A model generated the notes under the pieces. That model ran no database searches, was not told the origin of the DNA, and worked only from the letters and a program-made list of their open reading frames with translations. A stretch of 64,000 bases of DNA, taken from positions 49,104,001-49,168,000 of the forward strand of contig OZ024744.1 in assembly GCA_964016885.1 (NCBI GenBank), in the 5' to 3' direction. The stretch is from Eledone cirrhosa. Lineage: Eukaryota. Shown here one piece after another: positions 1 to 64,000 of the stretch; within the stretch, counting starts at the first letter, position 1; every line of letters starts with the position of its first letter. The position numbers and the translations under genes were made by a program.

Positions 1-3000
1 TGGACCCGGAGGGTCGACTGGTGGTCCTAGACGTTGACGGTAGTGAAGGTGGAGCCGTCAGGCTGGTGGCCGCATATGCCCCATCCGGGACACCGCGGCC
101 AGACTTCTTCAAACGTCTAGAGACTTTTCTGGGAATGACCCGCTCCTTGCTTTTAGTGGGGGACTGGAATGGAATCCTAGATGCACGTTGGGACTATGTG
201 GGAGCATGTCCCGATAAGGGGGGGGTGTAACATCCTCAAACAGTTAATCGGTCGATTTGACCTGGCCGATAGATATCGAATAGATTTTCCGACTGTGCCA
301 CTGTGGACGTGGACTAATCTCAGCGGAACATCTAGATCGTACCTAGATAGGGTTCTAGTTAGAAATAAGGATAGGGACATGTTAAGCTGTCCACAAATGT
401 TCATGGTTGACTATTCAGATCACAAACTAGTGACCTGCATGGTCAACCTTGATAGAACCCATAGACAAGGACCCGGCTACTGGAGGCTGAACTTGTCGTT
501 ACCGACAGTGCTAATCCGTCTACTGTAGTAGACGAATTAGCACTTTAGTTAAACAGCACAGGGGCCATTGTCAACAACAGATGGTGGTACTCTCTCAAGA
601 GGGCAGTTAGATTAGACTCGTTATTTTTTAGTAAAGAATTAGCGTTAGATAGAAATAGAACCGAGAAGGAACTGGTAGATAAAGTAGAAGAGGCAATTAG
701 AAGTAGCAACGTAGCCAGCGTGCTAGCAACAAGAACGGCCTTGGACCAGTTCTTCGACGCAAAGCATGAGCGCTGCGTTGTCAGAAGCAAAATACGTGCT
801 CTTGGAAATGAGGGAGCCAAAGCTGTTAGCTGGGCCCGAGTGATGGAGGCAAAAAGTGGCAACAAGTCCATGATTCGGCCTTTGAAGGATCAAAACGGAC
901 GCGTGATACGTGAGCCAAAGCAGATGTGTGCGGCCTTTCAGCGGCACTTTGCCCAGCTATTCGGGCAGGGCGGCGCGCCGGGAGGAGCTATGAAATTCGG
1001 TCCATACCTCGATGGACTACCGTGACTCTCGGACGGCGAGGCAAAGTTCTGCGAAAAGCTGATTTCAGCCGCTGAGATAGGGGACGCGCTGAGCCAATGC
1101 GGCAAACGAAAATCTCCAGGTCTCGACGGTCTATCCTACGAATTTTACGTAACAATGCCGGACTTATTCTCCGGTCTGCTGGAAGCGGTCTACTGCAACT
1201 GGCGACAGAACAGGAGCATTCCCAGTTCTGTAACCGGGGGCGTAGTCACACTAATCAGGAAGGACGAGAATACGGGGGATGACATAGGCAACTTCCGGCC
1301 CATAACTCTGCTAAACACAGAGTTACAGATTTTGGCCAAGGTGTTGGCAATGAGGCTGGCGCTTGTCGTCGAGAACCTGGTGGGAAAAGCGAAGACATGC
1401 GCAATCCCAACCAGGTCCATACAACCTCCACCTCATGCGATACATCATAGAGAGGGTAGGGTGTAAACCCGGCTTCGGTGGGGCCCTGATCAACTTGGAT
1501 CAGTCTAAGGCTTTCGATAGGGTTGACCATCGTTACCTGGATGCGGTGCTCGAGGCGGCAGGCTTCGGACCCGTGTTCAGGGGCTGGATTGCTGCAATGC
1601 ATAACAGCAACATCTGCTCAAGGGTTAAGATGAACGGCTACCTCTTGGAGCCGTTCCATATCACGCGATCCATTCGACAGGGATGCCCTCTCTCCTCGCT
1701 TCTGTACGTATTGACTCTCGAGCCACTACTGTAGAAGTTGGAGCTATTGCAGGGCATCCCTCTCAAACCAGGACTGCGGAAAGCGGCGTCGGCTTACGCC
1801 GACAATGTGACAGTAATGGTGTCGAGCGCCTCGCAAATCGAGGAAGTCGGCACCTTACTGAAGGAATGCGGGACAAGTCCATCGGTTTGCAACTCGGATT
1901 GTGGAGAGGCAAACTGATGCCTTCCGATGGCATCGTCGGATGCTGGACGGAAGGACCAGTAAAGCTGCTTGGGGTCTGGTTTGGTCCGGACCTCCAGGTG
2001 GAGAAGAACTGAAACGAGGTGTCGGCCAAGGTGTTTGCACTCACCCAGAAGTGGGCCGAGTGCAAACTATCCTTGAAAGGTCGAGTGGAGGTGGCGAACA
2101 CTTTTATAGCGTCCGCCATCTACTACCGCTTGACCGTCGTGCCTTGTCCAGCCAAAACGCTCGCCAAAATGGAGCGCGCGCTCTTCCAATTCCTTTGGAA
2201 GGAGCTGGCTCCTTTGGTGAGAAGATCCATCTGCTGCCAACGCCCTTCCAACGGAGGGATGGGGAGGCCGTGGCTGACGATGCGCAAACACGCGCTCAGG
2301 CTGCGGCATCTCTACGTATTCCTCACCGGACAACCGGTGTGGGCCCCGTTCGTGAGGCGAGCCTTCCCACGACTCGTCTCGCTGACCGAGCTGCAGTCCT
2401 GGGTCAAGCAAAGACCGAGGAAAATGGGCGACTGGCACATCGAATGTGCTCAGGCGCTCACAGCCCTCTGGCAGGCGGACCCAGCGATCAGTGGAGACTC
2501 CACTTCGTCATTCTATAGAGGGTTGATCCGCAGCAAGTGCGTCGACGTGCTCGGTGAAACTCTGGGCGTAGAGGAAGACGAACTGTCCAGTCTGTTCGGT
2601 AGGACTTTCCGCCCGGGACCTATGGACAACCTCCAAAAGTCCCTGGCCTGGCAGTGCTACCGAGGAGCTCTACCAGTTCGAGACAAGATCTATAGACATG
2701 GCCGCCCGGGCAGGGACCCTGCAAAAAAGATCTGTCCGAGGTGCGTGCGAGATGAAGAAACCGTCGCGCACGCATTCATACACTGCCCGGACGTCACCGA
2801 CCTGTGGGGCTATGTAGAATGACTATTGTCGCGGGTGGGACCAATCCGGTTGACCACCGAGTCCATTGTCCTGATCAAACCGCCACCCTCCTTCAAAAAC
2901 GAAGGGGAGGCAGTTTTCCTTTGTGTGATAGCTATGACGAAAGAGGCTGTATGGTGGACAAGGTTAAAAGGGCTGAGGTCAGACACCTTTCTCTCCGGCC

Positions 3001-3400
3001 AACAACTGATTCTTTTTTTCAAATACCACTTTGGAAGAAGAATCAGGATGGAGAGAAAGGTGCTGTACCCCAGCAAGTTTTATGAAAGGTGGGTGAAAGT
3101 GGCGAGAATGGCCCGAGTGAATGGGCCTTCTCTCTATATCAGCCTGCAGGTTGAAGAAAAAGAGGAGGAGAGGAAAGGAGTACAAACTCTTCGTACTCCT
3201 GGAGATGAGGGTTGCACATTTTTTTCGGGGTATGTATTACCCATATGTAATGTCTCCCCCTACTGGGGAAAATCGACTAATATTAAAATTGCATTTGTGA
3301 TAATATTTTACACGTTTTTATTGTATGTAAACTTCCCCCTTTGTATTTGTCCCTTCTTTTGTGCCCCTGTGGCTAATAAAGAAACATATATATATCTATA
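1..3400 (+). mobile_element. Tx1/L1-clade non-LTR retrotransposon (family B), decayed ORF2 (APE-RT-CCHC) plus 3' UTR; 5' part outside window
   Basis: ORF fragments with LVGDWN, YLDRVLV, YSDHKL (APE); FRPITLLNTE, LDQSKAFDRVDH, RQGCPLS, AYADNV (RT); CPRC..ETVAHAFIHC. Near-identical to 52420-55860. Ends GTGCCCCTGTGGCTAATAAAGAAAC + TA/TATC tail. Many stops and frameshifts. Confidence 0.95.
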
Positions 3401-3407
3401 TATATAT

Positions 3408-3570
3408 AAGATAGTCAGGACCTCAACGGCTGATATCCGGCCGTTTTGACAGGTCTGTGTGTGTGTGTGTATATATATATGCATACAAACACACACACAC
3501 ATATATATTCACACACACACAGAGCTATCAAAACGACCGGATCTCAGCCATCGGGGTCCTGACTATCTTG
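3408..3570. mobile_element. MITE-like fold-back element with ~50-bp imperfect TIRs in a TA tract
   Basis: Left AAGATAGTCAGGACCTCAACGGCTGATATCCGGCCGTTTTGACAG is the imperfect reverse complement of right CTATCAAAACGACCGGATCTCAGCCATCGGGGTCCTGACTATCTT; interior is only (TG)n/(CA)n; flanked by TA. Confidence 0.75.
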
Positions 3571-3653
3571 TATATATATATAGATATATGTATATAATGT
3601 ATATATATATATATATATAATGTATATATATATATATATATATATAATGTATA

Positions 3654-3742
<89 letters not shown>
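3571..3742. repeat. (TA)n microsatellite
   Basis: Direct reading. Similar tracts at ~4208-4264, 16448-16526, 24805-24863, 41547-41590, 42721-42761. Confidence 0.98.
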
Positions 3743-3745
<3 letters not shown>

Positions 3746-4219
3746 AGGGTATTGAAGTTTGCTTGAAGCATTGTGGAATAATAAGGTTTATTTTCTTTTG
3801 GTCGTTTTGGAAGCCTCAACAATGCAGATGGGTAAATCTCCGGTTAACAGGATCCGGTGGTGAAGAGAGAGATGTAAGGGAGTGTAGAATGAGATATATA
3901 GTGTGTAGAGGAACGTAGGAAAGAGCGTAAAAAATAAAAATAATAACACGAGAGTCACCTTGGGAGAGATTTAATTGTCCCTATATTTCTGATTCGCATC
4001 CATCAACTGAGGGGGGGGGGGAAGGTTATCTGTCGGAGAGGAACAGTACGTGTCCTCTGGTGTTCGCTGTTCATGACTAACTGAGGTATTCTGCAGAGCG
4101 CTCGTGCACGCGGAATAAGTGTGGTCAAGCAAAGGTCGACGGTCGAAGCCTTTCTTTTAATTGTGGGAGTAGGATGGCGTTAGCTGTACTATTTATCTGT
4201 GCTGGCTATATATATATAT

Positions 4220-4265
<46 letters not shown>

Positions 4266-4268
<3 letters not shown>

Positions 4269-5128
4269 AAGATTTTCAGGTCTCTACGAAGGTCCGACTT
4301 CCACACCGATCTCAAGCTGTGGCACGCCGCCCAGGCCTTGCTCTTCCCCTCAACCACATCATCTTCTGTATTCCCAATCTTTGCTCCCAAATACAGGAAA
4401 CCCTCAACCAATTCTAGCGGCTTCCCGCCTACATTAGTGATCCCCTCTGGCTTCTCAACATTTTCTACCAGATATTTTGTTTTAGTCTCATTCATTCTCA
4501 GCCCCACACTCATCGACACAGTCTCAACCTCCCGCATCAAATCCTCTGCCTCCTTCACTGTATTTGTCACCAAAACTATGCCGTCGGCAAATTCAGCATC
4601 CGATACCTTTTTCACCCTAACTCTCCTGCTCTGAGCCGGTGCTACAGTAAAGCCAGAGTCCTGGTGTTTCTCCAGTGCAAGGCGCATACAATAGTCCACT
4701 ACGATGATAAAAAGGTAGGGAGCCAATGTATCTCCCTGGAGCACTCCAGCCAGTGTCTCAAAGAACTCTGTCATTCCATCAGGTGTAATGACTTGGGCTT
4801 TGGTGTTGGTGTAGAGCAGTGATATCAGGTCCACTATCTTCTTGGGGATTCCATAAGCCTGTAAGATCTTCATCAAGCAGTAACGGTCCACAGAATCAAA
4901 GGCCTTCCTAAAGTCAATGAAAACCATGACCGCAGGAAGGCACTTTGCTCTAGCTCCCTCTAATATCCTCCTCAGCATCAGAATGTGACTGGTGGTTGAT
5001 CTACCCTCTCTGAAGCCGTTCTGGTTGTCCCTGAGCTTCTTCTCCATCTCAGGCTGGATCCTGTTAAGAATCATCCTGTTGAGGATCTTTGCCACAAGTG
5101 ACGTCAGTGAGATCCCCCTGTAGTTGTT
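4266..5128 (-). mobile_element. RTE-group LINE, inverted 5' segment (reverse transcriptase)
   Basis: ORF 4193-5095(-): NQNGFREGRST, FIDFRKAFDSV, GVLQGDTLAPYLF, EFADGI, GLRMNETKTK, FLYLG. Confidence 0.9.
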
Positions 5129-5550
5129 GTAGTGGAGTCTGTGCTGCTGTATGGGTCTGAGACTTGGACACTGACCAAGAAACTCACTCAGATGGTGGAT
5201 GGGTGCTACACGAGAATGTTGAGGATGGCTCTGAACATTAATCAGTATACACTGAGGATGAAAAACTCAGAGCTGTATGGGAGCATCCCAAAAGTCAGCT
5301 CAAAAGTGACACAGAGGAGACTGAGGTTAGCTGGACATGCTCACCGACATCCAGAGTTGACATTGCACTCAGTGCTCCTTTGGGAGCCCCTACATGGACA
5401 CACTAGAAGAGGAAGACCAAGGTTAACGTATGTTGATACCCTAAGGACAGACACTGGTCTGTTGGAGACGCAGGACATGGCAGCGATAATGAGGGTCAGA
5501 GACCGCTGGAGAGAACTCGTCCATGGATCTCGGGAATTTTACCCGCCTTA
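5129..5550 (+). mobile_element. RTE-group LINE, non-inverted 3' segment
   Basis: ESVLLYGSETW, RRLRLAGH, LLWEP..RRGRP; continues the protein where the inverted segment stops (RRDLKI). Confidence 0.9.
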
Positions 5551-5553
5551 GAG

Positions 5554-7312
5554 ATAGTGAAAGAGTGAAGAATAACAGGGTCAACAGTACAAAAAGGATT
5601 TTATTTACAGTATTAACAATTGTTTCATTGATTAGGGTGTCTAAAAATTGCCATTCACTTGAAGTTGTGTCACTCAATTTTAGATACAATGTATGCCTAA
5701 TCAAATCATCGGGAAAACTGATTAAAATTATACACAGCGTTTGTAATATACTAGGAAAATTCAAATCACAACATCAGTAATAAAGCAAGAAAAAGAAAAA
5801 AAGATAAAAAAGAAAAAGAGAGAGAGAAAAGAGAAAAAAGAAAAAGAAAAAATAATAAATAAATAATAATAAATAAGTTAGAATGAAGATGATAAAAAGA
5901 TGAGTAAAAAAATTTTATATGTGTGTGAAGAAAAGTGAACATAATATGATTGTTGAAAATAGTTGTGGTGGTGGTGGTTAAAATATAAATATGTGATGGT
6001 ATAAACATGAAAATACTAAATATATACATATATGTATTGGTTAAATTATATTATGAAGAAATAGTACAGTGCTAAATAAAGGATAAATTAAATTGGAAGT
6101 TATGTTAGAAGTGAAGAGAATACAATAGGATATAATGTAAGAGGTCAAATATATTTAGGGAAAGAGAATGAAAGAGAGAAATGTTAGGAGGTTATGATGT
6201 TGATTCATTGATTAGTTGATTTATTGACAGTTAATAATAATTGTTTCTACTTTAGGCACAGGGCCAGCAATTACCCAGTGTATTACTGGTACTTTATAAT
6301 AGACTCAGGTGGTACAGTTTGAATTATGGAATTGTTGGGTTGAATCAAGTTGGTTTGAAATTAGCGAATTTAGTCGCTGCTTTATGCCTACAGAAAATTG
6401 ACCGTTCTATTTTGCTGTTAAGCAGCATTTTGTCATATTTTAAAATATGGAGCAACTCCATATTACAAAGTCCGCAGTGGGACAATCCATCTCTGACATT
6501 CCCTTGACAATTTCGACCAGCTAATCCCGTATTATTGATTTGTATCTTTAAGCTGACAGATTTTATTGGCGAGTGTTGTTGTGTTCATAAGTCTGCGATT
6601 CTTTATAGAGTATCTGTGGACGTACCATCTTTTTTTTAACTCCCCGGATGTACTAGAACCTATGTAGTGCCATGCTAAGTTGCCTGAATTTATAGTACAC
6701 AGGTACACTATATTTGACTCCAGGCATCTATTTTGTAGTGGGCACTTATCCGGTAAGTGACAGTTACATTTTGAAGCCTTCCTGTGTGCCGGTTCATCGA
6801 TGCGGTTTTGTATGTTGTTATGTATGGGCTGAGATTTGGGTTTGTTGATGTTTTGTTGTGATACATTCTGACGTGTGTGTGGTTGTGATGTTATGTGTTT
6901 GTGTTTTGTATTTGGTGTTATGGTGTTTGTTTGTAGGTTATTTTCTTCAGATACATATAACATTTTTTTACTTATTTTTTATCATCTTCATTCTAACTTT
7001 TTATTATTGTTTATTTATTATTTTTTCTTTTTTCTTCTTTTTTTCTTTTTCTCTCTCTCTTTTACTTTTTGCTTTTTCTTTCTTTATTACTGATGTTGTG
7101 ATTTGAATTTTCCTAGTATATTACAAACACTGTATAATTTTAATCAGTTTTTCCGATGATTTGATTAGGCATACATTGTATTTAAAATTGAGTGACACAA
7201 CTTCAAGTGATTACCAATTTTTAGACAACTTAATCAATGAAACAATTGTTAATACTGTAAATAAAACCCTTTTTTGTACTGTTGACCATGTTATTCTTCA
7301 CTCTTTCACTAT
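5554..7312 (-). mobile_element. 5'-truncated Penelope-like element (GIY-YIG end) with inverted terminal repeat (5554-5912 / 6962-7312)
   Basis: ORF 6532-6963(-) CNC..CPLQNRC..NIVY..YIGS; ~350-bp arms are reverse complements; degenerate SINE at ~6234-6460 inside. Confidence 0.85.
7145..7257 (+). ncRNA. Variant hammerhead-like motif (CCGAUGA core, long stem II); mirror copy at 5608-5720(-)
   Basis: CAGTTTTT-CCGATGA-TTTGATTAGG...CTTAATCAAT-GAAA-CAATTG-TT-AATACTG; imperfect stem I, palindromic stem III. Confidence 0.5.
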
Positions 7313-7476
7313 TATTACTCCAAGATTAACTTGCATAGGAACTCCCGAGAACTCATAAACTCGCTACCTAAGGAAACCTCTTGTTGAGTCAAACAACACC
7401 GTACATTAAAACTATCCACAATATGGAGTACTCACAACCTCTAACTAGATTACCTATAATGATAATTTGTTATCCC

Positions 7477-7504
<28 letters not shown>

Positions 7505-7507
<3 letters not shown>

Positions 7508-7748
7508 GTGACGAAACATAAGTCAATTGCATGAACTCATAATCCTTTATTTACTGCTATATATATTTTGATGACATATATGTCCCAAGGCTCTGAAACC
7601 ACCAACACCAAAAACACAGAGCTGGCATATCTAAGAACTGACTATCTGCCTGATGAGGTCAAAGCCATTCAATGGCTATCATCGAAATATATATAGCAGT
7701 AAATAAAGGATTATGAGTTCATGCAATTGACTTAAGTTTCGTCACTAT
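7505..7748. repeat. ~70-bp inverted repeat (7505-7574 / 7679-7748) of the terminal-repeat end
   Basis: ATAGTGACGAAACATAAGTCAATTGCATGAACTCATAATCC... vs ...GGATTATGAGTTCATGCAATTGACTTAAGTTTCGTCACTAT. Confidence 0.9.
7646..7699 (+). ncRNA. Minimal type I hammerhead ribozyme in a Penelope-type terminal repeat
   Basis: CTGC-CTGATGA-G..AGCCAT TCA ATGGCT..C-GAAA-TATATA-TA-GCAG; stem I CTGC/GCAG, palindromic stem III. Confidence 0.8.
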
Positions 7749-7869
7749 TATAACTCCGGAACTTATATCTTCGTCGAGTGCTCCCTATCTGCATCACTTT
7801 CTTGCTTTTATATATATATATATGACCATGCTGTAAAATGGAGGGGTAGAGAGGGCCCTTGAGTCTAGT

Positions 7870-10800
7870 AAGACATCCTCTCTAGTGCTGGTGGCACAAA
7901 TAAAAGCACCCAGTCCATGCTGTAAAGTGGTGTTGGTGTTAAGAAGGGCATCCAACCAGTGTATCAATGCCAAAACGATTATTAGCACAGCATCAAGTAT
8001 ATAGGAACAACAAAATTATGAACACTTGCATCTCAGAGTTGCAACACTTAATGTTGGCACTCTCAGGGGTAGATCTGCGGAAATAGCGGTGCTGGAGAGA
8101 AGGCATGTGGATGTGTGTTGCGTGCAAGAGGTGAGATGGAGAGGTGCCTCTGCGAGACTAGTCGGAGGCAAACATCTTAGCTATAAGCTTTTCTGGGTAG
8201 GTAAGAATGATGGGTTAGGAGGAGTAGGCATTTTCCTGGCTGTGAGATGGATCAATAAGACAATAGAGGTAGTTTGAGTTAATAATCGAATAATTAAGCT
8301 TAGATTAGTTGTAGGCAAGAGACTGCTGACAATCATCTCTGCCTATACTCCCCAAGCAGGCCTAGGCAAAGAAAAGAAAGACTGCTTTTACGAGCAACTT
8401 TTACAAACAACCGCAATGACAGAGGACGGAGACATCGTTATGCTAGTAGGTGACTTCAATGGTCATGTTGGACAGCTCCAGGATGGTTACCTGGGGTACA
8501 TAGTGGGCACGATTACGGCTCAAGAAATGAAGAAGGAGTGAATCTTCTTGAATTTTGTGATGCAAGTACACTAACCATTTGCAACACTAACTTCAAGAAA
8601 CCTACCAACCACCTAATAACCTACAAATCTGGCGAGCACATAAGCCAGATCGACTTCTTACTAGTTAGGCAGCGGGACAGCAGATAGTGTCTAATACCAA
8701 GGCATACCCTGGGGAAGAATGTACCCCACAGCATAGGTTAGTCGTTAGTGATATCTCAGTAAGCAAGAGATGGAATGAGACATACAGGAAGGTGTGGAGA
8801 AGAAGGGTCTGGAAACTAAAAGACCTTTCACTAAAATACAAATTTAGGAAAGCCCTTCAAAATGTGTATGACGAAAAAGAAGACGATTTAGAGACGTATG
8901 ACATAGATAATAACTGGAATTTCTTACGTGACAACTTACTGCAGGCTACTGATGAAACTTGTGGCTGAAGCAGAGCTCCAACCAGACAGAGAGTGACCTG
9001 GTGGTGGAACAGCACAGTAGATAAGGCCATTAGAGAGAAAGACTAGCATGGAAGGCTTGGAAAAAGGGTGGGAGTAGAGAAGGATATACAGCTGTTAAGA
9101 GAGAAGCTAGACGTCAGGTGTACTTAACATGCAGGGAGGCAGAGAGTAGGAGGTTTGCTAATGTTCTGCGATGGGAAGATCAGAGGCATCTGGTATTCCA
9201 CATTGCAGGGCAGTGTGTCAATGCAAATCAGGATGTTGTTGGAGATAAATGTGTCCGGAATGATGCTGGTGTACTTAGTGTCACGAATGATCAGAAAAAG
9301 GAGGCCTGGAAATGTTATTGTGAGAGACTGATGAATGTGGAGAACGAATGGGAGAGAGAGAAATTACCCTCAGTAGATCCAACAGAGGGACCAGCTATTG
9401 AGATTGGCGAATATAGTGTACAAGAGGCAATTAAATAAATGAAGAATGGCAAGGCTACTGGACTCTAGGGGATAGTTGCTGAGATGCTGAAGGCATCAGG
9501 GGACATAGGCACTAAACTGGTTGCACGCATCATCAATCAGGCTATTTATGGTGGTGTCATACCCAAAGACTGGTGCAGCAGTATTCTCGTAAATTGCTAC
9601 ACAGGTAAAGGGGATGCTCTGGAGAAGAGAAATTATAGGGGTATAAAACTGATAGATCAGGTTATGAAAGTGGCAGAAAGGATATTAGCACAACAAATTA
9701 GAGAAAGGGTCAAACTAGATGAGATGCAGTTTGGTTTTATGCCTGGAAAGAGTACAACATATGCCCTCTTCTTGGTGAGACAATTACAAGAGAGGTTCTT
9801 AGAGAAAAATAAGCCACTATACTTAGCCTTTGTTGACCTAGAGAAGGCCTTTGATAGGGTACTCCGATCTGTCATCTGGTGGTCCCTAAGGAAACTAGGT
9901 GTTGAGGAATGGCTTGTGAGGACAGTGCAAACTTTGTACAGAGGTACTCTCAGTAAAGTCAGGGTAGGAATGGAGTTTAGTGAGAAATTCCAGATACAAG
10001 TGGGAGTATATCAAGGTTCGTTCCTCAGCTCACTCTTGTTCATTATAGTCCTCCAAGCCACAACAGAGGAGTTTAAGAGTGGCTGTCCATGGGAACTTCT
10101 CTATGCTGACGATCTGGTTCTTATAGCAGAATCAGTAGAGGAGCTAGAGAATAAATTATGGCTATGGAAACAGTAGTTGGAAGCAAGAGGACTGAGAGTT
10201 AACATAGCTAAGACAAAAGTGTTGATGAGTAGAAAAGAGGACAAATCTCTGATTCCATCAGGGAAATGGCCATGTTCGATATGCAGAAAAGGAACTGGCA
10301 TAAATTCTATAAAATGCACACAATGCAGATCCTGGGTACACAAGAGATGTAGTGGGATAGCAGGGAAACTAACAAGTAGGGAGAAATACGTATGCAGTAG
10401 ATGTACAGGGAAATTAGACAGTAGAAGTCGCATTGATAGACACATTTTTCAAATGCAGGCGGGTGCTATAGAAGTGGTGGATAGCTTCCGGTTCCTAGGA
10501 GATCAGATTAGCATGGGAGGGGGTGTTCCGATGCCATAGTATCTAGAATAAGGACGGGTTGGAAGAAGTTTAGGGAGCCGCTTCCTCTGCTGACAAAGAA
10601 GGGTTTCTCCCTGCGTACGAAAGGCCGGTTATATTATGCCTGTGTGAGGAGCGCGAATTTGTATGGTAGTGAGACATGGGCAGCAACTGCAGAGGATATG
10701 CGACGGCTGGAGAGAAATGAGGCAAGCATGCTCCATTGGATGTGCAATGTCAATGTGCGTGAACGACCCAGCATTAATGTGTTGAGAGAGAAACTGTGTC

Positions 10801-11091
10801 TGAGAAGGATAGTATGTAGTGTGCGAGAGAGGAGACTGAGGTGGTATGGACATGTGATGCGCATGGAGGATGACCGATGGGTGAAGAAGTGCCAGGAAAT
10901 GCCTGTTGAAGGAAGACGTGGTAGAGGTAAACCACGAAAAACTTGGGCGGAGGTGGTGAGAACAGACCTCAGATCGCTGAAGCTCACGGTGGAGATGACG
11001 AAGGACCGTGACAAGTGGAGAGATGCTGAATAAGACCCGTCCCACCCTTGCAAGCAGGGAAAAGCGGTCGTAAAATGATGATGATGATGAT
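7870..11091 (+). mobile_element. Near full-length decayed RTE-clade LINE (APE-RT, Cys/His finger, (GAT)n tail)
   Basis: LRVATLNVGTL, CVQEVRW, NYRGIKL, QFGFMPG, FVDLEKAFDRV, LLYADDL, RRLRWYGH, RGRGKPRKTW; tail AAATGATGATGATGAT. Confidence 0.93.
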
Positions 11092-11352
11092 AGGAATGAA
11101 AAATGGCATGCTGTGTTGTGGCAAATGTGATATAGAAATTAAAATGAAGAATTAGAAATAGGACTATCCATCATCAGTTGTCTACTAGCCATCATAGGTA
11201 TTTCTTCGCATTAAAGATCAGATACCTCCGGCGAGCGCGAACAATAACTAAAATAAGTTATTGGGATAAAAAGAACTGTGTGGAGAAAGAGAGACAGGTA
11301 AACAGACAAGAATGGTGAGGCAACATAAAGATAGGAAAATGAGAAAATCAAG

Positions 11353-11800
11353 TCAGTGATTCATTTGAACATAAGAACTTGCGAACAATGATGAGAAGAC
11401 GAAAGACCATCCGTACCGTGCGAAGTGTGAGCGAGAAAAGAATTTTGTACGGTGCCGGATGTTGGAGGAAGTGAGAGAGGGTGAGTAGCAGAGAGTGAGT
11501 GAGTGAAAGTGTGAGGAAGAGGCCAGCCAAGAGAGGGTGATTAGCAGAGGGGGAGAATGAGAGTAAGAGGGAGAAGGAGAGAGAAAGAGGATAGCAGTAA
11601 GGGAAGAGAAACAGACAGGTCACAGAATGAAAAAATGGCGTGCTATGTTGTTGCAAATGTGATATACAAATTAATCTCTAACATCCTCCAACATCCGGCA
11701 CCGTACAAAATTCTTTTCTCGCTCACACTTCACACGGTACGGATGGTCTTTCGTCTTCTCATCATTGTTCGCAAGTTCTTATGTTGAAATGAATCACTGA
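11353..11800. repeat. ~117-bp inverted repeat (11353-11469 / 11684-11800)
   Basis: TCAGTGATTCATTTGAACATAAG...GCCGGATGTTGGAGGA vs TCCTCCAACATCCGGC...CTTATGTTGAAATGAATCACTGA. Confidence 0.92.
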
Positions 11801-14430
11801 AAAAATCCTAGACTGCGTTATACCAAAAGTTAAGCAAAACACAAGACTTAGCCTATGGGTCAACACCCAGGAAGTAATCTCATGGTTCAGCAATATGGAG
11901 GACAAACGAGACACAAAATTCATCCAGTTTGATATAGAGAGTTACTATGCATCAATTACCTTACCGCTCCTTACGGCCACCTTGGACTTTGCCGAAACAC
12001 TCACGCCCATCACCGACCAGGAAAGAAATATCATCCCCCATGCCAGGAAGACAGTCCTACTTTTCGACAACTCCAAATGGATAAAGAGAGCTCCTGACTC
12101 CCCCTTCGACATCAGTATGGGCGCGACGGATTCGACTGAGGTCACAGATCTTATAGGATTATTCCTACTATTTAAACTCACCGGAATGTTTCCTGCATTC
12201 AGCGGTGGATTGTACCGTGATGATGGGCTCCTTACCCTCAAAGAGTACAACTCCAGTAGTACAGACTGGGTCAGTAAACAATTAATCAGCTTCTTCCGCG
12301 ACTGGGGATTTAAAATAACCCTACAAACATCTCTAACCCGAGTAAACTTCCTGGACGATAATGATCCTCGATAATGATCTGTACTACCCATACAGGAAAC
12401 CAAACGACAACCTGCATTACATCCACCCCCAGTTGAACCATCCTAGAAACATCACCAATAACCTGGTTAAAAACATCTCCCTCCGCATATCTTGTTTGTC
12501 CACTAATGAGCAGATATTCGACGAACACGCGCCTTATTACAACCAGGCCCTCAAGCGGAGTGGCTTCCGGGAGGAAATATCCTATTATCCAGCTTCCATT
12601 AGCCGAACCAGCAGGCGACACCGCCGCTCATGCAACGTAACGTGGTTCAATCCTCCCCACAATGCCGAGGTGTCAACACCTATCGGGAAAATCTTCTTTA
12701 GGCTCATCGAAAAACACTTCCCACTACAACACTGCTACCACAAGATAATCAACAAAAACACCATCAAACTCTCCTACAGCACCACACCTAACTTCGCACA
12801 AAACATTGTCTCCTCTAACAACAAAAAACTCAACCCCTATGGAAGAAATAACCTAGACAGCAGTGGAGAGCCGACCAGGAGGTGTAACTGTCCTGATAGA
12901 TCCCTTTGCCCCCTCAACAACAGATGCCGAGATCGTAATGTGATCTACCAGTGCAACGTGAGGACGGACACCTCCAACAAAGCTTATATAGGATTAACTG
13001 CTTGTGACTTCAAGACCCGGCTCTACCTACACCGACATACTTTCCGAAACCCGGCTCGGCGTCATGCCACTACACTTTCGGGCCACATCTGGGACCTCAA
13101 AGATAATATAACCTACAATCTCACTTGGAGCTTACTGTCCAAAGCTAACTCTTACACGGGAGGACGCCGTCCATGTAACTTATGCTCAGAGGAAACATTA
13201 CAAATGCTGTTTTCGAAGGACCAACCCCTAAACAAGAAAGATGAACTGGTAACTGCATGCAAAGACAGATTGCGTAGGACTTACCTCGCCCTCAAACCCC
13301 ATAATGACCGGGGGGGGGTTACAAGGACTGAAACACCCCACTTGCCGATTTTGTCAGGGGTTACCCCTGCTTACAAAGGTAGACGTACATCTTTTATCTT
13401 TTCCTTCTTCCCCCATCTCTTCCTAGTCTTTCCACCCCAGATGTCCTTCCTTGTCTTTTTTTCACCTTTTCGCCTACCCTGATGCAGCCCATCGGTCCTC
13501 TGTAGCTTCAGTACCCCACCCCCTAATTTTAAGATAGAATTGGCCGATTACGCCTTTTACAGCAGATGTGTTAGACCCCAGTAAATTGTTTTATTTCTGC
13601 TCCATTTCTGTGATTTCTAAATTTCTTAGTGGTATTTTTGTATTAGTATCCTTGTATTAGTATTTCTGTATTAGTATTCTGAATTAATATTTTGTATTAG
13701 TATTTTTGTAGTAGTAATTTAGTATTTTTGTTTTTAACCTGTCATTGTAAGATAGCATTGGCTGATTACTACTAACTATAGCAGTGGTGTTAGACCCCCG
13801 TAAAGCCGGCTTTATAAAATTCTTTCACTACAATCTCGTATTTAGTATTTTTCTCCACCTATTAAACTTTTCTATAGCTTAGCAATACCAATGATAGATT
13901 TGGTGATTGTGGGGATGGAGTAGTAACCAGAAATTGTTTTTTATATATTTATTTCCTTATTTTTATAATGGTTTTGTTGTTTACTCCCTTTTGATTTACC
14001 TATTCTTTCAACTCCCCTCCCCCTTCTCCAGTACACTTTTCTGGATCTTCTATACACTATCCTTAGAATCTTCTGTATAGATTTCACTTTCAACGCTTGA
14101 CTGGGTTTCCCCCACTCCCTCTTTGTTCTACAGCAAGTTCAGCTACCCATACCTCCCACCAAATACCGTGATAGAATAATCTGTCTTTACAACAAATTTT
14201 TTTTACCAATCCTTTTGACAATTACTATCTTCCCATATAAGGAATTACCCCCTGAGAAGTTTGGCTATTTATTTACCAGGCTAAAAATTCTTATTTAGTC
14301 CAGAATTAGCCGTCGAAACGGCTTGAGCTCTGCCGTCGGGGTCCTACTTGTTCCTATTACCCACTCTACTACCCTAAGTATTGAATACTCTGGTGCGTTA
14401 TGGTCCATCTGGTTCCTCACCACATTTCCT
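11801..14430 (+). mobile_element. Penelope-like retroelement (Naiad-type motifs), 5'-truncated RT + GIY-YIG + long 3' repeat
   Basis: FDIESYYASI, FDISMGATDS, LYRDDGL, YRKPN, WFNPP, CNC..CPL..C, NVIY..AYIG, CNLC; frameshift near 12360. Confidence 0.92.
14247..14342 (+). ncRNA. Type I hammerhead ribozyme with extended stem II (core variant CUGAGAA)
   Basis: ACCCC-CTGAGAA-G..GGCTA...TAGCC..C-GAAA-CGGC(loop)GCCG-TC-GGGGT; GUC cleavage triplet at 14335-14337. Confidence 0.75.
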
Positions 14431-14444
14431 TCGTTATATATATA

Positions 14445-16441
14445 TACCCTTAAAGATCATAAACCCGACTTTATTAATCGCCCTAGTTGTAGATTAATCA
14501 ACCCTGCTAAGACTGATATTGGTCTTGCCAGTAAAAAATTTTAAATAAATTAAATACACACATTAGAAGTAAGTCTAAATTACTCCAATGGATAAATAGC
14601 TCTTCCGTAGTACATTGGTTTAATAATATTAAAAACAAAATCAGTTCTAGATTCACCCAATTCGATATCGTAGATTTCTACCCATCTATTACTCAGACCC
14701 TTTTAGTGAAAGCTTTAAATTTCGCTAGAGGGTTCACTAATATCTCCGATACTGAAGAGGATGTAATCTTGCATGCTAGGGACACTCTACTTTTTAATGA
14801 TAATGACACTTGGGTAAAAATATCTAACCCAGAGAACCCATTCGATGTCTCAATGGGCTCTTATGACAGTGCCGAGGTTTGTGATCTGGTCGGCCTATTC
14901 CTCTTACATACACTTAAAGAAAAATTTTCTAACCATATTTTTGGGCTTTATCGCGATGATGGTCTAATACTTTCCCATACCACCATAGGCCATAACTTAG
15001 ATAGATTAAGGAAAGACTTAATAAAAACCTTTGCTAGTTTTAATCTTAAAATTACTATTGATACTAACCTTTCCAACGTAGATATAAACTTAGATTTGCC
15101 TACTGCTTCTTATAAACCATACCATAAACCTAATGAAAACTTAAAATATATAAATAAAGGATCTTGCCATCCACCTATAGTTTTTAAAAACCTTATCCCT
15201 AATATTAGCCGTAGGATCTCCACCCTCTCTTCATCAGAAGCTATTTTCAATAAGGCATCCCCCTACTATAATAAAGCCCTCCAAAATAGCGGCTTTAGCG
15301 AACCGATTAAATACATACCTAACTACACTAACTCTATTAAACATAAAAATAGGAAAAGAAAAATAATCTGGTTCACACCCCCCTACTCTCTAGCAGTTAA
15401 AACTAATGTAGGCAAACAATTCCTAGAACTCCTAGATAAACATTTCCCTAGAACACATAGATACTATAAGATCTTTAACAGAAACTGTGTTAAAATTAGC
15501 TATTCCTGCGGTCCCCCTATTAAGTCCTATATCCTCAACAAAACATCACCTAGAGAAAATCAAACTTGCTCCTGTAGAATCAAAAGTGAATGCCCATTAC
15601 AAGGTAAATGCAACACCAAAGCCATTGTATACGCGGCTAATGTGACAACTATCAGCAACAACCATCCAGTCACCAGTGAACGATATGTGGGTATGACGCA
15701 AGACAAATTCAAAACGCGTTATTACTCACATGTCGCATCCTTTCGACATCCAGAAAAAAGATTTACAACAGCTCTGGCTAGCAGAATCTGGGATTTGAAA
15801 GACCAAGGCATCCAATATAAACTAGATTGGTCAATTTTGAACCAATCTAAAAAATATGCTAGAGGAACAAGAAAATGCACGCTCTGCATAAATGAAAAAT
15901 TTTGGATATAGCAAAATCTCAAATCACCAAAGACCTGCCTGAACACAAAGACGGAAATTTTTACCAGTTGCCCACATATGAAATCACACCTGCTTTCCAG
16001 CTCATATAAACTTAACACACTTTCAGACACTTATCCTCCATAAACTCTGATTATTCTCTTTTTAATTACCCTTTCTGACTTACTTTCATTCTTATCCTTG
16101 TCAATAATTTCATTTATTTTCACTTTTATTTATTTTTTTATTTATTTTTACTCTCCCCCCCCCCTTTATTCTCCGATCCACTTCCTATTTTCTATTTTTT
16201 ACTTCCCCTTCTTTTACTTCCCCTTTTCCTCTACTAACTGATTATACTTGTCTTTTGTGTTTTTCAATCCAGATATATTTTTTCATTTTTATTTTTATTT
16301 TATTTTTGCGCAGCCTATCCTACAATTTTATATTTGTATTTATTTATCCACATTTCAATATGGCTGAACGCCTTAATGTGTGTATACTTTTTTTATATAT
16401 GTACATGAGTGACTACGTATGTGCGCGCGCGTGCGTGCATG

Positions 16442-16530
<89 letters not shown>

Positions 16531-17410
16531 GTGTATGTATGCGTGTGTGTACTGGTGTTTGTGTGTGTGTGTGTGTATTATGCGTATGTGTAAGTGTCTT
16601 TATATCCGTGTTTTTGACATTTCGGTTTTATATTTTTTTGTTTCTTTTTTCTTCTCCCCCCCACCCCCTTCCCTCTTTTGTTACTTACCCAGTTTCATAC
16701 ATGGGCATGCAAACAGGTTTATATGCGCGAGTATAAGTATGTGTGTGTGTGTGTGTGTATGTACGTATCGAACGTATGGAAGTGTAAGTGCGCGTGTGTA
16801 TATAAGCATAATTATTTTTACATTTCTTTTGTGAGACACGCGTGTCTGTGTATGTATGTACCCCCGGTTTTTTTGTTTTCTTTAATTTTTTCTTTCTATC
16901 TTGTCTTTCTAATTTATCGTTACTATATTTTTATAAATATATCGTAATAGATACTTTTCTTTTATTTATTATACTCTCTTTATCTCCTTTCTTTCCGCAT
17001 CTAAGTGTACGAGTGTCCAGGCGTTTTTATGCGCGCGACTTTATTTTCTTATTTTTATGAAGTAACCATTTCCGTCTGTATAATACAGACATATAGATAC
17101 ATTTGCCCTAAATTTTTATAATTACGCACACTTTCTAACCATACATTTACACGTGCACATATACATATATGCACATCTATGAGCGTATATACATACACAT
17201 ACACACACCTAACTATTTTTCTTGATAGATTTTTATATATTTCAATTTCTATTTCATTTATCTATATATTTTTTTTGATTTTCTTGATGTGTTTTTCTAA
17301 GTATTTGCCCATGTTTTATATTGCCTCGTCTGACGAACGAATGAAGTCGTTTATTTCGTATTCACCTCATTCGGGAAACCTCTGGTAATGAGGTAATTAT
17401 ATTGTATTGA
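14445..17410 (+). mobile_element. Second Penelope-like (Naiad-type) element, 5'-truncated, directly behind the first
   Basis: [71 protein letters not shown]; separated from upstream element by a short (TA)n. Confidence 0.93.
17321..17396 (+). ncRNA. Type I hammerhead ribozyme, canonical core
   Basis: TTGCCTCGT-CTGACGA-A-CGAATGA...TCATTCG-G-GAAA-CC TCT GG-TA-ATGAGGTAA; 9-bp stem I, GUA triplet at 17385-17387. Confidence 0.85.
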
Positions 17411-17806
17411 TTTTATACATTATATATATATATATATATATATATATAAGTAAATAATCGAGAATCAGAATCGCGGCCCACGAAATAATGATAAACAATC
17501 TTCGACATGTGTGGCAGAGGGCTCAATAGTTTGGATAAACCAGAGCTATAACTATTGTTAAAATACCAACACATAGAGACGATGCCTAAAATCATTCGCA
17601 CAGCCGAAAAAAACGACCACGAAAATTCGGGTCACTCAAATATATATATATTGTTATACTTTGGGAGGGCCATGTTGCCAATAAGAAACACAAGCACCAG
17701 TTGCTTTCACTTCAATTTAATTTATTATATATTTATAAATTTACAAATTTATAAATTTCTGGTTGGTTGGTTGGTTCCACAACCAGATAGTTGTTTATAT
17801 ATATAT

Positions 17807-17851
17807 AGTCATAGTTCTTTCGTCACACACTCTGTGACCTCTTCAGTGACT
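17807..17851 (-). ncRNA. Minimal hammerhead ribozyme (mirror of 19348-19392)
   Basis: Reverse complement of AGTCA-CTGAAGA-G-GTCACA..TGTGAC-GAAA-GAAC-TA-TGACT. Confidence 0.82.
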
Positions 17852-19347
17852 GGGGATTTCTTTCTTCGTTTCTGTGCCTTTCCTTTCTTCTATCCTACGC
17901 CATTTTGTTTGTGTGTGGGTTGCGTGCCCCGTTTGCGCATGCGCCACATCCGGGTGTCTGTGTGTGTTTGTGTTCATTTTTCTATTTTTCTATTTATATT
18001 TTTCTATTTGTTTGTTTATTTATTTATTTATTGTTGGTTGGTTGTTTGTTCTATGTGTGTGTGTGCTTTCATTTTGTCTTATGTGTGTTTTCATTTTGTG
18101 TGTGTTTTCAATTGTAAGTTGTTTGTTCTATGTGTGTGTGTGTTTTCATTTTGTCCTTAATTGTAAGTTGTGATGTTGCTGTTCCACTCATATTTTCTAT
18201 TTAATTTTGGTTTTAATTCTTTTATGCTTACTGCCTCTGTAATTTGCCTAAACATTGCGTCTTTCTTGTGTGTGGATTCTATTTTTATTTCTATGCTCTC
18301 TAATTTACCCCTGTGTTCTATCTTAGCATGTTGGTAGAGCACAGATGATTCTTTATTATCTTGGAGGTCTCGCCAGTGTTCATTTATTCGTTCCCCTATA
18401 CTACGAGCTGTCTCACCTATGTACACTATATTTTTGTTTCTACATTGTCCTTCAGTACATCTTATGCTATATACTACATTTCTAGTTTTACAGTTAATAT
18501 GGGGGCTTATTTGACAGGTTATACATTTCTTATCTATACATGAGGGTCTTTGGAACGGGTATGTCTTGCTAATAAGTGTTTTTACGGAGGTACCAGGTCT
18601 GGTACCTACCTCCGTAAAAACACTTATTAGCAAGACATACCCGTTCCAAAGACCCTCATGTATAGATAAGAAATGTATAACCTGTAAAATAAGCCCCCAT
18701 ATTAACTGTAAAACTAGAAATGTAGTATATAGCATAAGATGTACTGAAGGACAATGTAGAAACAAAAATATAGTGTACATAGGTGAGACAGCTCGTAGTA
18801 TAGGGGAACGAATAAATGAACACTGGCGAGACCTCCAAGATAATAAAGAATCATCTGTGCTCTACCAACATGCTAAGATAGAACACAGGGGTAAATTAGA
18901 GAGCATAGAAATAAAAATAGAATCCACACACAAGAAAGACGCAATGTTTAGGCAAATTACAGAGGCAGTAAGCATAAAAGAATTAAAACCAAAATTAAAT
19001 AGAAAATATGAGTGGAACAGCAACATCACAACTTACAATTAAGGACAAAATGAAAACACACACACACATAGAACAAACAACTTACAATTGAAAACACACA
19101 CAAAATGAAAACACACATAAGACAAAATGAAAGCACACACACACATAGAACAAACAACCAACCAACAATAAATAAATAAATAAACAAACAAATAGAAAAA
19201 TATAAATAGAAAAATAGAAAAATGAACACAAACACACACAGACACCCGGATGTGGCGCATGCGCAAACGGGGCACGCAACCCACACACAAACAAAATGGC
19301 GTAGGATAGAAGAAAGGAAAGGCACAGAAACGAAGAAAGAAATCCCC

Positions 19348-19392
19348 AGTCACTGAAGAGGTCACAGAGTGTGTGACGAAAGAACTATGACT
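19348..19392 (+). ncRNA. Minimal hammerhead ribozyme
   Basis: AGTCA-CTGAAGA-G-GTCACA GAGTG TGTGAC-GAAA-GAAC-TA-TGACT; stem I AGTCA/TGACT. Confidence 0.82.
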
Positions 19393-19605
19393 ATATATAT
19401 ATAAACAACTATCTGGTTGTGGAACCAACCAACCAACCAGAAATTTATAAATTTGTAAATTTATAAATATATAATAAATTAAATTGAAGTGAAAGCAACT
19501 GGTGCGTGTGTTTCTTATTGGCAACATGGCCCTCCCAAAGTATAACAATATCGGTTTCAACACACGATTTCCGATAAAGAATCTTGCTAAACAAATTCAG
19601 AAACG

Positions 19606-19645
<40 letters not shown>

Positions 19646-19690
19646 AAGTTAAATAAAAAGTCAAATATTTAAAATTTAGCTTCGTTTATT

Positions 19691-19745
19691 ACTGATATAT
19701 ATATTTCAGTGACAGCCATCTTTGGCTGTGACCTCTTCAGGCAGT
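19691..19745 (-). ncRNA. Minimal hammerhead, same design as 7646-7699, in a Penelope remnant (~19640-20010)
   Basis: Minus strand ACTGC-CTGAAGA-G..ACAGCCA AAGA TGGCTGT..-GAAA-TATATATA-TCAGT; one stem I mismatch. Confidence 0.7.
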
Positions 19746-20007
19746 TTGAATTAGTATGGTATAGACAAGTACATATGTTGTTGAGGTGTATAATATTGTC
19801 AATACTCTGATATGCCCAGTTCCTGGTTGGGTTGTTATTTCACTGAGGAACTGGAATCATATGAATTCAAACAAACGAATTTCAGTGTCAAAGGGCCTCT
19901 TCTCCTCTCATTGGTCAGTTATTAGAACATTCCTCATTCTAAATGTTGTTATTGTTGGAGTTAGCTTTAAAAAATTGATAAAATGGTAGAAGGGACAAGG
20001 TGTTAAA

Positions 20008-20042
<35 letters not shown>

Positions 20043-20134
20043 ATATACTATAGTGAATAAACTAATGGAACTGGCATATACCTTCCTAGGTACTAAGAGT
20101 TTCCTGAAATAAGCTGATGTTATACATATATATA

Positions 20135-21340
20135 ATGTTCATTTTTCTCACTTGCATGGATTAGACAGGTTGTCATGCTAGGAAACAAGTCGGGTTTGGA
20201 GACAATGTCATGCTCATATGGAACTGCAGTTCGGCTTGGTTTCTATGGCTGGATGCCTCTCATAATGCCAGCCACATTATAGCGTGGATTGGGTGCTTAT
20301 TATCATGGCACCAAACCAACCATATTACAGAGTCGACTGGGTGCTTTTTGTGGTGTAACCAACATGACCACTTTACAGGGTGAACTATGAGCTTTTTCTC
20401 ATGTCATGAACACAACCACGTTATAGGGTGGACTGGGTGCTTTTGTTGTAACACCGGATCAGTATATAGGCTTAGCTTTATGCTTTTTGTCATGGCAAAA
20501 GTAGTGTGGGAGATCAGATTTCAAACCTGTTCAGATTTCAGATTTGTATGCATGGGATGGGCTTTGGAGGCGGGACAGGTAAGCAAGTTTGACATGGACT
20601 AAGTATGTGGAATATTGAGTATGTGAAGGTGGGGTAATATGACTTGGAAGGGTTGGAGAGAAGATTGGTGCAGACTAGTGTGTCCTCTACATGTTTGTTT
20701 CAATTCATTTTGTGCACATGGGAAGGCAGGTCTTCAGCAATACAGCATGATGCCAGAGACCCTGTGTCATCTCCTATGTGAGGTTTAATCGGTTTATCAC
20801 CTAATCCCATGTCTTCCTACTCCATAGCTTCCATTAACTTTGAGTGCCCTGCACCTTTTTGTACAGCTGTCATCCTTCATATGTACCACATGGCCATACC
20901 AATGCTAGCTTACAGCATCTGGTACCTCTTATACCCAGTTTCCCTTTCAGTTCATTTATGCTTTGTCATTCATGAATATTACTATTACACATCTATCAAA
21001 GCATGTCAGCCCAGGTCTCACTACTATGTAACATTGCTGTTTGTATACATACGCCATTCAATCTGCCTTTCAATTTGAGGAAAAATCCTTTTGTAGCTAG
21101 CAGCTGTAGTAGTTCCCTAAATTTTTCCATCTCGTTCTTACTCTGGCATCTGTACTTTCAGAACACGCTCCTCCACTGTTAATTTGTCACCCAGGTAACA
21201 GAAATTATTGACGACATCTATGGAGCCTTCTGGGCATTTAAAGAAGCTTGTTTGCTGTGAGCTCCTACTACTTACTGCTCTTGTACATCAACCATAAACA
21301 AAACCTAGATTCTTTACTAATTCCTCCAGTCAATGCTCAG
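20135..21340 (-). mobile_element. Degenerate RTE-derived non-autonomous element (~20135-20600) and RTE 3' fragment (~20690-21340)
   Basis: TTTCTATGGCTGGATGCC motif and tandem GTGGACTGGGTGCTTT subrepeats; minus strand resembles the 10450-11040 RTE end (GTATGGCCATGTGG, TACCTGGGTGACAAATT). Confidence 0.6.
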
Positions 21341-21360
21341 ATAGTAATATTTAGACATAT

Positions 21361-21700
21361 CATCATCATCATCGTTTAACATCCACTTTCCCTGCTAGCA
21401 AGGGTTGGACTAGATGGGCCAAGTCAGTACTGAAGAGGGGTCACTGATCTCCCAGACAGGCCAGGGATATGCATCTCAGTTATATATGGTATCATGGTCT
21501 ACCAAGTGAACCAACACCAGAAAGGTTGTCATGTCTTTGACACAGCTGAAGTGTCCACTCAACCCTTTGTTTGACAAGCATTCTACGGCTGGATGCCCTT
21601 CCTATCACCAACCATTTTACAGTGGTGCATTTATTTTACTAGGTGCATTTATTATGTAGATCACCAATACTAGGAAGGCTCTCGTGTCCTTGACAAATCT
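21361..21700 (-). mobile_element. RTE-derived non-autonomous element / SINE
   Basis: (CAT)n + CGTTTAACATCCACTTTCCCTGCTAGCAAGGG tail and TTCTACGGCTGGATGCCCTTCCTA core. Confidence 0.75.
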
Positions 21701-21707
21701 CTATATA

Positions 21708-24335
21708 TTAATAATTGTTTCTACTTTAGGCACAAGGCCAGCAGTTTGAAGGGAAGGGGGAAATCGATTAAATCGACCCCAGTGTGTAACTGGTACTTTA
21801 TTTTATCGATCCTGTAGCGGTTGTCTCCCTTGTTTTGATTAGGATCTAGACGGGAAGTGGAACCCTTTCTGCAACTTCCGGTCAGAGCCCTATAAAACTA
21901 ACAACTTTAAGCTTCCTTTCTCTCATTGCCTTTTCGACACCTGGTCAAGAGCCTCTCATTGGGCTCCGCCATTAATTTGGCCAACAGGCGCCTGGCCTTA
22001 GCCAGGCGTCCTCTGCCAGCCACCATTGCCTGGCAATCAAAACGGTAACTACTAATTTTGTTTCATTCTAACATCTATCTTTGACATGTCAAGTATACTA
22101 TCACCAATATATATGTTTCTCGTTTCTTACAACGAACACTTTCAAAACAAACAAAAAAAAACAAAACATTTCACGATATATATATATGTTTCTCGTTTCT
22201 TACAACGAACTCTTTCAAAACACAAAAAAAAAAAGAAATTTGCTATTCTTTAAAAAACATTTCAACAGGAACATTTATTTTCGATGAACCATTGCCTTTT
22301 TGTTCATCGTTTTCTTCATCGTTCAAGTTTCTTGTTTTTTTCCAAAGTTCACACCAATAATTATGCTGAGTGAAGCCTTTCTTTTTCATCATTGTCACTT
22401 TCAAAATTGCACTATCATTTTCTCGCGCGTTAGAAATATTATTTTTTTCAACCTTGTATTGGCACGTGTAGGCAGCACAAATTCTCAATTCACAGAGATG
22501 TCTCTACTCACAGACAGCCGCACGCCAGAGATAACATTTCTCACCAGGGATTCTTCAGCCTTAAGCTATATTCTTCTATTTGCCGGTTTATAAATTTACA
22601 ATGTAAATTTACCGTTGATAACCGCGCATTTATTAAGAATGCTTATTTCTCTGGTCGCTGGCCTCTTGACCCTTCCAGGTCAACGCATTCTCAACATCGA
22701 CCATCAACTTCGGCTGCTATTTCTAGCACTTTGCGCAACTCATTTTTTCTAAAAAAATTTTTTTTACTGTGAATTTAAACACCGAATACGCTCACTCAGC
22801 GAGACAACAGCAGCAGCAACAGCAATATAACAGCAACAGCAATACATCAATACAGCTTCACCAAAGCCAGAGAATTCATTTTTGCAGCACTCTTCCTGTG
22901 AGAAAATACATTCGGAGGTTGGAAATTTCACGATATACCACTGAACAGAAACCACCTGCATTCATTCTCTGGAACACACTTTCTTTCCTGCTGTCATGTG
23001 ATTGCACACCTGTGAACTATATTTTGAACTTTGAGCTCTTCTATTACTTTTACTTTATTACATTGTATCTTTGGGTGATGGATAGATGGATGTCCAGTCG
23101 TTCTCTGGCCAAGAGCGGTTGGCTACCTTGATATCTATCATTGATTTTTCCAAACATTCTTTTGTCGTAATTTTCATGCCTGTTACATTCTCGCCAACTT
23201 GCTACATATTTTCATTTCGATTTTTATACACTAAAATTCTGGCGGGAGGTTATGTAGCGGTTGTCTCCCTTGTTTTGATTAGGATCTAGACGGGAAGTGG
23301 AACTCTTTCTGCAACTTCCGGTCAGAGCCCTATAAAACTAACAACTTTAAGCTTCCTTTCTCTCATTGCCTTTTCGGCACCTGGTCAAGAGCCTCTCATT
23401 GGGCTCCGCCATTAATTTGGCCAACAGGCGCCTGGCCTTAGCCAGGCGTCCTCTGCCAGCCACCATTGCCTGGCAATCAAAACGGTAACTACTAATTTTG
23501 TTTCATTCTAACATCTATCTTTGACATGTCAAGTATACTATCTACCATTGTTAATTAAATATTATACACACAAACCATGTCTCGTTTTGTTACATTCACC
23601 AACAACCAGTAATCTCGCTATAATCCCATAAGGATGAAAGGCAAAGTTAACTTTGACCGGATTTGAACTCAGACCGTAAAGGGCCATAACTCTATGCTGC
23701 AAAGCATGCTGTCTGACGCTCTACCAATACTGCCAATCCACAGTCCTATATATAAATAATTGTTTCTACTTTTGGCACAAGGCCAGAAATTAACCAGTAC
23801 ATTACTGGTACTTTATTTTATCGACCCCGTAAGTTAACCTTGACGGGATTTGAACTCAGACCGTAAAGGGACATAACTATACTAGAAAGCATAGTGTCCA
23901 ACCCTCTACCGATACTGCCAATTCACCACCCTATATATTAATAATTGTTTCTACTATTAGCAAAAGGCCAGCAATTACCCAGTGTATTACTGGTACTTTA
24001 TTTTTATCGACCCCGTAAGGATGAAAGGCAAAGTCAACCTCGGTGGGATTTGAACTCAGAATGGCAAGGGCCGTAACTCTATGCGTCAAAGCATGGTGTC
24101 CGACCCTCTACCGATACTGCCAATTCACCACCCTATATATTAATAATTGTTTCTACTTTAGGCACAAGGACAGCAATTATCCAGTACATTACTGGTACTT
24201 TATTTTATCGACCCCGTAAGGATGAAAGGCAAAGTTAACCTTAGCGGGATTTGAACTCAGACCGTAAAGGAACGTAACTATGCTAGAAACCATGGCGTCC
24301 AACCCGCTACCGATACTGCCAATTCACCACCTTAT
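21708..24335 (-). mobile_element. Four head-to-tail tRNA-headed SINE copies (first interrupted by the LTR element)
   Basis: Unit AATAATTGTTTCTACTTTAGGCACAAGGCC...TTATCGACCCCGTAAGGATGAAAGGC...GGATTTGAACTCAGA...TACTGCCAATTCACCACC at ~21708/23755/23938/24141; minus strand has A-box TGGCAGTATCGG and B-box GAGTTCAAATCC. Confidence 0.88.
21813..23622 (+). mobile_element. Non-autonomous LTR retroelement (LTRs 21813-~22200 and 23253-23622) inserted in a SINE
   Basis: ~290-bp near-identical direct repeats; termini TGTAGCG...CGCTATA; 4-bp TSD ATCC (21809-21812, 23623-23626); purine-rich GGCGGGAGGTTA before 3' LTR; TATAAAA and ATTAAA in LTR; no gag/pol. Confidence 0.85.
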
Positions 24336-24804
24336 ATTATTACCCTATATATTAAGTAGGTCACTTGCCATTTCCTTTTGTCATATATATTTCTAGTTGA
24401 AACGTGTAAGATAAATAAAGCATTTCAGATGTTTTCATCTTACTTATCTATTTATTATCATTAATGTGTTATATATATATATATCTGCATTCATTCAATA
24501 CATCAGATTTGTTACGTCAAAGTTTAATTTCTTAAACACTATAGATTATACTTCTTTACTTATTGTCAAGCCACATTGAGCTTGAAAATTTGTTGCCATA
24601 AGTCTCTGTATCTGAACTTTTAACTGTGTGTGTGTGTGTCTGCGCGCACGTGTGTGTATGTGTGTGTGAGTGTGGCAGCATGTTAAAACAGATTTTTGCA
24701 GGTATGCAACAATAAATGCCACTAGCTGGTTACATAGTTTGCTAAAATGAACACCCAAATATCCCTAAAATCCCATCATATCTTGAAAGGATTTAGTTGA
24801 TCTA

Positions 24805-24866
<62 letters not shown>

Positions 24867-25875
24867 TTAATAGTATTAAGGATACTATTTATGGTTATGT
24901 ATATAATAAAACCTTTTATAGTTATATATATTTTAAACTCTAAATAGTGAAAGACAGTAATTCATTACTATCTTATTACCAGTAAGATAAATAGCTCAAT
25001 GTAATAACATCAGTTGTTTTACAGAGCAGTTATATAGAAATTACATGAATCAAAGTTCAGTTTAAAATCATTTATTTGCTTACAATTGTTTCCTCCAAAC
25101 CGAGGTTTGGATTCTTCGGAGCAACTATTTAGTGATTTTTTACATACTTGACCTCCTTTTCAACACAAGAGACATATAAAAACATATGTATATATTGACC
25201 CACAGTGGGTTGACATCCATCATAATAATATAGCATGGCAATTTACATACAAAGGTTACAGTCATACTAAAGGACAAAATTAAAGTTAAAATTAAAATAA
25301 AAATAAAAATAAAACATTGCCAGTTTATGAAGATAAAGCAAGAGGAAAGTTTAGAGTAGTCAGTGTATGAAACAGTCTCACGTGTGGCATGCACGCGTGT
25401 CTTATTTATACAGGATTATAGTGCGGCAGATTGTTACATGTAAAACAAGCAGTTAAAGCAGGCAATCAATAGCATCATGGGGGCTGTATTGTTAAAGCAT
25501 TTTTCACACACACCTGTACGATATATAAGCCCGTTTGTAGAGAAACATTCTACAAGAAGAGTCAGACCTCCAAATCAATGATCTATGTAAGTGTAGTCCA
25601 CCCACAGAACCTGGCAGGGTCTTATTACTATATATGACTCCCGGTAAGCTCTGGGTCATTGTATGTCTGAATGCATGGCAAAGTTAAATATCACCAGGGT
25701 GGTCCAGAGATCAATTCTCTCATACAAAGACATAAATCTGGCCATCAAGCCATACATATACTCATAACTCATATATCACCTGTACATAATTCATTGTACT
25801 CAGCATATAGAATATATAGCCCTTTTAATAAATTAATTACTTAATCTTCTATCTATCCTATGGTGGCACTCCATG

Positions 25876-27316
25876 CACAGGACAATGTTAGCACAACCAA
25901 TTCAGTGCCTACAGTTTACATTAATTATATATTAGTGCAATGTAGTCCAAGTAATTCAAGGCCAATATACCAAACGTAGAAGTACATGGGGATATCTCTA
26001 GGGTAAAAGGTACTATGAGGGTGTCACTATTTGCGTTAAAGTGGATTAATGGGCGTGGAGATGTGGTATATAGTGTGCCCCTGATGCTATTTGCTAGAGG
26101 GGGTGTCGGGTTCAAGTCTGACATTGTTATATATTGGGTTTAAAGTTTTGGAAAGAGTGTCGGAAGCGGTGTTGGCAAGACGCGAACACTTCTGATTTTT
26201 TTATTAAGGAGGTTATGGTTAGAGAAGATGATAGTATGGGTCTCTAGTAAACAGAGGTTACAAAATTTATTAGGTGGTTTGTACGATGTCGCATTACCTA
26301 TCACTTCCCATTTAAGTGTATATGGTTTATTTTTAGTTTTTAGATAGTGAGTGGAGGTGCGAATTGTATCTAGTTTTGAAGCAGTTAGAAGTAGAGCCTA
26401 TATAGGTTTCAGAAGAGTTGTTAGTTGTGACTGTGCATGAGTATATGATATACTTGATTAAACATTTTTTATCTAAAGGGCAGGTTCTATTTGATCTACA
26501 GTTACAATTATTCTGGGTGTTAGTCTGCCGGTTATTATGTTGTGTAGAAGTCTGGGTGGTAGCTATAGGGTTATGGTTATGTGAGTTGTCGTTCCCAGCG
26601 TTATTGTTTACACTAGTGCTATTACTATTATTTCTATTGATATTAGGGTTAGTTGTTATAATGTTATTTTGAAGGTTTATCGTCTGTTGTGATTTAGTTT
26701 GTTGGAAGTAAGAATTAATTTTTCTTTTATTGCTACTAGCTATGTGGTATGCTAAGTTAGGCGTAGTAGAGTAGGAGATTTTAATAGTGTTTTTGTTTAA
26801 AAGGCTATGGTACTTGTGGCCGGATGGGAAGTTTTTATCTAGTAGAAGAAAGCCCTAGGTAGGTTGGTAGAGACGTTTAGATTGAAAGGAGGGTTGAAAA
26901 ATGTATTATTTCTTCTTCTATTTTTGTTTTTTATGTCTGGTGAGTTGTTTCCTTTTATGGTACTATGGTAATTTCTGTGGTGTGGGTTACTTTTGTTGGT
27001 ATCATCCCTATTAGTGTGTGTGTGGTTGCTATTCCTATTACTAAATTTTCTCATGGACATGTGCGAAATAATGTTGTAGCTATGTGTTTTTGTAGGTAGG
27101 AACTCGATCTCTATATCATGGCCTGATCTAGCTAATGCCTGATTATAATATTGTGAGTTTTTGTTAAATATGTTTACGTCATAGGATAGATTAGAGATTC
27201 TATTAGATACTCCCTTAGAGATAGAGTTTATAGATGTAGGGTGGTTAGACTTGGTATCTATGTAAATGAGTTTTTCATTAGGTTTGTGGAAAGGTGCATA
27301 TATCATTGAGTCTGTT
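25876..27316 (-). mobile_element. Penelope-like fragment (RT thumb + GIY-YIG) with possible 13-bp TSD
   Basis: PFHKPNEKLIYI..SNHP, FFNPPF, NNCNCR..CPLDKKC, YIG; GTGGCACTCCATG at 25863-25875 and 27317-27329. Confidence 0.8.
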
Positions 27317-28220
27317 GTGGCACTCCATGATAGAAGGTAATCATCCTGATATGAACACCTTTAGTACTTCTTGATAGACTACACTGTAATTTATAGATAA
27401 GATACTTAAATTTGGAAATTGTTTATAACCTTATATGATAGGGACTCATTTGAAACACCATTAATGTACTTTAGGATAATAAATTTAACTATGAAAATCA
27501 GCTAGTTACCTCCCCTTACGCATTAACTCCCCTTTCGCATTAACTCCCCTTAATCACACACACACTTCCGGAATATAATACAATGTCATCTCTCACAACA
27601 AAAACAACCTGATCTATGAATCGAAATAAGGAACGACAAGCTATGATTTATAGCATGGTTCACCGGGCACCCAATGTTGAATCATCGTGGATTGTGTGAT
27701 GGATATGTAGTCTATAAATTGCGTTTCCGGGATTGTGTGAGTGAGGTGGGTGCGAGGACAGTGGTGCTGTTTTGCTTCTCACTTGTAATATTTTTGATTT
27801 TTTGGTGTTTCTCTACAAACGGGCTTATATATCGTACAGGTGTGTTTGAAAAATGCTTTAACAATACAGCCCCCATGATGCTATTGATTGCCTGCTTTAA
27901 CTGCTTGTTTTACATGTAACAATCTGCCGCACTATAATCCTGTATAAATAAGACACGCGTGCATGCCACACGTGAGACTGTTTCATACACTGACTACTCT
28001 AAACTTTCCTCTTGCTTTATCTTCATAAACTGGCAATGTTTTATTTTAATTTTAATTTTAACTTTAATTTTGTCCTTTAGTATGACTGTAACCTTTGTAT
28101 GTAAATCGCCATGCTATATTATTATGATGGATGTCAACCCACTGTGGGTCAATATATACATATGTTTTTATATGTCTTGTGTTGAAAAGGAGGTCAAGTA
28201 TGTAAAAAATCACTAAATAG

Positions 28221-28269
28221 TTGCTCCGAAGAATCCAAACCTTGGTTTGGAGGAAACAATTGTAAGCAA
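28221..28269 (+). ncRNA. Hammerhead variant with CCGAAGA core; mirror copy 25076-25124(-)
   Basis: TTGCT-CCGAAGA-A-TCCAAACC TT GGTTTGGA-G-GAAA-CAATTG-TA-AGCAA. Confidence 0.72.
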
Positions 28270-28320
28270 ATAAATGATTTAAACTGAACTTTGATTCATG
28301 TAATTTCTATATATATATAT

Positions 28321-28700
28321 CATCATCATCATTTAATGTCTATCTTCCACGCTAGCATGGTTTAGGCGGGAATTGTCCTACTTGAGGCAAGGTTGGTAGG
28401 TTGACTGCGTCTCACTCGTATAGGACTATTTGGCAGGGTTTCTACGGCTGGATGCCCTTCCTAACACCAACCACATTTACAGTGTGGACTGGAAACTTTT
28501 TACCGTGTTACCTACACGGCTACATTACAGCCTGGACTGTTTATTTTGTCGTGACACCTACACAATCTCGATCTCATTATCTCATTAATTTGGACTGGAT
28601 GTTATGGTATCAACTTTACAGAGAGAGGGTAGTGTTGGTGGGAGTGGGAGGAAAGGGTAGGGGTAGTGGCTGGGGTGTATATTTGGTTAAGAGGTGCCTA
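28321..28700 (-). mobile_element. RTE-derived non-autonomous element
   Basis: (CAT)n tail, CTTCCACGCTAGCATGG, TTTCTACGGCTGGATGCCCTTCCTAACACCAACC; same family as 30430-34200 and 35190-35472. Confidence 0.8.
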
Positions 28701-28725
28701 CTGACTAGGTTTCGCTTTTGTACAT

Positions 28726-29640
28726 AGGCAAGGCGGGTCTTCTGTATTACTGCGTAGTGCCAAAGATCTCGGTCCAGTGACATTGTCTTAGAGAGGTGCA
28801 AGTGTGCAAGGTCGGAATTTATCAAATCAGCCCAGTTTTTTCTGGATATACCTACTCCGTAGCTTCCATCAATTTTGATCGCCCTGCACTTTTTTATACA
28901 GTTGTCGTCTTTCATGCGCTATACCAACGTAGTTTTCTCCCAAGTAAACAGCATCTGATCCCTCTTATTCTTAAATTTTCACTTAGTTCACTTATGTTTT
29001 GCAGTTCGCGTATATTACTATTACACATCCAATGGAGCATGCATTTTTCGTTCCTTTCCAGTCTACGCAGGTCCTCTGCACACAATGCCCATGTCTCATT
29101 GCCATGTAACATAGCTGTTCGTATACAGGCATCATACAATCTGCTTTCATTTTTAGAGAGAAACCTTTTGTGGCGAGTTTACTCCTTACTCTACCAGTTA
29201 GTCTTAGTGTACTTCTTCTTGCTTTTAGGTCATGCCTTGAAGGAAGAGATACTCCGTTGGCCGAAATACTGCGAAAGCGGCAAGAAAAAGAACAAGGCGG
29301 GCAAACGAATCGTCAGTGGAATCTGCTATTCGACGGTTACAAGATGCTGAACGTACTGCTAACAGAAGAGCACTTGAAACAGACAACCAACGAACCATTC
29401 GCTGAACTGTGTCAGCTTTGCAATGTCTATCAACAAATCCCAGGGTCAGACCCTAGCTGTTGCTGGTCTTCTTTTGGAAGAGTCATGTTTTTCATACGGG
29501 TAACTATACATTGGCTGCTCAAGAGTGGGAAGCAACACAAATCTCTTTGCATATGCCCGACACGGAAGAACAAGGAATATTGTGTACAAGGAGGTGCTAC
29601 AATCATTGTTTAGGTAGGCGAGGCAGAAGGGGATATACAT
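28726..29640 (-). mobile_element. Decayed RTE LINE 3' fragment
   Basis: YDACIRTAMLHGNETWA..LRRLERNEKCMLHWMC..KLRWY; homologous to 10630-11033. Confidence 0.8.
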
Positions 29641-30083
29641 GATTGACTGAAGAAGGACGATACTGTGTTAGTAGTACAACCAATAGCTGCTATCACACCA
29701 ACAGCAGCAAAAACAACAACAAAAAAGAGAAGGAACGCAATTACATGCTTTTGAAAAATCTTAATGGAAAATTATTTGCCTAAGCACTAAATGTAGACAC
29801 CATCCCCAGGCCGAGGTATTCCGTACTTCTCTGTACTGTTTCAGAAAGGAGGGATAAACATGCCAATCTATGTTTAGAAGGCTGAGCAATGCCAGGTCAT
29901 TCTGCTAGTGATATTATAATATTATAAAATTAAATCAAATTATTTAGAACTACAAGTGAAGTTATTCTTTTCCTTTTTTATACATATATATATATGCATA
30001 TATTTGTATATTGATCTCTCAATTCAGAGAAGTAGCGACTCTACTTGGAGTGATTCTCTGATCTCTGAGCTATGCACTTTATC

Positions 30084-30117
<34 letters not shown>

Positions 30118-30119
<2 letters not shown>

Positions 30120-30417
30120 CAATCGAAAGGTTGTGAGTTCAATTCTCAGACCGGGTGATGTGTTGTTTCCTTGAGCAAGACACTTTATTTCACATTGCTC
30201 CAGTTTACTCAGCTGTAGAAATGAGATGATAGGGACTGGGGTCCATATCATTCCACTGCAAAGTGGTCGGAGGTGCCACAGCAAAAAAAACACTCAGCAC
30301 TCACTGTAAATGAGGTTGGTGTTAGGAAGGGCATTCAGCTGTAGAAATCAAGCCAGAATCAGTTCCCGTCCCACCCTTGCAAGCAGGGAAAAATGGACAA
30401 AAAATGATGATGATGAT
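30118..30417 (+). mobile_element. Composite SINE: tRNA-like head, central core, RTE-derived body and tail
   Basis: B-box GAGTTCAATTC; TCCTTGAGCAAGACACTTT core; GGTTGGTGTTAGGAAGGGCATTCAGCTGTAG; tail CCCGTCCCACCCTTGCAAGCAGGGAAAA..(GAT)n matching 11036-11091. Confidence 0.85.
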
Positions 30418-30638
30418 ATCATCATTACCATCATCACCATCATCATCGTTTAACGTCTTTCTTCCCCCGCTAGCATGGGTTAGATGGGAATTGTTCCACT
30501 TGAGGCAAGATTGATTGGGTGACTGTGTCTCGATTGTATAGGACTGTATCTGGCAGGTTTTCTACAGCTGGATGCCCTTCCTAACACCAACCACATTTAC
30601 TGTGTAGACTGGGAGCCTTTTTACTGTGTCTTCTACAC

Positions 30639-33600
30639 CAGTGGTCGCCAACCTTTCTAAAACCGAGGAACCCTCTAAATATTTTGAATTCTTCACGGAA
30701 CCTATACAATACAAAACTTTTCAAAAAAAAATAATAAAGTATTTATTTATTTTAGTGTTTCATGCGTGTGTATGTAATCGAACACAATTAACTAGTGGCT
30801 TTTCTGCTGCTGCGCCTCATCAGTGAGTTTAGAAAATCGAGGTTCAACACTAGTTAATGCCAGTCTCATACACTCGTCAATTGCTGACAGTTTATTTCTC
30901 TTCTTTGTGCAGATTTCTACCAACTGCGAAAACCCTTTTTCGCACAAGTAGCTAGATGGGAATAAAGTCAAATATTTCAATGCAAGTTGGCTGATTTTAT
31001 TAAACTCCCCAATCAAGAATAAGTCGATCCATAGTTCTTTCTTTCTGCTTTCGAATATCACTTTCAGGTCTTCGTTTGAATTCAAATCCATCAACTGATG
31101 TAAGCATTGTGCAGGTAGTAAATGTTTACAATTTCCAGCGTCATTTTCTGACACTAACTGCTCGATCTCGGTGAACAGGTTTTTTATCCATAAATTTCCG
31201 CTAACAATATCTTTTTCCATGAAGTCAAAATAATCTGAAAAACTTGTGGAAAGCACATTTAAATGAGAAAGAATAATCTTTAGATTGCTGGAGTCAAAAT
31301 CTTCTCTCTTTTTAAGCTCTATTTCAAGGTTTGAAAGTAATGAGTAATTGTTCGATTCAATTCTTTTTATAAAGATGTTTAATTTTGATTGAAAATAAGT
31401 AATAAAATTGATTGGAATAAAAATATCTGCATTGTTACCCTGAAGACACTTATTTAGTTTGTTCAGTTCACCAAAAATGTCTACTAGATAAGCGAGTTGC
31501 ACATTCCATTCATTGGTTTCTAATACACTTGCTCTTTCATCATTCTGTTTTTTTAGAAAAACTATTATTTCTTCTCTCAGTTCAAAAACTCTCTTCATAG
31601 CATCCCCAAAAGACAGCCAACGCACATCATTGTTCAATAACAATCTATTATAATTACTTCCAGAAGATTCACAAATAGATTCAAACATTCTAGAATTTTT
31701 TGCTCTTGCATGGATCAAATTGATAATTTTGACAATGTCTTTCAGCTGGTCATTTAATATTTGAGCATCTCTGTCTTTGAATTTTTTTTAACACAAAACC
31801 TCTCGATGAATCATACAATGATTTGAAATACAATTTGGGGTCTATTCTTTAATTTTTGCAATCAAACTAGAATTTTTACCAGTCATTGCAGCTGCTCCAT
31901 CTGTTGTTATTGAAGTCAACTTGCTCCAAGATACACCATTTTTTAAAAAATACTCTTCAATTTTATTGAATATATCTTGACCTTTAGTTGTGATGTCTAA
32001 TACCAGACAAAATAAATACTCTTCTACTAATTCTTTTTTATCAAGGTCTACAAACCGTACATAGCAAATTAATTGAGCCTTGTTATTAATATCCGTAGTT
32101 TCGTCCACTTGCAGACCAAAACATGCGCTTTTCTTTAGTGTGATTTTCTATATCAGAAGAAATATCAATTATCCTTCTTTTTACAGTATTTGCTGACAAT
32201 GGTAACTGGCTTAATTTTTCTTTGTCCTTAATACTGCAGCTTTCAAAAAGATTCTCTGTAGCAATTTTTATACTTGGCAGAATTAACTGTTCTCCTAATG
32301 TAAATGGTTTCTTGTTTTTACCAATCAAATGTGAAATCTCAAAAGATGTTCTTGTTAAAGCTTTATTTCTATCTGACTTTTTACAAAACAAGTCATACAT
32401 ATTAGCTTGTGATTTTTTTATGTTGTTTTTCAGCGAAGTAAAGTATTTCAGTGACTTGTTTTTATCATTGGTGTGATTAGTATCAAGGTGTCTTTTAAGT
32501 TTTGCAGGATTTAAACAGCTATTTGATAGAACTTTTGAACATAGCAAACACATGGGCTGATCTGGTGTATCTTTTTTAGTGTCAGCTTTTTGAAATCCAT
32601 ATCTAACATAATCACCACACCACTGTCTAACCTTACTGCTGGTATCTAACTTCAGCTTCTTTGCAGTAGACATCATATCAATGTTATTTATCTACAGTTA
32701 AACTTTTAAAACTTTTTAATAAACAAGAGAAATTAAGTTTTTTTAATTACAAAAAGTACTTAAATTAACTTTAATTTTAGATATTTGGAAAAACTTAACT
32801 AGTTAAAAAAAATTTTAATTTTTAAAAATTGAAATTTCTCCATTTTAGGATGGCAAACATATTATTTAAAGTCTTATAATAATATTAAAATATTAGGGGT
32901 TACTGAAAAAGGTGCAAATTTATAAACAACTAGAAGAAATTTTTTTCAGAATCCAGCACTTCCTGCATATACTTCTTTAGGGTCATATTAAATATTATTG
33001 GTAATGTAAATATATTTAAATATCCGCCATACTAAAAGGTGCAAAAAATGCAAATCAGCTGATAGTGTAGAAAATGTGACGATGGTATTGGAAATTAATT
33101 CAGATATCTTCTATCTATTTTGACTCAAAGTTAGATATAATATAAGAAGGCTTTAGGCTGCGTTAAACATATATTAGATTGGAACAAATAAAGTTTAGTC
33201 AAATGTTTGTGTACATATATATTTATTGTATGAAGTAATTTCTCAATTGTGAATGCAGATGTCATCAAATGAATACATAATTGTGTGGCAAGGTTTATAG
33301 TGTATGCATGGAATACAAAATTACCTTTGTTAGTAGTCGAAACTTTACATGCGTTATATTTTCTGTACAAAGTACAACAGAATGTAACGTGTTCTTATTT
33401 AGAATTGTCTGTGGAACTGGATGCATGTTGAAAACGACTAGTAAGCGAGTTCACTCTGTGAGGAAACTTTAGGCGACTTTAAAGCTTTTGTGGGGCCAGC
33501 AGATTAAAACGTGTTCGCTATTGAAAACATTCTACTGAACTTACGTTGTGAGAACAGCGAACTGACCCTGTATCTCGCCTGAGAGACCTCGCTGAACTGA

Positions 33601-34021
33601 AGTTTTCAGTTTAAAGTTATGCTGTCATCGACCAACATTTACTTGTTCGTGATTGGTCAATTTCTAAGTTCAATTAGTGTATTATCAGTAGTAGTCAAAT
33701 CCTCGGAATTCAGAAAACTATGTCTTTCCAAGAATTGATGTGAAATTGAAAGTATTCAATTTCCACGAATCTCAGAACAGTGTTTTTCTGCTAATTCAAG
33801 TGAGAAACTGAAAGTAGTGTTTTCCACGAATTGGAGTGGAGAACCTGTGTACACTACAATAGTACTCGTTCATTTATACATTGCACCTTTGGCATTTTCT
33901 TTGCACCTTTTTCAGAAAACCCAAAATATTAATGGTAATGTAAATATTTATTTTTTTAAGGAACCCGGAGTTTGTTTTACGGAACCCCAAGGTTCCGCGG
34001 AACCCATGTTGGCGACCACTG
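30639..34021 (-). mobile_element. hAT DNA transposon, Buster/Charlie type, complete ends
   Basis: TIRs CAGTGGTCGCCAAC / GTTGGCGACCACTG; exact 8-bp TSD TTCTACAC (30631-30638, 34022-34029) with central TA; subterminal GGAACC repeats. Confidence 0.97.
30792..32676 (-). pseudogene. hAT transposase (ZBED5/Buster-like), one frameshift (~32110) and one stop (31842)
   Basis: BED finger CLLC..LKRHLDTNH; DETTD; TTDGAAAM; HCMIHRE; VRWLS; YLCEKGFS; C-terminal QQKSH. Confidence 0.95.
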
Positions 34022-34258
34022 TTCTACACGACCACTTTAAATCGTGGACAGGGTGTTTTTTTTTCTGATACACGAACTCATTAGTTTGGACTGGATGTTG
34101 TGGTACCAACATAACTTTACAGAGAAAGGGTGGTGTTGGTGGGAGTGGGAGTATGGAGCAGTGGTCGTGGGTTGGGCTGTATGTATTTGGTTAAGCGGGG
34201 CCTACATATATATATGTGTGTGTGTGTGTGCATGTGTGTATGTATATATATGTATATA

Positions 34259-35185
34259 CAGGGTGTGGACGATATTTGTTCGCAATTTTCAACTGCAAAT
34301 TTTATGCAAATTCTTTTTACTTCCGTTGTCACTCTTGTCTTCATAAAAACAGTGACTCATACAAGATGAGGAAAGGACAATTTCTGTCAAAGGCGATGCA
34401 AGAAAAGCGACTGAAGCACGCAAAGAAACTGATCAACAAGTTGAAACACCCTCTGGAACCAGACATGCTGTGGTTTTTCTCCGAAGAGAAAAACTTCTGC
34501 CAAGACCAGAAGATCAACTCCCAGAACAATAGGTGGCTCGCTGTCTCATCCTAAGACGTGCCCAGAATCATGCAGACAAAGTTTCCAGTGACAACATTGG
34601 TCTTAGGTGTCGTCAGCAGTCAAGGTGACGTGATACCACCTCACTTCTTCCCTGAGGGCCTCAAGCTGAATACCGATGGCTACATCCGCGTTCTGAGCAA
34701 GGTAGTAAAGCCCTGGATCAACCAGGTAGCTGCAGGTAGGCCGTACGTGTGGCAGCACGACTCAGCGCCCTGCCATACCAGCTGAAAGACCCAAGCCTGG
34801 CTGTCAGAGAACTTCGTCGACCACACTTCACCTGACATCTGGCCTCCCAGCTCGCCTGACTGCAACCCCCTCGACTTCTTTGTGTGGGGCGCAGTGGAAC
34901 GAGACACCAACAGATCTAGCTGCAATACGAAAGACGATCTGAAGGCCAGGATCACAAGTGCCTTTAGGAGCTTAAGTTGGGGGACAGTGACGAAGGCCTG
35001 TAGCTGGTTCCGAGGCCGCCTTGAGGCCGTCATCAAAGCCAATGGCGGGTTTATCGAGTGAGATCGAAAGAACAAGTCATGAAGACAAACTGACCCAAGT
35101 TTGATAAATATATCTTAAAAAATAAAACTACTGTATTATTTTTTCCTAGACAGTAATCTTGCGAACAAATATCGTCCGGACCCTG
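34259..35185 (+). mobile_element. Internally deleted Tc1/mariner element, DD37D (maT-like)
   Basis: TIRs CAGGGTGTGGACGATATTTGTTCGCAA / TTGCGAACAAATATCGTCCGGACCCTG, TA flanks; WFFSEEKNF, WQHDSAPCH, 37 residues to WPPSSPDCNPLD; N-terminal DNA-binding part missing, two stops. Confidence 0.92.
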
Positions 35186-35189
35186 TATA

Positions 35190-35472
35190 TACCACAACAT
35201 CCAGTCCAAACTAATGAGGTCGTGTAGGTGTCACGACAAAAAAACACACAGTCCACGCTGTAATGTGGCCGTGTAGGTAACATGCTAAAAAGCTCCCAGT
35301 CCACACTGTAAATGTGGTTGTTGTTAGGAAGGGCATCCAGCCGTAGACAACCTGCTAGATAGTCCTATAAGAGCAAGACACGGTCACCCGACCAATCCTG
35401 CCTCAAGTGGGACAATTCCCATCTAACCCATGCTAGCGTGGAAGATAGACGTTAAACGATGATGATGATGAT
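35190..35472 (+). mobile_element. RTE-derived non-autonomous element, 5'-truncated
   Basis: GTTAGGAAGGGCATCCAGCCGTAG core; CCATGCTAGCGTGGAAGATAGACGTTAAAC(GAT)n tail. Confidence 0.82.
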
Positions 35473-35929
35473 GTTGATGCATATATATATATATACACAC
35501 ACATGTGCACATATATATATATATTTATTTATGTGTGTGTATCCCGGGTTCAATCAGGGGTATCCACAGTAAGTAAGGTACTCAATACATAGTAGAGTAT
35601 ATACAATCTTTAATACAGGACTAGAACTGTTTCATTTTGAAGGAAATCACCAGGAAATCTGACTGTCATTGTGATATGGTGGTATTTATACGTTTTCATG
35701 TGGTAGAGGAAGGTGGTGATTGGGAAGGGTGGAGGTCATTGGCCAAGGGATTTTAAGAACAGATTCTTTTGAAAAATTATATTTATAGAAATATACACAG
35801 AAAAACAAAGGCAAATGTAAAAGGCATTGACACTAAGTACCTATACACAAACACATACATACGGACAACCACACCTATTTTAAGGTCTATTTATTCTAAG
35901 CAAACAGACGGATTTCATTAAGTTGCTAT

Positions 35930-36580
35930 ATTAACATACTCTGCTCAACAAGGGTAAAACAGAGTACATATCAAACCGTACAGGTAACAGCATCAAAGCA
36001 ATCAATGGCAGTGATATCAAGCAAGTCAAGGATTCCAAGTATCTTGGGTCCTGGATCATGGACCCTGAGAAGGATTTCACCACCAGAAAGGCCCAAGCAT
36101 GGTTAGCTTGCAACAAGATGGATCGAGTTTGGCGCTCAAATCTTTCCAACCACACCAAGATCAGACTCTTCCAAGTAACAATTCAACTAATCTTGCTATA
36201 TGGAAGTGAAATATGGTTGCTTTCATCCAAACAACAAGAGCACCTTGATGGCACCTACACTCGCCTACTTTGATGCATGGTGACATGACTTTGAAAGAAA
36301 TATATGCCAGCTCCCACACATATCTGTCGTTGTACGTAAAAGGAGAGTAAGATTTGCTGGCCACTGCCATCGTGCCACCTATGAGGCTGTGTCCCCATTA
36401 GTGCTTTGGAAACCACAAACGGTCACTAATAATGGGGGACGTAAGCTCTACTATCCCGATGTCATCTCCAGAAATTCTGGTATTGAAATCCATGATTTAT
36501 CAGTGGCAATGAACGACAGACCCACGTGGAGATCAATTGTTGAATCCATTTCGGGTGAGGCCACCAGATGATGATGTTGA
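35930..36580 (+). mobile_element. RTE-group LINE 3' fragment
   Basis: KYLGSW, RKAQAWLACNKMDRVWRS, LLYGSEIW, LDGTYTRLL, LWKP; (GAT)n tail; related to 4266-5550. Confidence 0.8.
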
Positions 36581-37363
36581 TATCCCGTTTGGTACATTTC
36601 CTGTGGTATTTGAACTTTTCACACCTACCCAAAGAATCAGTAATATTCAAAACAATCCCATTTTCTTCCTACCCACTCTAGCCTAGTCTTAATCTCTACC
36701 TTCTCCTTTTCTGTCCTTCTCTTTATACCTTCTCTATCTCCATATATGGTAAACATCAAAACCTTCACCTACAACAATGGCCAAAGAATAATTGTTCCAC
36801 ATCACATCACACAGATTGCTAGTGTGAAACTCTTTACCCCCACTCCCTCTCCTCTACTATTGCACTAACAGACTGTATTTCAGGCTATTTTTAACTTATT
36901 TACATTTTCTTAAATGAAAATCTCATTACTGAATTCTACTTCGTGGTGAACAGTTAAATTCCACTACCATAGGCTTTCTGATAAATAATTATGTATTGCA
37001 TATGATTGCACAATATATATTGTAGTCAGCATATAATAGACACAGAAACATACATCAAAGCAAATAAAATTCATAATCTTTTCACGCTGACAATTTATTT
37101 TTTGATGCAATACTTGCTTATATATATCATCATCAGCATGATCATACATCATACATACACACACATCTGTCTATACCCACAAACACACATGCACATATAC
37201 AAACAACTGAAATATCAAATCTCACCCATATTTGAATGGACAAAGTTTTTGTTATCAGTTGGTCAGATATTTATATATATATAAACATACAAGCACACAC
37301 ACATATGCATAAATGCACATATACAAAGACACATACTTATATATCTCTCTCCTATATAATCAC

Positions 37364-37394
<31 letters not shown>

Positions 37395-37716
37395 AATATC
37401 TATATACATAAATGGCAATTTCTTACGTATATTTCATTTTAATCAAAGGGTTTCCCGGGAACACAAACCCCAGATGTTTCAACAGTATGTTTATATACAT
37501 ATATATATATATATTTCGTTTCTGAATTTATTTAGCAAGATTCTTTATCTGAAATCGTGTGTTGAAGCCGATATTGTTATACTTTGGGAGGGTCATGTTG
37601 CCAATAAGAAACACACGCACCAGTTGCTTTCACTTCAATTTATTATAATAAATTTTTAAATTTATAAATTTCTGGTTGGTTGGTTGGTTCCACAACCAGA
37701 TAGTTGTTTATATATT

Positions 37717-37760
37717 GTCATAGTTCTTTCGTCACACACTCTGTGACCTCTTCAGTGACT
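37717..37760 (-). ncRNA. Minimal hammerhead ribozyme (19348 design)
   Basis: Reverse complement of AGTCA-CTGAAGA-G-GTCACA..TGTGAC-GAAA-GAAC-TA-TGAC. Confidence 0.8.
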
Positions 37761-40700
37761 GGGGATTCCTTTCTTTGTTTTTGTGCCTCTCCTTTGTTCT
37801 GTCCTACGCCATTTTGTTTCTGTGTGTGTGTTGTGTGCTCAGTCTGCGCATGCGCCACATCCGGGTGTCTGTGTGTGTTTATGTTCATTTATTTATTTGT
37901 TTATTTACATGTTACTGGTTGGTTGTTTGTTCTATGTGTGTGTGTGTTTTCATTTTGTCCTTAATTGTAAGTTGTGATGTTGCTGTTCCACTCATATTTT
38001 CTATTTAATTTTGGTTGTAATTCTTTTATGTTTATTGCCTCTGTGATTTGTCTAAACATTGCGTCTTTTCTGTGTGTAGATTCTATTTTTATTTCTATGT
38101 TCTCTAATTTACCCTTGTGTTCTATTTTAGCATGTTGGTAGAGTACAGATGATTCTTTACTATCTTGAAGGTCTCGCCAGTGTTCATTTATCCGTTCTCT
38201 TACACTACGAGCTGTCTCACCTATGTACACTATATTTTTGTCTCTACATTGTCCTTCAGTACATCTTATGCTATACACTACATTTCTAGTTTTACAGTTA
38301 ATATGGGGGCTTATTTTACAGGTTATACATTTCTTATCTATACATGAGGGTCTTTGAAAAGGGTATGTCTTGCTAATAAGTGTTTTTACGGAGGTACCTG
38401 GTCGTTCTACTATCTTAATATTGAGTTTATGTTTATCTAGGGCCCTTCTAAATTTGTAAGCTAATTCACCTCTAGGGGTTGTATCGATGAACATTACACT
38501 CTGGTATTTATTGCTATCATACCATGAGTTTATTCTATTAGCCTTGTTCCTAGTTCTTTCTATTCTATTCCAAAAGTTGCTCCTATACAAGGGGCAAGTC
38601 CCATTTATGTCATTATTTACCATTTTTTCCCATTTGGTTCTGGCTCCTCTATACACTCTGATTTTATCTCTCTGATTGTAGCCAGAGAACTGCATACGGT
38701 GGATGAAGTGTTATATGTGTCTCTCTAGTTCTTCGGGGTTGCACATGCGGGACACATTTCTCATCACCCGTACCAAATCCGCAATCAGTATGTTGATTTT
38801 GGTATGGTCCGAAACGGCCGAGTTTCGGTGGATCAGATGTTTGGAAGTCATGGGTTTGGCATAATGGGAATGGAGGATTTGTTTTTTGTTATTAATGGTA
38901 TCTAACCAGAGCTCTGTGTCTAGTACAGGTAATCGATGGTTGGGGTGTTTACTTGGGTAGTCTATAGTAACTCTAATGCTCTGGTGGATGGAGTTAGCTA
39001 TTTGCTGGATGCTTTCCATTGTGTTTTTCTCTAGTTCCTGACTGTTCTCTAGTGGGGGTGTCTTAACTACGATGTTTATATAATCAACGTAGCGGGAGTA
39101 CATTATCAGGGTTAAGGGGTCTTCTAATTGTTCTTTAAGTTTAAGTTTAAGTCTACTGTCCCACCATACCATGAATAAGTTAGCTATGTCGCCTGCAATG
39201 CTAACACCAATGGCTGCTCCTTCCTCTTGGGCATATGTTTTTCCATTAAATTTGAACATATGTTCCTTAAGGATTAGTTTTATGCTGGCCCCTACCGCAT
39301 GTGCAATCATTTTCTTCAGTTCATCGTGGTTTTCGGGTGTCCGTATGGCTCTGGTCCACCCGTTCCATCTATCTGTGTGGGTTTTCTTGGCCATTGAGGT
39401 AATGGTAGGTGGTCTGCCTCTTGCTGGTCTTGTAGGGCACAGGTTGCTAAGGTCATATGTGTCTAGGTAATTATTACTATAGGTAAGTTTAAGTAGGAGT
39501 CCCAGCTCACTGGTATCAATCCCACGGAACTCAACATTGCTCTCACTGATCATTTCTACGCATTTCTCCACAGCAAAATCCACGTCAATAGATGGATACA
39601 GGGACACAACATCCATACTACCTATTATGCAGCTTGTTAGGTCCCTAGATCGGTTACTCTCGCCGATTCTGCTGAGGAGGTCCTCCGTGCTGTCACATAC
39701 ATCTGGGGACATTTCAATGATGGGTATGATCAGGGAGAGGAAGTAGGACAGTCTGTAGTTACTAGCAATGTTAGCTCCACAGACTGGCCGTGTTGGTGGT
39801 CCCGCGACAGGGTCACTGCCCGTTTTATGGTCTTGTCGAAGCCCATACAACGCCGGCACGTCATTGTTCCAGGCCTGGAAGTTGTTGGCAGTCCTTTTGT
39901 TGGGCTGCATTATATTCGTCCACATCACCATATGGGTATTGAGGGCTTTTTCTCTATCCTCATGCTCCTGTGGTGTTTCCTCTCTTGTGTTAGTGATGTG
40001 GGGTTGCATTGCCTGGATGTAGTTTGGCAGGCTGTCAACCGACATTCTGCCAGACTTGTCTGTTGGAAAGCATGCTATCTCTCCATTACGCGAGCTGCAT
40101 GAGCTTACGCAAGCCATTTGCAGATTTTTCTCCCAGTTGCTGGGCCTCCATTCTATTATGCTTCTTGCTATACTGTTCTATAATATTTCTAAGTTCGGAT
40201 CTAGCTATACTAAATTGTGCTTCTGTTTGTTCATCGACCTGCGACGGCAATTGCGTGCGTTTGTTAAATGGTAAAGTCGTGACGTGGACTCGTCGCAGGT
40301 CGAACGATTTATCGGAGGGATTATAAAAAGTAGAGTTCCAGGCTGCTGCTTTATGTGTACTAGTGCTACTGTTATTGTTAGTTGTGTTGTTTCTATTTCT
40401 ATTTCCACCAACAGCCTCATGGTTGTTTCTATGTCTCTCATAATTACTCCTGTCTCTTTCCACTGGCTCAATGTTGTTATCTACCCTATTTTGTGTGTCT
40501 GTGTGTTCGTCTTGGTTATTCTCTTTGTCCTTAGTCTCCCATCTCCTTTTCCTTTTAATCCTATTACTTTCTCTTATTTCTCTGATTTCTGTGCTACTGT
40601 CATTACTTGTTTTCTGTGTCTGTGTGTTTGTTAAGATTGTGGTGGTGGTGAGAGGCATTGAATGTGTGCGTGTTGTTGTTGTTGATGTGTGCTGTTGTTG

Positions 40701-41360
40701 ATGTGTGTTGTTGTTGTCTCCGTGTGTGTTATTATTGTTGTGTGTGTTATTGTTGTTTGTGTCTGCGTGTCTGTTGTTGTTGTTTCTGGGTATGTTATTA
40801 TTGTTGTTGGTGTGTGTGTGTTGTTGTTATTGTTGTTTGTGTCTGTGTGTCTGTTGTTGTTGGGATGTGTGTGCGTATATTGTTACTTTTGTTTTTGTTT
40901 TTGTTTTTGAGGCTCCAGCGTAGTTTTGTAAATGATTTTTCTAATTCTGACAGACAACTAATCATATTTACCTTCTTGAATGTCGCAAATTTCGGTGGTA
41001 GACGTAATACAGATAACTCATCGTCATCTATTATCGTGTTGCCGTATATATTTGTGTTGTTGTTGTTGTTGTTGTTGAACAGAGGCAATAAACATAAAAG
41101 AATTACAACCAAAATTAAATAAAAAATATGAGTGGAACAGCAACATCACAACTTACAATTAAGGACAAAATGAAAACACACACACACATAGAACAAACAA
41201 CCAACCAGTAATATGTAAATAAACAAATAAATAAATGAACATAAACACACACAGACACCCGGATGTGGCGCATGCGCAGACTGAGCACACAACACACACA
41301 GAAACAAAATGGCGTAGGACAGAACAAAGGAGAGGCACAAAAACAAAGAAAGGAATCCCC

Positions 41361-41404
41361 AGTCACTGAAGAGGTCACAGAGTGTGTGACGAAAGAACTA
41401 TGAC
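41361..41404 (+). ncRNA. Minimal hammerhead ribozyme (19348 design); mutated copies at ~41787-41826(-), 41891-41934(+), 42522-42566(+)
   Basis: AGTCACTGAAGAGGTCACAGAGTGTGTGACGAAAGAACTATGAC; other copies have GAAA>AAAA or CTGA>CTGT. Confidence 0.8.
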
Positions 41405-41542
41405 AATATATAAACAACTATCTGGTTGTGGAACCAACCAACCAACCAGAAATTTATAAATTTATAAATTTATTATAATAAATTGAAGTGAAAGCAACTG
41501 GTGCGTGTGTTTCTTATTGGCAACATGACCCTCCCAAAGTAT

Positions 41543-41595
<53 letters not shown>

Positions 41596-42716
41596 TGTAT
41601 ATATAATTTGTTTTTTAATTTGTTTTGTAAGATATCTTATCTGGAAACGTGTGTTGAAACAGATATTGTTATACTTTGGGAGGGTCATGCTGCCAATAAG
41701 AAGACATTCACCTGTTGGTTTTAACTTCAATTTATTATAAGTTTCTGGTTGGTTGGTTCGATAACCAGAAGGTTGTTTATATATTTTCAAAGCTCTTTTG
41801 TCACGCATCCTGTGACCTCCTCAGTGCCTAGGTTTTATAAAAACAAGATGGTGTAGGACAGAACAAAGGAGAGACACAAAATAAAAACCTAGTCACTGAG
41901 GAGATCACAGAATGTGTGACAAAAGAACTTTGACAATATATAAACAACCTTCCAGGTATCAAACCAACCAACCAGAAACTTAAAGTAAATTGAAGTGAAA
42001 ACCAACATGTGCATGTGTTTTTACTGGCAGCATGACCCTCCCAAAGTATAACAATATCTGTTTCAACACACGTTTCCAGATAAGATATCTTACAAAACAA
42101 ATTAAAAAACAAATTATATATACATATTTATATATATATATTTCGTTTCTGAATTTGTTTAGCAAGATTCTTTATCTGAAATCGTGTGTTGAAACCGATA
42201 TTGTTATACTTTGGGAGGGTCATGTTGCCAATTACAGAGGCAATAAACATAAAAGAATTACAACCAAAATTAAATAGAAAATATTAGTGGAACAGCAACA
42301 TCACAACTTACAATTAAGGACAAAATGAAAACACACACACACATAGAACAAGCAACCAACAAATAACATGTAAATAAATAAACAAATAGATAAATGAACA
42401 CAAACACACACAGACACCCGGATGTGGCGCATGCGCAAACTGAGCACACAACACACATACAGAAACAAAATGGCGTAGGACAGAAGAAAGGAAAGGCACA
42501 GAAACAAAGAAAGGAATCCCCAGTCACTGTAGAGGTCACAGAGTGTGTGACGAAAGGACTATGACTATATATAAACAACTATCTGGTTGTGGAACCAACC
42601 AACCAACCAGAAATTTGTAGATTTGTAAATTTATAAATTTATAAATATATAATAAATTGAAGTGAAAGCAACTGGTGCGTGTGTTTCTTATTGGCAACAT
42701 GACCCTCCCAAAGTAT

Positions 42717-42764
<48 letters not shown>

Positions 42765-42879
42765 ATACTGTTGAAACATCTGGCAATATAACAATTCACT
42801 GACATCGAGTTCTATATCAATCAATCTATCTATCTATTGAATAAATAAAATTTAAAAAAAGAAAGAAAGATATCTATCC

Positions 42880-43680
42880 TGTTGACAGGGGCGATTGTCA
42901 ACAACAGGTGGTGGAGCTCTCACAAGAATTAGAATAGAATCGATAGCATTTAGCAATCGATAGCATTTATCAAGGAAGTAGCTTTAGAAAAAAACAAAAC
43001 TGAAAAGGAACTGGTAGCTAAAGTAGAAGAGGGACTTAGGAATGGAGTACAGCTAATGTGCTAGCGGCTAGAACGGCACAAGACCAGTTCTTCAACGTGA
43101 AACACGAAGGTTGTATTGTCAGAAGTAGAACACGTGCTCTAAGAAATGAGGGAGCCAAAGCTGTGATATGGAACGGCCCCGATAGGTAGCCGTTCACCTT
43201 GTCCCTTGAGCAGATGTTGCTGCTGTGCATTGCAGCAATCCAGCCCCTGAACACGGGTCCGAAGCCTGCCACCTCGAGCACCGTATCCAGGTAACGATGG
43301 TCAACCCTATCGAAAGCCTTAGACTGATCCAAGTTGATCAGGGCCCCACCGAAGCCGGGTTTACACCCTACCCTCTCTATGATGTATCGCATGAGGTGGA
43401 GGTTGTCGTGTATGGACCTGGTCGGGATTGCACATGTCTGCGCTTCTCCCACCAGGTTTTCGACGACAAGCGCCAGCCTCTTTGCCAACACCTTAGCCAA
43501 AATCTGTAACTCTGTGTTGAGCAGAGTTATGGACCGGAAGTTGCCTATGTCATCCCCCTTGTTCTCGTCCTTCCTGACTAACGTGATTACGCCTTTGGTC
43601 ACAGAACTGGGAATTCTCCCGTTCTGCTGCCAGTTGCATTAGATCGCTTTCAGGAAACCGGAGAAAAAGTCCGGGGCATT
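42880..43680. mobile_element. Two convergent Tx1 ORF2 fragments (42880-43164 +, 43163-43680 -)
   Basis: Plus part matches 52978-53246; minus part matches 53575-54090; both outer ends abut TATC repeats. Confidence 0.88.
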
Positions 43681-44550
43681 AAATAGATAGATATTTGTTC
43701 AGTATGTATACATTGTATTATATACATGTATTTACATAATATAGCAAGTTTGCTTTTCAATGACATCTGTGAACTTTCAAATGACTTATGGAGGTATATA
43801 TATATTGATTCAATGGTGATTGCTACAATGTTTTCTATACCTTTCATTTATATATTTATATATATATATATCTTTTATAATGAAACACAAGAACGTCTGA
43901 AAATTGTTTAGCTCTATGAATAAGAATTATTAACCCTTTCATTTGATGAGGGACACCCTACTCTGACCCTAATATTTTATCCACTTCATGGTCCTGGCCA
44001 ACAGGCTGGTGAAAACATTGCCTTTATGTACAGCCAGGGAGATGCACAGGAACAGCTACTCCACCTCATGGGGTTCACACCTGCCGGAAACCAGCTCCAT
44101 TCTGATAGCAGTTAAGGTTCAGGGACCAAGAATTTCAGAAGTCTCCACAGTCACAGGCTCAACCACAAACCTATCAGATAGTGGCCGATATTTTGACAGT
44201 TTACACTCTTTGGCCTGGTGGGCAACGAAGTGTGAGGTGTTAGCCAAATGCACCTGCTTGTTACTAGAAAAGGTGTCACAACATGTGGCATCCCAGATGA
44301 ACAGCCTACTCCCCTCCCCCGTAGAACAAGAAAATTGTTATGCCATCTGGCTTTTTGCCATCTCAGTTTAGCCCCACTGGCTTGAGCTAGAAAGGGAAGC
44401 CTGCACCATTCAGACCATGTTTTATGATCTCCTTGAGAGCGGCATGACAGGGAGGCAGCCAGCACTATAAAGGCATGGATACATTTGTTTGGAAAATGGT
44501 AATTTAAGAATGTATAAGCTGTCATATCTTTCTCCCCACAACTTTGCGTA

Positions 44551-44712
44551 TGTCTATCTATCTATATGTCTGTCAATTTGTCTCTCTGTCAGTCTATCTG
44601 TCTATCTATCTGTGTATCTATCTGTCTGTCTCTATCTATCTATCTATCTATCTTGTATTTGTCCCCTTCTTTTGTGCCCCTGTGGCTAATAAAGAAATAT
44701 ATCTATCTATCT
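44551..44712 (+). repeat. (TATC/TGTC)n microsatellite containing a solo ~50-bp Tx1 3' end
   Basis: TGTATTTGTCCCCTTCTTTTGTGCCCCTGTGGCTAATAAAGAAA at ~44654-44698 matches the B tail at 55798-55840. Confidence 0.9.
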
Positions 44713-44829
44713 AACTATAATCTAGCTGTCGTCTGTTCGACAGCGTAGACGTAATTCACTTCGCGCAGAAGCTTTGTTCCAATTTATTGCGAACATTTTG
44801 TAAGTTTAATTTTAATTTTGATACTATTG

Positions 44830-44920
44830 TGTAGCTTGACCCCCCCGTCTGAACTGTCAGGCGGTGGGTCAGCTCATCTTCGCCCCTCCCAGGGGTGAAA
44901 AACCTGTTTTTAAAAATTTT
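44830..44920 (+). promoter_or_regulatory. Conserved two-hairpin leader element upstream of Tx1 ORF1 (also 50081-50170, 55960-56050)
   Basis: Same layout in three diverged families: TTGACCC...GGGTCA long stem followed by TTCGCCCCT..AGGGGYGAA stem and TTTAAAAA; function unknown. Confidence 0.6.
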
Positions 44921-44950
44921 GTGGCATAAAATTTCAATCGTCTGGCAGAA

Positions 44951-46846
44951 ATGTTAAACGAAGCTAACGAAAATAGTGGTGGGGGGACAGCGGTAAGAGT
45001 TGTAAGCTCGCACGCTTTAGTCCCCCCTTCCTTCCCAACTAACGTCATAGAGAAAGAAAGAAAAAATAAAATGAAAACAGACGAATGTGCGGAGAAAAAT
45101 GACGAAAACACAAATCTGGAGATTGTGTCCAACAACAAAAAAAATTTGAAAGAATTGCATGACAATATTAATACCACAAACAAAGAAACAACAAACACAA
45201 AAATAACATTTGAAAACAACATCATAACAGAAAGCAAAACAGACGACAAAGTCAACACCAATAATATCTCATTTGCACAAACAACAAAGAAATCTTTAAC
45301 ATATATACCTGAAAATATTTCAGATGTGGCACAAAGAATAAAAAACGCCAAACAATACATAACTCAAGGGGAAAATGGAACCTTATCGGTAAAAATGCCC
45401 CAAGAACTCACCAAAGATATTGAAAGTCAGACGGTCGTTTTGCACACCATCAAGATCTAAAAAAAAACTCAACAACCAACACAAGCAGAAATTAAAGCAG
45501 TACTTACAGAAGTACTTAATGAAGCCACTTTCATAAGAAGAGACAGGCTGTATGGAAGCCTAGCCATTATTATGAAGAACGAATCGGCGGCAAAAAAATA
45601 TGCTTTGTCGCCGATTCGTTCGACAAATTTTACCTTTTATCCATCTTATATGGGTAAAAGAACTCAGCGCATATGGCTGGATGCGATGATGCAAGATGTG
45701 GACTACTGCTGGCTCATAGCTGGCTTCATCGATCCAGCGAATGACAACGTGATTTCCATTGGGAAAACCACAGGCAATGCGTTCAGTGGAACAGGTATAG
45801 AACTTGTAGTGCAAATGAAGCCTGAACGCATTGCCCAAATACCCGACAGAATCCTATTAGAGGGCCACGGGTATATAAACATTAGCGTGGAGGGGAGAAA
45901 GCCGTCCTGTCAAATCTGTGCAGGCAGAGGGCACCTGAAAGCGGCTTGTCCACAACTCAACAAGAAGAAAACCCTGCTACCAACACCAGCTCCACCACCA
46001 CCACAACAGATAAACAAACAACAAAACTCAGTCCCACCCAACCCGTCCCTCAGTAAAACTACACCACCACCACAGCACAAACAGACACAACACATTAACC
46101 AAAAACAAAACACAGTCCCACCCAACCCCTCACTCAATAAAACAACACAACCACCGCAGCCACAACAGACAACACAGTCTAACATAGTGACATCCATCTC
46201 CCCCACAAAGAAAACCAACACGGAAACATTACCAGCAAACATACCTCTTCCCTCCAACACTGAAGATAACCCAACGAATTCGGAGGAAGAAACGGAGTCC
46301 TTCAGACAGATTAAAAGGAAAAAAAGAAAACATGTGCAAAACACACAAAGCCAAACAGCCCCTACCCAAATGTCAACACAATCCAACAAAACACAAAACA
46401 CCCCTCCAGCAACAAACAAAACCAAACCTGCCCCTCCCCTCTTCGAAACACTCACACCATCCGAAAAAAAGACATTACACTATACTTACATCAACAGAAA
46501 CAATAATAAATTAAATGAACTCATAAACAATAACCCTTCGGTACAAACCGAAGGGGTAAACTTTGTTTCTTCAGAAAACTACCCACATTTAAAATTAATA
46601 AAGATTCCAATGAACCTCTACCAAAAACTAAAAAAGGATTTTAAGGAGGACGTAGGACCACCCTCTGTCAAACCCATAAACCGCGTCCTCCTAAAAAGCT
46701 TTCCCCCTCCCCTTCCCAACACAACTCCAAACACCCCAACCCCACCACACACTGACGACCCCACACCACCACAATACACCCCTTCACCCAACACCCCCGA
46801 CCCCATGGAAGTCGTGCGACCCGAACCCCGTGAAGCAGAAAGGTGA
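44951..46846 (+). pseudogene. ORF1 (gag-like, CCHC zinc knuckle) of family A
   Basis: Two ORF pieces joined at an A-run; homologous to 50217-52128. Confidence 0.85.
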
Positions 46847-49800
46847 GTCTCTACACTCTCCTTTGGCTTTGCCGCCCACATGGATGTGTTAAGAGTAGGA
46901 TGTTTGAATGCACGTGGCCTGGGCTCAACTTGGAAGCAAGCAAAGCTTCTAAATGACCTCAGGTCACGTGGTATAAATGTAATGGTTATCTGTGAGACTC
47001 GGATCAGCGTCGTGCGGCAGCTGGCCCCTACCTTCGATGACTTTGAGGTGCACGCATCTCTCTGTCAACCTGGAGGTGGGGGTGGGGTTGTCGTACTGCT
47101 GGAAAAACACCTGGGTCTCGCCGTACAGGTTGTTCACTCGGACCCGGAAGGTCGTTTGTTGATGCTAGACGTTGGCAGTAGTGGAGGTGCGGCCTTGAGA
47201 CTGGTCGCCGTCTACTCCACTTTCGGAGCTGAACGACCCGACTTCTTCCAGCGTCTAGAGACTTTTCTGGGAACGTCGCGTTCCCTGCTTCTAGCGGGGG
47301 ACTGGAATGACATCCTAGATGCACGTTGGGACTATGCAGGAGCATGTCCTAATAGAGGGGGGTGTAACAGCCTCAAGGGGTTACTCGACCGTTTTAACTT
47401 GGTCGATAGATATCGACTAGATTTTCCAACTGTGCCAACCTGGACTTGGACGAACCACAGTGGTCAATCTAGATCGTACTTACATAGATTCTTAGTTAGA
47501 AGTAAGGATAGGGACGAAGATGTGGCCAGAGTGCTGGCATCGAGGACGGCCTTGGGCCAGTTTTTCGATGCAAAGCACGAAGGCTGCGTCATTCGAAGTA
47601 AAATACGTGCTCTAGGTAATGAGGAGGCCAAAGCCATTGGCTGGGCCCGCGTGACAGAAGCTAAGAGTGGAAATCGATCCACCATCCGGTCTTTGCAAGA
47701 CGAGGATGGACGGGTGATCCGGGAGCCTAAGCAGATGTGCGAGGCCTTTCAAAGGCACTTTGCCCGATTGTTCGGGGGAGGCGGGTGTCCGGGCGGGGAC
47801 GTGGATTTCGGTCCATACCTCGACGGCCTGCAGCGTCTCTCGAGCGAAGAGGCAGAATCCTGCGAGGGACCAATCTCGGCTGATGAGATCGAGGATGCGC
47901 TGAGCCAATGCAGCAAACGCAAATCTCCAGGTCTCGATGGTATACCTTACGAACTTTATTTGGCAATGCCGGTCTTCTTCTCCGAACTCCTCAAAGCAGT
48001 CTACTGCAATTGGCAGCAGAACGGGAGAATTCCTTGTTCTGTAGCCAAGGGCGTAGTCTCGCTGGTGAGGAAGGACGAGAACAAGGGGGATAGTATAAAT
48101 AATTTTCGGCCCATAACCCTGCTAAACACAGAGTTAAAGATTTTGGCGAAGGTGTTAGCAAAAAGGTTGGCGCTTGTCGTGGCTAGCCTGGTGGGAGATG
48201 CGCAGACATGTGCTATCCCATCCAGGTCCATTCACGACAACCTCCACCTCATGCGATACATCATAGAGAGGGTGGCAACAAACCCGGCTTCGGTGAGGCC
48301 CTGATCAACTTGGATCAGTCTAAGGCGTTCGATAGGGTCGACCATGGTTACCTGGATGCGGTGCTAGCGGCGGCTGGGTTCGGTCCTGTTTTCAGAGGCT
48401 GGATCACTGCCTTACATAGCAACCACATCTGTTCTAGGATCAAGGTGAACGGCTACCTTTCGAAGCCGTTCGAAATCACACGATCCATTCGACAGGGGTG
48501 CCCTCTTTCCTCCCTTCTGTACGTATTGACTCTCGAACCTTTACTGAGGAAGTTGCAGGGTATCCCCCTGGAACCAGGATTGAGCAAAGCAGTGTCGGCC
48601 TACGCCGATGAGGTAACAGTAATGGTATCGACCGACTCGGAGATCGAGGCGATCGGCACCTTACTGGAGGAATACGAAAGGTTGTCAGGAGAAAAACTGA
48701 ACCGGGAAAAATCCATCGGGCTGCAACTCGGAACGTGGAGAGGCAGACCGATGCCTCCCGACGGTGTCGCCGGACACTGGACGGAGGTCCCGGTGAAGTT
48801 GCTTGGGGTCTGGTTTGGACCGGACCTCCAGGTGGAAAAGAACTGGGGCGAGGTTACGAGCAAGGTGTTTGCACTGACCCAGAAATGGGCCAAGTGTAAG
48901 CTGTCCCTGAAAGGTCGGGCGGAGGTGGCGAACATTTACATAGCGTCCGTCACCTACTACCGCCTGACTGTCGTGCCTTGCCCTAAGGAAACACTCACCA
49001 CCATGGAACGCATGGTCTTTCAATTTCTTTGGAAAAGGCGCCCTCCTATGGTGAGAAGATCCATCTGCTGCCAACAACCTTCGAAAGGGGAGCTGGGGAT
49101 GCCGTGGTTGATGATGCGTAGGCACGCATTAAGGCTACGGCATCTACAGGTATTCCTCACTGGTCAACCGGTATGGGCTCCGTTCGTGAGACGAGCCTTT
49201 CCGAGACTCGTCTCGCTCACCGAGTTGCAGTCCTGGGTCAAGCAAAGATCCGGAAAACTGGGCGACTGGCACACTGAGTGTGCCCAGGCGCTCAGGGCTC
49301 TCTGGCAAGCGGACCCGGCCATCGGTGGAGAATCCACCTCGTCATTCTATAGAGGGCTGGTGGCTAGCAGGAGCGATGACACCCTTGGAGAGTCACTGGA
49401 CATGGAAGAGGACGAACTGGCCAGCCTGTTCGGTAGGACTTTCGGCCCGGGACCAATGGACAACTTCCAGAAGTCACTGGCCTGGCAGTGCTACCGGGGG
49501 GCTCTACCCGTTCGAGAAAAGCTCTACAAACACGGGCGCCCGGGCAGGGATCCCTCGAAAAAGATTTGACCTAGATGCGTGCGTCACGAAGAAACCGTTG
49601 CGCACGCATTGGTGCAATGTCCGGGCGTGGCTGATCTGTGGGGCTACGCCGAACAACTGCTGTCGCGGGTGGCGCCGATTCGATTGACCGCCGAGTCCGT
49701 GATGACAATCAAGCCGCCTCCCCTCTTCACAAAGGAAGAAAAGGCGGTTTTTCTGTGCGTAATAGCCATGTTGAAAGAGGTTGTTTGGTGGACACGATTG

Positions 49801-50039
49801 AAAGGTCTGAGGTCAGGCAACTTCCTCTCTGGCCATAGTCTGGTCTACTTCTTCCGATATAACTTCGGAAGAAGGGTAAGAATGGAGAGAGAGGTGCTTG
49901 GCCACAGGCAGTTTTATGAAAGGTGGGTGATAGTGGCGAGAATGGCTCGTGTAAATGGGCCTTCTCTGTATACTATCCTGTAGGTAAAGAAGTGAAGGAG
50001 AGGGGAGCACCTCCTCCATGTGCTCCCCGTTTATTTATG

Positions 50040-53000
50040 TAAGAAAAAACGTGAGTTTTTATTTAAATGTTATATTATTGTGTAACTTGACCCCCCGTCA
50101 TGACTTTCAAGTGGTGGGTCAACTCATTTTCGCCCCTACAGGGGCGAAATATCCATTTAAAAAATATTTTTCTCCATCGAATATTGGAAAAAATATTGTA
50201 AAAGTTTGATTACGTTATGAACGCTGCGTCCAACGTTAATGGTGGTGGAGAGGCGGTAAGACTACAAAGCTCGCAGTCAACAACGTCTTCTTCACTAGAT
50301 ACTATAGAGATGGAAAGACGAAATGAAAATGTAAAAACGAATTCATATCCAAACAACACAAATGACCCCAAACAGTTCAATGACAACAAAAATAACAGCA
50401 ACACCAATAATGATGATAAAAGCAACAATGATAACAACAACAAAGAAAAAAATAAAGACAACACCAATAACACCAGCATCAAAGACAACAACAACACCAA
50501 GGAAAATACGAATAATACCAACATCGGTGACAATAAGAATAACAACAATAATAACAACAATAATGACAACACCAACACGGATTCCACAAAGAAACCAAAA
50601 ATCTACTTTGCAGAGAAAGTTAAAAAAAAGGAGGAATTGATATATCTTGACATAACAAATGCTGAACAACTTTTAAAGGACGCTAGGAGATATGTCACTT
50701 TCGAAAAAAATGGTGCTTTCAGCATCAATTCTCCGGTAGAAATTCGCAAGGAAACTGCTCTCAAAACGATAGTTTTTAGGACAGTTTCCAATTCTACCCG
50801 AAAACCAGCCCAATTGTCACAGAAAGAAATTGAACTGGTTTTCAAAAATTCAATGAATGATATTGCATTCATTCAAAGAAGCAAACTTTTTGGGAGTATT
50901 TCGGTACTCATGAAGGATCAATTGACGGCCCAAAATTACTCTGTGTCGCCAATTGTATCCAACCTGTACACCTTTTTCCCTACATACATGGGAAAAAGGA
51001 CACAAAAGATCAGAATCACGAGTGTCACACCAAAGGTGAACATATGGTGGATACTGTGCAGCTTCATCAATTTTGACGAAGACAGAATACTGTCAGTAGA
51101 AAAGTCCCCCAGAGATGTATTCAATGGGACTAGCATTGAAGTTCTGGTGCAAATGAGCCCAGAGCGAATAGCTATGATCCCACAACGTGTACTCCTGGGC
51201 GGACTCACCTACATAAACTTTTCGGTTGAGGGTAGGCGGCCTTCATGTTACCATTGCTTTAGCAGGGGTCACCTGAGAGCTTCCTGTCCTAAATTAATGA
51301 ATAAAAAAAAGGCTCTTCTGCCGACACCCATCAAAACAACACAACCACCAACACCACCACAACAACAACAACACCAACACACAACAATAACCACAACAAA
51401 CACAGTCCCACCCAACCCCACTCCACCTAAAACCACTGCAAAATCACATACAGACACAACAGCTCCCCAAGACATACCCCTCCCCAATCACACAGACGAT
51501 ACAACAGATGAGGCTATCTCGCCATCACCCAGTGAAGACGAGGGAGAACCCCATCGCTCGAAAAGAAAGAAAAGACATCACAAAAGCAAAAACCAGCAAA
51601 CACTGCCACAAACATACAACCACCAACACAAACAACAAAAACATCACAAACAAAACCCCCACCTCCTGAAAACAAAATACCTACAACAAAACGAAAGCAC
51701 ACACAAGAACTACAGACAAAAACAAACACAACACAAGAAAATTACACTTACACTTACATAAACACTGAAAACAAAACACTAATGGAGACCATCACGAACG
51801 ACCCTTCGGTGAAAACCGAAGGGAAAACTTTCGCCCTCTCTATTAAAAATAGCAAAAAACTGAACCTAAAACTGATTAGGGTCCCTATACAAACTTATAG
51901 GTCCCTAAAAGAAACATTTGAGAAGGATGTGGGGAATTCCTGCGTGAAACCACTCAACCGCGTCCTTCTCAAATGTCTCCCCACCCCAGACACCCCCATC
52001 CCACCAGACCCCACCCCACCAAACATCTCCGCCCCACCCCGCCGGAAACCACCATCCATCCAGACAACCCCTCCAACACCCCCATGGAAATCGTGCGGCC
52101 TGGTCCACAGGAGACGAAGGGTGAGTGATCTCTTTTCCTCTTTTAACTTTTCAGCACCAACATGGCCAATATAAGAGTTGGATGTGTGAACGTACGCGGC
52201 CTGGGGATGCCCTGGAAACAGGGCAAACTCTTAAACGACCTCAGGTCGCACAGTATGGATGTAGTAGCCATTTGCGAGTCCAGGATCCACAGCGAGCGAC
52301 AGCTGGCCCCCATCTTCGATGACTTTGAGATCTACGCATCTCTCTGTCAACCTGGGGGTGGGGGCGGAGTTACCGTTTTGCTGCGGAAACACCTGGGCTT
52401 CGTAACACAGACGGTACATCTGGACCCGGAGGGTCGACTGGTGGTCCTAGACGTTGACGGTAGTGAAGGTGGAGCCTTCAGGCTGGTGGCCGCATATGCC
52501 CCATCCGAGACACCGCGGCCAGACTTCTTCAAACGTCTAGAGACTTTTCTGGGAACGTCCCGCTCCTTGCTTTTAGTGGGGGACTGGAATGGAATCCTAG
52601 ATGCACGTTGGGACTATGTGGGAGCATGTCCCGATAAAGGGGGGGGGGGTGTAACAGCCTCAAACAGTTAATCGACCGATTTGACCTGGCCGATAGATAT
52701 CGACTAGATTTTCCGACTGCGCCACTGTGGACGTGGAGTAATCGTAGCGGAACATCTAGATTGTACCTAGATAGGGTTCTAGTTAGAAATAAGGATATGG
52801 ACATGTTAAGCTGTCCACAAATGTTCATGGTTGCCTATTCAGATCACAAACTAGTGACCTGCATGGCCAACCTTGATAGAACCCATAGACAAGGACCCAG
52901 CTACTGGAAGCTGAACTTGTCGTTACCGACAAGCAAAGCCTACAGTAGACGGATTAGCACTTTAGTTAAACAGCACTTGACAGGGGCCATTGTCAACAAC

Positions 53001-55870
53001 AAATGGTGGTACTCTCTCAAGAGGGAAGTTAGATTAGACTCGATAGTTTTTAGTAAAGAATTAGCGTTAGATAGAAATAGAACCGAGATGGAACTGGTAG
53101 ATAAAGTAGAAGAGGCAATTAGAAGTGGCAACGTAGCCAGCGTGCTAGCAACGAGAACGGCCTTGGAGCAGTTCTTCGACGCAAAGCACGAGGGCTCGTT
53201 GTCAGAAGCAAAATACGTGCTCTGGGAAACAAGGGAGCCAAAGCTGTTAGCTGGGCCCGAGTGACGGAGGCAAAAAGTGGCAACAAGTCCACGATTCGGT
53301 CTTTGAAGGACCAAAACGGACGCGTGATACATGAGCCGAAGCAGATGTGTGCGACTTTTCAGTGGCACTTTGCTCAACTGTTCGGGGGGAACGGCACGAC
53401 GGGAGAGGCTATGGATTTCGGTCCATATCTCGACGGCCTACCGCAACTCTCGGACAGCGAGGCAAAGTTCTGCGAAAAGCCGATTTCAGCCACTGAGATA
53501 GGGGACGCGCTGAGCCAATGCGGCAAACGCAAATCTCCAGGTCTCGACGGTCTACCCTACGAATTTTACGTAGCAATGCCGGACTTATTCTCCGGTCTCC
53601 TGGAAGCGGTCTAGTGCAACTGGCAACAGAACGGGAGAATTCCCAGTTCTGTAACCGGGGGCGTGGTCACACTAATCAGGAAGGACGAGAATAAGGGGGA
53701 TGACATAGGCAAATTCCGGCCCATAACTCTGCTCAACACAGAGTTACAGATTTTGGCTAAGGTGTTGGCAAAGAGGCTGGCGCTTGTCGTCGAGAACCTG
53801 GTGGGAGAAGCGCAGACATGCGCAATCCCGACCAGGTCCATACACGACAACCTCCACCTCATGCGATACATCATAGAGAGGGTTGGGTGTAAACCCGGCT
53901 TCGGTGGGGCCCTGATCAACTTGAATCAGTCTAAGGCTTTCGATAGGGTTGACCATCGTTACCTGGATGCGGTGCTCGAGGTGGCAGGCTTCGGACCCGT
54001 GTTCAGGGGCTGGATTGCTGCAATGCACAACAGCAACATCTGCTCAAGGGTCAAGGTGAACGGCTACCTCTCGGAGCCGTTCCATATTACGCGATCCATT
54101 CGACAGGGATGCCCTCTCTCCTCCCTTCTGTACGTACTGACTCACGAGCCACTACTGCGGAAGTTGGAGCTATTGCAGGGCATCCCTCTGGGACCGGGAC
54201 TGCGAAAAGCGGCGTCGGCCTACGCCGACGACGTGACAGTAATGGTGTCGAGCGCCTCGCAAATCGAGGAAGTCGCCACTTTACTGAAGGAATACGAAAG
54301 TTTCACAGGAGCGAAACTGAACCGGGACAAGGCCATCGGTTTGCAACTTGGATCGTGGAGAGGCAAACCGATGACTTCCGATGGCGTCGTCGGACGCTGG
54401 ACGGAAGGACCGGTAAAGCTGCTCGGGGTCTGGTTTGGTCCGGACCTCCAGGTGGAGAAGAACTGGAACGAAGTGACGGCCAAGGTGTTTGCACTCACCC
54501 AGAAGTGGGCCGAGTGCAAACTATCCTTGAAATATCGAGCGGAGGTGGCGAACACTTTTATAGCGTCCGCCATCTACTACCGCTTCACCGTCGTGCCTTG
54601 TCCACCCAAAACGCTCGCCAAAATGGAACGCGCGCTCTTCCGATTCCTTTGGAAGAATGGGGCTCCTTTGGTGAGAAGATCCATCTGCTGCCAACACCCT
54701 TCTAACGGAGGGCTGGGGAGGCCGTGGTTGACGATGCGCAAACACGCGCTCAGGCTGCGGCATCTCTACGTATTCCTCACCGGACAACCAGTGTGGGCCC
54801 CGTTCGTGAGGCGAGCCTTCCCACGACTCGTCTCGCTGACCGAGCTGCAGTCCTGGGTCAAGCAAAGACCGAGGAAAATGGGCGACTGGCACATCGAATG
54901 TGCTCAGGCGCTGACAGCCCTCTGGCAGGCGGACCTAGCGATCAGTGGAGACTCCACTTCGTCATTCTATAGAGGGTTGATCCGCAGCAAGTGCGACGAC
55001 GCGCTCGGTGAAACTCTAGGCGCAGAGGAAGATGAAATGGCCAGTCTGTTCGGTAGGACCTTCCGCCCGGGACCGATGGACAACTTACAAAAGTCACTGG
55101 CCTAGCAGTGCTACCGAGGAGCTCTACCAGTTCGAGACAAGCTCTACAGACATGGGCGCCCGGGCAGGGACCCTACAAAAAAGATCTGTCCGAGGTGCGT
55201 GCGAGACGAAGAAACCGTCGCGCACGCATTCATACACTGCCCGGGCGTCACTGACCTGTGGGGCTATGTAGAACGACTATCGTCGCGGGTGGGACCAATC
55301 CAGTTGACCACCGAGTCCATTGTCATGATCAAACCGCCACCCTCCTTCAAAAACGAAGGAGAGGCGGTTTTCCGTTGTGTGATAGCTATGGTGAAAGAGG
55401 TTGTATGGTGGACAAGGTTGAAAGGGCTGAGGTCAGACACCTTTTTCTCCGGCCAACAACTGATTCTTTTTTTCAAATACCACTTTGGAAGAAGAATCAG
55501 GGTGGAGAGAGAGGTGCTGTACCCCAGCAAGTTTTATGAAAGGTGGGTGAAAGTGGCGAGAATGGCCCGAGTGAATGGGCCTTCTCTCTATATCAGCCTG
55601 TAGGTTGAGGAAAAGGAGGAGGAGAGGAAAGGAGTACAAACTCTTCGTACTCCTGGAGATGAGGGTTGCACATTTTTTCGGGGGTATGTGTTACCCATAT
55701 AAACTGTCTCCCCCTATTGGGGAAAATCGACTAACTTTTTAAATTACATTTGTGATAACATTTTACACGTTTTTATTGTATGTAAACTTCTCCCTTCGTA
55801 TTTGTCCCCTTCTTTTGTGCCCCTGTGGCTAATAAAGAAACATATCTATCTATCTATCTATCTATTTATC
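50040..55870 (+). mobile_element. Tx1/L1-clade LINE family B, full length, decayed
   Basis: ORF1 50217-~52128 (CYHCFSRGHLRASC); ORF2 52162-55603 (CVNVRGL, ICESR, YSDHKL, AYADDV, CPRC..HC); 3' UTR, AATAAA, (TATC)n tail. Confidence 0.96.
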
Positions 55871-58800
55871 TGCCTGATGCATGGAACATCGCCGGTAAGC
55901 TTTTTTGTTAATTTCTATGCAAAAAAACCGAACCAATTGTTTGAAAAAACATAATATTTTGTAGATTAACCTCCAAGCTGAATTGTCAGCTGGGTGGTAA
56001 TCCCATTTTTCGCACCTTTAGGGGCGAAAACTTAATTTAAAAATTGTTTTAAAATATCAAATTTTGCCAACTATAAAACATGAATAGCTCGGAAAGAACG
56101 CTAGAGAACGTTGACAGAGAGAAGAGAGGTAAAGAGGCAGATATTAACGTTATATCTGCTTCTGCTACTATGGACGTCGCCATAGATACGACTGTCAACA
56201 AAGAGAAAAAATATTACCACTTGAAGATTTTAAAATTTCTACTGTCGAAGCGGGGAAAAATAACAATAACACACAGGAAAACACAGGAATTGAACCTATT
56301 AACATACATACACATGAAAAAGACAACATCAACAACTCCATAGATACATCTACACATAAAGTTTCACCTCGTCAAGAAATTGAGATTTCCAACACCAAGA
56401 CTAACAACGATAACAACAACAACAACAACAGCAATACCACACAAAAAAAATGTCTTTCACTGAAACTGAACAAAAAACAAGATTTTATAAATCTTGAAAT
56501 CTCCAATGCAAGAGATATGCTCCAGCAAGGGAGAAAATTTATAACTTTCGAAGACAAGGGTGGGTTTAGAATTAACTCACCCCTCGAAATAAAAGAAGAG
56601 ACAGTTCGAAGGTCAGTGACCTTTAGGACTGTCTCCAACACAACGAGAAAGCCGATATATGTTAATCAAGCAGATATAGAAGCCACTTTCAAGGAGACTC
56701 TAGCAAATATTGACTTTCTCCAATGAGGAAAACAATACGGAAGTGTTTCTGTACTGTTTAAAAGCGAGGCACTCGCCCAAAAACATTCTGTGACACCAAT
56801 GGTGTCAAAAGCATTCACCTTTTTCCCTACGTATATAGGATAAAGGACAAAAAAAAAATATATATATATATATATTACCAAAACATTAACATCTGGTGGA
56901 TCTTGGCTGGCTTCGTAGAGCCAGAGATTGATATGATTCTTTCGATACGAAAGTCTATTAGACAAAGGTGGGCGGGTACTGATTTGGAGATTCTGATTCA
57001 AATGAGGCTGGAGAGACAACAACAAAATAAACATTACGGTGGAGGGTCGAAAACTTCATTGCTTTCGCTGTGGTAGCACATCACACCTAAAGGCCTCCTG
57101 TCCTTCACAAACACACCACAACATCATTAAAAAAACACTATTACCAACACCAACACCAAAACAACCACCACCACAAGTACAACAACAGACGAAACGAGCA
57201 AACACACCAAAACAAACAGCCACTCAACCAACAACAACAGAAAAAACACAGACAACATCCCTGAAGAACACAGCCCCACCCCATCAAACACTACCACAAA
57301 CACACACACCAAAATACCACCACCACACAACATAACCCTACCCCACACTCCTGACGATGATTATTCATCGACAGATGAGGCTGCTTCTCCTTCTTTAAGT
57401 GAAGAAGGAGAGCCTCGGAAATCTAAAAAACAAAAAAGAGACACCACAAAACTCCCAAAACTCCAATCACCAACACCAACACACAACCACAGACACAAAC
57501 AACAACACAAACAACACCACAGTCAAACATCCCTCTACCAGAAAAATCAACACCAACACCACCCCAAACACAAGCACCCACCATAAAAAGAAAACTCCCG
57601 GACGAACAACAAACTAAAACAACACAACAAAAACACAAACAACAATACGCATACATCAACACAAACAACAAGAGTTTGATGGAGGTCATCTCCCAAAACC
57701 CCAAGGTGGAGATGGAGGGCAAAACTTTCGTCAAAGCAGAATCGTCTCCACACCTAAAACTAATAAGGGTTTCGATAGAAACCTATCAGAAATTGAAAAA
57801 AAAACAGTTTTCGCAGGATGTTGCAATCCCTGTCAAAAACCTATTAACCGCGTCCTATTAAAATGTTTCCCCACCCCACCCAACACCCCCAGAACTGAAA
57901 TGGAGATTGAACAACCCGATCTCCACCAACATGGCTAGTTTACGAGTTGGAAGCGTGAATGTGCGTGGCCTAGGGATGCCCTGGAAACAGGGCCAACTTT
58001 TAAACGATCTTAGGTCACACGGTATGGATGTGATAGCCATCACCAAGTCCAGGATCCACAACAGGCAGCAACTAACCCCCATCTTCGACGACTTTGAGAT
58101 CTACGCATCTCTCTGTCAGCCAGGAGGTGGAGGGGGAGTGGCTGTCATGTTTCGGAAGAACCTGGACGTCGAAGTACAGCAAGTACACTTGGACCCGGAG
58201 GGTATACTGGTAGTCCTAGACGTGAAAAGTATTGGAGGTGGAGTCTTCAGACTGGTGGCCGTTTATGCACCGACCGGGCAATCGCAATCACGGCCAGACT
58301 TCTTTAAGCATCTAGAGTCTTTTCTGGGAACATCTCGCTCCTTACTTTTAGTGGGGGACTGGAATGTTATCCTAGATGCACGATGGGACTATGTGGGAGC
58401 ATGTCCTAGTAGAGGGGGGTGCAAAAGCCTCAAAACTTTAATCGGCCAATTCCAACTGGCCGATAGGTATCGACTGGACTTCTCGACTGCACCACAGTGG
58501 ACGTGAGCAAACCGCAGGGGGACATCTATATCGTATTTAGATAGGTTCTTCATTAGAGAAAGGGACAACGATATGTTAAGCTGTCCACGAATGCACATGG
58601 TTGCCTATTCAGATCACAAATTAGTCGTCTGCTTAGTCAACCGTGATAGAATACATAGACAAGGACCCAGATACTGGAAGCTGAACGTCTCGTTGCCGGC
58701 ACGTAAAGCTTACAGTGAACGGATAAGTAGACTAGTCAAGCAACAGTTAACGGGAGCCATCGTCAACAATAGATGGTGGTACTCTCTCAAGAAAGCAATT

Positions 58801-60250
58801 AGAGTAGAATCGATAGGGTTTAGCAGAGAGTTAGCCTTAGAGAAAAACAAAATAGAAAGAGAACTAGTAGCCAAGGTAGAGGAGGCACTTAGAAGTGGCA
58901 ACGCGGCTAGAGTGTTAGCGTCAAGAACGGCACTAGACCAGTTCTTTGACGAAGGCTGCGTGGTCAGAAGCAAAACACGTGCTCTAGGAAACGAAGGAGC
59001 AAAGCTGTCAGCTGGGCCCGATTGGCAGAGGCAAAAAGTGACAACAAGTCCACGATTCGGTCTTTGAAAGACCAAAACGGACACATGCGACTTGAGCCGA
59101 AGCAAATGTGCGCGGCCTTTCAGCAGCACTTTGCGCGACTGTTTGAGCAGAATGATGGTGAGCCGAACTGGGTAATGGACTTTAGTTTATACCTCGACGG
59201 CCTGCCGCGTCTCTCAAACACGGACACCGAGTTCTGTGAAAGACCGATCACGGACACTGAGATATGGGACCGCTGCGGGGAATGCAAGTCACCAGGTCTA
59301 GATGGTCTACCATATGAGTTTTACATAGGCATGCCGGACTTGTCCTCTGGCATCCTCGAAGCCGTCTACTGCAATTGGCAGCAGAACGGTAGAATTCCCA
59401 GTTCTGCAGGCAAGAGCGTAGTAATGCTGATCAGGAAAGACGAGAAAAAGGGGGACGAGATTAACAACTTCAGGCCCATAACTCTGCTCAACACAGAGTT
59501 AAAGATTTTGGCCAAGGTGCTAGCGACGAGGTTGGCACTTGTCGTCAAGAACCTGGTAGGGAAAGTGCAAACGTGTGCAATCCCGACCAGGTCCATAATG
59601 ACAACCTCCAATTCATGCGATACATCATAGAGAGGGTGGGTAGTAAACCCGGCTTCGGTGGGGCTCTGATCAATTTGGATCAGTCTAAGGCATTCGATAG
59701 GGTCGACCATCGATACTTGGAAGCGGTTCTCAAGGCGGCCGGTTTCAGTCCCGTTTTCAGAGGCTGGATTGAGGCGATGCACACCAGCATCTGCTCGAGG
59801 GTCAAGGTGAACGGCTACCTATCGGAGCCATTCGCCATCACGCATTCCATTCGACAGGGATGCCCTCTCTCTCCTCCATTCTGTATGTATTGACTCTAGA
59901 GCCATTACTGCGGAAATTGGAGCTATTGCAGGGCATCCCTCTAGAACCGGGACTGCGCAAAGCGGCGTCGGCTTATGCTGACAACGTGACGGTAATAGAG
60001 TCGAGCACCTCGGAAATCAGGTTGATCGGCAACTTACTGAAAGAATACGAAACGCTGACGGGAGCAAAACTAAATCCGGACAAGTCTGTCGGTTTGCAAC
60101 TCAGTATGTGGAGAGGAAAACCGATGACGTCCAACAGCGTCGTTGGATGCTGGACGGACGGACAGGTGAAATTACTCGGGTTTGGTTCGGTCCAGACCTC
60201 CAGGTGGAGAAAAACTGGAATGAGGTCACGGCCAAGGTGTTTGCGCTCAC
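55871..60250 (+). mobile_element. Tx1/L1-clade LINE family C, 3' end replaced by satellite
   Basis: ORF1 remnants 56080-57900 (CFRCGSTSHLKASC); ORF2 from ATG ~57930 to the RT region; breaks at GTGTTTGCGCTCAC. Confidence 0.93.
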
Positions 60251-63200
60251 AGTAGTTTCATAGATATATATAGGTAGAACATAGTCACAGTAGTTTCATA
60301 GATATATAGGTAGAACATAGTCACAGTAGTTTCATAGATATATAGGTAGAACATAGTCACAGTAGTTTCATAGATATATATAGGTAGAACATAGTCACAG
60401 TAGTTTCATAGATATATATAGGTAGAACATAGTCACAGTAGTTTCATAGATATATATAGGTAGAACATAGTCACAGTAGTTTCATAGATATATATAGGTA
60501 GACCATAGTCACAGTAGTTTCATAGATATATAGTAGAACATAGTCACAGTAGTTTCATATATATATAGGTAGAACATAGTCACAGTAGTTTCATAGGTAT
60601 ATAGGTAGAACATAGTCACAGTAGTTTCATATATATATATAGGTAGAACATAGTCACAGTAGTTTCATAGATATATAGTAGAACATAGTCACAGTAGTTT
60701 CATAGATATATATATATTAGAACATAGTCACAGTAGTTTCATAGATATATATATATAGTAGAACATAGTCACAGTAGTTTCATAGATATATATAGGTAGA
60801 ACATAGTCACAGTAGTTTCATAGATATATATAGGTAGAACATAGTCACAGTAGTTTCATATATATATAGGTAGAACATAGTCACAGTAGTTTCATAGATA
60901 TATATAGGTAGAACATAGTCACAGTAGTTTCATAGATATATAGGTAGAACATTGTCACAGTAGTTTCATAGATATATATAGGTAGAACATAGTCACAGTA
61001 GTTTCATAGATATATAGTAGAACATAGTCACAGTAGTTTCATAGATATATAGGTAGAACATAGTCACAGTAGTTTCATAGATATACAGGTAGAACATAGT
61101 CACAGTAGTTTCATAGATATATAGTAGAACATAGTCACAGTAGTTTCATAGATATATAGGTAGAACATAGTCACAGTAGTTTCATAGATGTATAGGTAGA
61201 ACATAGTCACAGTAGTTTCATATATATATAGGTAGAACATAGTCACAGCAGTTTCATAGATATATATATAGGTAGAACATAGTCACAGTAGTTTCATAGA
61301 TATATATAGGTAGAACATAGTCACAGTAGTTTCATATATATATAGGTAGAACATAGTCACAGTAGTTTCATAGATATATATATAGTAGAACATAGTGACA
61401 GTAGTTTCATAGATATATATAGGTAGAACATAGTCACAGTAGTTTCATAGATATATAGGTAGAACATAGTCACAGTAGTTTCATACATATATAGGTAGAA
61501 CATAGTCACAGTAGTTTCATAGATATATATAGGTAGAACATAGTCACAGTAGTTTCATAGATATATAGGTAGAACATAGTCACAGTAGTTTCATAGATAT
61601 ATATATATAGTAGAACATAGTCACAGTAGTTTCATAGATATATAGTAGAACATAGTCACAGTAGTTTCATAGATATATATAGGTAGAACATAGTCACAGT
61701 AGTTTCATAGATATATATAGGTAGAACATAGTCACAGTAGTTTCATAGATATATATAGTAGAACATAGTCACAGTAGTTTCATAGATATATATATAGTAG
61801 AACATAGTCACAGTAGTTTCATAGATATATATAGGTAGAACATATTCACAGTAGTTTCATAGATATATATAGGTAGAACATAGTCACAGTAGTTTCATAG
61901 ATATATATAGGTAGAACATAGTCACAGTAGTTTCATAGATATATAGGTAGAACATAGTCACAGTAGTTTCATAGATATATATATATAGTAGAACATAGTC
62001 ACAGTAGTTTCATAGATATATAGTAGAACATAGTCACAGTAGTTTCATAGATATATATAGGTAGAACATAGTCACAGTAGTTTCATAGATATATATAGGT
62101 AGAACATAGTCACAGTAGTTTCATAGATATATATAGTAGAACATAGTCACAGTAGTTTCATAGATATATATATAGTAAAACATAGTCACAGTAGTTTCAT
62201 AGATATATATAGGTAGAACATAGTCACAGTAGTTTCATATATATATAGGTAGAACATAGTCACAGTAGTTTCATATATATATAGGTAGAACATAGTCACA
62301 GCAGTTTCATAGATATATAGGTAGAACATAGTCACAGTAGTTTCATAGATATATATAGGTAGAACATAGTCACAGTAGTTTCATAGATATATATAGGTAG
62401 AACATAGTCACAGTAGTTTCATAGATATATAGGTAGAACATAGTCACAGTAGTTTCATATATATATAGGTAGAACATAGTCACAGTAGTTTCATAGATAT
62501 ATATAGGTAGAACATAGTCACAGTAGTTTCATAGATATATAGGTAGAACATAGTCACAGTAGTTTCATAGATATATAGGTAGAACATAGTCACAGTAGTT
62601 TCATAGATATATATAGGTAGAACATAGTCACAGTAGTTTCATAGATATATATAGGTAGAACATAGTCACAGTAGTTTCATAGATATATATAGGTAGAACA
62701 TAGTCACAGTAGTTTCATAGATATATATAGGTAGAACATAGTCACAGTAGTTTCATAGATATATAGGTAGAACATAGTCACAGTAGTTTCATATATATAT
62801 ATATAGGTAGAACATAGTCACAGTAATTTCATATATATATATAGGTAGAACATAGTCACAGTAGTTTCATATATATATATAGGTAGAACATAGTCATAGT
62901 AGTTTCATAGATATATAGGTAGAACATAGTCACAGTAGTTTCATAGATATATAGTAGAACATAGTCACAGTAGTTTCATATATATATAGGTAGAACATAG
63001 TCACAGTAGTTTCATAGGTATATAGGTAGAACATAGTCACAGTAGTTTCATATATATATATAGGTAGAACATAGTCACAGTAGTTTCATAGATATATAGT
63101 AGAACATAGTCACAGTAGTTTCATAGATATATATATAGTAGAACATAGTCACAGTAGTTTCATAGATATATATATATAGTAGAACATAGTCACAGTAGTT

Positions 63201-64000
63201 TCATAGATATATATAGGTAGAACATAGTCACAGTAGTTTCATAGATATATATAGGTAGAACATAGTCACAGTAGTTTCATATATATATATAGGTAGAACA
63301 TAGTCACAGTAGTTTCATAGATATATATAGGTAGAACATAGTCACAGTAGTTTCATAGATATATATAGGTAGAACATAGTCACAGTAGTTTCATATATAT
63401 AAAGGTAGAACATAGTCACAGTAGTTTCATAGATATATAGGTAGAACATAGTCACAGTAGTTTCATAGATATATAGTAGAACATAGTCACAGTAGTTTCA
63501 TAGATATATAGGTAGAACATAGTCACAGTAGTTTCATAGATATATAGGTAGAACATAGTCACAGTAGTTTCATAGATATATATATTGGTAGAACATAGTC
63601 ACAGTAGTTTCATATATATATATATAGGTAGAACATAGTCACAGTAGTTTCATAGATATATAGGTAGAACATAGTCACAGTAGTTTCATAGATATATATA
63701 GGTAGAACATAGTCACAGTAGTTTCGTAGATATATATAGGTAGAACATAGTCACAGTAGTTTCATAGATATATAGGTAGAACATAGTCACAGTAGTTTCA
63801 TAGATATATATAGGGAGAACATAGTCACAGTAGTTTCATAGATATATATAGTAGAACATAGTCACAGTAGTTTCATAGATATATATATAGTAGAACATAG
63901 TCACAGTAGTTTCATAGATATATAGGTAGAACATAGTCACAGTAGTTTCATATATATATATATAGGTAGAACATAGTCACAGTAGTTTCATATATATATA
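60247..64000. repeat. Satellite/minisatellite, ~35-41-bp unit TCACAGTAGTTTCATAG(AT)nAGGTAGAACATAG, roughly 100 copies, runs off window
   Basis: Direct reading; unit length varies through the (AT)n core and G/GG variant. Confidence 0.99.

Follow-up and report, generated by a model that had tools for sequence, protein, structure and literature searches.

The window analysed here, a 64,000-nucleotide stretch of the Eledone cirrhosa genome, carries at positions 44551–60250 a stack of three L1/Tx1-type LINE families plus a short stub, which we consider likely to have arisen from successive independent insertions by a lineage that targets TATC repeats genome-wide. The three families would stand head-to-tail because the family as a whole inserts at TATC repeats and likely duplicates its landing site on both sides. 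Such an array is what a known habit would be expected to produce; its interest lies in opening the way to a natural experiment.

Layout of the array and identity of its elements

The array follows a degenerate (TCTA/TCTG)n tract, a host microsatellite (44551–44652, plus strand; TRF period 4, 25.8 copies, 74% matches). Its first member is a 45-nt, 5'-truncated 3' stub of family B with the young 'TA' type end (44653–44697, plus strand), which is 100% identical to positions 5802–5846 of the naturally intact B copy L182. A TATC spacer (44698–44719, plus strand), representing the target-site duplication of either the stub or A, separates the stub from LINE copy A (44720–50029, plus strand; 96–97% to sister copies). 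Copy A retains its native 5' head, but its ORF1 and ORF2 (APE and RT; PF03372, PF00078) are broken; compared with sister copies it carries a 323-nt internal deletion at 47515, and it lacks its final 171 nt. Copy B (50027–55840, plus strand; 96.8% to L182, with tblastn and Pfam matches) lacks its initial 32 nt, and the two copies meet in a 3-nt CCG microhomology or overlap (50027–50029, plus strand), as defined against intact A ends and B heads. The earlier note had described the order (TATC)n, stub, TATC, A, B, (TATC)n, C in a single orientation. The stub, A, B and C do all lie on the plus strand, but the A/B joint is a 203-nt deletion of element ends, with the TATC spacer missing as well, rather than a TATC junction. 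Among the short-read contigs listed none spans this joint, which is uninformative either way, and short-read tail-to-body joints are weak because they have only 21–28 nt on the short side.

Copy B has broken reading frames at about 50217–52125 (ORF1) and 52162–55600 (ORF2), and ends in AATAAAGAAA without poly(A). The (TATC)n spacer that follows (55841–55869, plus strand; sequence and TRF) merges into the TATC-like head of copy C (55870–60250, plus strand; 91% to L191), a member of the oldest of the three families. A 38-bp satellite (60247–64000, no strand assigned; TRF) cuts C off at element position 4511 of 5837 and extends 9,040 nt past the window; no remainder of C was found in the 30 kb beyond the window.

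Further family pieces lie elsewhere in the window. An ORF2 fragment of another family member (42881–43164, plus strand; 74–82% to the compared families) is joined tail-to-tail to a family B ORF2 (RT) fragment (43163–43674, minus strand; 94% to B, PF00078). The earlier note's observation that both outer junctions of this piece are TATC runs holds, although the fragments are oppositely oriented: TATC lies at 42871–42878 and, on the minus strand, at 43683–43690, on the 5' side of each fragment, and both are therefore 5' junctions. Judging by this arrangement, the piece is a converging pair whose middle is gone. A separate 5'-truncated B copy occupies a TA/TATC-rich site (1–3384, plus strand; 93.9% to L182), starting about 350 nt before the window.

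The intact copy L182 encodes an ORF1 of 638 aa, in which a single CCHC motif matches weakly (E 0.24), and an ORF2 of 1145 aa with the order APE-RT-zf-RVT (PF03372, 5e-12; PF00078, 6e-27; PF13966, 4e-6). This is the domain set of APE-type non-LTR elements of the L1/Tx1 group, with an N-terminal APE, RT and C-terminal zinc domain in ORF2 and a separate ORF1, and the best solved relative of ORF2 is L1 ORF2p (E 7.7e-51), far above R2. Hallmarks of TPRT are present: 5' truncation, with 21 of 30 position-ordered copies breaking off 1.5 kb or less from the 3' end (in a few cases through internal deletion), and target-site duplication, in 16 copies. The poly(A) tail that, along with a T-rich TTTT/AA target, marks the weakly targeted L1 clade is lacking, with an A run after one of 220 family-type 3' ends listed at the loci compared (L174; some ends are counted twice). 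ORF2 of A, B and C is 67–80% identical between families. Among named proteins the closest matches are to hypothetical proteins, from Argonauta (67%) and from fishes (36–39%); neighbours of one fish match, at 49–50%, are named 'Transposon TX1', but P0235, the neighbour used for comparison, has no RT core and matches at only 25%. Membership of the Tx1 clade is plausible. An Atlas search for relatives returned generic APE-RT clusters only, and no relatives with flanks were confirmed in metagenome contigs. A 3–4 bp hairpin before AATAAA is weak (5 sequences, −4.3 kcal/mol, a double change in 2 of 9 pairs).

Targeting of TATC repeats and duplication of the landing site

Genome-wide, a TATC 7-mer lies within 30 nt upstream of the head in 26/29 A, 26/29 B and 29/29 C copies, a total of 81/87 in a nonrandom sample of top-scoring hits that includes at least two duplicated flanks (L096/L098, L106/L110). 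The background is 404 of 56,920 windows (0.71%), and the opposite strand at heads gives 0/87. Exact family 3' ends followed by TATC number 11,419 (reversed-pattern control, 0), and a few copies occupy non-TATC or TA-rich sites (L063, L100, L102, L115). The share of heads exceeds the >20% of flanks on a single repeat that, in the available part of PMC4494074, marks a microsatellite-targeting Tx1 family. The earlier note's proposal of genome-wide (TATC)n targeting is thus borne out; it had named a lack of TATC enrichment at 5' flanks as evidence against itself, and these flanks are strongly enriched.

Readable target-site duplications, which the earlier note had suggested looking for, were found in 16 copies and measure 11–21 bp. 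Among 149 copies with both ends, 120 have flanks made up of repeat alone, in which no duplication can be read; of the 29 flagged matches, 13 were discarded because they were tandem pairs, off-register or spurious. The duplicated target starts 0–5 nt after the last AAAGAAA of the element (2 nt in 11/16), and the TATC following a copy is therefore mainly target-site duplication, contrary to the earlier note's idea of a target regenerated by the elements' own tail. Added TATC units are clear in one copy, L006, with about 4 more after the copy than the target contained. As read from these junctions, the 'tail' is mostly the left part of the duplication; the target is therefore likely regenerated on both sides, and arrays grow both ways. 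Both directions are represented: duplications that include a neighbour's head bases mark insertion before older heads (L087, L140, M1), and duplications carrying an old tail's unique flank mark insertion behind older tails (L160, L276, L277). In the window both relevant duplications are lost, so the insertion order rests on family-wide divergence. Pairwise divergence of sister copies is 4.8–5.6% in the C family vs 2.0–3.0% in A and B, and because C belongs to the oldest family, C was probably first in the window and B landed in front of it.

Stacking is common. Copies cluster in the same orientation: of 99 neighbour gaps, 19 measure at most 6.5 kb, all 19 between copies on the same strand, vs 1.4 expected; 15/30 position-ordered 3' ends run straight into another co-oriented family member, and a family member precedes 36/87 heads. 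When TATC runs of three or more units were collapsed, 24/85 lay at a tail or up to 6.3 kb on its 5' side, 28/85 with the further-downstream class included, and none on the opposite strand. Since about 30% of TATC runs in the genome are already next to one of these elements, stacking is near the prediction from target supply. The observed values (15/30; 36/87) are somewhat above the 28–33% supply estimate, and there may be an additional preference for family junctions. Intact A-(TATC)n-B junctions occur at five other loci (L052, L163, L165, L186, L188), and B-C junctions at seven, with differing spacers. Other loci carry arrays of 5–7 members from several families, in agreement with the earlier note's view that distinct families build co-oriented arrays. 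Arrays sort by target in a tally made by eye rather than by script, ATT with ATT and satellite with satellite. Three tandem pairs (L005, L007, L008) share an identical 5' breakpoint, and two of them, L005 and L007, are young/old hybrids that combine a young 3' haplotype with the neighbour's private 5' alleles. From their sequence these hybrids would fit a new insertion finished on its neighbour rather than plain duplication. A general rule that a copy landing before a neighbour inherits its breakpoint was rejected, as most same-family pairs start differently (e.g. L009).

Proposed mechanism and rival explanations

The junctions are consistent with a mechanism in which the APE domain nicks the GATA strand, and the RNA, which extends beyond AAUAAA by a few bases of the UAUC target downstream, anneals to the nicked strand. 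This pairing would fix the start of reverse transcription and skip any poly(A); the RNA would carry AAUAAAGAAA and then target-derived bases (UAUC, AUU or satellite, by family), with satellite bases at the 5' end in family S (see below). A staggered second nick would duplicate the target, thus leaving two usable sites per insertion, one on each side. With more than 11,000 insertions, whose junctions account for about 30% of TATC runs, stacking would therefore come largely from target supply. In the window, a later deletion would have fused A to B, and satellite DNA would have replaced the 3' end of C.

Growth driven by the tail of the element itself, which would create new TATC by RNA templating or RT slippage, with later copies preferring tails and arrays extending 3'-ward, is improbable. 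The extra units of L006, the excess of tail-side stacking (15/30) over the supply estimate and the insertions into old tails would all suit such growth, but 3' TATC in the 16 readable copies is the start of a duplication, insertions also lie before old heads, and the divergence of the C family is about twice that of B. We give still less credence to arrays formed in single events (template jumping between RNAs or read-through dimers), by duplication of whole units or by assembly artefact. One dimer does recur at two C1 loci (M3, L274) with the same flanks, TATC-like bases at element heads could prime a jump, and the 5' breakpoint is identical in three tandem pairs; against this, neighbours differ in family and age (e.g. 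99% beside 85% identity to L182), spacers where readable hold a third copy of the duplication (L160, L277), and two of the three pairs are hybrids. Segmental duplication, which the earlier note had raised against its own reading, is further opposed by the 67–80% ORF2 identity of A, B and C and by the recurrence of the same junction kinds at independent loci with different spacers.

We regard as least probable of all a loose AT/TA bias in insertion, with the TATC link arising afterwards, either because a microsatellite expanded from a short seed or because copies survived in inert repeat DNA. Copies in (TA)n or AT-rich sites (the four named above and that at window positions 1–3384) would agree with it, and passive accumulation has been proposed for Drosophila Waldo-A/B (PMC3812793, in the part available). 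It fits poorly with the strict strand polarity (0/87 opposite), a +2 register fixed across three target classes, the TATC found upstream of copies truncated at random points, the presence of young copies (at least 99% to L182) already in TATC, and the use of other repeats by sister families of the same genome. Successive insertion into TATC repeats is the reading that we prefer.

Sister families and known systems

Naturally intact sister LINEs of this one genome share a single 3' end design yet fall into three target classes, (TATC)n, (ATT)n and a fixed site within a 72-bp satellite; the +2 register is fixed in all three. The satellite family, S, is about 90% full-length. Its ORF2 is 86% identical to that of B, and its endonuclease, with an almost identical hairpin loop, is 81% identical to B's, closer than those of A or C, which use B's target. 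A FastTree placement of S inside the TATC families was not upheld, as IQ-TREE does not resolve the base and TATC monophyly survives an AU test (p 0.149); the split of S plus the TATC families from ATT is firm (100/100). We tentatively suggest, as a possibility we hold doubtful, that RNA ends and not the endonuclease alone carry the target address, the landing site being copied into both RNA ends and inherited. S would thereby have moved from (TATC)n to the satellite position while keeping a B-like endonuclease, its satellite-derived head giving about 90% full-length insertions. If true, intact sister elements within a single genome would display target switching by landing-site inheritance, in a form open to swapping. 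The B/S comparison bears on how target specificity of APE retrotransposons changes, by endonuclease or by RNA-target pairing, and since the two endonucleases differ at only about 19% of residues, domain and RNA-end swaps would be straightforward. More practically, about a third of the genome's TATC/GATA microsatellites flank retrotransposons, which matters for how markers are designed and repeats annotated.

Microsatellite-targeting Tx1 LINEs and tandem insertion are already known. No TATC/GATA-targeting LINE, and no (TATC)n as the repeat unit, was found in the full-text literature searched; Repbase and paper supplements may list such families. The additions here are the satellite-using family S and the two young/old hybrid tandem pairs with identical breakpoints. 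Kibi on (TC)n and Koshi on (TTC)n of teleosts, and crocodilian Tx1 families on (TTCC)n/(TTTC)n, are likewise APE-type LINEs that prefer one microsatellite, with related families on related units (available parts of PMC4494074 and PMC3812793). The unit here is (TATC)n, in a molluscan host, and the sisters use (ATT)n and a 72-bp satellite; the likeness drawn here is one of habit. Tandem insertions of SINEU-3/Tx1-Mar 'sandwiching a TSD' (PMC4494074) and tandem Alu inserts (PMC3415434), as described in the accessible sections, similarly yield head-to-tail copies by sequential insertion at a duplicated target, whereas here several autonomous families (ORF2 67–85% identical) share the target, in arrays of up to 5–7 members. 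The RNA ends of R1Bm, SART1Bm and R2Bm pair with the target: in the portions available of PMC7265360 and PMC6895275, target-like RNA 3' bases set the start of reverse transcription, and full-length insertion is promoted when the RNA 5' end carries upstream target, a behaviour that family S appears to share. Those elements, of the R1 and R2 clades, insert in rDNA or telomeres and were studied in vitro or in cells, whereas our case is built from junctions. Human L1 shares an APE-RT ORF2 that aligns along L1 ORF2p, but our elements lack its poly(A) tail and are sequence-targeted. Unlike the Xenopus Tx1L endonuclease, as described in the part available of PMC1950540, theirs has a betaB6-betaB5 hairpin without the 2-residue longer tip, since it aligns gap-free to that of L1.

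TATC targeting across the genome

Searches with the 5' ends (heads) of the three LINE families A, B and C were each reduced to the best 30 loci, leaving 29 per family once the window's own were excluded; these are top-scoring matches rather than a random sample, and include at least two pairs with duplicated flanks. A TATC-repeat 7-mer lies within 30 nt upstream of the head at 26/29 A, 26/29 B and 29/29 C loci, and on the opposite strand at 0/87. The earlier note's proposal that the lineage targets TATC is borne out by this enrichment of the 5' flanks, at 81/87 heads against a background of 0.71% (404 of 56,920 windows in 200 kb of random genome), and the targeting is real and genome-wide. Among the six misses, L064 and L086 have short TATC spacers after a family tail (3' end), and the other four are TA- or AT-rich sites. 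TATC is mostly present at the break of 5'-truncated copies too, and the exact pattern of the shared 3' end followed by TATC occurs 11,419 times in the 3.0 Gb genome (control, 0).

A naturally intact B copy (L182) encodes an ORF1 of 638 aa and an ORF2 of 1145 aa with endonuclease (APE), reverse transcriptase (RT) and zf-RVT domains. The closest relative of this ORF2 among solved structures is L1 ORF2p, and the nearest named protein is from Argonauta hians (67%), which makes an octopod host probable. The Tx1 membership given in the earlier note is a plausible but tentative assignment. A group of assembly-derived proteins (P0003-P0077) is 44-53% identical to ORF2, with hundreds of members in some clusters.

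Target duplication and the growth of arrays

In 29 of 149 copies with both ends visible, the two flanks share a flagged non-repeat match. Sixteen of these carry clean duplications of 11-21 bp that start 0-5 nt past the terminal AAAGAAA (2 nt in 11); the remaining 13 matches are tandem pairs, off-register or spurious. Because the duplications start so close to AAAGAAA, the TATC that trails a copy is chiefly the left-hand portion of the duplicated target, with an equal copy in front of the element. Regeneration of the target by the element's own tail, as previously claimed, is therefore a minor part only, the 16 clean duplications placing the TATC in the target copy; the exception is L006, one of the 13, with about four extra units. 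A poly(A) run follows 1/220 listed 3' ends, although AATAAA lies just upstream nonetheless. Judging from the junctions and this paucity of poly(A), the RNA would read into the target and pair with the nicked strand. The single end with an A run (~24 A before TATC, a B 3' end at L174) may be a rare case of an insertion primed on poly(A).

The multi-family, same-orientation tandem arrays of the earlier note are likewise upheld. Of the 99 gaps between the first 100 ends on contig C1, 19 measure ≤6.5 kb, where 1.4 would be expected, and all 19 are same-strand. Another member follows 15/30 first ends, some within the same array, and precedes 36/87 heads; the arrays examined contain up to 5-7 members that differ in family and age. 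In a sample of 85 collapsed (TATC)3+ runs (C1 0.3-38 Mb), 13 coincide with a family tail, 11 fall up to 6.3 kb from one on its 5' side, 4 are further downstream and none (0) is on the opposite strand. About 30% of target sites are already family junctions, so that only a modest added preference, if any, is required to account for 40-50% stacking, and the arrays are largely a statistical outcome of target duplication. Growth is in both directions: insertions before an older neighbour have duplications that include the neighbour's head bases (L087, L140, M1), and insertions behind an older copy have duplications bearing the old tail's unique flank (L160, L276, L277). One two-element stack with identical immediate flanks at two sites (L265/L266 and L274; C1 34.17 and 35.33 Mb) is a segmental duplication.

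Within three tandem pairs (L005, L007, L008) the two copies have an exact 5' breakpoint in common, as also seen at L287. The upstream copy at L005 and L007 combines the young 3' haplotype with a TA end and the downstream copy the older haplotype with a CA end, and both share 5' alleles unseen in other sampled copies (5516C 2/60, 5460G 2/48). We postulate that the new cDNA was primed before the old copy and then completed by copying it; these two cases suggest that hybrid pairs are insertions completed on the neighbouring copy.

Anatomy of the window

Mapping onto natural full-length copies places a degenerate TCTA tract at 44551-44652 and a 45-nt stub of B at 44653-44697. After a spacer come A (44720-50029) and B (50027-55840) and then, past a second spacer, C (55870-60250), which gives way to a 38-bp satellite. 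The satellite (in the window and L321) has variable TA length, starts at 60247 with a 4-nt overlap with C, and runs to 64000 and a further 9,040 nt past the window edge (~12.8 kb total). Every window copy of the three families is broken; A has a 323-nt internal gap and is without its final 171 nt, and B lacks its first 32 nt. The claimed order with TATC junctions holds at the B-C spacer and the spacer before A, but not at the A|B joint, where the meeting point is CCG. Intact A-(TATC)n-B junctions exist at L052, L163, L165, L186 and L188, and B-(TATC)n-C junctions at L129, L140, L149, L171, L176, L185 and L189; the simplest reading of the window joint is a later deletion. The outer TATC junctions reported for the fragments at 42880-43680 are present, but both are 5' breaks of a converging pair (42881-43674). 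Pairwise divergence is 4.8-5.6% between C copies and 2.0-3.0% between A and B copies, and the window copies differ from their nearest sister by 3.0-3.8% (C) and 1.7-2.0% (B). Since C is the more diverged, B probably landed in front of it.

Directly behind a B copy at 1-3384, a TA tract holds a short element with inverted repeats (3407-3580) that resembles a TA-targeting MITE; similar sequence lies beside copies at L036, L102 and L170. A palindromic element with inverted arms of ~430-520 bp ending in (TA)n recurs at 17640-19636, 37486-38403 and 41079-42761, and further inverted pairs lie at 25031-25547/27806-28313 and 5554-5934/6941-7312. At 30792-32691 (-), weak matches to hAT dimerisation and BED finger domains (E ~0.008) probably mark a decayed hAT transposon. 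An RT fragment at 9469-10176 (+; PF00078, 2e-20) belongs to an unrelated retroelement, with no tblastn match to B ORF2 at E 1e-4.

Sister families and known systems

Counted with any following bases, the same 3' end has at least 25,736 occurrences (control, 45). The first 100 such ends on C1, classified by eye, precede TATC (51), ATT (30), a fixed satellite site (16) or other AT-rich sequence (3), and a two-base spacer is common to all target classes. The ATT families, whose ORF2 is 69-70% identical to that of B, are flanked by ATT at either end wherever the head is retained, and they stack with each other. In the loci seen, two such families, with different heads and ORF2 97% alike (L215, L295-L300, L309-L320), share stacks only with one another.

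The sister family S uses a single register of a 72-bp satellite as its insertion site (L289-L294, L301-L308; e.g. C1 4.22-4.26 Mb), with 349 ends and 313 heads genome-wide and long open ORF2 frames in several copies. About 90% of S copies are full-length, and 15/15 traced copies have a head; at most 9/30 TATC copies could be full-length. Up to six S copies stand in tandem, and most of the family is found towards the ends of the largest contigs. S is 86% identical to B in ORF2 and 81% in the endonuclease (A 73%, C 74%), and the hairpin loop is almost the same in S and B. S and the TATC families separate from the ATT families with 100/100 support; on whether S nests inside the TATC families, the AU test does not reject monophyly of the latter without S (p 0.149). 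A small endonuclease change or a location bias could also explain the use of the satellite site, given that it includes TCTAT, and this satellite-switching sister is a lead worth testing.

At L291, L302 and L308 the satellite bases just upstream of the S head seem less variable than the unit past the tail, a hint that the head may carry satellite sequence, much as R2Bm is described as carrying upstream rRNA (PMC6895275). RNA pairing with the nicked strand is reported for R1Bm and SART1Bm (PMC7265360, PMC6895275), and the same step would apply to the TATC lineage by analogy. No TATC/GATA-targeting LINE turned up in the main texts of the literature searched. A review lists the microsatellite targets ACAY, AC, TC, TTC and TAA (PMC3812793), and an Octopus vulgaris repeat annotation describes 13 recent L1-Tx1 families, the word 'target' being absent from its main text (PMC13282606). 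Tandem SINEU-3 copies are described as sandwiching a duplication (PMC4494074). In the same source, the targets are (TC)n for Kibi, (TTC)n for Koshi and (TTCC/TTTC)n for crocodilian Tx1 families, whereas the repeat targeted by A, B and C is TATC.

Follow-up and report, generated by a model that had tools for sequence, protein, structure and literature searches.

Stacked retrotransposons at the locus

The analysed window is a stretch of 64,000 nucleotides from Eledone cirrhosa (contig OZ024744.1, positions 49,104,001 to 49,168,000). In it, retrotransposons of three families, here called A, B and C, follow one another.

44720..50026, plus strand: family A element, with its 5' end at 44720; ORF1 and ORF2 are broken, and the 3' UTR is cut and joined to B
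44951..46846, plus strand: A ORF1 with CCHC knuckle (ATG at 44951, stop at 45458-45460)
46880..49983, plus strand: A ORF2 pieces (AP endonuclease, reverse transcriptase)
50027..55839, plus strand: family B element, 5'-truncated at about +56 and terminating in AATAAAGAA ahead of the TCTA run
50217..51761, plus strand: B ORF1 with RRM-like and CCHC features (ATG at 50217)
52147..55603, plus strand: B ORF2 pieces (endonuclease, RT, zf-RVT)
55840..55870, plus strand: (TCTA)n run, which is both the tail of B and the target of C
56080..60255, plus strand: C ORF1 and ORF2 pieces (ATG at 56080), cut short by a 38-bp satellite at 60247

To which group do these elements belong? By Pfam, ORF2 carries an AP endonuclease, a reverse transcriptase and a cysteine-rich tail (zf-RVT), the domain set of the L1 group, and its best solved structure is L1 ORF2p (E 6e-114; R2, E 2e-35). 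A CX2CX4HX4C knuckle, scoring below the Pfam cut-off, was found in all five ORF1 sequences tested; Atlas look-alikes of ORF1 with zf-CCHC and ZCCHC3 RNA-binding domains (0.90-0.92) serve as a lead only. ORF1 was counted as having the RRM-type domains and CCHC knuckle of the Tx1 clade, and a search for ORF1 homologues gave no match. A TCTA repeat lies within 45 nt of 118 of the 126 5' ends examined, a target-site specificity of the Tx1 type. In a quick RT tree, built without a named Tx1 reference, six families and P0001 form one clade (SH-aLRT 100). The nearest named proteins are merely 33-36% identical, and ORF2 relatives without names reach 42-51%. The carriers are L1-group (Tx1-like) retrotransposons inserting into (TCTA)n. 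They resemble the Tx1 clade, as described in the available text of PMC4640811, in the AP endonuclease, RT and zf-RVT of ORF2, the CCHC knuckle of ORF1, a multicopy repeat as target and tandem stacking, but differ in that the target here is (TCTA)n. The elements stack in arrays: 65 of 126 sampled 5' ends come directly after the tail of another element, and AATAAA terminates each upstream element in the stacks, while about half of the copies are unstacked. The families are young and high-copy, and many ORF1 copies are identical.

A two-hairpin module in the leaders

The sequence-only reading had placed one structured module shortly upstream of each ORF1 start, and the modules do lie there (A 44830-44901, B 50081-50150, C 55960-56030). 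Each consists of two hairpins, which are listed here with the neighbouring motifs.

44747..44751, plus strand: A DPE-like motif AGACG at +28 to +32 (AGATG and GGATG in other copies)
44800..44805, plus strand: A predicted splice donor GTAAGT (GTGAGT in a subfamily)
44830..44877, plus strand: A hairpin 1, with predicted branch A at 44839 and predicted acceptor AG at 44859-44860 (intron of 61 nt)
44879..44899, plus strand: A hairpin 2, with a pyrimidine arm and a second YAG (AG at 44891-44892, for which the intron would be 93 nt)
50051..50056, plus strand: B predicted donor GTGAGT (second candidate GTAAGA at 50039-50044)
50081..50126, plus strand: B hairpin 1, with predicted branch A at 50090 and acceptor place at 50109-50110 (intron of 60 nt)
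50129..50148, plus strand: B hairpin 2, with a second YAG (AG at 50140-50141)
55875..55879, plus strand: C motif TGATG at the DPE place, a weaker fit (TGACG in most copies)
55895..55900, plus strand: C predicted donor GTAAGC, displaced
55960..56005, plus strand: C hairpin 1, with predicted branch A at 55969 and acceptor AG at 55988-55989 (intron of 95 nt)
56009..56028, plus strand: C hairpin 2, with a second YAG (AG at 56020-56021)

In the window the hairpin-2 pattern occurs at these three sites (B on both strands) and in none of 100 shuffles; genome-wide it matched 408 times in forward and 411 times in reverse orientation, the control giving 0 in either. The module is present in six families (A-F) and at least 800 genomic copies, any locus being counted twice at most. 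It lies inside the 5' UTR, about 110 nt downstream of the element 5' end, and an A/U-rich stretch follows the hairpins 40-70 nt ahead of the AUG. The trailing TTTAAAAA noted earlier after each module is present in the window copies; other copies and families differ. A covariance model matches family D weakly (E 0.1) and gave no match in distant metagenomes (80 loci, best E 2.8). The model was applied to individual loci, so that further families with the module may exist in the genome beyond the six. No description of the leader module was found in the searched literature, and the available text of PMC2911113, 10.1101/2022.06.16.496473 and 10.1101/2020.06.13.149070 contained nothing of use here.

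Folding z-scores of A, B and C are -6.1, -5.6 and -3.5 on the plus strand and -3.4, -4.1 and -4.1 on the minus strand, where C folds equally well. The paired stem changes on which the sequence-only reading was built are real, with compensatory changes in both stems; two-sided changes occur in 5 of 15 pairs, a count that took in the families other than D and was equalled in 66 of 500 shuffles. In hairpin 1 the invariant pairs (columns 8-41, 10-39, 11-38, 19-30 and 20-29) hold the T, A and C of the predicted branch motif and the AG, and the -3 place is only C or T, its partner changing to match. The AG is paired at 0.96-1.0 in the predicted folds of all six families, so folding prediction has hairpin 1 covering the AG and, in most cases, also the branch point. 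In hairpin 2 the arm spacing ranges from 4 to 8 nt, recurrent variants give four G.U vs two A.C cells, and the stem is kept with G.U intermediates whether it bears an AG or not. The proposal of a conserved cis-acting RNA structure in Tx1-like leaders is supported.

Element 5' ends and the predicted promoter

Where do the elements begin? In family A, 19 of 21 copies begin exactly 27 nt ahead of the DPE-like RGAYG. Among 154 sampled leaders 147 are intact to +40, with sharp 5' ends about 110 nt upstream of the module. The consensus of Inr+DPE LINE promoters has an RGWCGTG-like motif at about +28 to +36 (PMC1636488, available text), and family A carries the DPE motif of such an internal promoter. 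Since sharp 5' ends far upstream go together with a DPE-like motif, an internal promoter is favoured over processing of read-through RNA; judged from sequence, the 5' layout of family A points to a Pol II promoter of this kind. The predicted start is 44720 in A; in B-F it falls in the TCTA run, 26-28 nt ahead of the DPE motif. This speaks against the earlier suggestion that the module lets stacked elements be expressed through read-through RNA processing.

HDV-like ribozymes are known at the 5' ends of R2, RTE and L1Tc leaders. Those are likewise structured RNAs in a LINE leader, but the module here is not at the 5' end. Together with the stacked arrangement, these precedents would suit a processing site, or a self-cleaving ribozyme of a new kind, by which the element is released from co-transcripts. 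We consider this very improbable, because the 5' ends are not clustered at the module but lie about 110 nt upstream of it (147/154 leaders intact), and because the module is two simple hairpins in which no conserved single-stranded core or pseudoknot was seen by eye. The Rfam scan that the sequence-only reading had proposed gave no family for the modules, either over the A leader (E up to 10) or over seven loci (E up to 5). Its opinion that the fold is neither HDV-like nor hammerhead agrees with this result and with the lack of a nested double pseudoknot (topology by eye), and Rfam likewise gave no hit to twister or other small ribozymes.

Another alternative, also taken from that reading, is internal ribosome entry, which would allow translation of ORF1 on read-through RNA spanning stacked elements. 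The frequent stacking (65/126) and the stable hairpins followed by an A/U-rich stretch ahead of the AUG are in its favour. However, each element has a predicted promoter of its own, upstream elements end in AATAAA, about half of the copies are unstacked and the donor is left unaccounted for, which makes ribosome entry improbable.

Predicted splice signals overlapping the module

All six families have a GTRAG donor upstream of the module; hairpin 1 itself bears a YTRAC branch motif at its foot and, within the 3' arm, a YAG. The order is always DPE-like motif, donor, YTRAC, YAG, hairpin 2 and AUG; counted from the start, the DPE-like motif is at +28, the donor at +78 to +82 (C: +48), YTRAC at +120 to +125 and YAG at +139 to +141. 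The predicted introns are 61, 60, 95, 60, 63 and 59 nt long (95 in C). The overlap of module and splice signals is absent from the sequence-only reading. In U2-type introns a YTRAY branch motif stands about 15-40 nt ahead of the YAG. Here the branch A is 14-21 nt ahead of the end of the AG in 6/6 families, and both branch and GTRAG donor are of the U2 type, though the steady branch-to-AG spacing follows equally from plain homology of hairpin 1. Host introns use identical GT-AG signals.

The full triad of donor, branch and acceptor was found in 73 of 92 sampled copies, compared with 0.1-2.2% of dinucleotide shuffles per family, 11 of 600 window tiles and 0 of 6 reverse complements. As the triad criteria were set after the sequences were inspected and the families are related, these shuffle rates should not be multiplied into a probability. 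Copy by copy, the donor is kept in 20/22 for A, 31/39 for B (GTGAGT), 28/35 for C, 7/7 for E and 5/5 for F; 23 of 60 rows for D, and one D row of another tally, came from a loose anchor that also matched other sequence and were left out. The variants obey splice-site degeneracy, with GTAAGT or GTGAGT in A and GTAAGC, GTAAGA or GTAAGT in C. Family C has no donor at the aligned place and carries it 33 nt further upstream, at a position that is AGAAG in A and B. Between-family identity of the donor-flanking spacers is near random (0.47 and 0.50 vs 0.41 and 0.46 shuffled), and that of the module is 0.61 vs 0.43 shuffled. In window copy B the acceptor reads AA, a point change; most other B copies have AG.

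These data bear on the possibility that the motifs work as promoter DNA, being transcription-factor sites with only a likeness to splice sites, and that the palindromes act in DNA. Human L1 gives a precedent in the RUNX3 site over its donor (PMC5860796, available text), and the rigid spacing from the start site and the good folding of both strands are as expected. On the other hand, the arm spacing of hairpin 2 varies by several nucleotides, the donor of C is shifted by 33 nt, and two-sided changes with G.U intermediates suit single-stranded RNA, so that we see little chance for DNA elements.

Which AG would be used? A first intron model placed the acceptor in the loop of hairpin 2 and was rejected as a general rule because that AG is missing in E and F. 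This second AG has a strong pyrimidine tract and would give a host-like intron of 91-93 nt. With 42-75% pyrimidine, the tract ahead of the AG in hairpin 1 is weak, and the shortest of 17 predicted host myosin introns is 89 nt, so that the predicted introns of 59-63 nt fall below all of them. Upstream AUGs differ among the families, hence splicing would not remove a shared uORF.

Search for spliced copies

If the leaders are spliced, are there spliced copies in the genome? Junction searches with families A-D, covering at least 800 leader copies, gave 0 precise junctions. A donor-exit search in the same families found no spliced retrocopy and one point mutant, and the two matches in a junction search with the hairpin-2 AG were an unrelated sequence and an imprecise deletion. 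Among the joints listed (15 of 445 in one listing, no joint in another) for sequencing runs X4, X1, X5, X6 and X13 (contigs, reads), none is at a predicted splice site. Run X4, whose kind is unrecorded, covers family A from 44897 on and is not counted as evidence. The absence of spliced copies fits tight repression of splicing and no splicing equally.

It is also among the points for a further alternative, that the donor alone is genuine. As a U1 site it would strengthen the promoter or keep polyadenylation from occurring early; the hairpins would be a separate signal for RNP assembly, packaging or translation, and the look of branch and AG a by-product. The intron size below the host sizes seen, the weak tract and the preservation of hairpin 2 via G.U intermediates regardless of its AG also favour this account. 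Yet the invariant letters of hairpin 1 match the branch and acceptor consensus, and family D, whose hairpin 1 is shorter, keeps its donor-to-AG distance (60 nt) despite the indel. We regard it as a possible account, on balance an unlikely one.

A proposed restrained leader intron

The explanation that we prefer, with about even chances of being right, is that a short spliceosomal intron lies in the 5' UTR with the module as its 3' half, that hairpin 1 restrains its splicing, and that the unspliced RNA is copied. Transcription would begin at +1 from the internal promoter, and U1 bound to the cap-proximal donor would raise output. The spliced fraction would serve as mRNA, as in Penelope. Hairpin 1, by hiding the branch point and acceptor, would leave some RNA unspliced, and this RNA would be the template copied into the genome. 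Hairpin 2 would outlast splicing, masking the second pyrimidine tract and AG in A-D; in folding, deletion of the predicted intron leaves it closed. It may be an RNP or translation signal as well. How would spliced RNA be excluded from retrotransposition, given the cis preference known for L1? The simplest options would be an almost complete block of splicing in the germ line or a need for an intact hairpin 1 in RNP formation.

Intron loss is expected of LINEs, since in them the translated RNA is also the copied RNA. A bolder form of the restrained-intron explanation, which we consider conceivable though doubtful, is a target-primed LINE with a true splicing switch, in which the covarying hairpin locks the intron, spliced RNA is translated, unspliced RNA alone is reverse-transcribed, and transcription starts within the (TCTA)n target in 5/6 families. 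Such a switch, if true, would be a retrovirus-like split of mRNA and template, breaking the cis-preference rule of L1. With the predicted start inside (TCTA)n in those five families, the target repeat would complete the promoter of the element.

Comparison with known systems

The question how retroelements retain introns dates from the discovery of the Penelope introns. According to the available text of PMC2377424, Penelope of Drosophila virilis has an internal promoter with a DPE (RGACGTGY) and, 46 bp past the start, a leader intron of 75 bp, whose splice sites are conserved among diverged copies; it is retained in genomic copies, and its deletion abolishes reporter protein. The likeness to the present families is an internal DPE-type promoter with a short leader intron, here predicted. 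The difference is that Penelope, a GIY-YIG element, replicates by another route and has mostly spliced transcripts, while the elements here are AP-endonuclease LINEs with predicted splicing; unlike in Penelope, acceptor and branch point lie within a covarying hairpin.

Human L1, another L1-group element with a conserved donor near the start, offers the second comparison. Its 5' UTR donor at about +97 is rarely used, for which the authors suggest masking by RNA structure or protein; spliced copies (SpIREs) make up about 1.8% of full-length copies (PMC5860796, available text). Leader splicing in human L1 leads to dead-end copies. The L1 donor is explained by the RUNX3 site and the acceptors are 500-900 nt off, whereas the triad here is compact and found in six families, with 0 spliced copies found (A-D). 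Leaders whose complete splice signals lie beneath a conserved hairpin, and of which no spliced copy was found, offer a compact 140-nt test case for intron retention, and the RNA structure, new to Rfam, occurs in families suited to reporter and retrotransposition assays. An intron-mimic shield against HUSH-type silencing was also considered and rejected, splice signals flanking a sequence alone having given no protection in the available text of PMC8770142. TART introns, of 53-104 nt and conserved in size in diverged non-LTR subfamilies (PMC1636488, available text), lie in antisense RNA, while the signals here belong to the sense strand of the leader; spliced LINE transcripts are also described for L1 and Tad.

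Leader module and its carrier

What is the structured leader that precedes ORF1 in the Tx1-like families A, B and C of the window? The sequence-only reading saw in it a novel cis-RNA; the observation was confirmed, while the interpretation is revised here to a possible repressed intron. The modules lie in the 5' UTR where they had been placed:

44830-44901, module of A
50081-50150, module of B
55960-56030, module of C

Each forms two hairpins far above shuffles on the plus strand (z -6.1, -5.6 and -3.5 for A, B and C); the minus strand gives -3.4, -4.1 and -4.1. No Rfam family covers the modules in a scan, and a ribozyme is a very improbable reading. The hairpin-2 pattern has no chance match in the window. 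Genome-wide, two such patterns gave 819 and 782 strand matches against 0 and 2 in controls; since one locus may count twice, this means at least 800 leader copies.

Downstream of every module there is an ORF1 with a CCHC knuckle, then an ORF2 with AP endonuclease, RT and zf-RVT; among solved structures, human L1 ORF2p is the best relative. The surrounding genome is a 3.0 Gb eukaryotic one with GT-AG introns. Three further families, D, E and F, were found by walking upstream through stacked arrays and with the second hairpin-2 pattern. ORF1 cores are 37-61% identical to that of B, and in a quick RT tree the six families and one unnamed outside protein form one clade. A TCTA repeat adjoins 118 of 126 sampled 5' ends, and the tail of a sister element precedes 65 of them. 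Domain content, TCTA adjacency and stacking on sister tails fit a target-specific Tx1-type element. ORF2 has other relatives at 42-51% identity.

Covariation of the hairpins

Do the stems change in pairs, as the sequence-only reading had noted? Seventeen natural copies from five families (D excluded) were compared for hairpin 1. The fold is conserved, with 84% paired cells against 31-51% with slid partners. Two-sided changes occur in 15 cells, a number attained by 0 of 500 shuffles, and 2 of 500 attained the covariation score, but 66 of 500 attained the count of pairs with such a change (5 of 15). Kinship among copies inflates tests of this kind. The nearly unvarying pairs are those holding the branch T, A and C and the AG. 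Two pairs of hairpin 2 are C-G and G-C in B and C and become U-A and A-U in D, E and F, with G.U intermediates in A. Recurrent hairpin-2 variants comprise four G.U, two A.C and one A.G cells, a modest sign of the sense RNA strand. In one E copy (L197:1433-1498) the inner arm of hairpin 1 is inverted, as expected from template switching on the hairpin. A long foldback with TG/CA repeats (L153:3300-4200) adjoins a D copy whose hairpin 2 lost its 3' arm.

Predicted promoter

Where does the element begin? Leaders are intact to +40 in 147 of 154 sampled, a figure describing copies that reach the leader, as hairpin 2 or ORF1 served to locate many of them; the module is thus internal to the element. 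Of 21 family A copies, 19 start at the same A, 27 nt before AGACG, AGATG or GGATG, and variable bases precede it. These bases are untemplated, with G in 4 of 19, as expected if a cap is copied. In both position and consensus the motif matches the downstream promoter element (DPE) of Drosophila LINEs, as described in PMC1636488, PMC2377424 and PMC9073688. The uniform start at this spacing suggests an internal Pol II promoter.

The DPE-like motif of B-F coincides with the first non-repeat base or lies no more than about 12 nt from it, which would place +1 inside the TCTA run. An A stands exactly 27 nt upstream of the motif in B and C, and one base off in D, E and F. If the motif marks +28 in all families, the (TCTA)n target may supply both initiator and 5' homology for integration (window 44720-44751 and 55875-55879; outside loci L035, L141, L155 and L200). 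All six families also share a short CWTCG motif, possibly a second downstream promoter element, which follows the DPE-like one in register, 45-47 nt past the DPE start (e.g. window 44759-44763).

Predicted splice signals

Numbered from the predicted start (window 44720 in A), the leader carries:

+78 to +82 (C, +48), predicted GTRAG donor
+120 (C, +121; D, +125), A of the YTRAC branch motif at the foot of hairpin 1
ending +139 to +141, predicted acceptor YAG in the 3' arm of hairpin 1

Representatives of all six families carry this triad, as do 73 of 92 copies; by comparison it turns up in 0.1-2.2% of shuffles and in 11 of 600 tiles of the window. These rates serve only as a guide, since the criteria were chosen post hoc and the families are kin. 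Spacers around the donor are near random identity between families while the motifs are retained. In C the aligned place holds no donor and one lies 33 nt upstream, the direction of change not being set by the tree; in D the hairpin is shorter, yet the donor-to-AG distance is unchanged at 60 nt. Folding predicts pairing of 0.96-1.0 for the hairpin-1 AG and 0.33-0.98 for the branch motif. A second pyrimidine tract and YAG occur in hairpin 2 of A-D, not of E and F.

The most likely reading, though one with about even chances, is a structure-repressed leader intron. A promoter-proximal donor would recruit the spliceosome, hairpin 1 would conceal branch point and acceptor, and the template copied would be unspliced RNA. 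Motif layout, covariation and lack of spliced copies are read from the sequence; splicing, promoter activity and repression are what we infer. That the conserved motifs are instead DNA promoter sites is improbable, and internal ribosome entry, akin to the translation entry first suggested, is equally so.

Evidence against splicing

If the leader can be spliced, are there spliced retrocopies? None was found for the hairpin-2 junction in A, B and C, for the hairpin-1 junction in A, B, C and D, or for any exit from the D donor, where one point mutant was seen. Among sampled copies, both halves of the junction-search pattern occur in all 12 of family A and in 25 of 32 of family B, and those of the hairpin-2 junction in 11 of 17 of family C; thus a rate like the 1.8% given for human L1 in excerpts of PMC5860796 would have been detected. 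None of the internal deletions observed has GT and AG at its ends. The predicted hairpin-1 intron, at 59-63 nt and with a weak tract, is shorter than all 17 predicted host myosin introns, which are at least 89 nt with U-rich tracts. One alternative, less likely than the repressed intron, is that the donor is a U1-only site and that the two hairpins form a signal of their own, for RNP formation or translation.

Known systems offer parallels to the proposed intron. The layout recurs in Penelope, where a DPE goes with a short leader intron that is retained in genomic copies and required for protein output (PMC2377424; retention also in PMC3846280). In human L1 the leader donor is conserved but seldom used, and spliced copies are dead ends (PMC5860796). 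PMC1636488 describes short antisense introns in TART and reports that transcripts of L1, Tad and kangaroo-1 contain introns too. In the open-access papers searched, no account was found of a Tx1-type element with a structured intron in its leader; the elements may be catalogued in Repbase, subscription papers or supplements. A covariance-model search of 80 distant metagenome relatives found no module. A contig from another organism's run spans the B leader region with 23 letters differing over about 500, which suggests that related species may carry the module too.

Other features

The 3' tails of all families carry a stem-like pattern, G-T-C-C-C...G-T-G-G-C, in a version of its own per family, followed by AATAAA(T)AGAA and a TCTA run; it is a candidate ORF2p recognition stem. 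Locus L045 shows a fusion related to the one at 49984-50027; it runs through a short stretch of shared sequence at the hairpin-2 AG and lies one base from a predicted splice junction. In the window we noted:

55790-55839, 3'-tail stem-like pattern (also at other loci)
49984-50027, 3' UTR of A joined without tail to a truncated B
1-3407 and 43163-43674, more B-family pieces, one a B 3' portion 93% identical to 52421-55865, the other an inverted internal fragment
60247-64000, 38-bp satellite of about 100 copies, cutting off element C
17648-19551 and 37486-42761, large inverted repeats
18157-18780, minus strand, GIY-YIG ORF
38711-40117, minus strand, weak RT ORF

The large inverted repeats, which carry the last two ORFs, are Penelope-like elements in inverted arrangement.
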